DNA of 64,000 bases from Leucoraja erinacea (Eukaryota). The stretch lies in the NCBI RefSeq assembly GCF_028641065.1, contig NC_073387.1:28706001-28770000 (forward strand). The letters run 5' to 3'. This document shows positions 1 to 64,000 of the stretch, piece after piece (positions within the stretch are counted from its first letter, which is position 1; every line of letters begins with the position of its first letter). The notes beneath the pieces were generated by a model. The model worked only from the letters and a program-made list of their open reading frames with translations. It did no database searches and was not told where the DNA came from. The position numbers and the translations under genes were made by a program.

Positions 1-196
1 GGTCTATAATTGCTAGGTTTACTCTTAGACCCCTTTTTAAACAATGGAACAACATGCTCAGTACGCCAATCCTCCGGTATTATTCCCGTTTCTAATGACA
101 TTTGAAATATTTCTGTCATAGCCCCTGCTATTTCTACACTAACTTCCTTCAATGTACTAGGGAATATCCTGTCCGGACCTGGAGACTTATCCACTT

Positions 197-1480
197 TTAT
201 ATTTCCCTTACCTCACATAATTCAATATCCTTCTCCTTGGCGAATACCGAAGAAAAGAAATTGTTCAATATCTCCCCCATCTCTTTTGTCTCAGCAGATA
301 GCTGTCCACTCTGACTCTCTAATGGACCAATTTTATCCCTCGTTATCCTTTTGCTATCAATATAGCTGTAGAAACCCTTTGGATTTACTTTCACCTTACT
401 TGCCAAAGCAACCTCATATCTTCTTTTAGCTTTTCTAATTTATTCTTAAGATTCTTTTTACATTCTTTATACTCCTCAAGCACCTCATTTACTCGATGCT
501 GTCTATAATTATTGTAGATCTCTCTCTTTTTCCAAACCAAGTGTCCAATTTCCCTTGAAAACCATGGCTCTTTCCAATTTTTATTATTTCCTTTCAACCG
601 AACAGGGACATAAAGATTCTTTACTCTTAAAATTTCACCTTTAAATGTCCTCCATTTCTCTTCCACATCTTTCCCATAAAACAAACTGTCCCAATTTACT
701 CCTTTTAAATCCTTTCGCATCTCCTCAAAGTTAGCCTTTTTCCAATCAAAAATCTCAACCCTAGGTCCAGTTCTGACCCTCTCCATAATTATATTGAAAC
801 TAATGGTATTGTGATCACTGGTTCCGAACTGTTCCCCAACGCATACCTCTGCCACCTGACCCGTCTCATTTCCTAACAGGAGGTCCAGCACCGCCCCTTC
901 TCTAGTAGGTACTTCTATGTATTGCTGCAAAAAACTATCCTGCACACATTTTACAAACTCCAACCCATCCAGCCCATTTACAGAATGTGTTTCCCAGTCT
1001 ATGTGTGGAAAATTGAAATCTCCCACAATCACTACCTTGTGCTTACTACTAATATCTGCAATCTCCTTACATATTTGCTCTTCCAATTCTCTCTCCCCAT
1101 TTGGCGGTCTATAATACACCCCTATAAGTGTTGCTACCCCTTTCCCATTTCTCAGTTCCACCCAAATAGCCTCCCTAGACGAGCCCTCTAATCTATCCTG
1201 CCAAAGCACTGCTTTAATATCTTCCCTGATAAGCAATGCAACACCTCCACCTCTTGCCCCTCCAATTCTATCACACCTGAAGAAACGAAATCCTGGAATA
1301 TTTAGTTTCCAATCACAGCCCTCCTGCAACCATGTTTCACTGATCGCCACAACATCATACTTCCAGGTGTCAATCCAGGCTCTAAGTTCATCCACCTTTC
1401 TTACAATGCTCCTAGCATTAAAATATACACATTTAAGAAACCCACCCTCTCTTATTCTCTGTTTATTTACTTTTTCTTCT
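197..1480 (-). CDS. CR1 ORF2 N-terminal half (APE endonuclease plus linker), frameshifted near 440
   Basis: YFNARSI, ISETW, GGGVAL, GVYYRPP, VGDFNFP, LDLLL, SDHN; continues in ORF 197..406 (NPKGFYSYI, LNNFFSSVF). Confidence 0.9.
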
Positions 1481-1580
1481 CTCTCCCCTACATTTTGGGT
1501 CAGAGTGTTACCATTCTCTGCCTCCTGCCTCACACACTGACTGCTAGCTTTCCCAATTTGAGTCCCTCCCCCCAACCATA

Positions 1581-2240
1581 CTAGTTTAAAGTCTCCCCAG
1601 TAGCCTTTGCAAATCTCCCCGCCAGGATATTGGTCCCCCTCGAGTTCAAGTGCAACCCGTCCTTTCTGTACAGGTCGCACCTTCCCCAAAAGAGGTCCCA
1701 ATGATCCAGAAACTTGAATCCATACCCACTGCACCAGTCCCTCATCCACTCATTTATCCTCCACCTCGCTCCATTCCTACTCTCACTGTCGCGTGGCACA
1801 GGTAGTAATCCTGAGATTCTTACCTTTGCAGTCCTTCTCCTTAACTCTCTACCTAACTCCCTAAATTCTTCTTTCAGGACCTCTTCTCTTTTTTTACCTA
1901 TGTCGTTGGTACCTATATGTACCACAAACTCAGGCTCCTCTCCCTCCCATTTCAGGATTTCTTGGACACGTTCAGACACATCCCTGCCCCTGGCACCAGG
2001 GAGGCAAACTACCATCCGAGTCTCCTGTCTGCGTCCACAGAATCGCCTATCCGACCCCCTGACTATAGAGTCCCCTATTACAATTGCCCTCCCCTTCTTT
2101 TCCTTACCCTTCTGAGCAACAGGACTGGTCTTTGTGCCAGAGGCCCAGCTGCTGTCGCTGCCCCCAGGTAGGCTGTCTCCCCCACCCTTACTCAAACATG
2201 AGTACTTATTTTCAAGGTGTACAGCCACCGGGGTACTCAC
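1581..2240 (-). CDS. CR1 ORF1, SGNH/GDSL esterase-like domain
   Basis: Motifs IGDSIVRG, CLPGA, VHIGTND and DGLHLN in an uninterrupted 219-aa ORF. Confidence 0.9.
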   Translation of the reverse strand: MSTPVAVHLENKYSCLSKGGGDSLPGGSDSSWASGTKTSPVAQKGKEKKGRAIVIGDSIVRGSDRRFCGRRQETRMVVCLPGARGRDVSERVQEILKWEGEEPEFVVHIGTNDIGKKREEVLKEEFRELGRELRRRTAKVRISGLLPVPRDSESRNGARWRINEWMRDWCSGYGFKFLDHWDLFWGRCDLYRKDGLHLNSRGTNILAGRFAKATGETLN

Positions 2241-2285
2241 CAGTCCCTGCCTCTGCCCATTGCCCTTCCTAACTGTGACCCAGTT

Positions 2286-2348
2286 TATTCAGATTCAGAT
2301 TCAGATTCAACTTTAATTGTCATTGTCAGTGTACAGTACAGAGACAAC
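2286..2348 (-). mobile_element. Short 3' end of a Rex1/L2-like non-LTR element with (GAATCT)n tail
   Basis: (attcag)n followed by actttaattgtcattgtcagtgtacagtacagag. Confidence 0.5.
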
Positions 2349-2431
2349 TCTGTTATGCGTCTTCAGTAGGCTGCACCTGAGCTTTCAACACCTGAAGGCT
2401 GTGTGGATATAAAGGAAAATTTGACATAGCA

Positions 2432-2930
2432 AGGATCAAGGAGGTGCTCTACAATTTAAAGCTTGAAAAACTTAGGTTTTCTCTCAAAGGCTCTACCAAG
2501 ACATTCCTAGACACATGGAACCCTTTCCTGGAACTTGTTAACTCTCTTAACTTGTCCCCGAATTCGGAAGAGGACTGAGTGCTTTCCATCACTGTCCTGC
2601 TTTACTGCAGCTGCTTCCCCCATTAGCCCCCCCCACACACTTATTTATTTAATTACCTACTTATTTACTGTTATTAGTTACTTTTTTTTCTTTTTTTTCC
2701 CAGTACATTTTGTTTTGTTTATCTCTATGTATTTGTGTGGATGTGTACGTATGTGAGTTTTGTTTGACCCTGTTTGGTTCCGACCTGATTCGGGTGGGTT
2801 GAAGGTGGGTAAGGGTAAGGGCTTTGAGGGCCGCTTACATACTGTTGCACAATTATGCCTTGAGTGTCACTGTCTGTTATCATTGTATGTATGCAAATTG
2901 ATGTGAAATTCAAATAAAAAGATTTCAAAA
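2432..2930 (+). mobile_element. L1-clade LINE 3' end (ORF2 C-terminus plus 3' UTR)
   Basis: 2432-2578 translates RIKEVLYNLKLEKLRFSLKGSTKTFLDTWNPFLELVNS...*, resembling fish L1 C-termini; T-rich UTR and AATAAA near 2913. Confidence 0.7.
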
Positions 2931-2964
2931 TAACAATGTATGTGCCAGAGAAAGATGGGGGAGT

Positions 2965-3078
2965 CAGAGAGAGAAGAAGAAAGAGAGGGGTTGGAGAGAG
3001 AGAGAGTGAGTGAGTGAGTGAGTGAGTGAGTGAGTGAGTGAGTGAGTGAGTGAGTGAGTGAGAGAGGGAGAGAGAGAT
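2965..3078. repeat. (GA)n/(GAGT)n microsatellite
   Basis: Directly visible. Confidence 0.95.
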
Positions 3079-5034
3079 TTCCATTAGCAGGTAGTTTGAT
3101 TGAAGTAATAATAAATTAATTGCAGATTACATAGAAGTGAAAATGACATGTATCTCAAAACTCTATTGACTTTGCCAGAATAATTGCTGGGCTGAAGGTA
3201 GACATTTAAAGTGCTATTAAGACAAAATACCACTGAAACAGATAAGAAAACAATTTAATTAATTTACAATTTAAAAAAAAACACAGCAGAATGGTCTACA
3301 GCCAAATTACAGAGATAAAATTTTCAGAGTGACTTCTACATGTCAACTCTTTAGTCCAGTTCATCAGGAATAGGGTACAATGTGAAGCAATTTCAAAGCC
3401 ATAACATGTGGCACTGATCCTTCAGAAAAATGTGCTTCATCAAAAGAAACTGACATCTTGGTAAAAATTCAGCAGTGACTGTGAAATATATATTCTCAAA
3501 AAAATTCCCATTTGTCAAGGCGATGATTTGGCAACCTATTGGCCTTTGAAGACATGAAAATGATAGAGTGGGTGAAAGTGTTGAGAGAAGCGCTAGAAAC
3601 ATTTTAAGAAGACAAAAAACCATTTTACTTGCCAAACTACACATCTTAAACATTACGTGTCATTGCTCTTATAACATGTTTTTAAAAACGTAGTGCAAAC
3701 TAGACAGATTAATAAAACTCAACATCAAAAGGGTGTGAATTTTCCTTTGGCCTACAGCTCTGGTAGCTACTTGTAGCCAAATGCATTAGTCAGTATAGCT
3801 TAATGTGCAAAGATGAGTACAATTGGAAGACAATATAGTCATGTTTAGTGCTTATGACCAATGAAATGTGTGAGCATTGACCTTTATTCAAATTACACTC
3901 CTCTTATAAAGAGTTTGTTAAACAACGACAAGGTGAGGAAATTGTATACAGAGCTCAAGAAAGGGGATATAAGAATGCAGAGGCAAGACATGTTAAAGAA
4001 GGTGAAGGTTTATATAGTTAGTTGAAAACATAGTCCTTAAAATGTACTGTTGCCAGTGGTTATGTACAGTAGCAAACCTATAACAATATCCTTATAGCAG
4101 GTCTGATCTTTTCTCACTTCCATTCCTCAGCACTGGAGCATGGAAATCAGACTGGATGCCAGTGCATCTAACCTTCTGCTCCACCATTAGACTTAGCATT
4201 GGACGATGCACTTTGATCTAATCTTGCAGTATTACACCAACATGGCCTTCATGGTAAAGGTAATTGCAAGTAAATTATTTATCAATTTGACCAAACATTA
4301 ATGGTTTAATATAATTTTTAGCTCTTAAAGTTGTTTTTAAGTAAATTTGTTTTATATTTTTCAATAACTGTTTTTTTCTTTTTTCAAATATTCCAATCAT
4401 TATAGTTCCTTCAGATTCAGAAGCCAACTACAAATGCCATCAGTATTTCCAAAATGATATGAGACCTAACTGCTGCTGGCAGTCCACTCCACCTTACCAC
4501 ATGTTAATGCAATATGAACTACAAGAGGGTTGAATTCGCAGGTCACTATAAGTAGGTACAGGAAGTTGAGTGATAAAGTAACAGTTCCGGAAGTTGGGTG
4601 GATTGAACACAATCTGACTCTGTAGTTTTGTGGATGGTACTGATATTAATCTAAAGGAGTTATCACTAGATTAATATTTATTGCACTATCACTAAAATTC
4701 ATTTTTTCTCTTCATTGCATTCCCCTTGGTGAGAGTGTTGACATTAAAAATTAAATATTTTTGAATTAAAAATTTATGGATGACTGTTGAAGATGGAAGA
4801 TTGATTTCTAACAAGTAGATTGTTTAAGAATAATCAAAATACTGAGGGTAAGTGAAGATATCACTGGTAAGGCTGACATTTATTCATGGAGTCATCACAG
4901 AAGCAACCTCTTTGGACCACTAAGTCTATGCCAAGCATATCAAACATGCAGTTACACTAATCAGTTATTTGTATATTTGTCCTGTGTTATTCTCTTCATA
5001 TTCCTATTGATTGTGAGCCCAGTATTCTGACTGT

Positions 5035-5735
5035 GCATGGTCGGGGTTCGGGACGGGGTCGGGGTTCGGGACGGGGTCGAGCCCGCCCCCGGCTCTCCGT
5101 AGCTGCAGGTGCTCTTGAGCTGCTGTTGGGCCGTCCCCGTCCCCTTGCCGGATTCCCGGCCCTGTCCGGAGGTGTCCGGGGTGGCCCTGGGCTGGCGGGA
5201 CGACCCCGGACCTGCAGCCATTGATCCAGCTCGGCTCTGCCTGTCCTGCCGGGTTGGCCGGCAGCCCTTCACCTCCACCCCTCTCCCCTCAGTCCGACAC
5301 CGAGATCCTGCTGAAGATGGGCAGCTGCCGGTGGGTGAAGTGGCATCGGGTACCGTAGGGTCAGATGCCGATGGTGTGCAAGGTACGTCTTGTATTTGGG
5401 GTGGCGGATGAGGGGGCACAGCTCGGGCTGTGGGCGAACTGCCACTTGTCGCCATAGCGGCCCATCGGGAAGCGGGTTCCTCTGGAATTGGAGCGGGATT
5501 GGGCTGGAGTTGGTGCTGGCTGTGGGTTTCTGGGTTCTCCGTGCTTGCAGTGGGCCTGGTGGGCCTGGTGGGCCTGGTGGGCCTGGGGGTTGGTGTCCTG
5601 TCAGTCCTGACATCTCCGGCCACCCCCCTGGGTGGGGATGGGACTCTCGAGTGGGGGGTGGAGAGGAACCGGGGGCGGTCCAGTGGCGGTTCAGCAGCGT
5701 TTGCTCTTTGTTATCACCCGATTTTTCCAGAGAGA
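5035..5735 (-). repeat. GC-rich dispersed repeat module homologous to 18.0-18.96 kb
   Basis: Shares long near-identical blocks (e.g. gcagctcgggctgtgggcgaactgccacttgtcgcc) with the interior of the 17636-19317 element. Confidence 0.85.
5289..5465 (-). pseudogene. ZFP36: Internally deleted ZFP36/TTP-family fragment (tandem CCCH finger remnants plus CNOT1-binding C-terminus)
   Basis: Across two frameshifts reads GRYGDKWQFAH / ELCPLIRHPKYKT / RTLHTIGI*PYGTRCHFTH-RQLPIFSRISVSD*; symbol denotes the family, paralog not resolved. Confidence 0.85.
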
Positions 5736-5736
5736 G

Positions 5737-5835
5737 TTAGATTTAGCTCTTAGGGCTAAAGGAATCAAGGGAAATGCGGAAAAAGCAGGAACGGGGTACT
5801 GATTTTGATGATCAGCCATGTTTCTATGTTTCTAA
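5737..5835 (+). mobile_element. CR1 3' end fragment
   Basis: ggaatcaaggg...gatgatcagccatg followed by a (tttctatg) tail. Confidence 0.7.
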
Positions 5836-7157
5836 GTCCCTTGTTAAAAAACAATGTTGATATATGAATGACATGAGTGGGAAAAGTCACAGCAAAAGGA
5901 AAGGTTATCTTAGATGTGGATGGTTCACATTTTGTAGGGAATTAAAATGAGCAAACCAACTAAGAGTGAAACAGCAGATAAGTTTCACAACAGTTTTTTC
6001 CTCTCCAGCTATTATTGTCATTTGAGATAGGTTGAATTGAGATAGGTTGATAATACATGAATGAACTCCAAGTCACCCTACTTCCCACAATTCTTTCAGA
6101 AAGTGCAGAATTTGTGTCAAGACAAAAAAGGTTGTAGATCGCTTACATTTTTTCATTAATGCAAAAATAATTGTAATCTCACAATAACATTTTTGTAAAG
6201 GGCACTTTGGTATTTATCAAATTCAGATATATCCAAAACAGAATTATTTTACACTTCAGATATGAAATGTCATACAGAACCAATTGCCTGTGTTACCAAA
6301 GTTTGATTTTAATTAAAACAAAATACGCATATATGTCAGGCTCACACATTACTCATGACAGGATAGACATTACTATTTTTTAATAACAGGAACATTTTAC
6401 GATGAAATGCAGAAAATAGTCAAGTAATTTGACTGCAGGTAAATCTAACTAGAAACAATGCTGTGAGAGAAGAACAGTTAAGCAACAATTAGGGAATAAG
6501 ATGCAAATTCGGTATATATTCCTGGGCAATTATCTCTTTCATTTTGCTCAAGTCCATTCAATATTATAAAGGTTACTATTTGAAGGGCACAGAACAGTCA
6601 GAAGAGCAAAAAGTAAACTGCAATAATTATTCTTGGCTTTGGTAGAAAGGATGGGTTGCTTAAGACGTATGGCCTCACTAACCTTGTCAGTAATTATGGG
6701 GTATCAATCTAAATGGTCACCAGCAGGAGTCTGAAGATTACTTCCAATTTTATCCACACACTTTGCAATAGATTGAATTACTGCTTACATTCTTCATAGT
6801 ATAACATCTGCTGGAACACTGATGATGACAGAAATTCCAAATCAAATGATTACAATCACGGTTTTTATTCCAGCTAGGATACACACTCTGGCCGTATGGA
6901 ACTTCCAGTGATGATGAAAGAACAGGAATATGCATCCAAATTGCAATTACGTTTGACTTGGTGGGCTAGTTGCCGATGATGCTCTTCTCGTGTTCCTGCT
7001 CTTCTTGGTGGCAAAGATTGAACATTTTGGAAGTACTGATGAAGGTGCAAAGATGAGTAAGTGCAGTACAATTGGTGTGCCTGTGGTGAAGGGTATCAGT
7101 ATTATGTTGAAGGATGTGTCCTATTTGTTGACTGGCTGGCTGATGTGGGTTTCTTTA

Positions 7158-7254
7158 GGTACACAAAAAAGCTGGAGAAACTCAGCGGGTGCAGCAGCAT
7201 CTATGGAGCGAAAGAAAAAGGCAACGTTTCGGGCCGAAACCCTTCTTCAGACTG
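7158..7254 (-). mobile_element. Penelope-like terminal repeat fragment
   Basis: Minus strand ctgaagaagggtttcggcccgaaacgttgcc...gatgctgctgcacccgctgagtttctccagc; the same motif recurs at many sites in the window. Confidence 0.75.
7223..7250 (-). ncRNA. Minimal hammerhead ribozyme core (Penelope-associated)
   Basis: CUGAAGA-A-GGG(UUUCGG)CCC-GAAA-CGUU; palindromic helix III. Confidence 0.55.
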
Positions 7255-7487
7255 GTTTTCTTTAGCATTGTTGGAGCAGCACACATCCAGGCAAGGGTAG
7301 ATTTATTCCGGTGTAGTTTTAACTTATGTCCTGTGGATAATGAAATGACTTCCAGGAACCACATGATAAAAGACCCACAGCAACATATCCAACTTCTTAC
7401 TTGGTCTTGTAGCCAAAGTATTTCTGTGACCAACCACATTTTCTGTTTGGTCAATGATAACCACTAGAATGTTGATGATATGGTCTC

Positions 7488-7501
7488 TATAATAATAACA
7501 A

Positions 7502-7580
<79 letters not shown>
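7488..7580. repeat. (AAT)n microsatellite
   Basis: Directly visible. Confidence 0.95.
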
Positions 7581-7581
<1 letters not shown>

Positions 7582-7684
7582 TTACTATTAGACCATGCCT
7601 AAAGGTTTTATAGGTTTTGCTGCATACAAGTAAGGACTGCTTCACTTTCATGGGTTCTGAATGGAATTGAGAATGGTATATTTC

Positions 7685-8216
7685 TTGTGTGGAGTTTCCC
7701 TGTGACCGCGTGGGTTTCCTCCGGCCTCCGGGTCCTCCAGTTTCTTCCCACATCCCAAAGACGTGCGGGTTTGTAGATTAATCGGCCTCTGTGAAAACCC
7801 CCCCGATTGTGTAGAGAGTGGATGCGAAAGTGGGATAACATAGTACTAACTCAAACGGTTGTCAGAAGGAACTGCAGATGTTGGTTTACACTGAAGATTA
7901 ACACAAAATGCTGAAGTAACTCAGCAGGTCAGACAGCATCTCTGGAGAAAAGGAATAGGTGACGTTTTGGACGGAGACCCTTCTTCAGACTGAAAGTCAG
8001 GGGAGAGGGAAACTAGAGGTACGTCTAGTTTTTCTCTCCCCTGACTCAATCTGAAGAAGGATCTCAACCCAAAATGTTACCTAATCCTTTTCTCCAGAGA
8101 TGCTGCCTGACCTATTGAGTTCCTCCAGCATTTTGTGTCTATCTTTAGTGTGAACTGGTGATCGATGGTAAGCATGGAGTGGTGGGCTGAAGGGTCTGTT
8201 TCCATGCTGTATCTCA
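7685..8216 (+). mobile_element. V-SINE/HE1-like SINE with CR1-derived tail, interrupted by an inverted pair of Penelope termini (7866-8145)
   Basis: tgtggagttt...cgtgggtttcctccgg...cccacatcccaaagacgtgcggg core and gggtctgtttccatgctgtatctc tail. Confidence 0.75.
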
Positions 8217-9261
8217 AAAAAGAACAACGGTTCACCTGCTAGCTAACTATACATCTAATTGTAGGTTTAACCTTCAATTTGAGTAAGAACCAGTCTTTAA
8301 ATTACTTCTAATGAATGTATTGATATTTGCAAGCAGTGAGTACTGACATTACAAATTACAGCTGTGTAAACAGGGAATGTTGTCAATTATAACATTAAAT
8401 GAAAATCAAAAAAAAAAAATGAATGCTGAAAAACTGAAATCAAAGTAGAAAGTGCAGGAAACGCTCAACAGGTTAGGAAACGTTTGTAAAGTGCAAGAGA
8501 TTTGATCATTTCAGAGTTGAAAACCCTTCATCAGGATTCTTTTATAATAGCACTGAAATGTTACACAGCAGACAGTCACTCACTACCATAAGAAAAATCA
8601 ATTTTGGTGAAATTGGGTTTAGTGCTTTCAAACATTTCTGAAAATCATGTGTAATGGATTAAATCGGCTGAAAACTGGCTTCTGTAATGATTTGCATCTG
8701 AGCCTGATTTCAAATGCTCTAGCCTTTCCTTTAATATTCATATCTTAGGCTCCACCATCAATGAGGTAGCTGATGCTGTGAGATCTGTGGCAGCAGATCT
8801 TTGAGCTAATTCATGTTTTGCCCTGTCCGTTGCACGCTGCTCTTGCTGATGAACACTCCTGTGCAATCATCTCATGGTGTTGCAGCTTCATCCAGGTTAT
8901 CTCCTTCTGCAACTCTGATGGATCCAAAGTTGATCTCCTGGCTTGATTTTAATGGTACAGTAAGGAATATGTTGGATCAGTGGGTTTTAGATTGTGGAAA
9001 AGTACATTTCTGCTGCTAATGCATTTCCACAATGTCTCATAAATGCTGAGCGTTGAGATCTGTACCAAGTCTATTTCATGTAGCAGTATGAGAATGCCAT
9101 ACAATGTGATGGATGGTGTCCCCAATGTAAAATGTGACTTCATCTCCGTAATGACCAATGCTATCAGATTGACTGGTAACAATGAGTTTATCCTTTATGT
9201 TGGATTCCTTAGGGCCAGTCCTTCAGTTCCTAGCCAACTTAACCAACATTAGTGTTCCTAA

Positions 9262-9487
9262 TGCCCCTGTCCCACTGAGGAAACCTGAACGGAAACCTCT
9301 GGAGACTTTGCGTCCCACCCAAGGTTTCCATGTGGTTCCCGGAGGTTTTTTTCTGTCTCCCTACCTGCTTCCACTACCTGCAACCTCCGGCAACCACCTG
9401 CAACCTCTGGGAACCACACGGAAACCTTGGGTGGGGCGCAAAGTCTCCAGAGGTTTCCGCTCAGATTTCCTAATTGAGCCAGGGGCA
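9262..9487. mobile_element. PIF/Harbinger-like MITE
   Basis: Almost wholly palindromic; termini TGCCCCTG...CAGGGGCA; TAA TSD at 9259-9261 and 9488-9490. Confidence 0.85.
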
Positions 9488-9492
9488 TAAGG

Positions 9493-10532
9493 TAGGTATG
9501 TTACAATACTTACCTTCAGCGGTGTTGCAATTCTGCCACTGGCTGTGCGCACAATTTTGGCGCGTTTGAGGGGGGGCGGGGTTAAAACGCATTTTTTTCC
9601 GACCTGGTCCTGGATTATATTTGTTGGAGTGCAAGATGTTGCTAAAGAATCGATCCAACGGCCGTTCTGTGTGTTTTTGCCCGACAAGTTAATCGCTGGA
9701 GTGATTTTAAAATCAGCTTCTGAAGCCGTCAATGCCGACAACGGGGCCGGATTTTATGTAGGGGACAAGTAAAAGAAAGTGGTTTATTTTTACGTGTAAA
9801 AGTGTTTCTTAAGATGATTTTAATTCACATTTTAATTTGTGAAACGGTGAATTTTTTCCCCCCGAAGAACCGGCAGCGTATTTGCTGCCGATATAGGGAC
9901 TAAAATCATCGCAACCTCAACATTCCAAATGGTCGCATTCCAGAAAATTCGACAGGCAAGTTGATTTAAATGGCCATTAATTTACAGGTATTAAACATTA
10001 AATTCCTTCCATTTGGCCTATAAACCCATGACAATGAGATTTAAAAATTATGTTATACCTGTATTCTGAATTCTTGTGTGAATGTTATTTGGACACTTAA
10101 GCTATTTAAAAATGTTAATCTATTCTTAAGAAATGGATAGATGTTTAGATCTAGTAATTGAATTTTGTAATTAGCTACACTTAGGTAACTAACTGATTGT
10201 ATGCTTTAATTTCAAGTAATGTAAGTAAGATTGTTTCATATTTGTTTCAGAATGCCTCAATCTATAATAACTGAAAATCTATTCCAGTTCTCTTAAATTT
10301 TAAGAAAGTTATGGCCTTTTAAATGTTCTCGATCACAGCTTTTGTGTTAAGTCAATGAAAAAGCAATAGGGAACAAGATGTCAATTTCCGAGTATGAAAA
10401 TGGCCATAACTTTTTTAATACTGAAGATATGAAAGTGAATTAGGTGTCAAATTAAACTTCTTTTTATGCTTTATCTGATGGGATAAATTAAAGACTTGAT
10501 TTTTTAAATCTCAAAACGTTGTAACATTGCTA
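9493..10532. mobile_element. Non-autonomous DNA transposon, superfamily uncertain (hAT-like TAG...CTA ends)
   Basis: TIR TAGGTATGTTACAA / TTGTAACATTGCTA; flanking CATAAGG direct repeat; related copy at ~43700-44750. Confidence 0.75.
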
Positions 10533-11419
10533 CATAAGGCACTCGTGGTGATGGACAGTGAAGCCTCCACACAGGGTGGATTCTTATTACTTTCAGTGAG
10601 TCTTTCAAGGTTTATTCAACATAGAGAAGACAGATTCAACCACAGATGGAGGATGGTAGGTGAAAATATGGATGTTTTCTTTCCCTTAGCTATTTGCTTT
10701 GATCTGTATTCCATCATGCTTCCACCTCCAATGGGTCTGTCCTACAGGTGCCATAGTTCGCAATCGGGTATTGTGATGGAGCAGTCTGGCATATTATCTG
10801 TAAGGTGTGGTTCTGTGAATTCCCAGCTCTATTCAATGGGACAAGCTCTCCTGAACTTTGTGAGGTGAACTATTTAAGGCTAAACTAGGCTGAGAGCGAC
10901 TTTATCATGTTTGATGCTTAAGTTGAAGCTGGACAGATTTATCTTCTGCTGTTTTAATGTAGCAGCTATGATACAACTAATATACAACTAATGTGATCTC
11001 ACCTAACATAAATTTACATTTCTAGTGTGGGAAAAAGCCTTTTTTTCTGAACAGACCACAGAGCCCATGCTGAATATCAACAGCAACCTACAAAATCTAA
11101 TTTTACTCCCTCAATATCCAGGTGGTCACTGATCACAACAGCAAGAATTTTATCATGCTAAATGTCAGGTGGCCTGGGTAATCAAATGACTTATTTGTTC
11201 TTATGGAGTCTTCATTGCCTGACATTCTTTAGTGGATAGCTCTGTTTTATGAGATTGGCCTTGAGGGACAAAGGTACCCACCTTTCTGGACAACAGTGCA
11301 CAATCCTATACTCCAGCTGTGTGCACCATTGTGGCAGCTGTAGTCCTACAAGGACATTAATGGAGAAAACTAACAACCTGCTAAAAGTTGAATTGAAACA
11401 GCCTTTTCAGTTGGAGGGT

Positions 11420-11603
11420 GGGATCAAGGAACGAGCTTTCATGTCGCGGCCCAGTTTTCACCAATCTTTCCACCACCACGCACAAGAAGCACAAGAAGCG
11501 CAAGAAGCGCAAGACAGACACCATTGTATGCAGTTGCCGAGAAATGTGTTCAGCTCTGGCTGAACAACTTCTAATCTTGTGTGTGGACTCGATAAGAAGA
11601 AGA
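11420..11603 (+). mobile_element. Short non-autonomous retroposon, Ingi/Vingi-like, with (AAG)n tail
   Basis: 12-bp TSD AGTTGGAGGGTG (11409-11420) / AGTTAGAGGGTG (11604-11615); ends GACTCGAT(AAG)n. Confidence 0.6.
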
Positions 11604-11619
11604 AGTTAGAGGGTGCAGT

Positions 11620-11965
11620 CTATTCCCATTGGACATGAATATGTTGTGACCTTTGCTCTGTAATCTGACTCCCTGCTCTTTCCCATCCTCCCTGTCCCAC
11701 ATTTCTCTCTCCAGCTTTACATTTGTCACTTACTCCACCCATCTGCCATTCACGTTTTAAATTCACCCGCATCCAACTGTCACTTCCTGGTCTTTGCCCC
11801 ACTTCTCTTTTCCAGCTTTTTGCTCCCTACTCCTGAGGTCTGACGAAGGGTTCCAATCCAAAATGTCATCTGCTCATTTCCCTCACGGATGCTACCTGAC
11901 CTGCCAAGTTTCTTTTTAGCACTTTATTTTTGCTCAAGATTTCAGCATCTATAGTTGCATGTGTG
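11620..11965 (+). mobile_element. Decayed Penelope 3' region
   Basis: ctgacgaagggttccaatccaaaatgtcatc...gatgctacctgacctgc motif. Confidence 0.6.
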
Positions 11966-14074
11966 ACACCAAGTGATATGTCTGGGGACTGGCTAAATGA
12001 TAGTGCTCGGATCAACCCAGGAATAGACCATCATTTCACCTCCAAATCGTGGGATAGTTGATATGTTGTGAATCACGCATCTTTGTTCTTCTCCTTGGAT
12101 TCAGTTCTTTGCACAACCAAGAGAGGAGTGTGAAAGAAGATGGGACAGGGGTCATGGAACTTTATGAGGTACACTTGCCTCTACTCCACTTCAGGCTGGA
12201 GAGTATTGTAGTATCCTTTGGCTCATTTAGGAATTGTGTATGATTTTGATCATTATGAAAGGGCAATACTTACACTGGGGTTATAATATTCCATGCAGAA
12301 TTTCTTCATTGTCTGGGATTTTTTTTTTTGTATGACAAGTGGTTTGTCCGATGGGCCTCCCATTCCCTCTGCCATAAAGGACCACTGTCCTGCCACGTAC
12401 CGAAACTTCTGAGATCACCTGGGATCTCTTGACACTTTCTCTTACACATGCATGATGACTATTTTTGCTGGTGTCATGGGAAGAGTTCCTTTAAGGGCTA
12501 ATACCCTTCTCCGGTCACTGCACAGAAAAATCAGCCTGGTCCCATAATGCAGGTCATATTTTTGAGTCATAAACATGCTAATGTCTTTGCAATTTCACAA
12601 TCATTTTATGGGTTACAGTTCAGGAAGCAAATGCATGATGTTTGACAGAAAGGTAAATTCTAATTTCTAGGCAATGGTATTTGACAAACTTTATGCAAAA
12701 TCTAGCATAATTTAGTAAACCTTGTGTAATGCATTGCTGGCATATTTGCATCATATATATTTTAAGAATGACCTAATTCTTGAAACTTGGTCTTTATTTA
12801 GGGAGTGCTGTCAACTGCACTACCAGTTTCCATTTCATGGAAGCAATGGCAAATTTAAAAATCACTGCCTATGTTATTGAATGATAAGGTCATCATTTAA
12901 TGCATGCCACAACATCCATATTAACAACTGAAAATTAATTCAACATTATTTCTAATGCTATAACCGTAGTAGAAGTGCAGGGAGATTCATTATTGCAGTT
13001 CTGAACCCAGAGAATTATTCATTATAAAACTGCAACCACAAAGTTGGAAAACTGAATAGATTTTTAGTCTATCAGTTATCCTTACAATTGATTGTTAAAT
13101 ATTTATAGAGGTGTATTGGAAAAATATGAAAACTAATTAGAAATCCCTTCAAAGATTAAAACAATTTCATCTATGAGTTTTCTTTTCTGAAATTATGCCA
13201 TATCCACAATGTGAAAGTCCTTCAGAATATCAATTCAGTAATAAACTGGCATAGCACCAGTTCACAGCCAGGCTTTTTTCAGGCCCATTTATCTTGTTCA
13301 CTTCTGGCTTTGCCGCTCTAATTCCCTTTGCATCATTTAACCCTGTATCTATCACTGCTGTCTTCTATGCAGTATTTCAGTTCCTGATCTTGTATTTGAA
13401 TCCTGCTTTATTACATCCCTTTACATGTAAAGCCACCTTTCCACGGATTGGAATTCTTTAACACACTTCACTGATTCTGGCCTTGTTACAGCAGTTAGAT
13501 ACAGGAAGTTGCATACACTTGCATTCTCCAAAGTGTAGACCATTGCTTTACATATCCAGGAATATATGTGGTTAAGGTAACAACACTATACATTGGAGTC
13601 AGACTGATGAAGAGTCCTGACCTGAAACATCACCTATTACTCCTTCCACAGATGTTGCCTGACCTGTTGAGTTACTTCAGTACTTTGTGTTTTACTTGAT
13701 ATTATACATTACCCATTTGTCTCTGAGCAATTTACCTTGGGTTCTCAGGAGGCTGCGTTGTTCAGTATGTGTGGCTGGTGCAACTTTGCTACCAACATTA
13801 AAGCAGTAAAGTGGTGGCAGTGATGCCTGTCACATAATGCACAATGAAATGTTGTGCCCGCCTAAATTCTGGTCAGTGACGACAAGTCCAGTAAATGAAT
13901 ATAAAAAAAAACAAGCCATGGATATCCTAGCTGCTTCTCTGTCAACATGATTAAAGATGTTATTTTGTCTACCAAATCAACACCTAATACTCACATTTTA
14001 TTTGCTCTGCAAATTAAATATTTTTAAAACATTGAATCGGGGGCAATGAATTCACTGACCAACAAAAAGCCAAG

Positions 14075-14345
14075 ACATGAAGAAACTCAGTGGATCAGGC
14101 AGCATCTGTGGAGGGAAATGGAGGACAACCTTTTGGATTGGCATCTTTCTCCAGTATGAAATGGGCCCCCCAAATAAAACATCAATTAGCCCAAGAAGGG
14201 TCCGACCAGAAACGCTGGTCAGTCTTGAGAATGGTCCCGACCTGAAACATCATCAGTCCATTTCCCTCCACAAATGCAGCTTGACCAGCTGAGTTGTTTG
14301 TGTTTTGCTCAAGATTCCCCAGTAACTGCAGTCTTTTGTGTCTCT
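14075..14345. mobile_element. Inverted pair of Penelope termini
   Basis: aactcagtggatcaggcagcatctgtggagggaaatgg ... ccatttccctccacaaatgcagcttgaccagctgagtt. Confidence 0.65.
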
Positions 14346-15255
14346 ATGAATTCATGAGAGTAAGTTTCCTCAAATAGACATCACTTTTTTTTGCTCCTTG
14401 TACTATCATGGAACTCCCAATGCTGGTATCACACCAACTCACAGATTATTCACCAGCAGCCTCTACCGACAATATTGAATATAGTTCTCAGTCCTTTATG
14501 ATATCTGTAGCTTCTTCCACATTAAATGTTCAGTAAAGCAAGTAACCAAAATAGAACGTCTGACCAAATGTCTTTTGTAAAGATGAATAACTAACAGCAG
14601 TTGCTGAAGGAAAACAATGTATCAAAAGACCTACCACACGGAACTAATAGTTCTTAAAGCTGTCAAAATATTTTACACTCTTGCTCAAGTGACCATTAAA
14701 GCCAGCAGCAATTCACAGTTCAGTCTAAGGAAGCACTATAGTTCTTCCCTCTCCAGCTATTTGACCCCGGGAACAATGAATCCTGATCATCAGTGGAAAT
14801 CAAGACCATTTGTTTATTTTTTTTACTTTGTAATCCTGAGGACACCATACGGTATCCATTATTTCCTACCAGAATAAATGACAACAGGAATTCATGGGAG
14901 GCTGTTAAAGGAAGAAACTCTCAACGAGTTATTCTTCCACAGCCTAAGATTCTAAAACCAAGTATACAACCTTTCTGTTAGTGTTCTGCTTCATATCAAT
15001 TGGCATTTAATATGAGATTTTCTGATCCACAGGATTCAGTGTCACATTATGTTTATTGAACAAGTTGATTATCTTTCTTTGCCTTTGTTGGGTACCTATG
15101 GTATATCTGGTTTTACCCTTCATGTCAAATGATCTAATATAGCAGATGCTTCTCAACACCGGGGCTTTAAACAAAGGGAAAAAAGAAAGGAAATAAATGT
15201 ATCTCTAATCACCAACACTATCAATGCACAAATATCAGCTGGTGGATAGGTTTAC

Positions 15256-15339
15256 CTTATGCACCGGCGAGTCAATGGTCCAAATGTCACGAGATGAGTC
15301 TGCATTTTGTTCCATCGACCAAAAATAAGTTTCTCCCTC
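15256..15339 (-). CDS. Candidate 84-nt host exon, gene unidentified
   Basis: Non-repetitive; acceptor tttgtgctctgtag and donor AAG|gtaaac; two open frames. Confidence 0.35.
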
Positions 15340-16089
15340 CTACAGAGCACAAATATCTCTCCTCTGGGTTTGTATCAATACATCTGTCACTTACAGTATA
15401 GTGTGGCACTTCATATCTCAGGTCTATCTCAACAACTCTATTTATAACCCACCTTTATCTCAGCTTTTTTTTTGTGCGTGTCTTACTTTGTTCTTTTATT
15501 TGTGTTTTAGATCTTTCCTTTCTTTGTGTGTTAGTAATGACAGTCACGTTTTCCCTATTGTAATGCTACCCAACAAAGGGGTAACATTTTAACTTATGAA
15601 ATTACATACAATCAGGCCACCATTGCGGAGGCATTAACTCAATTTATGGGTGCTCCCATGGCAACAGAACAGCTGCTGCTGTTGCCAAGCCGACTGCAAG
15701 ATAAGTTCCCATAAAACAGAAACTGCACTCTTTTACTGCACTTTTTTACTCAGCTCCAGCAGATGGTACAATCCACACAGTGAATTTCAAAGCAAATCTT
15801 CCTTCTCCTCTCCCTGACCCACTGAGACTGAGATAGTAAATGAGCAAGAAAATGAAGTAATAAAATCAAGAGAAAGTTTTAAAATGTCCCATTAAAGGGA
15901 GTTTATGGCACTTGTCTGGCAATTCACATATATCCTGCTAAACATTTAAGCTACAGGAGATGGTAATATTTGACCACAATGGCACAGAGAAACAAAATCT
16001 CTCTGACAAGGAGCAGAATAATTATCCCATAAGAACTGCCACCACTCCTCAAAATTAGACTCCGAGTCTCTCTATAAAACCAACTTGTG

Positions 16090-16256
16090 CGGAGCGGAGT
16101 CAGGGGATATGGGGAGAAGGCAGGACCGGGGTACTGATTGGGGATGATCAGCCATGATCACATTGAATGGTGATACTGGCTCGAAGGGCCGAATGGCCTA
16201 CTCCTGCACCTATTGCTATTGTCTATTGTCTATTGTCTATTGTCTATTGTCTATTG
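16090..16256 (+). mobile_element. CR1 3' end with (CTATTGT)n tail
   Basis: gatcagccatgatcacattgaatgg...gggccgaatggcctactcctgcacc. Confidence 0.85.
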
Positions 16257-16519
16257 TGAAGGTAGTCATCACTCTGTAAATCATACTCTATCTAAATTAT
16301 GCATTTCAGGTTCAATTTAATGAATGTAGTGTATTTTTTGTCATTACAGAACTATTGTAATGGATGCTTCATTCTTGTTTATATATCATCACTATTACAA
16401 AATATTGAACAATCATGTGATTAATTACCAGCCTTTCTTTCTGGTGAATTATTTTACTTGAACTGTGTGACAAGATGTCTGCTTCTATACCTCAGCATTT
16501 AGTTTTTAATTAATGTCAT

Positions 16520-17310
16520 GGAGTCATAGATTTATAGTCTTACAGCATAAAAACAGGCCTTTCGGCCCAAACTGCCCACACCCGCAAACATGTCCCATCT
16601 ATACTAGTCCTATCTGCCTACATTTGCCCCTTATCCCTCTAAACTTGCCCTATCGATGTACCTTTCTAAATGTAGCAATAATACCTGCCTCAACTATCTC
16701 CCTGAGCAGCTCATTTCATATACCCACCACTCTTTCAGTCAAAATTTACCCCTCAGGTAAGGGCCTGTCCCACTTGGGCGTCATTTGCACGTCATGCAGG
16801 TGACGCGCAAAGATTTTGTGAATCCCAAAATCCTGAGGCGCGACCGCGCATTACTGCTTACATCACCACGCACCATGCACGCTTAATGGACACCACGCGT
16901 GTGTAATAATGCACACCATACGCACGCGTCATGCGTCGTGACGTGTAAATGATGTTGCGCAAATGACGTGCAAATGATGTCCAAGTGGGACAGACCCTGT
17001 ACCCATTAAATCTTTCACACCACACCTTAAACCTATGTCCTCTGGTTCTTGATTCCCCTCCACTGGGCAAGAGACTCTGCATCTTCTCGATCTATTCCTC
17101 TCATGATTTTGTACCACCTCTATACGATCACCTCTCATCCTCCTGCACTCCAAGGAATAGAGTCCTAGCCTGCTCAACCTCTCCCTATTGCTCAGTCCCA
17201 CGAGTCCTGGCAACAATCTCGCAAATATTCTCTGCTCCCTTTACAGTTTGACAACATCTTTCCTATAACATGGTACCCAGAACTGAACACAATACTATAA
17301 ATGTGGCCTC
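16520..17310 (-). mobile_element. CR1 3' fragment interrupted by a MITE
   Basis: ORFs read RERLSRLGLYSLECRRMRGD and ESRTRGHRFKV. Confidence 0.85.
16760..16998. mobile_element. PIF/Harbinger-like MITE
   Basis: TIR AGGGCCTGTCCCACTTGG / CCAAGTGGGACAGACCCT; 3-bp TSD GTA. Confidence 0.8.
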
Positions 17311-18183
17311 ATATTTGCATATTTGTGCACTGCTAGAAATCAATGAAGAGCAAGCAAAGATGAATAATCTAATTATCCGCTCTATTGCCAGGGGTATCAA
17401 AACCAACATTCACTGAAATTGATTAATTGGTATTGGTATTGGTTTATTATTGTCACGTGAACCAAGATAGAGTGAAAAACTTTGTCTGCAGGCTAAACAG
17501 TCAAAACATATTATACATGAGGACAATCAAGCCATACCCCTACATTCTTATCCAAAAAGTATTAACTTGTATTTATCAGGATTAAATTCCATCACCCAAT
17601 ATAAGTACAATAAATGCATGACCATCTATCTAATACAGGTGCACAACCTTTGACCCGAAATTCCAAATAACGAAAAGCTCCGAATAGCGGACATTTTTTC
17701 GGTCCTTGAAGTAAGGTCCTTGCAGAGGTGACAGCGGAACCTCCGGTCGGTCCACGAAGAAAGGGGAACTAAATCCCCATTCATAAAAGAGAAGGTGAGG
17801 GTATATTGCACGGGAGGGTTAATAATTGACAATCTGCTGCTGCCTGCCCGCTGAGTTAATAGGTTCCCACGGTAGACTCACGATACACATCGTGAGTCTT
17901 GCCGTGGGAACTTTTTAACTCAGCGGGCAGGCAGCAGCAGATTGTCGCTCCCTTCAGTTTCACCCCACCTACACCCCTCTCCTCCCCATCTCCCCGCCCA
18001 TTGCACCGGCGCGGAGGCTTTGCACTGTCTTCACGTCGGCGATGCCAGCAGGTCAGTGCCAGTCACCGGAGACGTCAGGACCAACGGGACACCGACCCCC
18101 AGGCCCACTGCAAGCACGGAGATCCCAGAGACCCACAGCCAGCAGCAGCCCAGCCCCGTTCCAACTCCAGAGGAACACGCTCC

Positions 18184-18919
18184 CCGTAGGGACAGAAGCT
18201 GATGGTGTGCAAGGTTCGTCTTGTTCTTGGGGTTGCGGATGAGGGGGTGCAGCTCGGGCTGTGACGTCTCCGGCCACCCCCCTGTACAGGAGCTGAGACT
18301 GGGAACTGTACCGCCCTTGCAGGAGAGTGGGGTTGTTTGCAGTTGCAGAGGGAGGGGGCAAGGGCGGTACAGTTCCCAGTCTCAGCTCCTGTCCAGGGGG
18401 GTGGCCAGAGACGTCAGGACCAATGGGACACCGACTGCAAGCACGGAGATCCCAGAGACTCACAGCCAGCAGCAACTCTAGCCCAGCCCCGCTGCAACTC
18501 CAGAGGAACCCAGGTGGCGGATGAGGGGGCGCAGCTCGGGCTGTGGGCAAACTGCCACGTCGCTGTAGCGGCCCATTGGGGAGCGGGTTCCTGTTGGTCC
18601 TGACGTCTCTGGCCACCCCCCTGGACAGGAGCTGAGGGACCTCAGGACCACCAGAAGCCGCTCCCCGATGGGCCGCTACGGCGACAAGTGGCAGTTCGCC
18701 CACAGCCCGAGCTGCGCCCCCTCATTGGGACACCGACCCCCAGGCCCACTGCAAGCACGGAGATCCCAGATCAGCGACTCCAACCCAGCCCCGCTCCAAC
18801 TCCAGAGGAACACGCTCCCCGTAGGGGCAGAAGCTGATGGTGTGCAAGGTAAGTCTTGTTCTTGGGGTGGCGCAGCTCGGGCTGTGGGCGAACTGCCACT
18901 TGTCGCCGTAGCGGCCCAT
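18184..18919. pseudogene. ZFP36: Four scrambled ZFP36-family zinc-finger fragments in both orientations
   Basis: MGRYGDKWQFAH (+18668; -18919), HTISFCPYG (- ~18184 and ~18819), ELRPLIRH (- ~18513); symbol denotes the family. Confidence 0.8.
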
Positions 18920-19149
18920 CGGGGAGCGGATTCCTCTGGAGTTGGAGGGACAGGGAGACACAGTGGCTTTTGAGAATGGAGGGCAATCACTTCCAAAGTT
19001 CTGCCCACACAGTCAGTACACCTCTCCTACACTTGTCTCCCGCACTAAGATCATCTCGCAGAGAATGATCCCAGCCTAACCCTCCCTATTCTCTCCTATT
19101 CTGCAAGAAAAAACTACATTGAAGACTCAAACTCGCGATCGAGTAACTG

Positions 19150-19216
19150 CCGGGATCGAGGCGCAAACTCGCAACCTTGCGGATATGAGCCGAGCACTCT
19201 ACCACTGAGCCAGCCG
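19150..19216 (-). other. tRNA-Met(CAT)-like sequence or SINE head inside the TIR element
   Basis: GCTC-AGTGGTA-GAGT D arm, CGG-CTCATAT-CCG anticodon arm, CGAG-TTTGCGC-CTCG T arm; no good acceptor stem. Confidence 0.5.
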
Positions 19217-19436
19217 TTAAAATCTACGCTAAAAATCTTCCATTCCGAAAGCCGAAAAATTCCGAATTACGAAAAGTGTCTGGTCCCAAGGCTTTCGGAT
19301 AAAAGGTTGTGCACCTGTACAAGATGAACAAATATTATTATTTTTTAAACACAAAATGTTTGACTAACTCAGCAGGGATCAAGCAGCATCTCTGGAGGAC
19401 ATCGATAGATGACATTTTGGGTCAGGACTCTTCCTT

Positions 19437-19752
19437 AGATAGATATAGATATGCCATTTATTGTCACTATACATGTACAGTGAAACTGAAAGCTGCTCGT
19501 ACTCAGTGCATACATACAATTTTAAAACAAAAAACAAGAAAAAGAAAAACAAAAGAGAAGGGAGATGGGGGGGGGGGAATAGGTGCACAAATTCTACGGC
19601 GCTACATACATATATACATATATACAGATGGAAGTCCGTGTTGGGCGGTGTAGTCAGTGCATGTGTGGATTTGAATTTATGGTAGATATAATTCTCGGGA
19701 AGCAGCTATTCCTGAGTCTGTTTGTCCTGGATTTGATGCACCTATAGCGCCT
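19437..19752 (-). mobile_element. Rex1-like non-LTR 3' end
   Basis: Minus strand RRYRCIKSRTNRLRNSCFPR, then gtgacaataaa and an (atatct)n tail. Confidence 0.65.
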
Positions 19753-20054
19753 TAAACTTTGAAGAAGTACAGAATATTTCATCCACAACAATGTAGCTCA
19801 AAATTAACTATATCTGGGAACCTGAAACATTGCATGATTCAAATAATAAGATGGTGGTTGAAACTGCTTACACCATTCCATTGATGTTAAATGACTATTA
19901 TTTTTAATAGTGGGAAGTAAGATGAATCAGATCAGTTTTTCTTACCCTCTTTGTGAAAAATACTGAGGGAAAACTGGACATGTCTTTTCTAACATGGAAG
20001 TTTAAGACTTTTCCCTGAGCAGGTGTATTTGAGTTTAAAGCAATGCTAATCAAA

Positions 20055-21105
20055 TAAGGCTTCTGTTGTCCACGGATGGAAGTGAGAGAGGAGGTGTAGG
20101 GACAGATGTTAAATCTCCTGCGGTTGCAGGGGGAAGTACCATGGAGGAGGCAGGTTGGGTGGGAAGGAATGAATGAACCATGGATTTGCAGATAAACAGA
20201 TTTCTGTGGAAAGCAAAATGGAGTGGAGACAGGATGATATGATTGGTGATCAGATCACGATGAAAGTGGTGGAAATGTCAGAGAATGTTGTATGTGAAGG
20301 CTGGTGCGATGAAAGCTGAAGACCAGGCATTCTCTATTCTTGTTCTGACTGCAGGGTGAGGGTGCGAGCGGAGAAATGTGGACCACACAGGAAACACAAA
20401 TGATGACTCCATCCTCAGAAGCATGCAGTAAGCCACCACCTTACTGACGAAAGAAGACAAGTCGATGTCTTGGAATGGATAGACTTGTGTTAGGAGAAAA
20501 TATGGTGGACATTGAGAGTATGGACTGGCTTCCTTGCAAGAGGCAAGGAGGGAAGAAGTGGAGTCTTGATAACTGTGGAGGTCAGTGGTTTTATAGTAGA
20601 AATCAGTCAATAGGCAATCTCCTGTGATGAAGACAGTTCGAGAAAGGGGAGAGGGATATCAGAAATGTTCCAAATGATTTGAGGGCAGAGGGTAAGTTGG
20701 CGGTAAAGTTGATGAAATCAATGAGTTCTGCTTGGGTGCAGGAGGCAATCCCAATGCAGTCATCGATGCAGGAGAGAAAGAATTGGGGGATGGTGCCTTT
20801 CTACATTTGCAATAAGGACTGCTTGACATAACCAACAAAAAGGCAGCCATAGCTCTGCCCCATGCGGGTGCCGATGTGGATACACATTTAACATAGAAAA
20901 TTAATGGAGTAAAAGGAGAAGTTGTTGAGGGTGAGGATAGGTTCCGCCTAAAGGATGGAGGTTGTGAGAGATTGCCAGAGGTGATGAGATCAGTAAAGGT
21001 TTGTGGGATGTCGCCCTTTGTTTGTCAGTCGGGTCATGGTCAAGGGGAAGGTATGAGGAGGCATCTAAGAGCTCACATTTGACATCAATATGGTAGAGGT
21101 CAGTT
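20055..21105 (-). mobile_element. Decayed Penelope-like reverse transcriptase fragment
   Basis: GTRMGQSYGCLFVGYV; TDFYYKTTDLHSY...CKEASPYSQ. Confidence 0.85.
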
Positions 21106-21124
21106 AATCTTTCATGTTGTTTCG

Positions 21125-21485
21125 GAACATTGAAACATACAGAATAGTGAAAGACTTGGATAGAGTTGATGTGGAGAGGATGCTTCCACTAGTGGGAGAG
21201 AGTCTAGGTCATAGCCCCAGGACGTTCTTTTAGGAAGGAGATGAGGAGAAATTTCTTTAGTCGGATGGTGGTGAATCTGAAGAATTCTTTGCCACAGAAG
21301 GCTGTGGAGGCCATCAGTGGATATTTTTAAGGCAGAGATAGAGAGATTCTTGATTAGTACAGGTGTCAGAGGTTTTGGGAACAAGGCAAGTGAATGGGGT
21401 TAGGAGGGAGAGATAGATCAGCCATGATAAATGGTGAATTAGACTTGTTGAGCCAAATGGCCTAATTCTACTCCTATCACTTATG
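21125..21485 (+). mobile_element. CR1 3' fragment
   Basis: gaaacatacagaat...gatcagccatgat...ggcctaattctactcc. Confidence 0.8.
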
Positions 21486-22159
21486 CCTCTAATGAACTCG
21501 AAAAGGTTACTGATGGAACAGGTTTCAAACTAATACCACAAAGGCAAAGCACAAAGTGCTAGAGAACATCTGTAGATCAGGCAGTATCCGTGAAGGAAAA
21601 GGACTGATGATGTTATTGGGTCAGGATCCTTCTTCACACAATGAAGGATTTGGGAGGGAAGGAATAAACAAAAGGAAAGGTCTGGCACAGTTAATAGTGT
21701 GAAAGGCAGGAGAGATTTTTCTAACACAAGGTATAGTGGAGCTATATAAAAGTAGATGCTAATGCGACAATAATGAAATACAGGGTGTCAACAGGCAATA
21801 GTATGAGAACATCCTGTACAGAAAGAACAAATCAATGTTCAATCTATTGCCTGTACCTATTGTTATTAATGATGAGAGAATTTAAACGACAATCCCATTT
21901 ATCTAATAGAGGTACCAATAACTCACAGTATGTAGAGAAGACAACCAGATGGTTACACTATGCATCAGTAACCAGCAGTTTATTACTCATGACTGTTAAT
22001 GATCAGTAAGAGACTATCAATAGAGAATCTTAACTGAATAGGTTTATTGAAACACAGTAAGTGGCAATGAATGACTCAAGCCGAAGAATAAAACAATCTT
22101 GAGAGAACTCACACAATATTTAAGGGAATGAAGATTCAATTCAAAGAAAATCTGTCCAT

Positions 22160-22850
22160 GGAGTCATAGAATTGCACAGCACAGTAATGGCTTTTCAGCC
22201 TATCACATCCTTTTTGCCTGCCTACACTAATCCCACGCCTGCCTTGGGGCTGTATCCTTTTATTCCTGTCTAATTGTCCCCTAAACATAGTGATTGTATC
22301 TACCTCCACCACCTCCTCTAGCAGCAAGTTCCAGGCATCAATCATTCTCAGTGTAAAAATAAACTTTGACCTCAAAATGCCTTTAAAACTCCATTCTCTC
22401 ATTTTAAACCAATATCATCTTTTTTTTGATATCCCTACTAGTGGCAAAAATATTCTCACTTGCTGCGCTATCAATGACTTTTGTAATATTATAAACCTCA
22501 TTAGATCACCCCTCAACCTCTGCACTCCAGGGAAAAACTCCATCCTATCTAATCTCTCCCAATATTAAAAGTCCTCTGATCTAGGCAATATACTGTCGAA
22601 TCTTCTCTGCACTTTCTCCAGTACAACCACATCCTTCCTCTAACATGTAAACCAGAACTGCACACCATAAGAATCTTTAATTTTGTCCTTTCAATTATCA
22701 TACTCCATGTGCTGTCTAACCTGTGTTTTGTAATGTTGCAAAATAATGTCCCAGCTCTTACATTTGATGCCCTGGGCTATGAAGATAAGGATGCCATATA
22801 GACTCTTCACTGACCTATCTACCTGGATTATCACATTCAGGGACTAATGG
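22160..22850 (-). mobile_element. Old CR1 3' fragment
   Basis: FTLRMIDAWNLLLEEVVEVDTITMFR. Confidence 0.75.
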
Positions 22851-23079
22851 CTCATTATTGTCTTTCAGTCGCTTTAGTCTTTTAAACTTTAGTTTAGTTC
22901 AGTTTATTGTCACCTGTACCGAGGTACAGTGAAAAGCTGTAGCGTGCTAACCAGTCAGTGGAAAGACAATACATGATTACAATCAAGAAATTCACGAAAA
23001 ATCTTGAGTAATCGAGAAAGAGAGATCTACCCAGGATTAAATATTGAAATCAATTACAATTTCATAAATAGCAATCAAA

Positions 23080-23215
23080 GGGGTGGGAGATTGCAATTTT
23101 CACATGGTCCGCCCTGTTTTGACGAATGCAATCAACCTGGCATGCACAATCAAGTAAGATCAAATAGAACAAGTTGTTCTACAACATTAGGAGAAGAAGG
23201 AGAAGAAGGAGAGAA
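23080..23215 (+). mobile_element. Short Ingi/Vingi-like retroposon with 5' HDV-like ribozyme (23080-23133)
   Basis: Homologous to 61691-61835; purine tail runs into the assembly gap. Confidence 0.7.
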
Positions 23216-23252
23216 GAGGAGGAGGAGGAGGAGGAGGGGGGAGGGAGGAGGA

Positions 23253-23432
23253 NNNNNNNNNNNNNNNNNNNNNNNNNNNNNNNNNNNNNNNNNNNNNNNN
23301 NNNNNNNNNNNNNNNNNNNNNNNNNNNNNNNNNNNNNNNNNNNNNNNNNNNNNNNNNNNNNNNNNNNNNNNNNNNNNNNNNNNNNNNNNNNNNNNNNNNN
23401 NNNNNNNNNNNNNNNNNNNNNNNNNNNNNNNN
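23253..23432. other. Assembly gap (180 N)
   Basis: Run of n. Confidence 1.
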
Positions 23433-24624
23433 AGACAAACATGATTGTATTTTTTTTCCTGAAGAATACTAACTGCTTAATCTTTTCAAAATAGTTAGGG
23501 GATGTAGCGAATGTTAATTGTACTGCAATTATATCTGGGATCAGCTAACTCACAAGAATCTTTAATTTTGTCCTTTCAATTATCACTTTGGTTGAATTAG
23601 CTCTTTGAAGTTGGCAAGTAAAATTAATGTGTTTATACCCGGCTGACTGTGGAAAAGCGTGGAAGGATGAGATGGAGTTTCCATAGAGTCAGAGTGGGAA
23701 CAAGGGCACAATATTCATCTGCCCATTGCATTCTCTTTGCAATGATATTCCGAGTGCAAAGACAAAGGACAGTTAGATAGACCTGGTGGACTAAAGTCAC
23801 AACTCAAACATTGGGCTCAGATTGGAATGGGTTGGCTTGGTACTTGTCGGGAGTGATAGGGGTGGTTGGAAAATGGATAATCTTTAACTTGGATCAAAAG
23901 TGCTGGAAATACTCAGCAAGTTAGGCAGCACCAGTAGAGAACAAAACAAAGTTAAAATATCAGGTTGATGACAGTTGGATATGAACATTTCAAAAATAAC
24001 CTGCCTTTGAAAAGGGATGCATCTTATATTCTTAGCTATCGATACACTGAATTTCCTTGTGCTGTTGAACATCAAAAATGGGATGGCATTATGACATTTA
24101 TATGTGCCTATCACTAAATATTTTTATGGCAAAGAAATTAGTTTGGTTGTTGGGGGGTGGGGGGAGGAACAAGAATAGGGTTGGTGGATTTTAGATATTG
24201 CTGCAATGTCGGCTGAGATGAAGCAAAGATTTTACTTCGGAGTCACGTGAGTGACTACGTGAAGAACCCCGCCAGGATGCATGCGTGTCATATCACTACA
24301 CGCATTGCAACGAGTCACAGCAGGGGGAAAGACCTTAGCGGCAGAATTTGAAAGCCGGGAACAGCAGGTAAGGAGACCCTGCGTTCCTTCCACTTACCTT
24401 ACAGGTGGAGACATGGACCAGATCCGTGAAGGCTGCGAAAAAGCTGGCGGGGGAGAACCGCGGAGTTGCGGGCAGCCAGCAGCAGCAGCCAACGGCACGC
24501 CAATCTCCCGAAATGGGAACAGCTATGCCCGACTTCGCTCCCGCACCGGCCACGGCCGGTCGGTAGAGCAAAGCAAAAAACGAACAGAGTCGTTGACTCC
24601 GATGAGTCCGACTCTGAATAGCCA

Positions 24625-24955
24625 CGAGCGGCCAGTGCCCGTGAGCATTGGAGCCGGTTGGAGCGGCTGGGAGCGGGGAACAAGAGCAGCCGCGACGGCC
24701 AGTGCCCGTGAGCATTGGAGCCGGTTGGAGCGGCTGCAGGAGCAACTTCAGGAGCAGCCGCGATGGCCAGTGCCCATGAGCATTGGAGCCGGTTGGAGCG
24801 GCTGCAGGAACTGAAGCAGGAGCGACTTCAGGAGCAGCCGCGACGGCCAGTGCCCGTGAGCATTGGAGCCGGTTGGAGCAGGTGCAGGAACTGGAGCAGC
24901 CACGAGTGGCCAGTGCCCGAGAGCATTGGAGCCAGTTGGAGCGGCTGTTGGAGCA
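24625..24955 (+). repeat. About five tandem ~60-75 bp repeats in the DIRS gag region
   Basis: Repeated ggccagtgcccgtgagcattggagccggttggagcggctg. Confidence 0.9.
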
Positions 24956-26039
24956 AGTACTCCAAAGTGACAGGCTCCGGGAGATGAAGACTAGTCACAG
25001 TGGGCAGCTAGTAAATCCAACAGCAGTACCTCTTGTAGGGCTGCACAGTGTTTCTCCCTCATCAGAGGGGAGTACAGGGGGTCAATTCTGGGCCGACCCT
25101 GAAGAGGGGTGCAGAACATACCCCTAGTGCACATGGGGTGCAAGAAAACCTATTGGATATGGTGCCCCAGTTTAATCAACCTGACCAAACTGGCCAAAAT
25201 TGGAACCTAAAATAGCTGCAAGTATCGACTACTTGTCATTCAACCAACTATAAGGACAGGCATTATTGGACACCACAGCAAGACACTTACCACCAGGGAA
25301 CTGCAAAACACTGAATGTTCCCAGTGTCAACCAGTGTATTTGAAAACATGTCGGAGCCTCAATCAGGGACTTGAAACTACCGAAAGTTCTGAAAGTCCTA
25401 ACAGCGGGAATTATGGTTTTCGCCCGCACAATAAACAGAAAAGACATGACGCAAGATCACCAGGATGCACTGGCTTTATTTTGCAACTACCAATACGAGT
25501 AAACAGCATTAGGAAGAAGTGCCATCCAACCGGCTTTAGACCCTAATTTGCATGCCTATGCAAACCTGGAACCTCCAAACCACCAATATTACTATTTGGA
25601 GGCAACTTATCAAAACAGGTAAAAGAACTTGACGAAGAGGGTAAAACCCTGGGGCTCATTAAAGCAACGTCTAAAAACTACTTCGGCCAGGAAAAAGCAC
25701 CCCAGTCGGCCAAAACAAACTGGTGAAAGCTCAAAGGCCAGGAACACTCAACATCGGTCTTTTTAAGCCATGGCCCAGGCTTCCTGGGGAATGCGCTAAC
25801 CCTCAACACTGATCCAACTACAGATCCAGACACCGGCGCCTCAATGTCCACGGAGGATGCCGAGAAAGTAACAAACCTACCAATAGTAACCATGGAGGTA
25901 GGTGGGTCTAGTTCCTTACGAGGTTGGTGGGAGATTACAATTCTATCTGGATGCATGGAATAAATTAACTACCAATACTTATATTTTCAGAAGTATAGGG
26001 TTATACCATAGAATTTATACAAAAACATAATCCTCCAGA

Positions 26040-27480
26040 TCAGCATGTACCAACCTGAATGTTCATGCTTACAGGCAAAGAAAAATCAAAAGTGCATGCT
26101 GAACTACAGTGGCCATATAAAAAGGGAGTAACGGAGGAAACCCAACACGAATCACAGGAATTTGAGTCCAAAATCTTTATCATAAACAAGATGGTGGTTG
26201 CCGCATTATCATAGATTTGACTAATTTTAATACTTTCGTACTGTATATTCATTACTAGATGGAAACCTTTGTTACTGCTAAGCAATTGATTTCCTAGGTT
26301 ACTACATGGCAAGCATCGTTTTAAAAGATGCTTACTATACAGTACCCATTAGATGTGACCACAGATGTTATTTAACACAATGGATCATCTGGGGTTCACC
26401 CTTAACTCAGTTCTCAGTGACTTTGCCGAAAGAAAAGGTTACAGCCTTCATGGAGACTTGCAGCAAAATCATTGACATCACAAAACCATCCATCAGACTG
26501 GTAGCAAGAATAATTGGCATTATAGTGGCTGCGTTTCCAGCCACACAAATCGGACCTTTACATTATCAAAAATTACAGAGGGCTAAAATACGAGCACTCA
26601 AAAAATTATGGTGGTCATTTTGACAGACCAATGAAGCTACCAACAAAGGCCATAATGGAGCTAAAATGATGGAAAGATAACATTAGGCATTGTTCCAATC
26701 CAAACATTATCAGCTACCCGTTTATGGAACTACAAACTGATGCCAGTGCACTTGGATGGGGTGCTACCAATTCCATCTCCAGCTGTGGGGGAGATGGAAT
26801 GCACAGGAAGCATCATTATTACAAACACTGGCATATTCATAAACTACCTGGGAATGTTAAGTGCATTCCATGGCCTTAAGTCATATTGTTCTGGGTTATA
26901 TCACCAGCATGTTAGACTACAAATTGACAACACCACCGTGGTAGCATATATCACCCATATGGGTGGAAACAAATCGACATTATGTGACAATCTGACCAAC
27001 ACAATTTGGCAATAGTGTAGCCAGAGAGAGATATTTGGATATCAGCTACCTACTTACCAGGTAAACTAAATTTAGTGGCAGACAACAGGTCACGCAAATT
27101 CAATGAAAACACTGAATGGATGTTGGATAAAAATGTATTTGCTGAAATTACAGCATGGTATGGAACACCAGATATCGATCTAGTCGCATCCAGGCTCACA
27201 CCAGCTATCGAATTATGTTCATGGGAACCAGAACCTGGGACAGTGGCAACAGATGCTTTTTCGCTGCATTGGGGGATTGTTTATTTATGCATTTCGCATT
27301 TATGCATTCCCTCCTTTCTGCCTCATCAGTCGGGTATTTAGGAATATACAGCAAGACTCCGCGTCTGGTATTTTGATAGTACCCGATTGGCCTACTCAAT
27401 CATGGGTCCCGGTGATACTCGACATGGTATTAGAACCATGCATCACCATCCATCATAGACCTAATTTACTGGTTCATCCC
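26040..27480 (+). pseudogene. DIRS pol remnants: RT (LKDAYYTVPI), RNase H (TDAS..GWG, IDNTTVVAYI..MGG, ADNRSR) and methyltransferase-like domain (DIDLVASR, YAFPPF, PDWPTQSW)
   Basis: Motifs spread over several frameshifted ORFs. Confidence 0.85.
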
Positions 27481-27575
27481 GCAATAAGGGATGGGAAGTA
27501 CTGTCACAACAATAAACATTACCCACAGATCTAAGAACATCCCGTCTGTTCTGGAATTCCTGGCAAGCCTCCATT

Positions 27576-28286
27576 ATGATGAGAGGCTCAGTCATAGTGC
27601 CATCAACTGTGCCAGAAGTGCTCTGTCAACATACCTGTGGCAAGGAACAGAGCGGCATTCTGTTGGGACACACCCTGGTAACCAAACTCATGAGGGGCAT
27701 TTTTAATGTTAATCCCCCAAGAACCAGGTACTCCCAAATATGGGATGTGAGCATTGTACTGACCATGTTAAGAAACTGGTCTCCAGCTACAGCTCTGTCC
27801 CTACAGAAACTGACTATGAAAACAGTCATGCTGATGGCCTTGGTCACGGCACAAAGGGTCCAGTCACTACAGAAACTAAGGCTGGACAACATGACTATTT
27901 CATCTGGAAATTTAACTTTTCACATCAATGAATTAGTCAAACAAAACAGACAGGGGTCAGCAGGCCTAAAAACAGAATTCAGGGCCTATCCGACAGATGA
28001 TCGTCTCTGTATTGCAACACACTTACTATTATATATGGAGTATACTAAGATCATCAGAGGGAAAGAATTGTCACTTTTAATCAGCTACAAACAGCCACTC
28101 AAAACAGTGACAGTCCAGACCATCTCTAGATGGCTAAAACAGGTCCTAATAAATGCTGGAGTAGACACTAGCATTTTAAAATCTCACTCCACCAGGGCTG
28201 CAGCTACATCGGCAGCTATGAAGTTGGATGTTCCTATGAACCAAATCCTCAAAACAGCAGGATGGTCAACGGAGAAAACTTTCTAA
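27576..28286 (+). CDS. DIRS tyrosine recombinase, prematurely terminated
   Basis: LVTAQRVQSL, TISRWLK, HSTRAAATS, AGWSTEKTF; stop precedes the expected catalytic Tyr (next codons RFYNKP). Confidence 0.9.
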   Translation: MMRGSVIVPSTVPEVLCQHTCGKEQSGILLGHTLVTKLMRGIFNVNPPRTRYSQIWDVSIVLTMLRNWSPATALSLQKLTMKTVMLMALVTAQRVQSLQKLRLDNMTISSGNLTFHINELVKQNRQGSAGLKTEFRAYPTDDRLCIATHLLLYMEYTKIIRGKELSLLISYKQPLKTVTVQTISRWLKQVLINAGVDTSILKSHSTRAAATSAAMKLDVPMNQILKTAGWSTEKTF

Positions 28287-31200
28287 CGATTTTATAACAA
28301 ACCAGTCATTGAACCTGGAACATTTGCAGAAACAATTTTAAGTTCTGTAATATAATTTACCCCATAAATAGGGGCTATAATTTGGTGTTAATATATTTAT
28401 CGTTGGATTTTCAATATTGAATTGATGTCTAATGATGTTAACACTATTCTCCCCATAATCAAGGCAGATGTGATGCATGGACTCGTTTCCACGGCATGAA
28501 ATCACAGAGCTTTAAAATCTTCACGTAGTCACTCACGTGGCTCCGACGTAAAATAGTAAGATTAAACGAGAACTTACCAGTTTGAAGTTTGATCGTTATT
28601 TTATGAGGAGTAACGTTGAGGGATTATGTGCCCTCCGCTCCCACCCTTGATCATATACTCAACTGGTATCTCTTCTCTAATCTTACTATGTTTAGTCATT
28701 ACAGTTATCTGTGATTTCACACCGCTGCTTTGAAGAATGACACGCATGCATCCTGGCGGGGTTCTTCACGTAATCCCTCAACGTTACTCCTCATAAAATA
28801 ACGATCAAACTTCAAACTGGTAAGTTCTCATTTAATCTTACTATTTACAGCCCATTCACCAGCAAAGACAATACAGATTTTCCAGCCACTATTGCTATTG
28901 CAATTTTCTTTGCATGATTGACTTAGTGAAATGCCAGTACATTTGGAAGTCAATCCATTCTCTTGGGCTATAATGATGTTTATTCCATGTACATATATAT
29001 AAATCTGGAGTGAGATTATGACTGATCTGATTGTTAAGCTCAGTTCCAGAAATCTACCTACCTATCTACCTAACTTCACCTGGTAGCCTTTCACCCCACC
29101 TGCTTATCAAGAATTTTTCTACCCAAGCCTTAAAAATATTCGAAGGCTGCATTCAAATCATTTGAGGAATTGAGCCACGACCCACTGCCTTAAGTGAGTG
29201 AACCCTTATTTTCAAACAATAACTCCCCATTGTACATTTTCACACAGGAGAACAAAGAGAACCTGTTGCTCCCCTCAATATAAAATTAATTCTTGACAGA
29301 ATCACTCCAATTGGTATTTCAGCATTTTGTGTCTACCTTCAATTTAAACCAGCATCTGCAGTTCTTTCCTAAACCAATTGGTATTTAATTGATCACATTG
29401 AATGGCAATGCTGGCTCGAAGGGCCGAATGGCCTACTCCTGCACCTATTGTCTTTTGTCTATTGAAAGTAATATTTTACTTTTATTATGGAATTCTAAGG
29501 ACTATGAGACTTATTCATCTGGATGCAATTGTATCAGACAATGAGGAAAGTCTTTGTCCCAGAGTGGAATTAAACATGAATGAACATAGGTTACTTACAA
29601 GATATGGCACTTAGTAATTTCCCTGACTGATAAAAAACAAACGTGGAAAGTAAAAAAGTAGGCTCTTTTCTGACAGTCATTCAGTAGTAGTAGTCTCATT
29701 TCTCTCTTGCTGTCTATCCTAGAATGAACAGACAGAGCACCCTATATGTTGTTTGTGGCTAGAAAGCTGACATTCCAAATATTTTTAATAATTGTCCAAG
29801 ATTATTTAGGTTTCCAAAAATGGTTCATAACAACATAAGAAATGAAGGAGTAAGCCCTGCAGAAAGACATTTTCCTTACCTTATTTCTAAATGGCTCATT
29901 GCCTAAAATGGGCAAATATCCTCTTGTTGGAGGGATCAGTGTTTCAGCATCTTCCCTCGGCATCAACATTCTTATCTTTCTTACTATTACTGTATATTTC
30001 AAGCTCTTTGCAATGAAGTTCTCATACTTTTTGCCTCTCTAATTGTTCACTCAATCTGCATGTTTGCCTCTCACATCTCATCATTTAGTTATTAGTACAT
30101 AAAGATTTATTCCAAACTAATATTTACTAGTTTCTCACTATTTAAAATGTATTCTGTTTTTTCCATTTGGCCTACTAAAGTGAAAATCCCCAGATTATCC
30201 AACGTTATATTTAATTTATCTTCTTGTTCACTGGTTTAATCTCTCTGGGTCTCTTTGTAGACTATTTCTGTCCTCATTAGCTTAATACCATAAGTAAATT
30301 TGAATACGTTACAATCTGTCTTTTCACTTGTGGTTTATATCAAATGTGAATAGCTGACGCTGGGATTTTGATGTTTGTGGCACCTTATTAGAAGTAATAA
30401 TACATTCTGTTTATTCCTGTTCCTATCTTTTCACAACTCTCCATGTTTATACATGGCCAGGTCCATGAGTCCTTTGGTTATACAAATGTTTGCTGTGTTA
30501 CCTAATCAAATGCTTTTTGAAAATCCAAATATATTTCAAGCACTGATTCTTGCATTTCTCCCTCCTTCTTAGCAATCGTTTGGGGGCGAGAATGACTTGC
30601 TTCCAGTCCTGTCGGAATACCAACTCATAAACTATACACATGTGCCCCATCAGATATCCTCCCGCCTCTGCTGTGGCCATTGTAGGATTCAGAAACTAAA
30701 ACAGATGGAGCAAGAGGTGCTTGATGGGGCAGGTATGTGGATAGTTATGAGGTGTATGCTCCTTTCACCATTAATCCTGGACTTCTGTGTTCCCCCAATG
30801 GAACCAAAGGTCTCAATGTCATCCTGAATGCTTCTTCTCCACTTTGAGCGTCAATGGCCAGTATTCCCAGGAGTCAGCGAGGCCATTGCAATTTACCAAG
30901 GATACTTTGAGTATATCTTTAAATAATTTCCTTTCTAAACCAGAATATTACTTACTATTGCAGCCTTTAGAATGGCGTACAGGCAATCCTTACATTGCAG
31001 GAGTTGGTTATATTCCGAGAAAATGGCAGAACTGGCATAAAGAGCTTGGACAGCTCAAAATGTGTTAAATGTGAGCAGGGAGGCTTATTTAATGAATATA
31101 TAGAGAGACCTATTGGAGAGGACTCAAAACTAGACCTCTTCTAAGAATCAAAGGAGACCAAGTGACTGAAGCGTCAGGTGGGAGCAGGTTGGTGCTCCAG

Positions 31201-31732
31201 TTTACTCCCATATCCCGTAGACATGTGGGTTGGTAAGGTAATTCACTGTTGTAAATTGGCATGAGTGTGTAGGTGAATAGGGAAATCTGGACGTGAAGGT
31301 GTTAATATAGGATCAGTGGATGGTTAATTGTTGGCTCAGACTCTGTGGGCCCAATGGTATGTTTCTGTGTGCTGTACATCCCTGTGATGTAAGCAAAAGA
31401 CTTGAGTTGCTAGAAATCAGAAACAGACAAAAAAAGTTCTGAAAGCACAGGTCAGTCACATCCGTGCAGTGGAACATAGTTACAGTTTCAGATTGATGAC
31501 CTTTCAACACAACTGGATTAATTAAAGATAAGTTAACTTTTAAGATGCAGAAAAAGTGATGGGGTGAAGGGGGGCAATGGGTGGGGGAGAGAAAAGACAG
31601 GACGAAAGGAAATGTGCAAGGTGGAGTGCAAGATAGGGAAACCAAGCACATGACTCTATGGGCACATAAGGCAGATGCCAAAGGCAGATATATTTTCCTA
31701 ACTGTTAAACAATAGACCTGTTTATTTTAAAC

Positions 31733-32529
31733 CTAGACTAAGTGGGACCTGTTGGGTCCCAGTCACATGGGAGGCTTGGTCCCCCAACGCAACCCATTCC
31801 CCAATGCAATATTCCACCATTCACTCGTCCCTCCAATGCAACCCATTCCCACGCTGCAATATTCCACCACTCACCCATAGCCCCTAACTGTGCAGGCACG
31901 GCTCTTTCCACCTCATCCCCCAGCACTCCCTCCCCCTCCTCTTTATGTGTGGGAGGGGAGGGGAGGGGGGGGGAAGGGGAATGTGGAGTGGGAGGGGGGG
32001 GGGGGTGGGGGGGGGGTGTAGGAGGGGAGGAGAGCGTGATGTGGGGGGGACAGAGGGGTGTAGGGGGGGGGGGGGGTGGCAGAGGTATGTGGGGTAGGAG
32101 GGAAGGTGTGCATGTGTTGTGACTATTGTTGCAGCCGGGGAGGGGGGCGGCTGCAGACGGGGGCTGGTGGGGGAAGGGGGAGCATTCTTCATCTGGGTGA
32201 GGGGGACGGCTTCAGGCGGGGCTGTTGGGGGCTGATGGGGAGGGGGGCTGCACTGTTGGTGCCTACCACTGTAGGATGCTCCCCCCGGCCCTCGACAGCC
32301 CCCTCCTGAAGCCTCCCCCTCCCCAACTGCAGGATGCTCCCTCCCCCACCGATCCCCGCCTAAAGCCGTCCCATCCCGTCCCCAATTGCAGGACGCTGAG
32401 TAACAGTGAGTAAGGTGGCGAAAAATCGTAGTGCTATCGTGTACCGTTTTTGCGCAAATGTAAATACAACGCAAACCAGAAGAGGACAAGATGAGAGTTT
32501 TAGTTACGTATAGAAGAAGAAGAAGAAGA
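31733..32529 (-). mobile_element. Non-autonomous Helitron-like element
   Basis: Minus strand begins A|TC(TTC)n and ends with hairpin GGGACC-CAACA-GGTCCC, 7 nt, then CTAG; no TSD. Confidence 0.65.
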
Positions 32530-32599
32530 TGCTATGATTACATTATGAAAACCAATAATACAAAGACCCTTGGAAACCAAAACTATAAGAGTTCATATA

Positions 32600-32960
32600 T
32601 AAGGGTATAAGATCATGAGTGGAATAGATGGCGTAAACACATAGAGTCTTTTAGCCAGAGTAGGAAAATCGAGAACCAGAGGATGTTGATTTAGGGTGAG
32701 GGGGGAAAGATTCAATAAGAACCTAAGGGGCAACTTTTTTACATAAAGAGTTGAGGTATATGGAATGGGTTGCCAGAGGAGGTGGTTGAGGCAGGTACTA
32801 TCACAATGGTTAAAAAACAAATGGACAGGTATATGGATAGGATAGATTTAGAGGGAAATGGGCCAAACGCAGGCAGGTGGGGCTAGTTTGGATGGGGCAT
32901 ATTGGTCGATTTAGACAAGTTGGGCCAAAGGGCCTGTTTCCCCGCTGTATGACTCATATA
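32600..32960 (+). mobile_element. CR1 3' fragment
   Basis: gtataagatcatgag...gggcctgtttccccgctgtatgactc. Confidence 0.85.
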
Positions 32961-34689
32961 TTCTAAGTATATTTTGATTTAAACACAGGCTGTGTTCAGT
33001 TTTATGTGCTGAACATAATCTAATTTACAAAGCAGTGATCCCATAAATCTCATTGACTCATGTTTATATTTTATTATTTTCCATGATAGATATTTTTTTC
33101 TGAACTAAAGCAGTTATTATTAAATTACCACATTCTGTGCTACCAGAGAGAGGAAAATATTTTTATCACATCAAGACTGCAATACTACTCACTTACTGTT
33201 GGTGGTAACATTGAGAACATTGACTTCAAGTAGATCAACAATACCACCAGCAGGCTCTTATTGGTAATGTAATTCTTTAGAATATTCACACTAAAATACA
33301 ATTAATGCGTCAAATCGTTGCTAATTTAATTTTAAATGGTTTAATCATTTGAACATTAATAAATGGAACATTTACAAAGGCATAAATGAATATGTTTTTG
33401 CAATGATATTCACAATTTTAAATTTGTTTAGAATTTTGCTTTAAAAATACGATGCAAGCCAGCTATTCTTAGACAGAGCATGGGTGGGTTTGAAAATCAA
33501 AGATAATAGGTGGCCTCCTCTAAATTACCTAAATAAATATTCATGGCATTACCGTCACGATGCCCAAGCCTTTCCTAAACAATAATACAAGGTTACTTAA
33601 ACTGATATCTACAGGATTCTCAAAGGCACATTAAAGGCTTCTGCTGTTAGTTTTAAAATACCCATTACATGTTGACTTTGAGACTGGTGTCATTGATTGC
33701 TTTAAAATGCGTTTACTCCAAGCACATCTGGGAGGCCATGATGTATTACAGGTCATCAGGTTTCTTTTGCATTTCTTTGTATTTGTTCACTTTCTTGGAT
33801 AGAATTGCCATTCCCCAGTAGATAGTGTTTTCCACAAGGGTTACTTGGTGAAAATCACATTAATTAGACCATGGGGGTGATGTGTTGCAGCAGAGATGGT
33901 GTGGTTTACTGGAGATTCCTACTAATGCAACAAAAATTAAATTAAAAAAATAAAATGTTCTCCCACCTGATTTACCTAATTAAACAACTTTAATGTTAGA
34001 TTATGGTTCAAAAAGGTTGTCATTTTTACATTATGTCTGCATTTATTGTGGGTCTGGGGGTAATTTGTGCTTTCTGGTTGAGGCATGCATTGAGATTCTT
34101 TACTTAAATTTAATCCTTAACAATGCAGAATGGTTCCATGGTTATTGATAACATCACTAGTTTTCCACTGTGAAAACTCATTCCTTCCTCATTGGATGCA
34201 TACAGATGGGCATTCAGACAATTTGGGAATCGCTAAAACACAATCAATATTCTGGAAGATTTACAAGCTGAATCTTCAACTTCCTTTTGTGGATTTTGAG
34301 GTAGAGTCCAGCTGTAAAAAAAGACAATATGCTAGAGTAATTCAGAGGGTCAGGCAGCATATCTGTTGGACATGGATTGGTGAAGTTTCAGATTGGATCT
34401 GACAATTTAACACTCTCTTGATCATAAGAAGCGCCATAAAACCAACCGGAATCATCAGCAAAGTGGTGCAAGGTATCATCAACAGTATTATCAAGAACAA
34501 TGGTGTAGCTAGTCTCACAACTCTAGCAGCTCAGGTTCAATCCTCACCAATTATTTTGGTGTATATATTGCAGAACAGGGTGAGCGATGTATGATGGTTA
34601 TCTGGTGGATCATTCGTCATATAGAACTAATGGCTGGCTCCACTATTGTTTCTTGAACTGCAATCATTGTGTTCTATTTAGAGAAGCTC

Positions 34690-36992
34690 AGGATATGTAT
34701 GTCCCCATTAGAGTGAAGGCAAAGCAGGCAAACACAAGGAAGCTTGGCTGACGAGGGAAATTGAGGCATTGGTCAAAAACAAGAAGGATGCATGGGACAG
34801 GTATAGGCAGCTAGGATCAAGTTCCTGGGAAGGAGTTTTGGGAACTAAAGGACCTGTCCCACTGTACGAGCAAATTCAAGAGTTCTCCCGAGTTTCCCCC
34901 GATTCAAACTCGGAGAATTACGGTAATAGCCGCTCGTAGGTACTCGGGCTCTCGTGGACATTTTTCAACATGTTGAAAAATCTTCATGAGTCTTCACGAG
35001 TTTACCGCGTTTCCCGAGTACCTGCCGTTAGCGTTACGAGCCGCTAAGAGACGTCCCGAGCCCCGACGTACCCGCTACGTACATTCTACTTGCTTACCAC
35101 GAGTTTGATTTTTTTTTTAATTCAGGAGAGCTCTTGAATTACCTCGTACAGTGGGACAGGCCCTTAAAGACTAAACTGAAAAAGGAGATCAGAAGGGCAA
35201 AAAGGGGCCAGGAGATAGCTCTGGTGGGTACCTTTAAGGACAGTCCAAAAATATATTATAAATACATAAGGCGGGAAAGGGTAACAAGAGAGAAAGTGGG
35301 ACCTCTCAGGAATCAAAGCAGTCGCCTCTGTGTGGAGCCACAGGAGATGGGCAAGGTCCTCAATTAGTATTTCTCTTCTGTATTTACTGAGGAGAAAGAC
35401 TGTAGGATGGAGAAACTTGGGGCAGTCAATGGAAGTACTGAAGGTACTATTATGTATGAAGGTAAACAAATCTCCAGGGGCTGATCAAATATATCTGAGG
35501 ACATTGAGGGAAACCAGAGAGGAAATTGTTGGAGCCCTGGTTGAAATTTATGAGTAGTCCTTAAATACAGGAGAGATGCCGGAAGACTGGAGGGTGGCAA
35601 ATGGTGTGCCTCTTTCCAAGAAGGGCTGCAGGGAAAATGCTGGGAACCATAGGCCGATGAGCTTAACATCTGTAGTTGGAAAGTTACTAGAGAATATTCT
35701 GAGGGATAGGTTATACAGGCATTTGGACGGGCAAGGGCTGATTATGGTTAGTCAGCATGATTTTGTACGTGGGAGGTCGTGTGTCACAAATATGATTGAT
35801 TTTTTTGAAGACGTGACCAAAAGGTTTGATGAGGACTGAGCTGCAGATTATGGATTTCAGTAAAGCATTTGACAAGATTCCGCATGGTAGACTGCTCTGG
35901 AAGGTTAGATTGCATGGGATCCAAGGCGAGACAGCTGAAAATATAGCAAATTGGCCCCATGGAAGGAAGCAGAGGGTGATGGTGGAAGGTTGCTTCTCTG
36001 ACTGGAAGCCTGTGACTAGTGGTGTGCCTTAGGGTTCGGTGCTGGTCCCATTACTGTTTGTCATCTACATCAATGATTTGGATGAGAACATACAGGGCAA
36101 GATTAGCAAGTTTGCTGATGAAAAGTGGGGGGTTGTGCAGATAGTGAAGATGGTTGTGGAAGATTGCAGCAGAATCTGGATCGATTGGCCAGGTGGGCTG
36201 AGGAATGGTTGATGGAATTTAACACAGAAAAGTGTGAGGTGTTGCATTTTGGGATGTCTAACAAGGGCAAGACCTACACAGTGAATGGTATGCCTCTGGG
36301 GAGTGTTGCAGAACAGAGGGATCTAGCAGTGCAGGTGCATGGTTCTTTGAAGGTTGAGTCACAGGTAGATAAGGTGGTCTAAAAGGTTTTTGGCACGTTA
36401 GGATTCATCAGTCAGAATATTGAGTATAGAAGTTGGGAGGTCATGTTGCTGTTGTATAAGACATTGGTGAGACCGTATTTAGAACATTGTGTTCAGTTCT
36501 GGGCACCATATTATAGGAAAGATATTGTCAAGCTTGAAAGGGTTCAGAGAAGATTTATGAGGATGTTGCCAGGACTAGAGGATGTGAGCTATAGGGAGAG
36601 GTCTCTATTCCTTGAGGGGTGATCTTATAGAGGTGTATAAAATCATGAAAGGAATAGATCAGGTCGATGCACAGTCTCTTGCCCAGAGTAGGGGAATCGA
36701 GGACCGGAGGACATAGGTTCATGGTGAAGGGGAAAATATTGAATAGAATCTGAGGGGTAACTTGTTCACACAAAGGGTGATGGGTGTATGAAACAAACTG
36801 CCAGATGAGGTAGTTAAAGCTGGGACTATCCCAACATTTATGAAACAGTTAGACAATAACATGGATTGAACAGGTTTGGAGGGATATGGACCAAGCGCGG
36901 GCAGGTGGGACTAGTGTAGCTGGGACATGTTGGCCGGTGTGGGCAAGTTGGGCCGAAGGGCCTGCTTCCACACTGTATCACTCCATGACTCT
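34690..36992 (+). mobile_element. 5'-truncated CR1 LINE (decayed ORF2 RT region plus 3' UTR)
   Basis: PEDWRVAN, HRPMSLTSVVGKLLE, MDFSKAFDKIPH, VTSGVP*GSVL, KFAD; stops and frameshifts. Confidence 0.95.
34849..35164. mobile_element. PIF/Harbinger-like MITE nested in CR1
   Basis: TIR AGGACCTGTCCCACTGTACGAG / CTCGTACAGTGGGACAGGCCCT; TAA TSD. Confidence 0.85.
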
Positions 36993-39209
36993 AACCTAGT
37001 TCTCTATTTCCCAGTGGTAAATCATTGTCCTGCCATCTTCTCAGACTGCAACATTCTAAATTTGATAACATTTTGGTGTCTTTAAGTTTTCTAAGTGTTG
37101 CTGCTTGTAAGTTTATTACATTCTAATGGCAATGTCTGGTTCAAAATTACACCCAGTCTTTCAATGTACATTTACATTTATAATGTACTACTCCACAGTA
37201 TCTCCCTCACTGGAATTATGAGGCAGCAACACTATCTGTGTGCCACTGAGCAATCTTAAATCAGTGCTCTCTGATGACTGCCTTTCTTAGAATCTGGAAA
37301 GTATTTTTTGTTTTTGTTTTTTATAAGCATTATGTTGAGTACTTCCATTATAACTTCCCTTAAACCTCCTCCATAGTAAGAAGAAGAACTTTAGCTTTCT
37401 GTGTCTCCAGATAACCAAATTCCTAGATTCTATTATCCTTATCATAACATGTCCACTCAGTCTTGACCTTGTTCAACATGAGCAGTTGTGATATTGGGTC
37501 CACTGTTCAACAGCAAAATAATGTTTATTTTGAAATTTATACACATGGAAGCACTTGTTGATTCATCAAAGTTGCCTTTATCATCCAAAAGTCATTTCCA
37601 TGGAAAATGTCAACTTTAATATCGTGCAGCCTGCCAAAGTATTGTATGATGCATTTTTTAATAAAGTTACCTTGTTAGATGATTGGATTGTGACAGCAAT
37701 CATCTCTGAGAAAGAGGTAATAAAACAACACATATTATCTCAAATAAGTGGGTAGAATGAGTCATACTTGCTGATTAGTATTTTTCTGAGCATAGGAATA
37801 TAGTTGTAAAACTCTGCTTGCAACTATCGGTCTTAAATTAACTAGGCTTGTTTTTAAACCTATTTTGCATCACAATTAGATTCCTGAATATCTTTGTAAG
37901 GAAGTGAAAAGATTAAAATGAAAAGGAGAAAAAATTAAACATGGTTAACTCTATTGGAGCTGCTTTCAATTATTACAATTATTATTATTATACGATATTT
38001 TTATTAGGCAGGGGTTTTATTTTGCTTAGTGATGCTGGATCATATGGTTAGTTGAAGGTTGAGTGTGCTTGGCTCAAAAGAACAGCAAGACACCATCAAA
38101 TCAGAAGGAGAAAGGGTTGGTAGCATGATCTGTCACAGTACTGTTCAATCAAGATAAATAATACAGTATTCAAGTACAAATTAAATTTGTCTACCAAGGC
38201 AGGAGGCAGCACAACAACAGGCTGCCCCCTCTAATTTGGGTAAGTAACTCAATCATCGCATTACTAATTAAATCAGCACTGTCCAAACACGCAAGCATAA
38301 ATTAAATTGGTTTCTCTGCGTAAATACCTAATGTGTTTTAAGTTCCTTTCCTTCCCTTTTCTGAAAACAAATTGAAAGCAAAGCACAGCAGAAAAATGCA
38401 GAGAACAGCATCTCAGCTGTAACACAGGAAGCATCACAGGAAACTGAGCACTGCGTCTTTTGTGTACGTCAAGGTTTCTTTGTAGAGGTCGCAGGGATTG
38501 TCGTACACAATGGCAGAAAAAAGTCTGAGATGGCAGGAAGTTTTTAATTAATTGATTAGATGGGTAGTAAAATGGCAAATGGAATTCAAATAGGGAGGTG
38601 TGTGCATTACATTTGCTGAGACTTAGTGAACACTTGATGCATGGGAGGAAATGGACAAGTGCGGGTAAATGAAAAGCAAGACAGATACTTGCCTTCATTA
38701 ACTATTTTTTTTAATACAACCAAGTCAAACTCAAGTACAAACGATAGAACAAAGGGGAACAGAATATAGAATGTCCTTCTCAGCATTGTATTGCATCAGT
38801 TCCAAAGACAAAGTCCAATGTCCACAATGGGGTAGAGGTGAATCAGACAGTGGCCTAAGCTAGTGGAGGGATTGTTCAGAAGCCTTATAACAAGGGGGAA
38901 GATGCTGTGAAATTTAACACGCTGCAGACAGAAGCTGATATTTTATCACAGTAACTAAAGAGAAACTAAAAAAAAACTAAAAGAGGTCTGAATAGAGTGG
39001 AAAGAATTATTTCCCCTGGCAATGAAGTCAAAAGCAAGAGTGCATAAAATAACAGGTTAGCATTTCTCCACAACTGCTTTTATCAAACAAGCCACCATTA
39101 TGGTCTATCTAAAATAGTGCCCATTCTTCTTCTCACTGTTCCCTTTCTCCAAAATCAATATGTCCACCATTTATGGCTCTTGCTTCAAGTGCAACAACCA
39201 GCTAAAGTT

Positions 39210-39343
39210 AAGACTGAAGAAGGGTCTCAACCCAAAACGTCACCCATTCCTTCTCTCCAGAGATGATGCCTGTCCCACTGAGTCACTCCAGCTATTTGTG
39301 TCTATCTTCGGTTTATACCAGCATCTGCAATTCCTTCTTACAC
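39210..39343 (+). mobile_element. Penelope terminal fragment with mutated hammerhead core
   Basis: ctgaagaagggtctcaacccaaaacgtcacc...ccagcatctgcaattccttctta. Confidence 0.7.
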
Positions 39344-40994
39344 AACCAGTCAAAGTTCCTCTTATGCTGTGTTGATTACAAATACTTCTCCACATGTATC
39401 TAATAAATTGAAACATTTAGATGTAAGCTTTGTCCCTCAAGCTCTATATGCCAGAAGCTATTCTTTGCATTCAGCGCAGTTGAAACATATACTCAGATTG
39501 TCATAGAGTAATGGCACTACTTCAGAGATCCAGATAGATTTCTAACATCTGGACAAACAACAGGCAAATCCTTTCTCAGCTTGAAATGTCACTAATTGCA
39601 CGCACTAATTTTTGGTTTCCAGGCATATATTGGGAGTTCCATCCACACAAATAGCCTATTTTAATACCATCTACATTATTTTCAACTGATATTCTGACTT
39701 TAGATCCTGTCTCTGTCCCTGCTCCGCTCTGTTTGTCCACTCAATTGTCTTTCAATGTTATTTTCATTAAGCACTGTTCATGGAAACGATTTCCCAAACC
39801 ACATTACACATAAACTCTCCATACGTAAGACTTCTCTTTCTCAGCCCCAATGTTGCTAACCCCAGTACGTGCACCATCTGGTCCAGTTTAGCAGTACCTT
39901 CCCTTTTCCACCTTTTGTCTCACACTTTACTGAATTTAATCCCTACTCTTGACCTAGCTTGCTTTGGTTAGTTCCTCAAACTCTCAATTTAATTTTCCAT
40001 AACATCGAACAATATTTAGAGATGTTGTATATTTCATGAATTTGATGCTGTTTGTGTACTGTTTGGTACTTAAGTATTCAGTTAAACTGTTTTGCTTTCT
40101 TCATTAAATGAACAAAGTGTCTGCCTATCAAGTGCTCCCGTATGATATACTTCTGAAGCCACACAGGAGCACTTGTGCTGCTATCATGCTTCCCTAGCAA
40201 CAGGGACAGGACTAATTGGTATTAATAGAAATGGCTTTTAAGTCTGTGCCAGAAAACAATTAGTTCTTTTCCATTAGTTCTTTTACCATTTTAGTGCATA
40301 ATCTTAAGGATTATTAGCAACAAACTGATGATCGCAAACACCCACTAGTGTAAAATTATGTAAATTTAACTTCCCAATCTTCACAGTAGTGGGAAAACAT
40401 TGAACTAACACAGAAGGAAGTTTCTCCAGTAATATTCCACGATTAGAAACTACAAATCTAATAGAATTACTGAATGTAAAATTCAATGTTGGGCACAATG
40501 CAAAGTGGTTCTTGGTGAAGACACTGCTCTTTATACATATTGTCTGATATTCCTTTCCACTGATGTCAAAACTCAGCTAAAGTGTGCAACAAATGGCTGA
40601 TTCTTTGGAGCCCATCTCTGCCCTGCCGTGTATTTTCATTCCTTTATTCCTTACAATCATGGAGCCAAAGGATGTTGCAGCAGAGGAGGCAATTTAAATC
40701 ATCTCACAAGCTAACTCTTTGAAAGAGCAATTCAATCAATTTCACCAAGAAAATTGTTTTGTTTTTTTTAATGATGAAAGGGAGTGAAATTAGCCAGGTA
40801 ATTGTATATATATCTCAAAAATTAGAACAAGGGAAAAAAAGATGAGAGGAATTCATTGCAGTTTATTAATATTCTAATGAAGGAAGGTCAGATAAATCCA
40901 AAATAAGCACAGCAGATAAAGCACTCCATACTAACCAGAGGATACATCTAATGATACAGAATTAATATGACAGTTTCTCCAGTTATATTCTACT

Positions 40995-41413
40995 GCACAG
41001 TCTCTTGCCCAGAGTAGGTGAATCAAGGACCAGAGGTTTAAGATGAAGGGGAAAAGATTTAATAGGAATCTGAGGGGTATCCTTTTCACACAAAGGGTGG
41101 TGGGTGTATGGAACAAGCTGCCCGAGGAGGTAGTTGAGGCAGGGACTATCTCAACATTTAAAAAACAGTTAGACAGGTAAAGAAGGGTTTCGGCCCGAAA
41201 TGTTGCCTATTTCCTTCGCTCCATAGATGTTGCTGCACCCGCTGAGTTTCTCCAGCACTTTTACCTACCTTAAATTGATAGGACAGGTTCGGAGGGATAT
41301 GGACCAAACGCGCAGGCATGTAGGACAAGTGTAGCTGGGACATGTTTACCGTTGTGGACAAGTTGAGCCAAAGGGCCTGTTTCCACACTATCACTCTAGG
41401 ACTATGAGTCTAT
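40995..41413 (+). mobile_element. CR1 3' fragment with nested Penelope terminus (~41179-41270)
   Basis: Matches the CR1 3' end at 36670-36990; insert aagaagggtttcggcccgaaatgttgcc. Confidence 0.8.
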
Positions 41414-42014
41414 GACAGTCAGATTTGTCAGAGAATTGGGGCTCTGATTTTCATGCCTTATTCCTAATACTACCCTCTTTAAGTTTCCTATTAATATGGT
41501 GGGATCAAGGCACGTCCTCTACTAAATGGAATGAATTGATGAGGTAAGAAGGACGCAATAGATTTCACTTGATAACATTCTCTAGAAGCTAAAGATCAAC
41601 AAAGAAAGTTAGCTGAGTAACAGAAAACCGAGTTGCAGAGAAAAGGTTCCTTTTCGACAGAATGGAAGAGCAGTGTAGCATTGGTTCTATGGAATGGGCT
41701 GAGAATTATGAGAATTATGAAATACGATTTTTCTTGAATGAATGAGGAGAAACATAAACTAGACTGCAATATTTTAAAAGAATACATAAACAGAACAAAT
41801 CTTGTAATATATTTGAATAAAATATTGAAATAATTAAAAAATATTTTAGCACACTGGTTTATAAATAGAGGCAGAGAGTATTAGAGCTATGAAATGATGA
41901 TGAAACTTTATAATACATGGTTTGGTCATTATTGGAATGCTATGCCCAGTTCTGGGCATCACATTTTTTGAAAGATGTGAAAGCTTTCGAGAAGATACAA
42001 AGACGTTCATACGT

Positions 42015-42520
42015 CCATAAGTCATAGGAGCTGAATTAGGTCATTAGGCCAATCGATTCTACTCCGCCATTAAATCATGGCTGATCTATCTTTCCCTCTC
42101 AACCCTATTCTCCTGCCTTCTCCCCATATACTTTGACACCATACATTAACCTAATCATCCATGGGATCATTCTTGTAAACTTCCTCTGCACCCTCTCCAA
42201 CACCAACACATCCCTGCTCAGATATGGGGCCCAAAACTTCACAATACTTATAAAGCCTCAGCATTACATCCATATTTTAATATTTTGGTCCCTTCAAAAA
42301 AAAATGCTAACATTGCATGTGCCTTCCTTTACTACTGATTCAACTCGCAAGTTAACCTTTTTGGAATCCTGCACCAGCAATCCCAAGTCCCTTTGCACCT
42401 TTAATTTCTGAATAGTCTCCTCATTTAGAAAATAGTCTATGCCTTCATTCCTACTACCAAAATGCATCACTCCACAATTTGCTATGCTGCATTGAATCTG
42501 CCACTGCTATGCCCACTCTC
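42015..42520 (-). mobile_element. CR1 3' fragments
   Basis: catggctgatctatctttccctctcaacc; aatcccaagtccctttgcacc. Confidence 0.7.
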
Positions 42521-42726
42521 TAGAATAAGCGAGTTTGGTATTCTGACTGCGCATGCCCAGGTCAAAGGTCTATGCATAAACTTTGTTGGAAAGCAGTGGA
42601 GCTATCTACAAAGGGACGTTCATTTCTTCAGTCTTTTTCCAGCTTTGATTCATCTAGGTAAGAATATATTGCTTTCAAACTATGAATTAGTTGTATTTGT
42701 AGTCCCTTGGTTAAAAGCTAAGATTA

Positions 42727-43690
42727 TTTTCCTCAAATGCCTGAGGTGGTAAAGGTGCTGCCTTGCCTTACTTACGAGTGCTGCGGCGTGTGATGTCCAT
42801 ATCATACCCTCAGAGATGTGGACTCCTAGATATTTAAAACAGTTCACCCTATCCACAGTATCTCCATTTATCCTCAATGGTGTGTACGGCCTCGGATGAT
42901 GTGCCCTCCTAAAGACCACGATCACCTCCTTAGTTTATTTGATATTCAAGAGGAGGCTGTTGTCCTGACACCAGAGTGCCAGATCAGCCACCTCCTCCCG
43001 GTAGGCCTTCTCATCATTGTCTGAGATCAGGCCCACCACCACAGTGTCATCAGCAAATTTGATTATCGATTTGGAGCTGAATCTAGCCAAACAGTCATGT
43101 GTGTACAGGGAGTACAATAGGGGGCTGAGGACGCAATCCTGGGGGATCCTGTGCTCAGGGTGAGGGTGATGTATTCCCCCCCATCTTGACTACCTGGGGC
43201 CTGGTGGAGAGAAAGTCCAGGACCTAGGCACACAGGTGGGTGTTGAGCCCCAATTCCAGCAGCTTCTCGGCCACTCTGGTGGGGACTATCGTCAATTAAG
43301 GGACAGATGTTTAGGGGTAATATGAGGGGGAACTTCTTTACGCAGAGAGTGGTAGCGGTGTGGAATGAGCTCCCAGTGGAGGTGGTGGAGGCGGGTTCAT
43401 TGGTATCATTTAAAAATAAATTGGATAGGCATATGGATGAGAAGGGAATGGAGGGTTATGGTATGAATGCAGGCAGGTGGGACTAAAGGGAAAAAAATTG
43501 TACGTTTTAGGTACCGATACAATGGTGATCTTTTGAAGCAGGCAGGGACCACGGACTTGGCCAGGGAGAGATTGAATATTGTAGTGAGCACCGGAGCTAG
43601 CTGCATAGCACAAGACTTAAGTACTTGCCCAGAGATGCCATCTGGGCCTGCAGCTTTCCTCATCTTCACACGTGTCAGCGCCCTCCTCAC
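42727..43690 (-). mobile_element. Rex1/Babar-like LINE RT fragment with a nested plus-strand CR1 piece (~43300-43500)
   Basis: KAAGPDGISGQVLKSCA, YSLYTHDC, IIKFADDTVVVGLISDNDEKAYREEV, FKYLGVHISE. Confidence 0.9.
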
Positions 43691-43699
43691 GGGGCTGAC

Positions 43700-44750
43700 A
43701 CGCTTCCCGAACTATCCTCTGTTTATACCGAAATAAGTTAATAATCAGCGTGGTCAGATTTTCCTAAAGGAGGGAGTGAAACAGTCTTGTAAAAAAAAAG
43801 GTGGCACGGTCCTGTCCAGTCAGCGTCGTGGCAGCTCCACGAAATGTTCAGCCTAGTAAATCATTAACGGAAAATTGCTGAAAGACCCCGTCGCAAAAGG
43901 TATTATTAGTTTTTATGGCCTTGTATAATAGTTATAATAGTTTAAAAATCACTCTCTAAACCCGAGACCTCTCGCAGCTCCAGGGTTTTATAAAGCAAAC
44001 AATTAAAGGTATGTACCTTATTTTTACATTAAAAGGGGCTTCTTAAGAACCCTGTTAATAAAGTTTTCTATAGCGAGTAGCTCATTTTGGGCTCTTTATA
44101 TCCCGCAGTGTTTTTCTGGGCATTTGAGGGCACAAATCCAGCACAATATGAACGTTCTAAAACAGCGCGTTCGCAGGAACCCACTAGAAAGCCGATTTAA
44201 AATAGACTTTAATTTACAGCAATTGATCACTAAATTCCTTCCATTTGGCCTATAAATTAATGTAAATGAGATTTAAAAATCATGTTTTATAGTGAATTAT
44301 TTGTGAATATTATTTGGACACTTAGGGTATTTAAAAATGTTAATCATTTATTAAGAAATGTTTAGACCTAGTAATTGAAGTTTGAAATTAGCTACAATTG
44401 GGTAACTAACTAATTATATGCTTTAATTTCAGGTCATCCAAGTAAGATTATTTTATATTTGTTTCAGGATGCTTCAATCTATGATAACTGAAAATTTCAT
44501 TCAGTTCTCTTAATTTTTAAGAAGGTTATGGGCTTTTGACTGTCCATGATCACAGCTTTTTTGTTATGTCCATAGAAAATCAATAGGGAACAAGATGCTA
44601 ATTTCCAAGTATGAAAATGGCCATAACTTTTTTTATTACTTGAGATATGAAAGTGAATTAGGTGTCAAATTAAACTTATTGTTATGCTTTATCTGATGGG
44701 ATAAATTGCAGACTTGATTTTTTAAATCTCAAAATTTTGTAACATTGCTA
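43700..44750. mobile_element. Second, diverged copy of the 9493-10532 DNA element (right end intact)
   Basis: ~44200-44750 closely matches ~9960-10533 and ends ttgtaacattgcta. Confidence 0.8.
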
Positions 44751-45699
44751 CTTTATACATTCACATCCAAATTGTCGATATAAGCAATGGGCTGAGCACT
44801 GATCCCTGAGGCACACAACTAGTCATAGGCCTCAAGTTCAAAATACAACCTTCCACCACCACCCTCTGCTTTCTTCCATCAATCTAATTCTTTATCCAGT
44901 CAACCAGCTCTCACAAACCATCTGCCCAACATTGGAGAATTAATTGTTCTTTTCCAGGTGGGGTTGAATTCTCCAGTGATTTAACATTGAATTCTCCAAT
45001 TTTAGTTGACCATGACCCCACCCCCCCCACCCCCCCTCTTTCAATCGAATGGCACTATGCAGTGAAATGTTTGAGACATTTGATTTAAAATTAAGATATG
45101 CAAGTTGAATGTCAGAGATAAACGACATTGGTAATTTTGATAATGCCTCCAGTAAATATAAGTTATTGATCAGTCCACTTACTACAACAGCATTCCCTCT
45201 GTTCTGTCTTATAGTATCATTAATCTAATTGTCAGGAGCGAACACCAAATAATTATTTGTTTGTGTGGCTTCTCAATCCATCTGCTGTTACCCTTTATCA
45301 TCGTAATAATAGAGAAATAACGACACGTTTTGAAAGCTGTAGTAGGGATCAAAGTATTCACACCCTCTGATGTTTAGGAATCTGCACATCTAAAATGATT
45401 CTCAAATCCCTTCAGCATTTAATATGTGTCATTTCTCTGGCCATTTGTTCTGCATCATATCAAACCTCTGTTTAGTTTAAAGGAATTGACACTATGGTAA
45501 TGTGACTGTATTGCAGATCATGACCTTTGCATGGTCCTCCAGGGAGTTTCCTTTCACTAAATAAATTGAGAGACATGGCGCTGAGAAGGGTAATTAAGGC
45601 TTCAGGGGGTTTTTAGAATAACTAAAACTTGCAAAAATACAAACATAATTAAGAAATCATATGTGGTATTTTATATATATATATATTGACAAAGAAAGT

Positions 45700-45880
45700 A
45701 ACAACTGCAGATGCTGGTTTAAATCGAAGATAGACACAAAATAATGGAGTAACTCAGCCGGACAGGCAGCACCTCTGGAGAGAAGGAATGGGTGACGTTC
45801 CGGGTCGGAACATCACCCATTCCTTCTCTCCAGAGATGCTGCTTGTCCCACTGAGTTACTCCAGCATTTTGTGTCTTTCT
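45700..45880. mobile_element. Fold-back pair of Penelope termini
   Basis: Near-perfect inverted repeat centred at ~45803. Confidence 0.75.
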
Positions 45881-46964
45881 TTGACAAAGTAGGAGGTAAG
45901 CTTCATAAATACTACGCAGCAGTGACAGTGTATTCAAAATATTGGACAGTGCATCAGTGGCACTGTATTGTTAAGCTGATAGAGCAATGTTCATGGAAAT
46001 GAAATGTGCTGGAGAATCAAGAATGGGGATTAAATGCGGCAGAATTGTACCTATCCAATTCTCTCCCTCCCCTTTTTACAGTTTGCGTAAAACCTGTTGC
46101 CATTAGATCAAGTGTTGAAAAGAATCGAGAGTTGAAAAGTTTGAGGAAAGCTAGAACTATCAACGCTGGCCAGCTTTTGTGAATGTGATCAAAACAAAAA
46201 CAAATTGCTATTTATATTTTACATTGTTACTTTGATCTTTTGATGCACACTTTTCAAGGAATTTCAAGAATTTGCACACTGAATTATCATCACACAGTTA
46301 AAGTCTATGCTATATAGGCACACTAAACTGTTCTGTATTTATGCTTACTATATTCTGTTGTGCTGCAGCGATGCTGAAGAATGTCATTGTCCTATCTGGG
46401 ACACATGACAATAAACTCTCTTGACTTGACTTGAGGAACATGAAACCATTCAAGAATGTACCAATGTGCAATTTAAAATTGAAATAATTTAACAAATAAT
46501 GATAGAGTATATTGTACATAGAGTCTTCATGCACAGCTAGTGTGGTAGCAACATAGAGGTATAGAACATAATTTTATTATTATCAGTTGATTTTATAACA
46601 GAACTTCTACAAATAAGGGATTACAATTTGTGGTTACTGTTTAACACTTGACCTTACTTTCCAAACAATGTAAGAAAATAGCACATTTCCTTTGTGCACG
46701 TTCAAAGTATTGCTGTTTAGGGCTTCGCTATTACATTAGAACAATGGCCTTCATTTGAATGGTGTTCTGAACGTATCCAAGTTTGGATTGCACATATTTA
46801 ATAATTTCCCGGATACAGAAAACAATAACAGGTCCAAATCCATAATTCTTCATAAATAACATTTCCCGTGATTTCAAGGACAGAGCGAATAAGCAAAAAC
46901 TGAGACATTTGACAAAAACTACCGATAATCTCAATTATTATCATTCAACTGATTATTTCAATTA

Positions 46965-47255
46965 TGGCAGCACAGCCTCTTACAGTGTCAGAGACCTGGA
47001 TTGAATCCTGACTATGTGTGCTATCTGTATGGAGTTTGTATGTTCTCCCCGTGTGACCATGTGGATATTCTCAGGGTGCACTGGTTTCCTCCCACATTCC
47101 AAATAAGTGCAGGTTTGTAGGTTAATTTGTGTCTGTAAATTGCCCCTAATGTGTAGGATGCAAATCTAGGGTAGCATAGAACTAGTGTACCGGTGATCGT
47201 ACTGGAGTCTGTACAGACTTGGGCCAAAGGGCCTGTTTCCACATTGTATCTCTAA
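46965..47255 (+). mobile_element. V-SINE/HE1-like tRNA-derived SINE
   Basis: gcctcttacagtgtcagagacctggattgaatcctgact...tggagtttgtatgttctcccc...gggcctgtttccacattgtatctc. Confidence 0.8.
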
Positions 47256-48264
47256 AATACATTATTAATCATTCACTGAAATATTCATAATATCATCTTT
47301 GATGACACTCTATAAAATAATGAGTCAATAAGATTGGCTGGAAGACAGTAATGAATAGATTTTGCATGTTTTAAATCCATGCCTGTTGTGATTACTTCTA
47401 TTTGTTTAATCTTTTAAAATATTGGATCCATCTCCCCAAGCAAGTTATTTAAAGACTGGTGCAAGAATAAAGTCAAGCACTTCTCAATGCCAGCTGGTTT
47501 CACTCTATATGGGCATTACATTTGTACATTGTTGGAATTACAGGAAGTATCCTAGCTTCCAAAGTATCCCCTAGAGTATTAATAAGTGCTTGATCTCCAT
47601 GAACTTGGATTCCATCAAGTACTATCACTAAGGGATGACATTCTTTGAACATATCCTTGTAATGGAATTATTTAGCACTTCAATAGAACTAGTATTTAAT
47701 TGATTTCATCGAAGAAAGCAAAAAGATGATTCAGCAGTACTCAAAAAGATTACATTAATGATTTTTCAGTATTTGCTGCATCGTAAAATTCCCTTGGTCA
47801 GCTCAGCTTCCGCATTCCTACCAGAGTTCTGCACGCTTCACCCATGGACAAGCTGATTCTTTATTTGCAGGGCTTTCTGCAGAATAATCTGTGACAACTT
47901 CCTCATAAAATTAGCTAAAAAATGTCAGTTAAACAAACAAAACCGAAAACTCAAACTAAAGTTGAATCCCTTCAAACATTTGCTGATTAATCTTCAATGT
48001 AAGATTTTGCATAAACTGTTATATGTAATAGATAAAATATAAGGTTTTTTTACACAGAGGATGGTGGCTACATGGAATGCACTGCTCGGGGTGATGGTGG
48101 AGGCATATAGGATGGTGTTGTTTAAAATACTAAATGGGCATGTAGTGGTGCAGTGAATGAGGGGGTATGTACCATGTGCAGGCAGATGAGATTAATTAGC
48201 TTGGCATCATGTTTGGCACAGACATTGTGGGCCATAGGGGTGGGGTCCCTCTCTCTCTCGGTCT

Positions 48265-48515
48265 CTTTTTTTCCTTTTCAAAAACTTTATTCAGCACAAA
48301 CCCATGATACATCACATCAAAAACACAATCAGAAGTTACAATGTATCAAATAATCATTACAATACAATGATTCATTATTTACGATACTCTCAACCCCACG
48401 CGGTGACCAGCGCCCACAGAAGGCCTCCAGAGTCCCCGTGAACACTGCGTGTTCCCTCTCCAGGGACACGCGCGCACGGACGTAGGCCCGGAAGAGGGGT
48501 AGGCAGCCGACTCTA
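48265..48515 (-). mobile_element. Tx1/L1-clade LINE 3' end
   Basis: Minus strand CLPLFRAYVRARVSLEREHAVFTGTLEAFCGRWSPRG, then AATAAA and an A-rich tail. Confidence 0.75.
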
Positions 48516-48977
48516 GCATGACTCTAGGAGAATGAATGAATGTTGCAATGGTAGTGAGGAGATGGGAGAATGATCTCCTGGGAAGTGAGCCTGGGTGTTT
48601 CACTGCCTTCATGTAAAGCTGCACCTCAAACACTTGAGCTCTGCCATAAACATCAAATGTCTTTACTTTTCTTTGATACTCATTTTAAAGAACAATTATA
48701 ACAATGAAATCATGGCAATTATTGTGAAGACTATAATGCTTTTAATGCAAAGGTTTTCATTATGAGGATTGGTTATATAAACATGCTAATATTTATTTAG
48801 TTTAGAGGTCTCAAAAAGAATCAACAGCCCACCATTCAAAGGAGGGCTAACAATTACAACAGTTTCAGTATTTCTGTGTTTAACTGCACCAAGGCAGTTT
48901 TTTCTCAAAAGTCGTCATCAGTTTCAAAGAGCGATAATGGTAAACACTGACCGTGCGCCTATTGTTCGGAGCCAACA

Positions 48978-49360
48978 CAATGGTGCAGCAGGTGGAGCTG
49001 CTGCCTCACCAACATGGGTGCGATCCTGATCTCTGGGGATACTGTCCCTGTGGAGTTTGCATGCGCACTTATTTCTACAGAAGTTTCCTCCAGGTGCTCC
49101 ACTTTACTCTGATATCCCAAAGATGTGTAAGTTGGCAGGTTAACTGACTACTGTAAATCACCCAGAATATGTAGGTGAGTGTTGGAATCTGCAGTAGGCA
49201 GAGGCAAAGGGGATGAGGGGTGGGTGGGTGGGAGGAAGGGATGCAGTAGGCAGTTGATGGGAATGTGGGAAGAAGAAAAGGGGATGGGTAGAGTACGAGA
49301 TAGGTGCTTGATGGTTAGTGCAGACTTACTTGGTGGGCAAAAAATACTGTTTCTCATGTC
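48978..49360 (+). mobile_element. Decayed V-SINE/HE1-like SINE
   Basis: tggtgcagcaggtggagctgctgcctcac head; tgtggagtttgcatg core. Confidence 0.7.
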
Positions 49361-49479
49361 ACTCGCATCATATCATGATTCTACAATAGCCTCAAATTGC
49401 AGGCCATTGAGTTTTATGCACTTGTAGAATGTCACTCTTTGAGAGGAGCTGCTTTTAAACATTCTGTATTGTTTGATAA

Positions 49480-49750
49480 AGTGTGAAGGGAAATAATTAA
49501 AAGGGTCCTGAGGGGTAACTTCTTCACACAGAAGATGGTTCATATATGGAACAAGCTGACAGAGAAAGTGGTTGAAGCAGGTACAATAACAACATTTTAA
49601 AAACATTTGGTCAGATACATGATAGGAAAGGTTTAGTGGGACATGGACCAAACTTGGGCAAATGGCACTCGCTTAGATGAGGCATCATGGTTGGCATGAA
49701 TGAGCTGTGCACAGAAGGGCCTGTTTCAATGCTGTATTACTCCATGACTG
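49480..49750 (+). mobile_element. CR1 3' fragment
   Basis: aggggtaacttcttcacacaga...gggcctgtttcaatgctgta. Confidence 0.75.
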
Positions 49751-51329
49751 TGGTTATGAATCCACACTGTTGATGACACAATAATAAAATTGCAAGTTCA
49801 ATCTTTCAAGAGTAAAGGACAGAAAAATGTGCTGGAAATGGAATAACAGTGCTAGGTCCTGCAGAGGCAGAACATTGTTGCTTCGGAATCAGACCTGTTT
49901 GCGAATGCTTTTAATGTGCATCTTATGTTGAAGTAACTTTGCACCAGCTCTCATATTTGTGTATTTAACATCCTTTGGGAAATTGGCTAGGGCGCTACTA
50001 TTCCCTTTATTGTGGCCGACATTCACTCAACATTAATTGTCAGCTAGCTGTGAGAACTCATAAATGTACATTTCCTCCACAGCCAGCAGAAATTGCAGCC
50101 AACCTATTGATGTGCCTTGTAAAAAATGCCAACTGTCATTGGGGACAATACAGCTATTTAGGGTCACTTTGATGTGCAGCATACCGTCCCACCCACCCCG
50201 TAGGCCATGCTTTGCAATCAACAGCTTTATGTCAGATATTCACTGGAGGTTTCATTCACAAGGACAGCCTTTTGTTTTCAGGAAACGTTGCTGAGCTGCA
50301 TGATGTGATCAGTGACCTTCAGCCCAGTTTGGCTTGGGCCTTTTAAAGGAGTTTGGATTGGTCCAGTTAGTCATATAAGGGAGATCCAGATGGGCTGGAA
50401 ATTGCCTTACCTCCTCCCTCTCCTCAGTGGAAGTCTTTGACTGGGTCAGCAGTGAACTCTTCATTAAGGTCCCAAAGGAAACCACTCTTCAATGCATGCG
50501 TTGGTGTGTAAAATGCCACAGAATTACTTTTCATATATTTTTGCTTAATTTGGCATGTATTTTCAAGAAAATGGACTGAGCATTCATACTTAGTTTGCAC
50601 TTGTTTAGTGCACTTTTTCTGGACATGCAAGGATCTTGCTGTCGTGTGTTTTTGATGAATATTTATTGCAGTTCATTAAAGTTCTGCCAACTCATGCAAT
50701 ACATAATGTTCTTATTCAATGCTTGGCGATTAATCAAGTAATTATGCTGCTCTATCCTCATCACACAGTGAACGTGTTCTGTATCAAATGTCTGAATAAT
50801 GCAACAATTCCATGAAAATAGATCCAATGAACATAGTTTAATACAGAAATTGATTGTGTAGTGCTTTTTGTTGCTAAGTAATTTAAAGTTGCTTTTGCTT
50901 TTAATAAATTGCATGAGTGAACATTTCTGGTGAAACTAGCAAGAAAACGATGTGCTTGATGAATTCAACTGTCAGCCAGCATCTGTGGAGAAAATTGTAC
51001 AGTATTTGTTTCCCGTTATCTGCCCTTTCCCTTCATAGATGATGCCTGACCTGCTGCGTTCCTCCAGCAGTTTATTTCTTGTTCAAGATTCCAGCATCTA
51101 CAGTCTTTGTGTCTTTATTTCTCGTGAAATTATGTCAAATGTGAAACTGGACAGATAACTTCCTATTACAATCTACACTGGAATGCTTGATATATTCCTG
51201 GCATAAGGCTCACAGCAAATCAATGCACTGTGTAAAAGTCAGCTCTCTCCCACATACATTAAAATACTAAGCTCTAGAAAATTACCTCCCTTAAAAAAAT
51301 CTAACCTTTGCACAGATCAAACTGCACCC

Positions 51330-51750
51330 CCTCCACACACACCTGGATCTCCTGCCATCAGGCAAGAGATACCGTAACATCAAAGCCCGGACGACCAGAC
51401 TGCTAAACAGCAAAGACCTTATCCGCTATAAGATCTTTGCTAAACAGCTTCCTGCCACAGGCTGTGAGGCTGCTAAACAGTCACTCTGTACTCAGTCACC
51501 TGATTCTGCGGCTTTACACTGACATTTTAATAAGTCTGGCACTGGCCACTAAAGTCAGCTGCCCTGGACATTTTAATGATTGTTTTTACTGTATTTTAAT
51601 GTTGCTGTTTTACCCGCTTTTAAATATTTATACTGTTCCATCAGGGACTGGATTGTTTTTACTGTTATTATGTGTGAAATGTTTTAAGTTTCATGTGCGA
51701 TGCTCTGGTATTCCCTGTCTTCTCACGGTATTCCCTGGGACAATAAAGGT
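51330..51750 (+). mobile_element. Rex1-like 3' end containing a 29-bp mini transposon
   Basis: LLPSGKRYRNIKARTTRLLNSFLPQAVRLLNS once the insert is removed; ends gggacaataaag. Confidence 0.7.
51411..51439. mobile_element. 29-bp TIR remnant with 8-bp TSD
   Basis: CAAAGACCTTAT...ATAAGATCTTTG flanked by CTAAACAG on both sides. Confidence 0.7.
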
Positions 51751-52139
51751 TGATAAAGGGTGCTTTGCTCAGAGAATCTTCATTTTGCAGGTGCAAACAG
51801 TAATTGAAAGCTTGAATGCATTGGAAGGTTAAACTCCAGCAGTGAGGCTCCAGAGAGGTACTTAACATATGCTGGAGTGCAAGATAGCACACCAGTGGTT
51901 GGAGTCTTGCCTGACACAAGGGAAGATGGTTCTGGGTGTCAATGGTTAATCTTTCCAGCCCCAGAACATTACTGCCGGAGTTTCTCAGGAAAGTGCCCTT
52001 GCCCCAGTCATGTTCAGCATCTTCTTGAATGAGTTTCCTCAGCTCTCCCAGATGATTAAGGCCACTGACAATTATGATTGTTTGGTATCATCATCCTAAT
52101 TTACCAAAATAGGCAATGATTACTGGTCATAATTGCTAC

Positions 52140-53385
52140 AGGCCTGTCACACTGACCTCTGTAGTCATGAAGACCCTTGTGCTGGGCTTGGTGTTGGCCA
52201 AGCTGAAAAATATCACAAATCTGTGTATGACACAGTCAACCTGGGCCTGCAATTCATCTTCCAGCACCTAGACCGCCAGGGGACCTATGCGAGGATTTTG
52301 TTTGTTGATTTTAGCTCTGCATTCAACACCATTGTGCCAGAGCTACTATACTACAAACTCTCCGAGTTGACTGTGCCTGAACCCCACTGTCCATTGATCA
52401 CCAGCTTCCTGACAGGCAGGAAGCAGCATATGAGGCTGGGAAAGCATATCTCAGATCCGCAGACCCTCAGCATAGGAGCACTCTCCCTTCCCTCTACTCT
52501 CTCTGCACCAATTACTGCACCTCCACTGATTCCTCTGTCAAGCTTCTCAAGTTTGCGGACAACGTAACCCTGATTGGACTGATCCAGGATGGGGAGAAAT
52601 CTGCCTACAGACTGGAAGTGACACAGCTGGCATCCTGGTGCTATCGCAACAACCTGAAGCTCAATGCTCTTAAAACATCTCATACTCCCCTCACCCCACT
52701 CACCATCAACAACACCACAGTCACATCTGTGGAATCTTTTAAGGTCCCAGGAACCATCATCTCCAAGGACCATAAATGGGGGGCCACCATTGACTCCAGT
52801 GTCATAAAGGCATAACAGAGGATGTGCTTCCTGTGGCAGCTGAGGAAGCGCAATCTGCCACAGGCAATGATGGTCCAATTCTATACGGCCATCGTAGAGT
52901 CTGTCCTCACATACTCCATCATGGTGTGGTTTGGCTCAGCCACCAAGCACGACATCCGAAGGCTGCAGCGAATCGTCCGATCAGCTGAGAAGGTTATTGG
53001 CTGCAACCTTCCCTCTATTGACAAACTGTACACTGCAAGGGCCAGGAATTGAGAGGGTAAGATCATCTCTGACCCCTCTCACCCTGGCCACAAACTCTTT
53101 GAATCACTTCCCCCTGGAAGGTGACTCCGGACTGTCAAAGCTGCCACAGCCATTCATAAAAACAGCTTTTTTTCCACGAGTAGTAGCTCTACTCAATAAC
53201 CAAAAATCTGTAGCCTCCTTTTGCTCTGGTATTTCATGGAATTCCTATGTTTAATCGATAATGTTTTATTATTGATGTTTAATGTTTCATGTGTCATTCC
53301 TAACTGTCACTGCGTGTCATGCTGTTACCTGCGGGCAAATTCCTAGTGTGTGAGTATACTTGGCCAATAAGCTTATTCATTCATT
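52140..53385 (+). mobile_element. Rex1/Babar-like LINE, 5'-truncated and decayed
   Basis: HLDRQGTYARILFVDFSSAFNTI, KFAD, FYTAIVESVLT, LQRIVRSAEKVIG; (TTCA)n tail. Confidence 0.9.
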
Positions 53386-53944
53386 CTGCTGAGCATAGGA
53401 GGCAGAAAGGGTTTTGTGAAATAGAGATGCTTATCCAGGTAGTCTGCTAAATAATCTTTGCAAACAAAATAAGTATGCCTCTTTAAACTCCAATCAGTAC
53501 TACCACATGGAATGTTAATAATCTATTGCAAGAGCCTGGTTGATATGTAAGTTCCCATCACGTTTGCTTTGCTGGATCAGCTGCACTGATTACAGCACAT
53601 CACTGAATGAATCCTTAAATCGTTTCAAGTTGCACAAAGAGGAAGAATTAATATAATATCAACAGCAGAAAGATTCAGCACACAACATCCGTATGTGATT
53701 AATGTAGTGTCATGTTATTTCACTAAATGCAAGGATATTTAATATATCCATGGCCCAATTTCAAAACAATTGTTTCAAATGCTTATAGATAAGGTGTAAA
53801 ATATTCAACTGTTAATAAAGATGGAGTATTGCCGAATGATCAGTTAACATTAGTAAATGATATTGCAATTCTAGTTAAGGGGTCATAGAGTCACATAGCA
53901 TGGAGTCACATACCCACGTTGCCAATCATGCACCCTATTCATAA

Positions 53945-54497
53945 GGTCATAAGGTTATAAGGTCATAAGGAATAGGAATTGAATTGGACCATTCGGCCCA
54001 TCAAGTCTACTCCGCCATTCAAACATGGCTGATCTATCTCTCCGTCCTAACCCCATTATCCTGCCTTCTCCCCACCTGACACCTGTACTAATCAAGAATC
54101 TATCTCTATCTGCCTTAAAAATATTCACTGACGACCTCTACAGCCTGTGGCGAAGAATTCCACAGAATCCCCATTCTCTGACCAAATTAATTTCTCCTCA
54201 TCTCCTTCCTAAAAGAATGTCCTTTAATTCTGAGGTTATGACCTCTAGTTCTAGACACCCCCACTGATGGAAACATCCCCTCCACATCCACACTATCCAA
54301 ACCTTTCACTATTCTGTATGTTTCTGTGAGGTTCCCCCCCCCCCCCCCCCCTTAATTTTCTAAACTCCAGTGAGTACAAGCCCAGTGCTGACAAATGCTC
54401 ATTATAGGTTAACCTACTAATTCCTGGGATCAATCTTGTAAACCTCCTCTGGACCATCTCCAGAGCCAGCACATCCTTCCTCAGATATGGTGCCCAA
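53945..54497 (-). mobile_element. CR1 3' fragment
   Basis: Reverse complement of the CR1 3' end type seen at 21125-21485. Confidence 0.85.
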
Positions 54498-54518
54498 TAT
54501 TATATTAATATATAATCA

Positions 54519-54596
54519 TATTATATTATATTATATTATATTATATTATATTATATTATATTATATTATATTATATTATATTATATTATATTATAT
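54519..54596. repeat. (TATTA)n microsatellite, left flank of Gypsy
   Basis: Directly visible. Confidence 0.95.
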
Positions 54597-57500
54597 TGCA
54601 GTGCGACAATTCCGAAATGAAGGCGAGGAGCCAGGTGCTTCGGGAGGTATTTTCACTAGGGGTCCTTCTCCTTACCAGAAGAGCCTGCTAAAGGAAGATG
54701 GCACCTAAACCCCTGCCCTTTATCCCTCTAGCTAAGGGCCGCCTCCGAACTCATCCATTCCCGTGCCGAGGGGTTTGATAGTGGGAATGGCCCACCCTTG
54801 GGAGCCGCGACAGGATCCCCCCCACCCAGAACCAGAGGCACGAAATGCACCGGCGGGCGTACAACCCGACCAAACCGCGTACAGAAGTCGGCCAACCGAG
54901 GGGCTGGTGGAGACACAGGTGGAGGGACAGGCAGAAGGACAGGTGGAGTGACATGCGGAGGGAGCCGCGAAGGGGGGCGAGTTTGCTACCGAGTCTGGGC
55001 AAACAGCACCGGCTGGTCAATGTCCAAATGTGCCGGTTTTAACCAGTCAATCGACACGGCCTCCGGCCGGCCCCCCATGTCCGACTCAAAGGTCATCTGT
55101 CCGTGCTCCAGCATGTGGAACGGGCCCTCATACGGCCTCTGGGGTGGTGTCCGGTGGGCATTAGGGCACAGGAAAATGTAGGGGTATCCCGGAGGGCCGA
55201 TGGCACGTGCGGGCGAAATGTCCCATGGCGGGACGTCGGCATTGGCGCATGCCTGCCAACTCGCTCATGAAGGAGCTGTAGAGTGGATGCGGGCAGTCCC
55301 TGCTGCCCCGACGCCGACGGCACACACTACCAGAGCACCGTGAGTGGTGATCCGTAAACGAGCTCCGCTGAGGATGAAGCCAAATCCTCCTTAGGAGCAG
55401 TTTGGGTGCCCAGCAAGACCCACAGCAGTTCGTGCATCTAGTCCGGCCAGAGAGTCGTGCCTTCAGCGCCGTGTCGAGCTGCCGGTCGAACCTCTCCACC
55501 AGGCTGTTTGTTTGCAGATGATAGGCTGTGGTGTGGTGCAGCCGCACACCCAACAAGTGAGCCATGCGCAACTACAGCTCGGAGGTGAAATGTGGCCCCC
55601 GGTCCGAGGAGATGTCCACCGGCACCCCAAAATGAGCAATCCAGCGCGCGGACAATGCACGAGCGCACGTAGCCGTTGATGTTTCGGCCAGCAGTCTGGC
55701 CTCCGGCCACCGCATGATGCGGTCCACCAACCTGAGGAGGTGGGCGATGCCCCGGGACGGCGGGAGAGGCCCCACAATGTCCACATGGAGATGGTCGAAA
55801 CGCCGGCGAGGTAGACTGAACTCCTGGAGGGGCGCCCGGACATGGCGCTGGAATTTTGCCGTTTGGCACGGAATGCGGATGCGGGCCCAGTGGCCATCCT
55901 GCTTGCGTAGACCGTGCCACATGAAATGAGCGGCCACTAGTGCCGTCGTCGCCTGGATGGATGGGTGAGCCAGCCTGTGGATAATGTTGAAAACCCTCTG
56001 GCTTACGGTGATAAAACGCCACCATCCCGACAAACTCCTGCAGGCCGCGCACAGTGTATGGACGGGGAAATCTACAGATGGCGTCGACCATGTCCGGCAG
56101 GGGAACCGCGCTTTGCGAAGTCACGCGGTGGCGGAGGAAGTCGATGGTGGTCATCCCAAAACGGTACTAGCGAGGTTGACAGCCAAGCCATGCTCACTGA
56201 GCCGATGACAGAGCTGCCAGAGGTGGGCACAGTGCTCCTGCCCCGAGACAAAAACAAACTCGAGGCCGCATCACCTCGTCCACCAACTGTGCCTGCGCAG
56301 CGTTCTTATGGCCGAACAGCATCCGCACAAACTCGTACAGCCCGAACGGCGTGATGATTGTCGTCTTGGGTACATCCTTCGGGTGGACCGGGATCTGGTT
56401 ATATCCCCGTACCAGATCCACTTTGGAGAAAATAGTAGCCCCGGCCAAATGGGCATTGAAGTCCTGGATGTGGGGTACGGGGTATCGGTCTGCGGTGGTT
56501 GCGGCATTCAGTCGCTGATAATCACCGCAAGGTTGCCAGCCCCTGCTTGCCTTAGGGACCATGTGGAGTGGGGTCACCCATGGGCGGTTTGAAGGGTGGA
56601 TGATCCACAAGGACTCCATCGTTCGGAACTCCTGCCATGCCAGACGTAGCTCATACGGCGGCAGTCGGCGTGCTCGTGCATGGAGAGGTGGGCCGGTAGT
56701 CGGTATGAAATGAACCACCCTGTGCCTGGGGGTCGATGACCGAAACTGTGGGGTCAGGATGTCAGGGAACGTGGCAAAGGCCCGAGCAAAGCAGGAATCC
56801 ACGGACGACAGGGGGCGTCCAACCGGCTCATCCAATCACAGTGTGATCGGCTCCATTGTGGCGGCGTGGACCAAGCGCTGACGCCTGATGTCCACCAGAA
56901 GGAAATGAGCCCGGAGGAAGTTGGTACCGAGCAACGGCTGGGAGACATCAGCGATAGTAAAACTCCACGAGATATTTCAGGAGCCGAACACGATCAGGAC
57001 CCTGCGAAGCCCATATGTGCGAATGGGTTGTGACAGGCCCCCCGCTTACTGGAACGAATGTCTGCCAGCGAAGAAGGCAGGACGCTCAGCTCTGCCCCGG
57101 TATCCATGAGGAAGCAGCTCCCGGAGCGTCGATCCCAGGCGAAGAGGCGGTGAAATAGCTGGCCGCCGCGGGGACTATTGGCAGCCGGCCCTGGCATTTC
57201 CTGGGAACGTGCATGGCTGACGGCATTGCCATGCTGCAGCACCCCAGCGCTAGTGGTAATAGCACCAGCACCTCCTGCTGGTGGCGCTTGGAGCCTGTTG
57301 GTGCTGGACTGCAGGTGCAGTACCTGCCATGGCCGCGGGGGGGTGATCGTACAGGCCTCTGGGATGCAGCTGTCACTCCTTCCACAGCTCCCCCGCCCCA
57401 CCGGAAGAAATCGGGCGCTGCCGGAGTGACGTCATCCTGGCGTGCTGTCCTCAGCACATCAGCGCACCTGCCGACGGCAAGTGCATTGACGTCATCTGGG

Positions 57501-57790
57501 CGCGCCATCCAAGGGCCCTGATGTCGGCGAAGGAGGCGTTGTTGAGTTGTAGGCGGATGTAGGCCGGCAGCAGATGGAGGTAGGTGTACTCGAACATTAG
57601 GCATGTGCCCATCCAGGAGCGCGACCATCTCGTTTAGGAAGCTAAATGGCCGCCGGTCGCCTAGGCCCTCCATATGAATGAGCCTGGCAGCACACTCCAT
57701 CCCTCTAGCCAAGGGCCGCCTCCGGACTCATCCATTCCCGTGCCGGGGGGTTTGATAGTGGGAATGGCCCGACCCTTGGGAGCCGCCACA
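54597..57790 (-). mobile_element. Decayed Ty3/Gypsy LTR retrotransposon
   Basis: 3' LTR 54597-54812 (TG..CA) preceded by a polypurine tract; partial 5' LTR ~57700-57790; ATAT TSD; gag (LGDRRP), protease (FLMDTGAELSVLP), RT (DYQRLN, FSKVDLVRGYNQIP), integrase (HVDIVGPLP, SDRGPHFTSEL); RNase H region apparently deleted. Confidence 0.95.
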
Positions 57791-57855
57791 ATATTATATT
57801 ATATTATATTATATTATATTATATTATATTATATTATATTATATTATATTATATT
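57791..57855. repeat. (ATATT)n microsatellite, right flank of Gypsy
   Basis: Directly visible. Confidence 0.95.
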
Positions 57856-59394
57856 AATCCTGTAATAAACTCATTTTATTCTCCCCATTTTGACATCAAA
57901 CCGAGGCTTTGCCCATTAGGGCAATTCACAATACCAATTAATCTACACAATGTGCACATTTTTATGAAGTAGGAGGAAATTAGAGCATGCAACATAAATC
58001 TACATGGTCGCAAGGAGAAAGTGCAAACTCGATACAGATAGCACCCTGAGTCAGAATTAAACTTGGACCAATCTTCCTATGAGGCAGTGTTTTTTTGTCT
58101 TAGTTTTGTTGGGTTTTTTTATTTTTAATTATGCTTCATTATTGCCATTTTCAATTTTGCACACTTCTGGTTTGCCTGAATTTCCAAACACTGACTTATT
58201 TCTTCAAATCAATATTCTACCCACCTTCTCAGTAATATCAATATTTGAATAATTCAAACCCACACCTCTATCTGTAAAACGTATTGCTATGAATCTATGG
58301 ATAATTCAATTTTTCTAAAATGTATAGAGTTTTTTTTATGTCTGGTAATTCTTGGTCCACAATATTCATGGAAATTATATTTTAAAAATCCATTTCCATG
58401 ATTACTTTATGCAGCTAACCAATACAAAGGAAATACAGTACTATTCGGAACATTTTTTGCGATCTACTTGCACAGTCAAACTCTCTATTTATGGGAAAAA
58501 TATATAAGTAGCAAAGGCCAAGAGGCTGAGGCACGGTAAATTGAACATGTAATTTCATTGTATTTATAAGTGATCTTTCAGAATTATTAAAGAATCCTGT
58601 CACATTTCATAAACCTAATTTCTCCAAACTCAACCTAAGGTCGTAGTCTGATAACCAGCTTAAATGTAGAACAGCTCAGTATTGACAGTACTTTTCAAAA
58701 TAAAAACTTCACTTTTAACATTTGGCTAACATGAAGGAGCTTAAAGATCCATTTTTGTAAATCAAATTTTAATTCACACGTCCTGTTTAATATGTAGAGG
58801 TCAATAATAAAGATAATTCTCACTGAATTGAGAAAACATTGGAAATAACCAAGAATAATCCTTGCACATATTAATTGAAAATGGGGAATTGTTATTTATT
58901 ATGTGATTAAAAAATTCCAATCACACAAATGTAAGATGCTGCAATTTTCAGCCAATTAATTTCAGCTGTGAAATAGGATAGATAATACCAGTAGGAGGAG
59001 CCATTTTACATGTCAAGTCACTTTGCGAACCTAGCCAATTCAGATCTAGTTGAGGTCTGTATAATTATTTTGAAAGATTTAATAGGTGGCTGCTATTATA
59101 TTAGATTTGTGGTACCAAATATTAAACATGGTGCCAGATTAGTTAAATAATTTGATAGTTAGAGGCTTCAAGGATGAGTGGCTCAGAGGAAACCTATTTT
59201 TTCACTAGTGATCTATTTGGAGCATGCGACACATTCCAAGTCATTATTTGTAATATTCAGCAGATTCAGCTTCATAGTTATACATTTCTTGAACATGCAA
59301 CTTCTCTTTGCGCTGTCTCTGTAACAAGAGACATGGATATTTCCACTACCTTTAACATGATCCCACCACCAGTCTCATCTTCCTGTACCCTACC

Positions 59395-60650
59395 CTTTTC
59401 CTTTTCCAACCTCGTCTATTGCATTTGGTGCTCCCAACATGGCAAAATCAATTTTAGCTTAGTCATAGAGTAATACATTGTGGAACCAGGCCCTTTGGCC
59501 CAACTAGCCCACACTGGCCAACATTGTCCCAACTACCCTAGCCCCACTTTCCTGTGCTTGGTCCATTACCCTCCAAACCTGTCCTATTCATGTACCTGTC
59601 CAACTGTTTCTTAAACAATGGGATAGTCCCAGCCTCAACTACCTCCTCTGGTAGCTTGTTCCATAAATGCACCACCCTCTGTGTGAAAAAGTTACCCCTC
59701 GGATTCATATTAAATCTTTTCCCCTTCACCTTGAACCTATGTCCTCTGGTCCTCGAATCCCCTACTCTGGGTAAAAGGCTGTGCGTCTACCCGATCTATT
59801 CCTCTCATGATTTTGTATACCTCTATAAGATCTCCCCTCATCCTCCTATACTCCGTGGAATAGAGACCCAGCCTACTTAACCTCTCCCTATAAGTTCACT
59901 ACCTCTAGTCCTGGCAACATCCTCGCAAATCTTTTCTGAACCCTTTCAAGGTTGATAATATATTTTCTATAACATGGTACTCAGAACTGAACACAATATT
60001 CTAAATGTGGCGTCACCAACGTCTTATACAACTGCAACAAGACCTCCCAACTTATATACTCGATACCCTGACCGATGAAGGTCAAAGTGCCAAAAGTATG
60101 TTTGACCACCTTATCTATCTGCGACTCGACCTTGATGAAACCATGCACTTTACTCCTAGCTTATCCAAATGTTTTGCCAAACACTTGCACACTGTCTATC
60201 AAAGACTCCTGGAGCTCCCCGTTGTGAACCATTTTAACTCCTCTTCCCATTCCCATATGAATCTTACTGCCTTTGGAATCCTCCATTGCCTGATTGAGGC
60301 CACATGCGAACTAGGTGAATGGCACCTCATATTCTGCCTGGGAAGTTTACATTCCAACATTGAACATTGATTTCAATTAATACCCTCCTACTCCACCTCT
60401 TTCCCCTGCACCACCTTGGTGTGCATACATTTCTCCCACCATCTTGAATCACCTGAGTCACCCTGCTCCTTTCCCCTCCTCCATATGCTCATCTCCAATG
60501 CCTAAGTCCTGTTTTTTCCTTTAACCTCAGCTCTTGCAAATTTCCCCTGTCCACTTCTATCTATATCCCTTCCTCTAGCTTTACATTTATTTCATTTCTC
60601 CTCCTCTTTCCTTATCTGGCACCCTTTGATCCCCTTTTCACCTCTAGCCT
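59395..60650 (+). mobile_element. Penelope GIY-YIG endonuclease fragment split by a CR1 insertion
   Basis: SNLVYCIWCSQ (~59405) and FAKHLHTV...LPVVNHFNSSSHSH...HLIFCLGSL (60170-60350). Confidence 0.75.
59460..60150 (-). mobile_element. CR1 3' fragment
   Basis: RGNFFTQRVVHLWNKLPEEVVEAGTIPLFKKQLDRYM. Confidence 0.9.
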
Positions 60651-61690
60651 TTGATACTATCAGTTGCCAGGCTTTGCCCCACCTTAGACTTGGAAAAAGT
60701 GAGTGGAGTTAAAGAAGTTGTGCCATTCGAGAATAAAGGTAACCTGGTAAAGGAGGGTAATGATGGAGAATAACACATAGAGCTTGTAATTAAAGGAAGA
60801 AAGGAAGAAGCATTGTGTGGTGGGATTAAGGTGTAGCAGGACTGGATGTTCATGGCAAAGGTGACCTAGTTTAGAACAGTTGGGAACTACCAAAGTAGGA
60901 GATGATACCAGGAGTGTCATGGCCACTATGGGGGGGAAAGAAAAAAGTCAAGGTAGGAAAAAATAGGCGTTGTGGGGAAAGAGATTACCAAATCAATAGG
61001 TCACCAAGACAGTCCAGATAATAGTAGGTGTGTGTGATTGAGTTAGCTTGAAGCTGGTGGCATTGGTGTTGAGTGCTACAGTGGGTATGGACTTCCCATC
61101 ATCAATATGTCACAATGTAGCCAGAGTTTAAAGGGAAAAACGGAAATCATTCCATCACGCAAACCAACATCTCAAAAATCAAAGGCCCCTGGAAACCAAA
61201 CAAATCAGCAACTTCTGAAGAGTTAATACATTGCAATCTTTTTCCTCTTTTCATCACCTTATCATGAACACTCTTTGGTTCATGGTATTCTTTATTACGT
61301 GGGCAACAAACCATGTACAGACATGTAATAAATATTGGGCTGATCAGCATTAATGGAAGTGAAAAACCTCAACACGTTGTTAGTTTTCTCTTCCTGCTGC
61401 CCCACTTGAGATTAGTTACCTCACTGCAAACTGCTGAGTCATTTGTACAGCCTTTATTTTGCCATTTTTTTTTACAATCTTTGTCAAAGCCTCTTAATCA
61501 TTATGACAATTTGCCACAACTGATGTAGGTGACCTGGGGCGGAGGTGGACAATCTTGGTGACCAAGCCTATATTATAATTACCAAGTTCCCAAGGATTCA
61601 GCTCAGGTCAGGGATAAAGAGAAAATCTTATCCCACTGAAAATTGTTTACCACCACAGCAGACACTGGGCAATTTTTGATTAATTACTCT

Positions 61691-61835
61691 TCTTCTTCTT
61701 CTTCTTGCGTATGGCGTGCACAGCCTAAAATTGTCGGACAACTTGTTCTATTTGATCTTATTTAAATGTGCACGCCGGGTTGATTGCATTTGTCAAAACA
61801 GGGCGGACCACGTGAAGGTTGCAATCTCCCACCCC
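61691..61835 (-). mobile_element. Complete ~145-bp Ingi/Vingi-like non-autonomous retroposon
   Basis: 12-bp TSD ATTAATTACTCT (61679-61690) / ATTCATTACTCT (61836-61847); 3' end CCATACGC(AAG)n. Confidence 0.8.
61782..61835 (-). ncRNA. Minimal HDV-like self-cleaving ribozyme (predicted)
   Basis: P1 GGGGUGG/CCGCCCU, P2 GAUUGCA/UGCAAUC, P3 ACC/GGU, L3 UUCACGU, J4/2 CAAA. Confidence 0.75.
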
Positions 61836-63057
61836 ATTCATTACTCTGATCCATCTTGAAGATTTAATGAAAAGAAAAAAATGACAATAGCTTATTTCAC
61901 GTAGATATATTAACAATCACATTCTTGTTAAGATTGGAATTTTATGTAGTTATAATTTTACCAATAATTGTACAAATGTGCGAGACATATTTAAATGAAG
62001 AATGAGTCAATGTGATTTCATTGAGAGCAAATAATATTTAATAGAATTGGGATTGATAATGTTCACTTAGAATTCAGGATCATATTTCAATGTCTCACAT
62101 TATTTCCAAAGGGATGCCTTTGTCACTGGTCAGTGTGAGAATCACACAACCACATTAATTAGTCTCAATCCTTTTGAGCTTTCTGTTTGCAATGCTGATT
62201 GGGTCAATGCTCTGTAAATAGCAATGGAGGAACAGCTTTAAATAGCAATGAATAACCTCCCAGTGCCCCCATTGGCAACACTGCTCACAGCCTCCCATTT
62301 CTGGCCCAATCAGCAAGATTTTATCTTTAAATTCATGCAATTTTGACCAATAGTTCCAAAGTATAACATTTAAGACTAACACAGATTTAATCCATGACCA
62401 TTTACTGTGGTTTAAGATGGTGGTTAATAATCCATGACTATGCAGCCTTCAGAGAAGGTTGGCAGTCCTTAAAGGAGCACTTCCTATGACAGCCACACAA
62501 CAGCTGCACAAACTTAAAAAAGGGCAAATGCAGAAGAGAAGAAGACAGTTTCTACATTCCATCACATTACATGCAAATCATGGTCAGTCATACATAAGTC
62601 AGGTGGAATCTTCTGTGTACCAAGGAGAGTGTGGAGCTCTACAAGGCCAAGCTAGAGAAGACCCTGACAGGAGGTGGCTGCAGCAGTCTCCCCCTGGAGT
62701 GAGAATCCTTGCACAATGGAGTAACGTTTATAGAAATCTCATAACCCCATTAAAAATGACATTGATGATCTGTGCATAACTGTTTATTGAGACATAGAGC
62801 TCATAGCTCATGGCTCATACACGAGTACAGCACAGGAACAGGCCCTTCAGCCCACAATGTCTCTACCAGCATCCTACCTACTTAAAATAGTCCCTTCTGG
62901 CCTGACATTTCCCATATCCCTCCATTCTCTCACAGGAATCAAATGATACAGTTCAAACATATATTATAGCAAGCCATTAAAGTAGTTGGACCAGGGAGAC
63001 GTTAATTCACATGTTCTATTCTGTGCAGGTAAACCTGCAGTACAGGATGTGAACTAT

Positions 63058-63282
63058 CGGGTGGTGCCAGCAATGGCTGCCTTCCCAACAGTCTGTCTCA
63101 TCCATTCCTTCTTTGTTGTTTTTATAGTATGTGTTAAATGGATGTTTTAATGTTCTTTAGATTGTTTTATGTAGGGGGTGGAGGAGGAAACTTTTTTTAA
63201 ATCTCTGACCTCAACTGAGATGAGATTTTTATTCCGTATCGTATCTCCGTCAGCACTGTGGCCTAACATCAATGAGCTGGCA
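63058..63282 (+). mobile_element. Probable fragment of a dispersed repeat (unclassified)
   Basis: ggtgccagcaatggctgcc...ccgtatcgtatctccgtcagcactgtggcctaacatc; recognised only by resemblance. Confidence 0.35.
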
Positions 63283-64000
63283 TATAAATATTTAAAAGAT
63301 TGAAAAATGGAGGATTATAGGGAACGTGCAGAAGAGAAATTGAAACCAGCATAGATCAGCCATGATCATACAGAATGGTGGGGCAGGCTTGAGGGGTCTG
63401 ATGGTCTACTTCTACTTTTGTGTTCAGTTGACAACAATGTGCGGCATTGTGCAGGTAACAAAAAAGTCTGAACTTGGACTGATTGTGGGAATGAATTCTT
63501 ATCCCCAGCTATCTCCACCTATGATGTTTTCCACTCCGATCGTTATATAATAGGCAGATGCCTCTCCAATTCTAGCACGGCTACTCATTGGTAACACAAG
63601 CAATGGTGTAACTTAGTGCAGACTTAGAATGGAGTCAAAATAAGTCCTGGATAAACAAAATAATTTTAATTTTTCAACTATTAGCTGCTTGGTGTTTATT
63701 TTCCATAGGCCAAACATCTGTACACATGAAACAGATTAATAGTTAGAATTGAATATGCATCGAGCCATGCCGGTAATCAAAGCATAAATGGTTAAATTTG
63801 ACCAGTCTGTGTGGCTCACTTGTAATGGTTCCAATAAGGAAAGAAGAGGAAGATTTTGGTTTAAATAATATGTTGATAATATTGTTGAGACAATTTATTC
63901 ATGATGCAAGTAAGATATTTAATATACCAGTCAAATAACTGAAGAGATCTGCATGAAGGTACATGGTCAAAATCAAATTTAGACAAAAATCACCAAATAT

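Follow-up and report, generated by a model that had tools for sequence, protein, structure and literature searches.

Anatomy of the element

The window, meaning the whole 64-kb stretch of DNA analysed here (64,000 bases), consists of repeat-rich animal DNA (42% G+C, CpG observed/expected 0.40) in which remnants of LINE-, tyrosine-recombinase- and LTR-type retroelements are present. At 17636-19317 it holds an element of 1,682 bp that ends in TIRs and has a TA directly outside both ends (Table 1). An 18-mer composed of TA and TIR occurs twice in the 64,000 bases at up to three mismatches, both times exactly, compared with 0.10 occurrences expected, and a count of two was matched by one of 100 shuffles; by this search the window contains a single copy of the element. 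A Pfam family scan of the element's open frames found no transposase family, and none of the 150 open frames scanned in the window, out of 305, gave a transposase matching the element. An earlier note on this DNA had described 1.68 kb without transposase, enclosed by TIRs and TA, and this description holds: the TIRs are identical at 23 of 25 positions, TA stands on both sides and no transposase family is present. From the TIRs and TA flanks we infer a non-autonomous Tc1/mariner-type DNA transposon, for whose movement a transposase from another locus would have acted in trans.

Two hairpins lie within the element. Hairpin 1, already reported with its length of 119 bp, is strongly folded (z = -19.4, with none of 200 shuffles equally stable) and, as far as compared, is not derived from ZFP36. 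Hairpin 2 has z = -12.9 (0/200 shuffles equally stable), and its arm sequence adjoins the 5' edge of the repeated unit described below three times. None of the matches between the element hairpins and Rfam miRNA families reaches the cut-off; they reflect the shape of the stems. Near the right end, the segment on the minus strand that had been called tRNA-like is now only a lead: it scores 16.1 bits against Rfam tRNA (cut-off 29, E = 0.9), and ARAGORN called no tRNA in 18948-19317 at thresholds of 90, 85 and 80, at which 4, 15 and 42 of 200 shuffles were called. Neither search gave a cloverleaf above threshold, and a tRNA gene or tRNA-derived head at this position is not supported.

Table 1. 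Features of the element, its cargo and the related copy at 5.3 kb (window positions).
Feature	Position	Strand	Details or basis
G+C-rich stretch (73%) beyond the stop of the 5.3-kb copy	5039..5288		18-bp tandem repeat
Second, unshuffled copy of the unit	5289..5631	-	upstream part (private 9-bp tandem expansion), finger-1 half, linker, finger 2 with stop, C-terminal motif, stop
Repeat tail beside the 5.3-kb copy	5761..5820	+	also 16096-16156, there running into a (CTATTGT)n end
Left TA, presumably a target-site duplication	17634..17635		sequence
Left TIR	17636..17660	+	outer 16 bp perfect, 23/25 overall
Hairpin 1, 119 bp	17828..17946		arms differ at 3/57 positions plus 1 gap
S1, GC-rich upstream part of unit, ZFP36 sense	18066..18191	+
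S2, antisense, linker plus initial part of finger 2	18184..18263	-	8-nt microhomology overlap with S1
S3, 5' edge of unit, antisense	18262..18285	-
Hairpin 2	18286..18392		arms 35 bp perfect (57/59 with flanks)
S4, upstream part, sense	18393..18511	+
S5, second half of finger 1 and linker start, antisense	18513..18592	-	private 2-nt deletion
S6, 5' edge of unit and 12 nt of hairpin-2 arm, antisense	18593..18636	-
S7, second half of finger 1, sense	18654..18725	+
S8, upstream part, sense	18726..18826	+	junction to finger 2 same as S1/S2
S9, finger-1 half, shortened linker, finger-2 start, antisense	18819..18947	-	1RGO match E = 8.6e-4
Weak tRNA-like segment with a CAU anticodon loop and a broken acceptor stem	19148..19214	-	below every threshold
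Right subterminal region and TIR	19231..19317	-	weak Rfam mir-1290 match
Right TA	19318..19319		sequence

The cargo consists mostly of nine pieces of one unit

The cargo, at 18066-18947 (882 bp), is made up mostly of a single unit of about 280 bp (279 bp), which is found again at 5353-5631; from its location at position 5.3 kb of the window we refer to the latter as the 5.3-kb copy. Nine cargo pieces together give 706 positions aligned to 5353-5631, five of the pieces representing the GC-rich upstream part of the unit and four bearing finger sequence. The finger remnants S2, S5, S7 and S9 align to 5353-5493 at 84-94%, confirming the positions at which four ZFP36 finger fragments had been noted in both orientations. 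The GC-rich blocks had been described as interleaved with these fragments. Since the upstream part and the fingers are contiguous at 5.3 kb, however, the blocks belong to the captured unit itself, and blocks and fingers are one unit. This membership had been missed by the earlier note, as had hairpin 2 and a C-terminal motif in the 5.3-kb copy.

An exact correspondence links S7 and S9, in which 18658-18718 is the reverse complement of 18869-18929 over all 61 bp. Short template overlaps are seen at four of six junction positions examined, and two of these four are the same inversion junction (judged by eye, with no chance test). Because one inversion junction is present twice, the rearrangement took place in more than one step. 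An assembly artefact as the source of the cargo repeats was ruled out, the internal copies diverging by 5.6%. Elsewhere in the element body, 17966-17982 is identical at 16 of 17 positions to 5270-5286, just past the stop of the 5.3-kb copy (E = 0.044, low complexity); this match may be a tenth cargo piece or may be due to chance.

ZFP36 homology and shared lesions

The account given in the earlier note depended on the cargo aligning to ZFP36 paralogs. It does align: the 5.3-kb copy matches PDB 1RGO (ZFP36L2) at E = 1.7e-6 and TTP (1M9O) at E = 0.0038, and the element piece 18818-18919 matches 1RGO at E = 8.6e-4. The likeness to these ZFP36/TIS11 proteins comprises the second half of finger 1, the RHPKYKT linker and finger 2. 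A frame covering the linker gave E = 0.16, its top three matches all being tandem-finger proteins. Pfam zf-CCCH was matched by one of three proteins at E = 0.087, which is below cut-off, and by none of the five cargo frames of the element. In the 5.3-kb copy only, finger 2 is fused straight to the C-terminal, CNOT1-binding motif of ZFP36 proteins, RQLPIFSRISVSD, followed by a stop (5289-5330, minus strand), with the intervening coding region gone. By eye, this motif is near the C-terminal peptides RRLPIFSRLSISD of TIS11b (PMC5170607) and PRRLPIFNRISVSE of TTP (PMC9476947); a PDB search with the C-terminal piece alone yielded nothing significant. This makes the 5.3-kb copy a compressed relic of ZFP36-family coding sequence.

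Compared with 1RGO, deletions have taken 4 nt after finger 1 and 11 nt, with the loss of ELCR, from the 5.3-kb copy; it also shows a C-to-W change, and the first half of finger 1 is absent. Both deletions and the C-to-W change are common to all element pieces that cover those sites, so the shared loss of ELC and the shared C-to-W change noticed before are real, the ELCR codons being lost in both. Likewise, a Cys that had been said to be replaced by a stop at 5.3 kb is encoded by TGT or TGC in the element and reads TGA in the 5.3-kb copy. Unlike ZFP36/TIS11 proteins, these sequences contain no intact CCCH finger, carry frameshifts and are devoid of the region between finger 2 and the C-terminal motif, and they are not assignable to one paralog. 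Owing to frameshifts, lost cysteines and the stop, no two intact CCCH fingers occur in one frame; the element encodes no working zinc finger.

As these lesions are common to the 5.3-kb copy and the element, the immediate donor was already broken and pseudogene-like. The single capture proposed earlier thus stands in so far as the shared lesions point to one ZFP36-family piece, but the immediate donor was a copy already frameshifted and internally deleted. On this evidence the cargo reads as re-used pseudogene debris and not as a capture from an intact gene. A separate capture of each fragment straight from intact ZFP36 genes is hardly credible: the element does keep ancestral Cys, Phe and Arg codons that are lost at 5.3 kb, but all covering copies have the same 4-nt and 11-nt deletions and the same C-to-W change, and independent captures would not share these lesions.

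Relationship between the copies

Pieces within the element differ from one another at 40 of 716 positions in pairwise comparison (5.6%). Set against the 5.3-kb copy they show 67 differences in 706 positions (9.5%), which corresponds to a cargo identity to that copy of 90.5% pooled and 86.6-95.6% by piece. In 17 of the 245 columns covered by at least two pieces, all element pieces agree against the 5.3-kb copy, whereas 6.9 such columns would be expected if the pieces had been made with this copy as their donor (Poisson P = 0.0008, an optimistic value because repeat pairs have pieces in common). Five of the 17 shared differences represent CpG decay at 5.3 kb and one CpG decay in the element; two, polarised against 1RGO, are derived states of the element (Y to N and G to S). 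These Tyr and Gly codons are kept at 5.3 kb and changed in both covering element pieces, and the Cys, Phe and Arg codons mentioned above show the opposite pattern. Neither locus, in its present state, is the parent of the other; since each keeps ancestral states lost by the other, the lineages at 5.3 kb and in the element have split.

Divergence is even across the eight internal repeat pairs (34/639, P = 0.68), although the counts are not independent, so that this P value too is optimistic, and the test has low power. Hairpin 1 (3/57) is as diverged as the cargo repeat pairs (31/582), a comparison to be read with the proviso that arms may be homogenised by conversion. Because the pieces are nearer to each other than to the 5.3-kb copy, and because hairpin 1 and the cargo are equally diverged, insertion of the element as a finished unit is favoured.

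The location of the 5.3-kb copy, 12.4 kb from the element, points the other way. A distance of about 12 kb favours a one-off local capture, in which a cargo-free element at this TA broke, the gap was filled, independently of transposition, from the ancestor of the 5.3-kb copy and the filling was later reshuffled in place, with no family arising. Such a course of events is possible, though we consider it doubtful. A donor-like copy 12.4 kb away fits the cis bias of single-copy Pack-TIRs in the animal survey (PMC8277862), where the parent is no more than 15 kb away for 160 of 281 Pack-TIRs, most cases are single-copy and junction microhomology is present as it is here. Moreover, with five of the 17 shared differences due to CpG decay at 5.3 kb, that copy may have aged fast. 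Nevertheless, local capture requires a long interval between capture and reshuffling to yield 17 shared differences in 245 columns; the cargo is about three times as long as the donor, the donor has none of the flank that the unit has in the element, and hairpin 1 in the element body is not older than the cargo repeats.

The surroundings of the 5.3-kb copy bear on a further alternative, namely that other means, for example a LINE-tailed retroposed RNA, dispersed the compressed ZFP36 unit as a repeat in its own right, of which the element took up any one of many copies. Neither the element's TIRs nor a degenerate TIR pair was found near or around the 5.3-kb copy, which also lacks the 5' flank of the unit, including the hairpin-2 arm sequence, as seen in the element. 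The G+C-rich stretch past its stop matched no Pfam family and nothing convincing elsewhere in the 64-kb window. On the other side, the match to a repeat tail, which we take to be the 3' end of a CR1-type LINE, begins 130 bp from the unit. A G+C-rich composite without TIRs that adjoins a repeat 3' tail would suit a dispersed repeat, and a high-copy unit would account for two diverged copies in one window. We nonetheless regard this origin as improbable: no target duplication or poly(A) was seen around 5039-5835, the ZFP36 sequence is antisense to the tail, and the tail may be an independent insertion.

Proposed origin of the element

The best explanation, which we hold with modest confidence, is that the element inserted as a finished unit, probably belongs to the pogo/Tigger group, was shuffled from a compressed ZFP36 copy and is thus a member of a multi-copy family. 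A ZFP36-family gene first gave rise to a compressed, frameshifted copy, as the lesions common to all copies show. This copy then split into the 5.3-kb lineage and the element lineage, each of which kept its own ancestral states. A part of about 280 bp would next have entered the element and been copied into nine pieces, in more than one step because one inversion junction is present twice; given the junction pattern, the likely route is repeated template switching guided by microhomology, either in gap repair or while hairpin-rich DNA was replicated. Finally, the finished element would have inserted at its present TA and decayed by about 2.7% per copy. Given insertion as a finished element, a multi-copy family with the same cargo is most likely.

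The strongest point against insertion as a finished unit is the 12.4-kb proximity of the 5.3-kb copy, because finding two independent copies in the same window would require copies to be numerous. The single element copy in the window and the failure of protein-set searches to return a second one also count against it. Word-index protein searches for other copies or the parent gave no scored match among 74, 1,886 and 17 candidates (in the last, linker rows were misplaced in the query alignment), HMMER returned no match for the frame 18056-18721 (minus strand) among 1.84 billion representatives, and an Atlas search with the frame 18569-18970 (plus strand) produced no usable match; such sets are poor tests for non-coding eukaryotic repeats, which makes these negatives weak.

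Comparison with known elements

The right end of the element matches Rfam mir-1290 at 13.9 bits (E = 5.9, cut-off 82), and the left end gave no match to this family. Both ends presumably resemble those of Tigger4/Zombi, given their TA flanks, short TIRs starting CAG and repeated subterminal motifs. Unlike Tigger4/Zombi, the element has no transposase remnant and its interior is replaced by hairpins and cargo. In the literature, mir-1290 is listed as TcMar-Tigger-derived (PMC9502224, PMC10136691), and Zombi is equated with Tigger4, a Mariner element (PMC5753468). A literature search found nothing linking mir-1290 with Tigger4 and, by title, nothing relevant on skates and Tigger. Assignment of the element to Tigger/pogo is a weak lead.

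Capture of sequence by TIR elements is established in animals. A survey by Tan et al. (2021, PMC8277862) reports 370 Pack-TIR cases, among them 115 Tc1/mariner and two Tigger4 elements; multi-copy gene-capturing elements are rare there, with four cases, and elephant shark, the only shark row of its species table, has 0. We found no report of ZFP36 capture, or of a ZFP36 pseudogene-transposon in cartilaginous fish, in a literature search that lay outside Repbase, Dfam, subscription journals and bioRxiv supplements. Term searches likewise found no ZFP36 entry in 12 supplementary files of PMC8277862 and no mention of ZFP36, TIS11 or CCCH in PMC3597677. The repeat may thus be on record already, as a consensus without a name.

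Like animal Pack-TIRs, the element carries non-TE sequence between TIRs, has no transposase, shows junction microhomology and lies less than 15 kb from a related sequence. By the criteria of PMC8277862, Pack-TIRs have 100-5,000 bp of internal sequence, at least 90% identity to the parent, 80-120% of the parental length, a unique non-TE parent and no TE within 100 bp. The 882-bp cargo in a 1,682-bp element falls within the first range. Identity, measured on the 5.3-kb copy in place of the true gene, lies close to the second value when pooled (90.5%) and on both sides of it by piece (86.6-95.6%). By length, however, 882 bp of cargo from a 279-bp unit lies outside 80-120%, and the element is therefore not a Pack-TIR by this filter. 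Pack-TIRs of the survey are single near-full-length copies of a unique parent, whereas here nine pieces of a broken unit of about 280 bp stand in both orientations. Plant Pack-MULE and Pack-TYPE elements, including Pack-Mariner with its TA duplications, are likewise TIR elements of the non-autonomous kind, in which coding DNA is captured and shuffled (Gisby and Catoni 2022, PMC8903248). By definition, these plant elements form repeated clusters with host-gene cargo; the present element, by contrast, is an animal element with one copy in the window and pseudogene debris as cargo. It is a Pack-TIR-like variant in a vertebrate, in which one broken ZFP36 piece was multiplied and inverted, and a function is unlikely. 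A family with serially rearranged cargo, if true, would record template-switch events stepwise and could be dated across related species. Such pieces also call for caution in annotation, as they give false ZFP36 matches.

Regulatory potential of the cargo

Folding of the cargo RNA gave z = -18.4, with none of 20 shuffles equally stable, and the perfect 61-bp stem between S7 and S9 is mostly finger-1 sequence. The earlier idea that sense and antisense pieces could form dsRNA homologous to ZFP36 mRNA is structurally possible in view of this fold and stem, but the lesions would limit perfect identity between the stem and a parent mRNA to about 19 nt, assuming that the parent had Cys at two finger-1 sites. 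It is very unlikely that the cargo has been kept because small RNAs directed at ZFP36-family mRNAs would arise from the hairpins of its transcript. If one mismatch is allowed, the match to a parent mRNA could extend over about 32 nt, and sense/antisense regulation has been suggested for Pack-TIRs (PMC8277862), but the cargo stems are no better conserved than hairpin 1, any inverted duplication folds in this manner, and the window has at least six further elements with inverted repeats. Furthermore, no host exon was found among the 150 scanned of 305 open frames of at least 62 aa, a scan that would miss short exons.

The element most likely does nothing for the host. We give very little credence to the proposal of a multi-copy Tigger-like family in cartilaginous fish whose ZFP36 hairpins feed piRNA or siRNA acting in trans on ZFP36-family mRNAs. 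Its weaker form, in which a multi-copy Pack family of a vertebrate carries ZFP36 cargo that was reshuffled repeatedly and serves no function, we consider somewhat more probable than its opposite. ZFP36 proteins control the decay of AU-rich mRNAs, and a regulatory role, if true, would matter far more.

Other repeats in the window

Five of the 150 scanned frames have a Pfam match, two of them retroelement-like and three below cut-off or unrelated-looking. The 5' part of a LINE, presumably CR1-type, lies at 394-2288 (minus strand); in it an endonuclease frame comes after an SGNH/GDSL esterase frame. A broken DIRS-like retroelement at 24229-28846 has a tyrosine recombinase frame (27516-28283), inverted and internal complementary end repeats, and a 68/80-bp tandem array at 24620-24956. 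At 54504-57858 (minus strand), a broken Gypsy-like LTR retrotransposon with reverse transcriptase and integrase frames is accompanied by direct repeats (54722-54812 and 57699-57790) and by (ATATT)n arrays at both ends.

Other short elements, at 9257-9492, 16756-17003, 32144-32372 and 34848-35165, have inverted ends or are palindromes over their whole length; three of the four share a similar end motif, and two, with arms differing at 10/91 and 6/47 positions, look older than the element with ZFP36 cargo. A common dispersed repeat of about 95 bp forms head-to-head hairpins at 7884-8155 and 45724-45884, and a further copy flanks the ZFP36-cargo element at 19346-19443. The window also contains an assembly gap of 180 N at 23253-23432, adjoining an (AGG)n tract, and a 570-bp direct repeat, the copies of which, at 9963-10533 and 44194-44751, are 85% identical.

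Follow-up and report, generated by a model that had tools for sequence, protein, structure and literature searches.

The question raised by this locus is whether a short repeat on the minus strand, near the end of the 64,000-nucleotide stretch of Leucoraja erinacea DNA that was analysed (hereafter the window), begins with a self-cleaving ribozyme, and to which kind of mobile element it belongs. The earlier note had described a complete retroposon of about 145 bp at 61679–61847. An element of 145 nt was indeed delimited there, running from 61835 to 61691 and flanked by 12-bp duplications that are alike at 11 of their 12 positions, and each of the proposed parts of an HDV-like fold (P1, J1/2, P2, P3, L3, P1.1, and J4/2) was found in its place on the minus strand (Table 1). 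The remainder was likewise as described, i.e., with a stem (61776–61767 with 61722–61713) and a CCATACGC(AAG)6 end. The first 54 nt of the element are a P4-less HDV/CPEB3-type fold, for which self-cleavage is predicted.

Table 1. Coordinates of the retroposon, its parts, and related folds (window positions, unless a locus is named)
Feature	Position	Strand	Remarks
Complete retroposon, 145 nt	61835-61691	minus	framed by 12-bp target duplications
Target-site duplication, 5' copy, 12 bp	61836..61847	-	11/12 match to 61679-61690
Target-site duplication, 3' copy	61679..61690	-	11/12 match to 61836-61847
HDV-like (CPEB3-type) ribozyme fold of 54 nt, no P4; cleavage predicted 5' of G61835	61782..61835	-	fold descriptor and covariance-model hit
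P1 5' strand, pairs with 61800-61806	61829..61835	-	7 bp; G1-U and U5-G wobbles
J1/2, 2 nt	61828-61827	-	GA
P2 5' strand, pairs with 61782-61788	61820..61826	-	7 pairs
P3 helix and 7-nt L3	61807..61819	-	61819-61817 with 61809-61807; L3 = 61816-61810
G of single P1.1 pair (61799) and 6-nt loop in P4's place	61793..61799	-	
J4/2 with predicted catalytic C at 61792	61789..61792	-	4 nt
Part from Vingi-type LINE 5' end	61755..61835	-	69/81 alike to L137
13-nt junction, local duplication of preceding bases	61742..61754	-	read by eye
Part from LINE 3' end: last codons, stop, 3' UTR, tail	61695..61741	-	42/47 alike to L135
Long stem closing 3' half, 10 bp	61713..61776	-	arms 61767-61776 and 61713-61722
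CCATACGC(AAG)6 tail, common to element and LINE	61689..61714	-	
Second decayed family copy in window	23080..23191	+	88% over 112 nt; P3 and L3 damaged, 3' end gone
HDV-like folds directly upstream of Vingi-type ORFs, metagenome contigs	L180, L203/L221, L213/L234, L216, L232, L192, L235		
Second Vingi-type family heads, 74 nt including P4	L285:1382-1455, L287:1382-1455	+	contigs C34, C27
Vingi-type LINE 5' end above Rfam CPEB3 cut-off	L195:2606-2689	+	metagenome contigs; 55.6 bits, E 1.2e-12; also L196, L197, partial L218

The fold in the window copy and its family

All 18 pairs of the nested double pseudoknot (P1 with 7 bp, P2, P3 with 3 bp, and P1.1) are present in the window copy, together with the core features described for HDV-like ribozymes (PMC4836649, PMC10879173), i.e., a wobble at G1, where the cut would fall, U20 and G25 in L3, and the catalytic C leading J4/2. 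Moreover, its L3 loop is identical to that of the Rfam CPEB3 consensus. When dinucleotide shuffles were run through the same fold descriptor, 1 of 20,000 passed. Plain single-strand folding of the element yielded an unremarkable z of –0.66, as is to be expected from a method that cannot model a pseudoknot. In the Rfam scan of the window, the 54-nt head went undetected, with P4 missing and a score below the gathering threshold for the HDV-class families RF00094, RF00622, and RF02682; copy L004, which is closer to the family majority, was also missed.

Position by position, the majority of 25 full-length copies keeps all 18 pairs, the G1-U wobble, U20, G25, C22-G37, and the catalytic C, so that P1, P2, and P3, on whose preservation in a family consensus the first reading had been staked, are all retained. 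Following P1, the majority reads G-U-UUCG-A-C (22 of 25 copies). The former description of P4 as reduced to UUUUGA is thus accurate for the window copy but not as the family form, UUUUGA being a CpG-decayed version of it. Common head variants affect J1/2, the P4 loop, or the free base of J4/2, or convert the U5-G wobble to U-A, and the base following the catalytic C differs among copies (A, G, U, or C). No both-side (compensatory) change was found within the short family. A competing pairing of nt 2–5 with nt 56–59 is predicted as an alternative to P1, and could attenuate cleavage as downstream sequence does in L1Tc (PMC4035085).

In individual copies the fold is often damaged: only 8 of the 25 retain all pairs and core bases, and G25 is altered in 7. 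Together with a mean divergence from the majority of 6.6% in this set (4.3% for the window copy), this points to neutral decay, and most genomic copies, to judge from their sequences, decay neutrally after insertion, CpG sites first.

The genomic family and its LINE partner

The proposal that the element represents a ribozyme-headed, non-autonomous family was borne out when the suggested genome scan was run by pattern over 2.19 Gb. A 35-nt core pattern gave at least 2,758 matches (reversed control, 0), and a pattern for the 3' part at least 2,263. Among the first 30 loci of a 3'-anchored search, 25 copies begin at G1 when one substitution is allowed, four are truncated at the 5' end, and the remaining one is ambiguous; target duplications were recognized in 21 of the 30 copies vs. 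2 of 145 mismatched flank pairs. A larger set of 125 loci resolved into 86 distinct copies that passed the head and tail filters, including 66 with a duplication of 8–15 bp (mode 11–12). Of these 66, at most three carry an extra G before the element, a test that is blind if the element's first G is itself cap-derived. Such an extra, untemplated G is typical of full-length L1 insertions and a mark of capped RNA (PMC11702581).

An autonomous Vingi- or Ingi-type partner sharing both ends with the element had been predicted, and a Vingi-type LINE of this description was found in broken copies. Its tail, with the same 3' end, was recovered using a pattern that excludes the short family, and was then walked upstream. 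Three copies (L135, L136, and L137) are full-length or nearly so: within their target duplications they start with the head of the short element and finish with its tail. They are mutually 84–88% alike, are broken by stops and frameshifts, and align along nearly the whole of an intact 1019-aa relative, with its endonuclease (APE), RT, and C-terminal zinc motif. No match to RNase H was found in the LINE. By its domain layout the partner is a single-ORF Vingi-type LINE, the Vingi hallmark being a single ORF with APE and RT and no RNase H (PMC13708176), and it is linked to a named Vingi only via the published 5' end of Vingi-2_Gav (see below). Among at least 45 scored candidates, no intact copy of this LINE family was found. 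A hunt for the partner through an L063-type middle pattern returned short copies only, no relatives were found in viral contigs, and the solved structures retrieved were those of L1, R2, and group II RTs only. A protein of the eel Synaphobranchus kaupii (P0076) is 83% identical over two thirds of the LINE's 95-aa RT piece, and such close bony-fish relatives may point to horizontal spread.

The element shares the first 81 nt of the LINE (69 of 81 alike) and its last 47 nt (42 of 47 alike), which marks it as an internal-deletion derivative. Other short copies (L154, L044, and L063) have deletion junctions that differ from the main one and from which it follows that the deletion arose several times. 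The element thereby shows the features of a bipartite (SIDE-type) element, i.e., both LINE ends with the middle deleted, TPRT-style duplications, and a microsatellite tail. The label SINE-like, which had been given to it, does not hold in the Pol III sense, since this is rather a bipartite, internally deleted LINE. A Pol III SINE, in which a tRNA-like or other small-RNA head is joined to a Vingi tail, would agree with the short length and with the existence of SINEs with Vingi parts (PMC5786205). Nevertheless, this origin is extremely improbable: the head is the LINE's own 5' end, no tRNA was found, and the likeness to A and B boxes was matched by 1,129 of 5,000 shuffles, and a Pol III or tRNA head was rejected for these reasons.

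HDV-like folds in other Vingi-type LINEs and the CPEB3 ribozyme

A strict two-strand scan of 80 metagenome loci encoding relatives revealed HDV-like folds at five loci, all on the coding strand and just upstream of the ORF, and two further folds came from a less stringent scan of 25 loci that have a match at the N-terminus. Across five other Vingi-type heads (L203 was left out, since it aligned badly), the 18 pairs are kept in 96.7% of cells and both-side changes occur at 12 of the 18 pairs (0–2 of 500 shuffles), although this count is partly circular and leans towards structure because the heads were originally found by a pairing scan. In two tests free of this circularity, a covariance model built from these five heads alone ranked 61782–61835 first in the window (28.9 bits, E 2.6e-5), with the second family copy (23080–23191) ranked next. 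The same model gave nine matches in 29 further loci, again all on the coding strand upstream of Vingi-type ORFs. A second Vingi-type family in the same genome has a fold of its own, which starts at one and the same base in all 7 pattern matches and lies at the duplication boundary in L285. On this comparative evidence, an HDV-like 5' fold is a feature across Vingi-type families.

This second family looks younger (46–47% to P0004, with long open frames), and L298 is an internally deleted copy of it of about 480 nt. A third group of Vingi-like ORFs is present in the genome at 37–41% identity (e.g., L291 and L295); no fold was found upstream of the ORF of L291, which may be 5'-truncated.

Compared with these heads, the fold of the short family might be a degenerate relic, inactivated by loss of P4 and by the competing pairing, so that a promoter alone would set the 5' end. 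P4 spans 19–30 nt in all six other Vingi-type heads examined vs. 7 nt in the element, the head is missed by Rfam, and read ends do not pile up at G1. Moreover, all three LINE copies (L135, L136, and L137) carry an uncompensated A opposite G2 in P1, and a genome-wide search for compensation at this second pair gave 43 matches, with none of the 30 that were read being compensated. We nonetheless regard such inactivation as unlikely, since P4-less HDV-like ribozymes are active (PMC10879173), since the 18 pairs and the G1-U, U20, G25, C22-G37, and catalytic C features persist position by position in the majority of copies, and since variants at the subfamily level spare pairs and core bases alike.

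When Vingi-type heads were compared with Rfam, L195 matched the CPEB3 family at 55.6 bits (cut-off 35). Below the cut-off, L287 reached 26 bits with the CPEB3 family and L213 reached 30.5 bits with another HDV family. For the gharial Vingi-2_Gav, the first 74 nt are given in the supplement of PMC5786205, along with an alligator SINE carrying them. Compared by eye, Vingi-2_Gav and the Rfam CPEB3 consensus agree at 51 of the 53 positions that lie outside the P4 loop, and the alligator SINE resembles this consensus in P4 as well. Given this near-identity and the old Vingi trace reported in humans (PMC5753468), the mammalian CPEB3 ribozyme likely descended from a Vingi 5' end. CPEB3 goes unmentioned in PMC5786205, a literature search joining CPEB3 with Vingi found no paper, and in a term search a study on ancestral CPEB3 ribozymes (PMC8233481) lacked 'origin', 'transpos', and 'retro'. 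The near-identity suggests an origin, open to testing, for the most thoroughly studied ribozyme of mammals.

Proposed release of the element and comparison with known systems

In our reading, the element is very probably a non-coding deletion derivative of a Vingi-type LINE, whose 5' HDV-like fold would self-cleave before G1 and free a unit-length RNA. The parts of this reading with direct support are the shared LINE ends, the 8–15-bp duplications, the copy number, the G1-fixed 5' end, and the fold across Vingi-type families. If the example of R2, L1Tc, and CPEB3 holds, a copy would be transcribed inside a longer Pol II RNA, after which the head would fold and cut before G1 in a presumably Mg2+-dependent reaction with catalysis by C44, as in HDV and CPEB3. 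A Vingi protein might then recognize the 3' tail in trans, and target-primed reverse transcription at the nick would yield a full-length copy with a target duplication. Release by self-cleavage before G1 would explain both the fixed 5' end without carry-over of flanking sequence and the rarity of the cap G.

RNA reads were consulted in runs X12 and X15, which look stranded and in which family reads are abundant. First mates on the minus strand exceed those on the plus strand 2.5–4.6-fold in X12 and 1.3–3.6-fold in X15, with the ratio climbing towards the ribozyme end, a strand reading that assumes the usual first-mate orientation opposite to the RNA in libraries of uncalibrated direction. If the orientation is the usual one, antisense copies make up most of those transcribed, and the share of sense copies drops towards G1, which fits a loss of sense copies. 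Retroposons often show an antisense bias. Neither X12 nor X15 had a listed pile-up of read ends at G1, and many family reads run through the 5' junction into unrelated flanks (891 and 610 loose ends in X12, not assigned to a strand).

The family had been described as promoterless, but the head might also be both promoter and ribozyme, as the Pr77 of L1Tc and NARTc is, in which case Pol II would start at or near G1 and the ribozyme would only trim the transcript. Such an arrangement is compatible with an active fold and has a precedent in the sister clade, where the same 77 nt serve as promoter and ribozyme (PMC3383444); an internal promoter would be useful to a dispersed LINE, and the flanks of the window copy are free of RNA coverage. 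It is possible but on balance doubtful, since capped starts would be expected to leave an extra G (at most 3 of 66 copies) and since family reads mostly continue into unrelated flanks, as read-through transcripts would.

The window copy itself had been placed on the same strand as candidate host exons, with the suggestion that it could cleave an intron, and neither point found support. Across the window and 40 kb of flanking sequence, a rough splice and exon scan identified no host gene, Pfam searches with nine candidate exons and homolog and representative searches of 30994–31140 returned only a chance repeat protein, and no spliced joint was found in 44–64 kb among those listed (183 weaker ones besides). 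RNA depth on the flanks of the copy was zero in both X12 and X15 (6% and 25% of the runs read, respectively). Both junctions of the copy are bridged by contigs from two other organisms (A and B), and therefore the insertion is shared and not recent. While this presence in the runs of two other organisms, the intact fold, and the CPEB3 precedent (PMC10919898) are what a regulator cutting a same-strand host-gene intron would lead one to expect, such a role is very unlikely with neither a gene, a spliced joint among those listed, nor flanking RNA depth found in the ranges and runs just given.

With self-cleavage before G1 as the preferred reading, the closest known counterparts are found among trypanosomatids, where NARTc, RIME, and SIDERs (of Ingi/L1Tc) are likewise short and non-coding and combine a 5' HDV-like ribozyme with the 3' end of a LINE of the APE type; for such elements, cleavage at +1 has been shown in vitro (PMC4035085, PMC3383444). 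They belong, however, to protists and to a sister clade with RNase H, and have a 77-nt head with P4 and a proven promoter, whereas the present element has a Vingi-type partner, a 54-nt P4-less fold, an animal genome, and more than 2,700 copies. The R2 SIDEs of Drosophila similarly combine a 5' ribozyme with a 3' end through internal deletion and are released from a co-transcript (PMC3414825), but these are rDNA site-specific, rare, and dependent on an RLE endonuclease, while the element is dispersed with 8–15-bp target duplications. The non-autonomous derivatives of hedgehog Vingi-1_EE share its clade and its internal-deletion origin (as cited in PMC5786205).

As for the fold, the mammalian CPEB3 ribozyme (RF00622) has in common with it the 7-nt L3, a single C-G pair as P1.1 followed by U, the G1-U wobble, and the 4-nt J4/2 (PMC4836649). 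It differs in being single-copy, intronic, and endowed with P4, and the element scores too weakly for Rfam whereas other Vingi heads match closely. Minimal HDV-like and theta ribozymes also do without a P4 domain (PMC10879173), but those described there come from metagenomes and from gut phages beside tRNA genes, and not from the heads of animal retroposons.

Ribozyme-headed deletion derivatives and P4-less ribozymes are thus known already, and the novelty here lies in the clade (Vingi), in how minimal the fold is, and in the number of copies. In its available sections, PMC5786205 leaves Vingi out of the ribozyme-bearing clades, Vingi derivatives themselves being known. Searches confined to published papers, on Vingi together with ribozymes, non-autonomous elements, or sharks, on HDV-like ribozymes in connection with SINEs, vertebrates, and Ingi, and on minimal HDV-like ribozymes, turned up neither a Vingi ribozyme nor this family. 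This bears on the question, posed in PMC5786205, of why only RTE, Ingi, Vingi, and R2 form bipartite non-autonomous copies: Vingi is the sole one of the four with no reported ribozyme and, with one, all four would share it. P4-less HDV-like ribozymes would in turn gain a function and a home in animal genomes, with thousands of natural variants for structure-function tests. Moreover, engineering of Vingi-1 for gene insertion is under way with the native 5' UTR in place (PMC13708176), and a self-cleaving head would bear on template design. We lean, if only slightly, towards the wider view that the Vingi clade carries a 5' HDV-like ribozyme, that the 145-nt family is a near-minimal self-processing retroposon which has seeded thousands of P4-less ribozymes cutting sense transcripts, and that the CPEB3 ribozyme of mammals was domesticated from a Vingi 5' end of this kind.

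Some further repeats were noted along the way. A repeat end with a CCATACG motif and an AATAAA-type tail lies on the reverse strand of L006 near 2500–2570, and possibly belongs to another Vingi-dependent family. In the window, direct repeats of about 90 bp (94.6% alike) at 54722–57790 surround disrupted minus-strand frames resembling RT and integrase, an arrangement that looks like an LTR retroelement. By eye, 391–2288 (minus strand) holds the 5' part of a CR1-type LINE, with frames for an esterase-like ORF1 and an endonuclease that stay open for 235 and 452 codons, and 26282–28286 (plus strand), with RT/RNase H-like and tyrosine-recombinase-like frames, resembles a DIRS-type element. Finally, run X6 has about 60 reads, all on one strand, at 48383–48416, many of which start at 48416.
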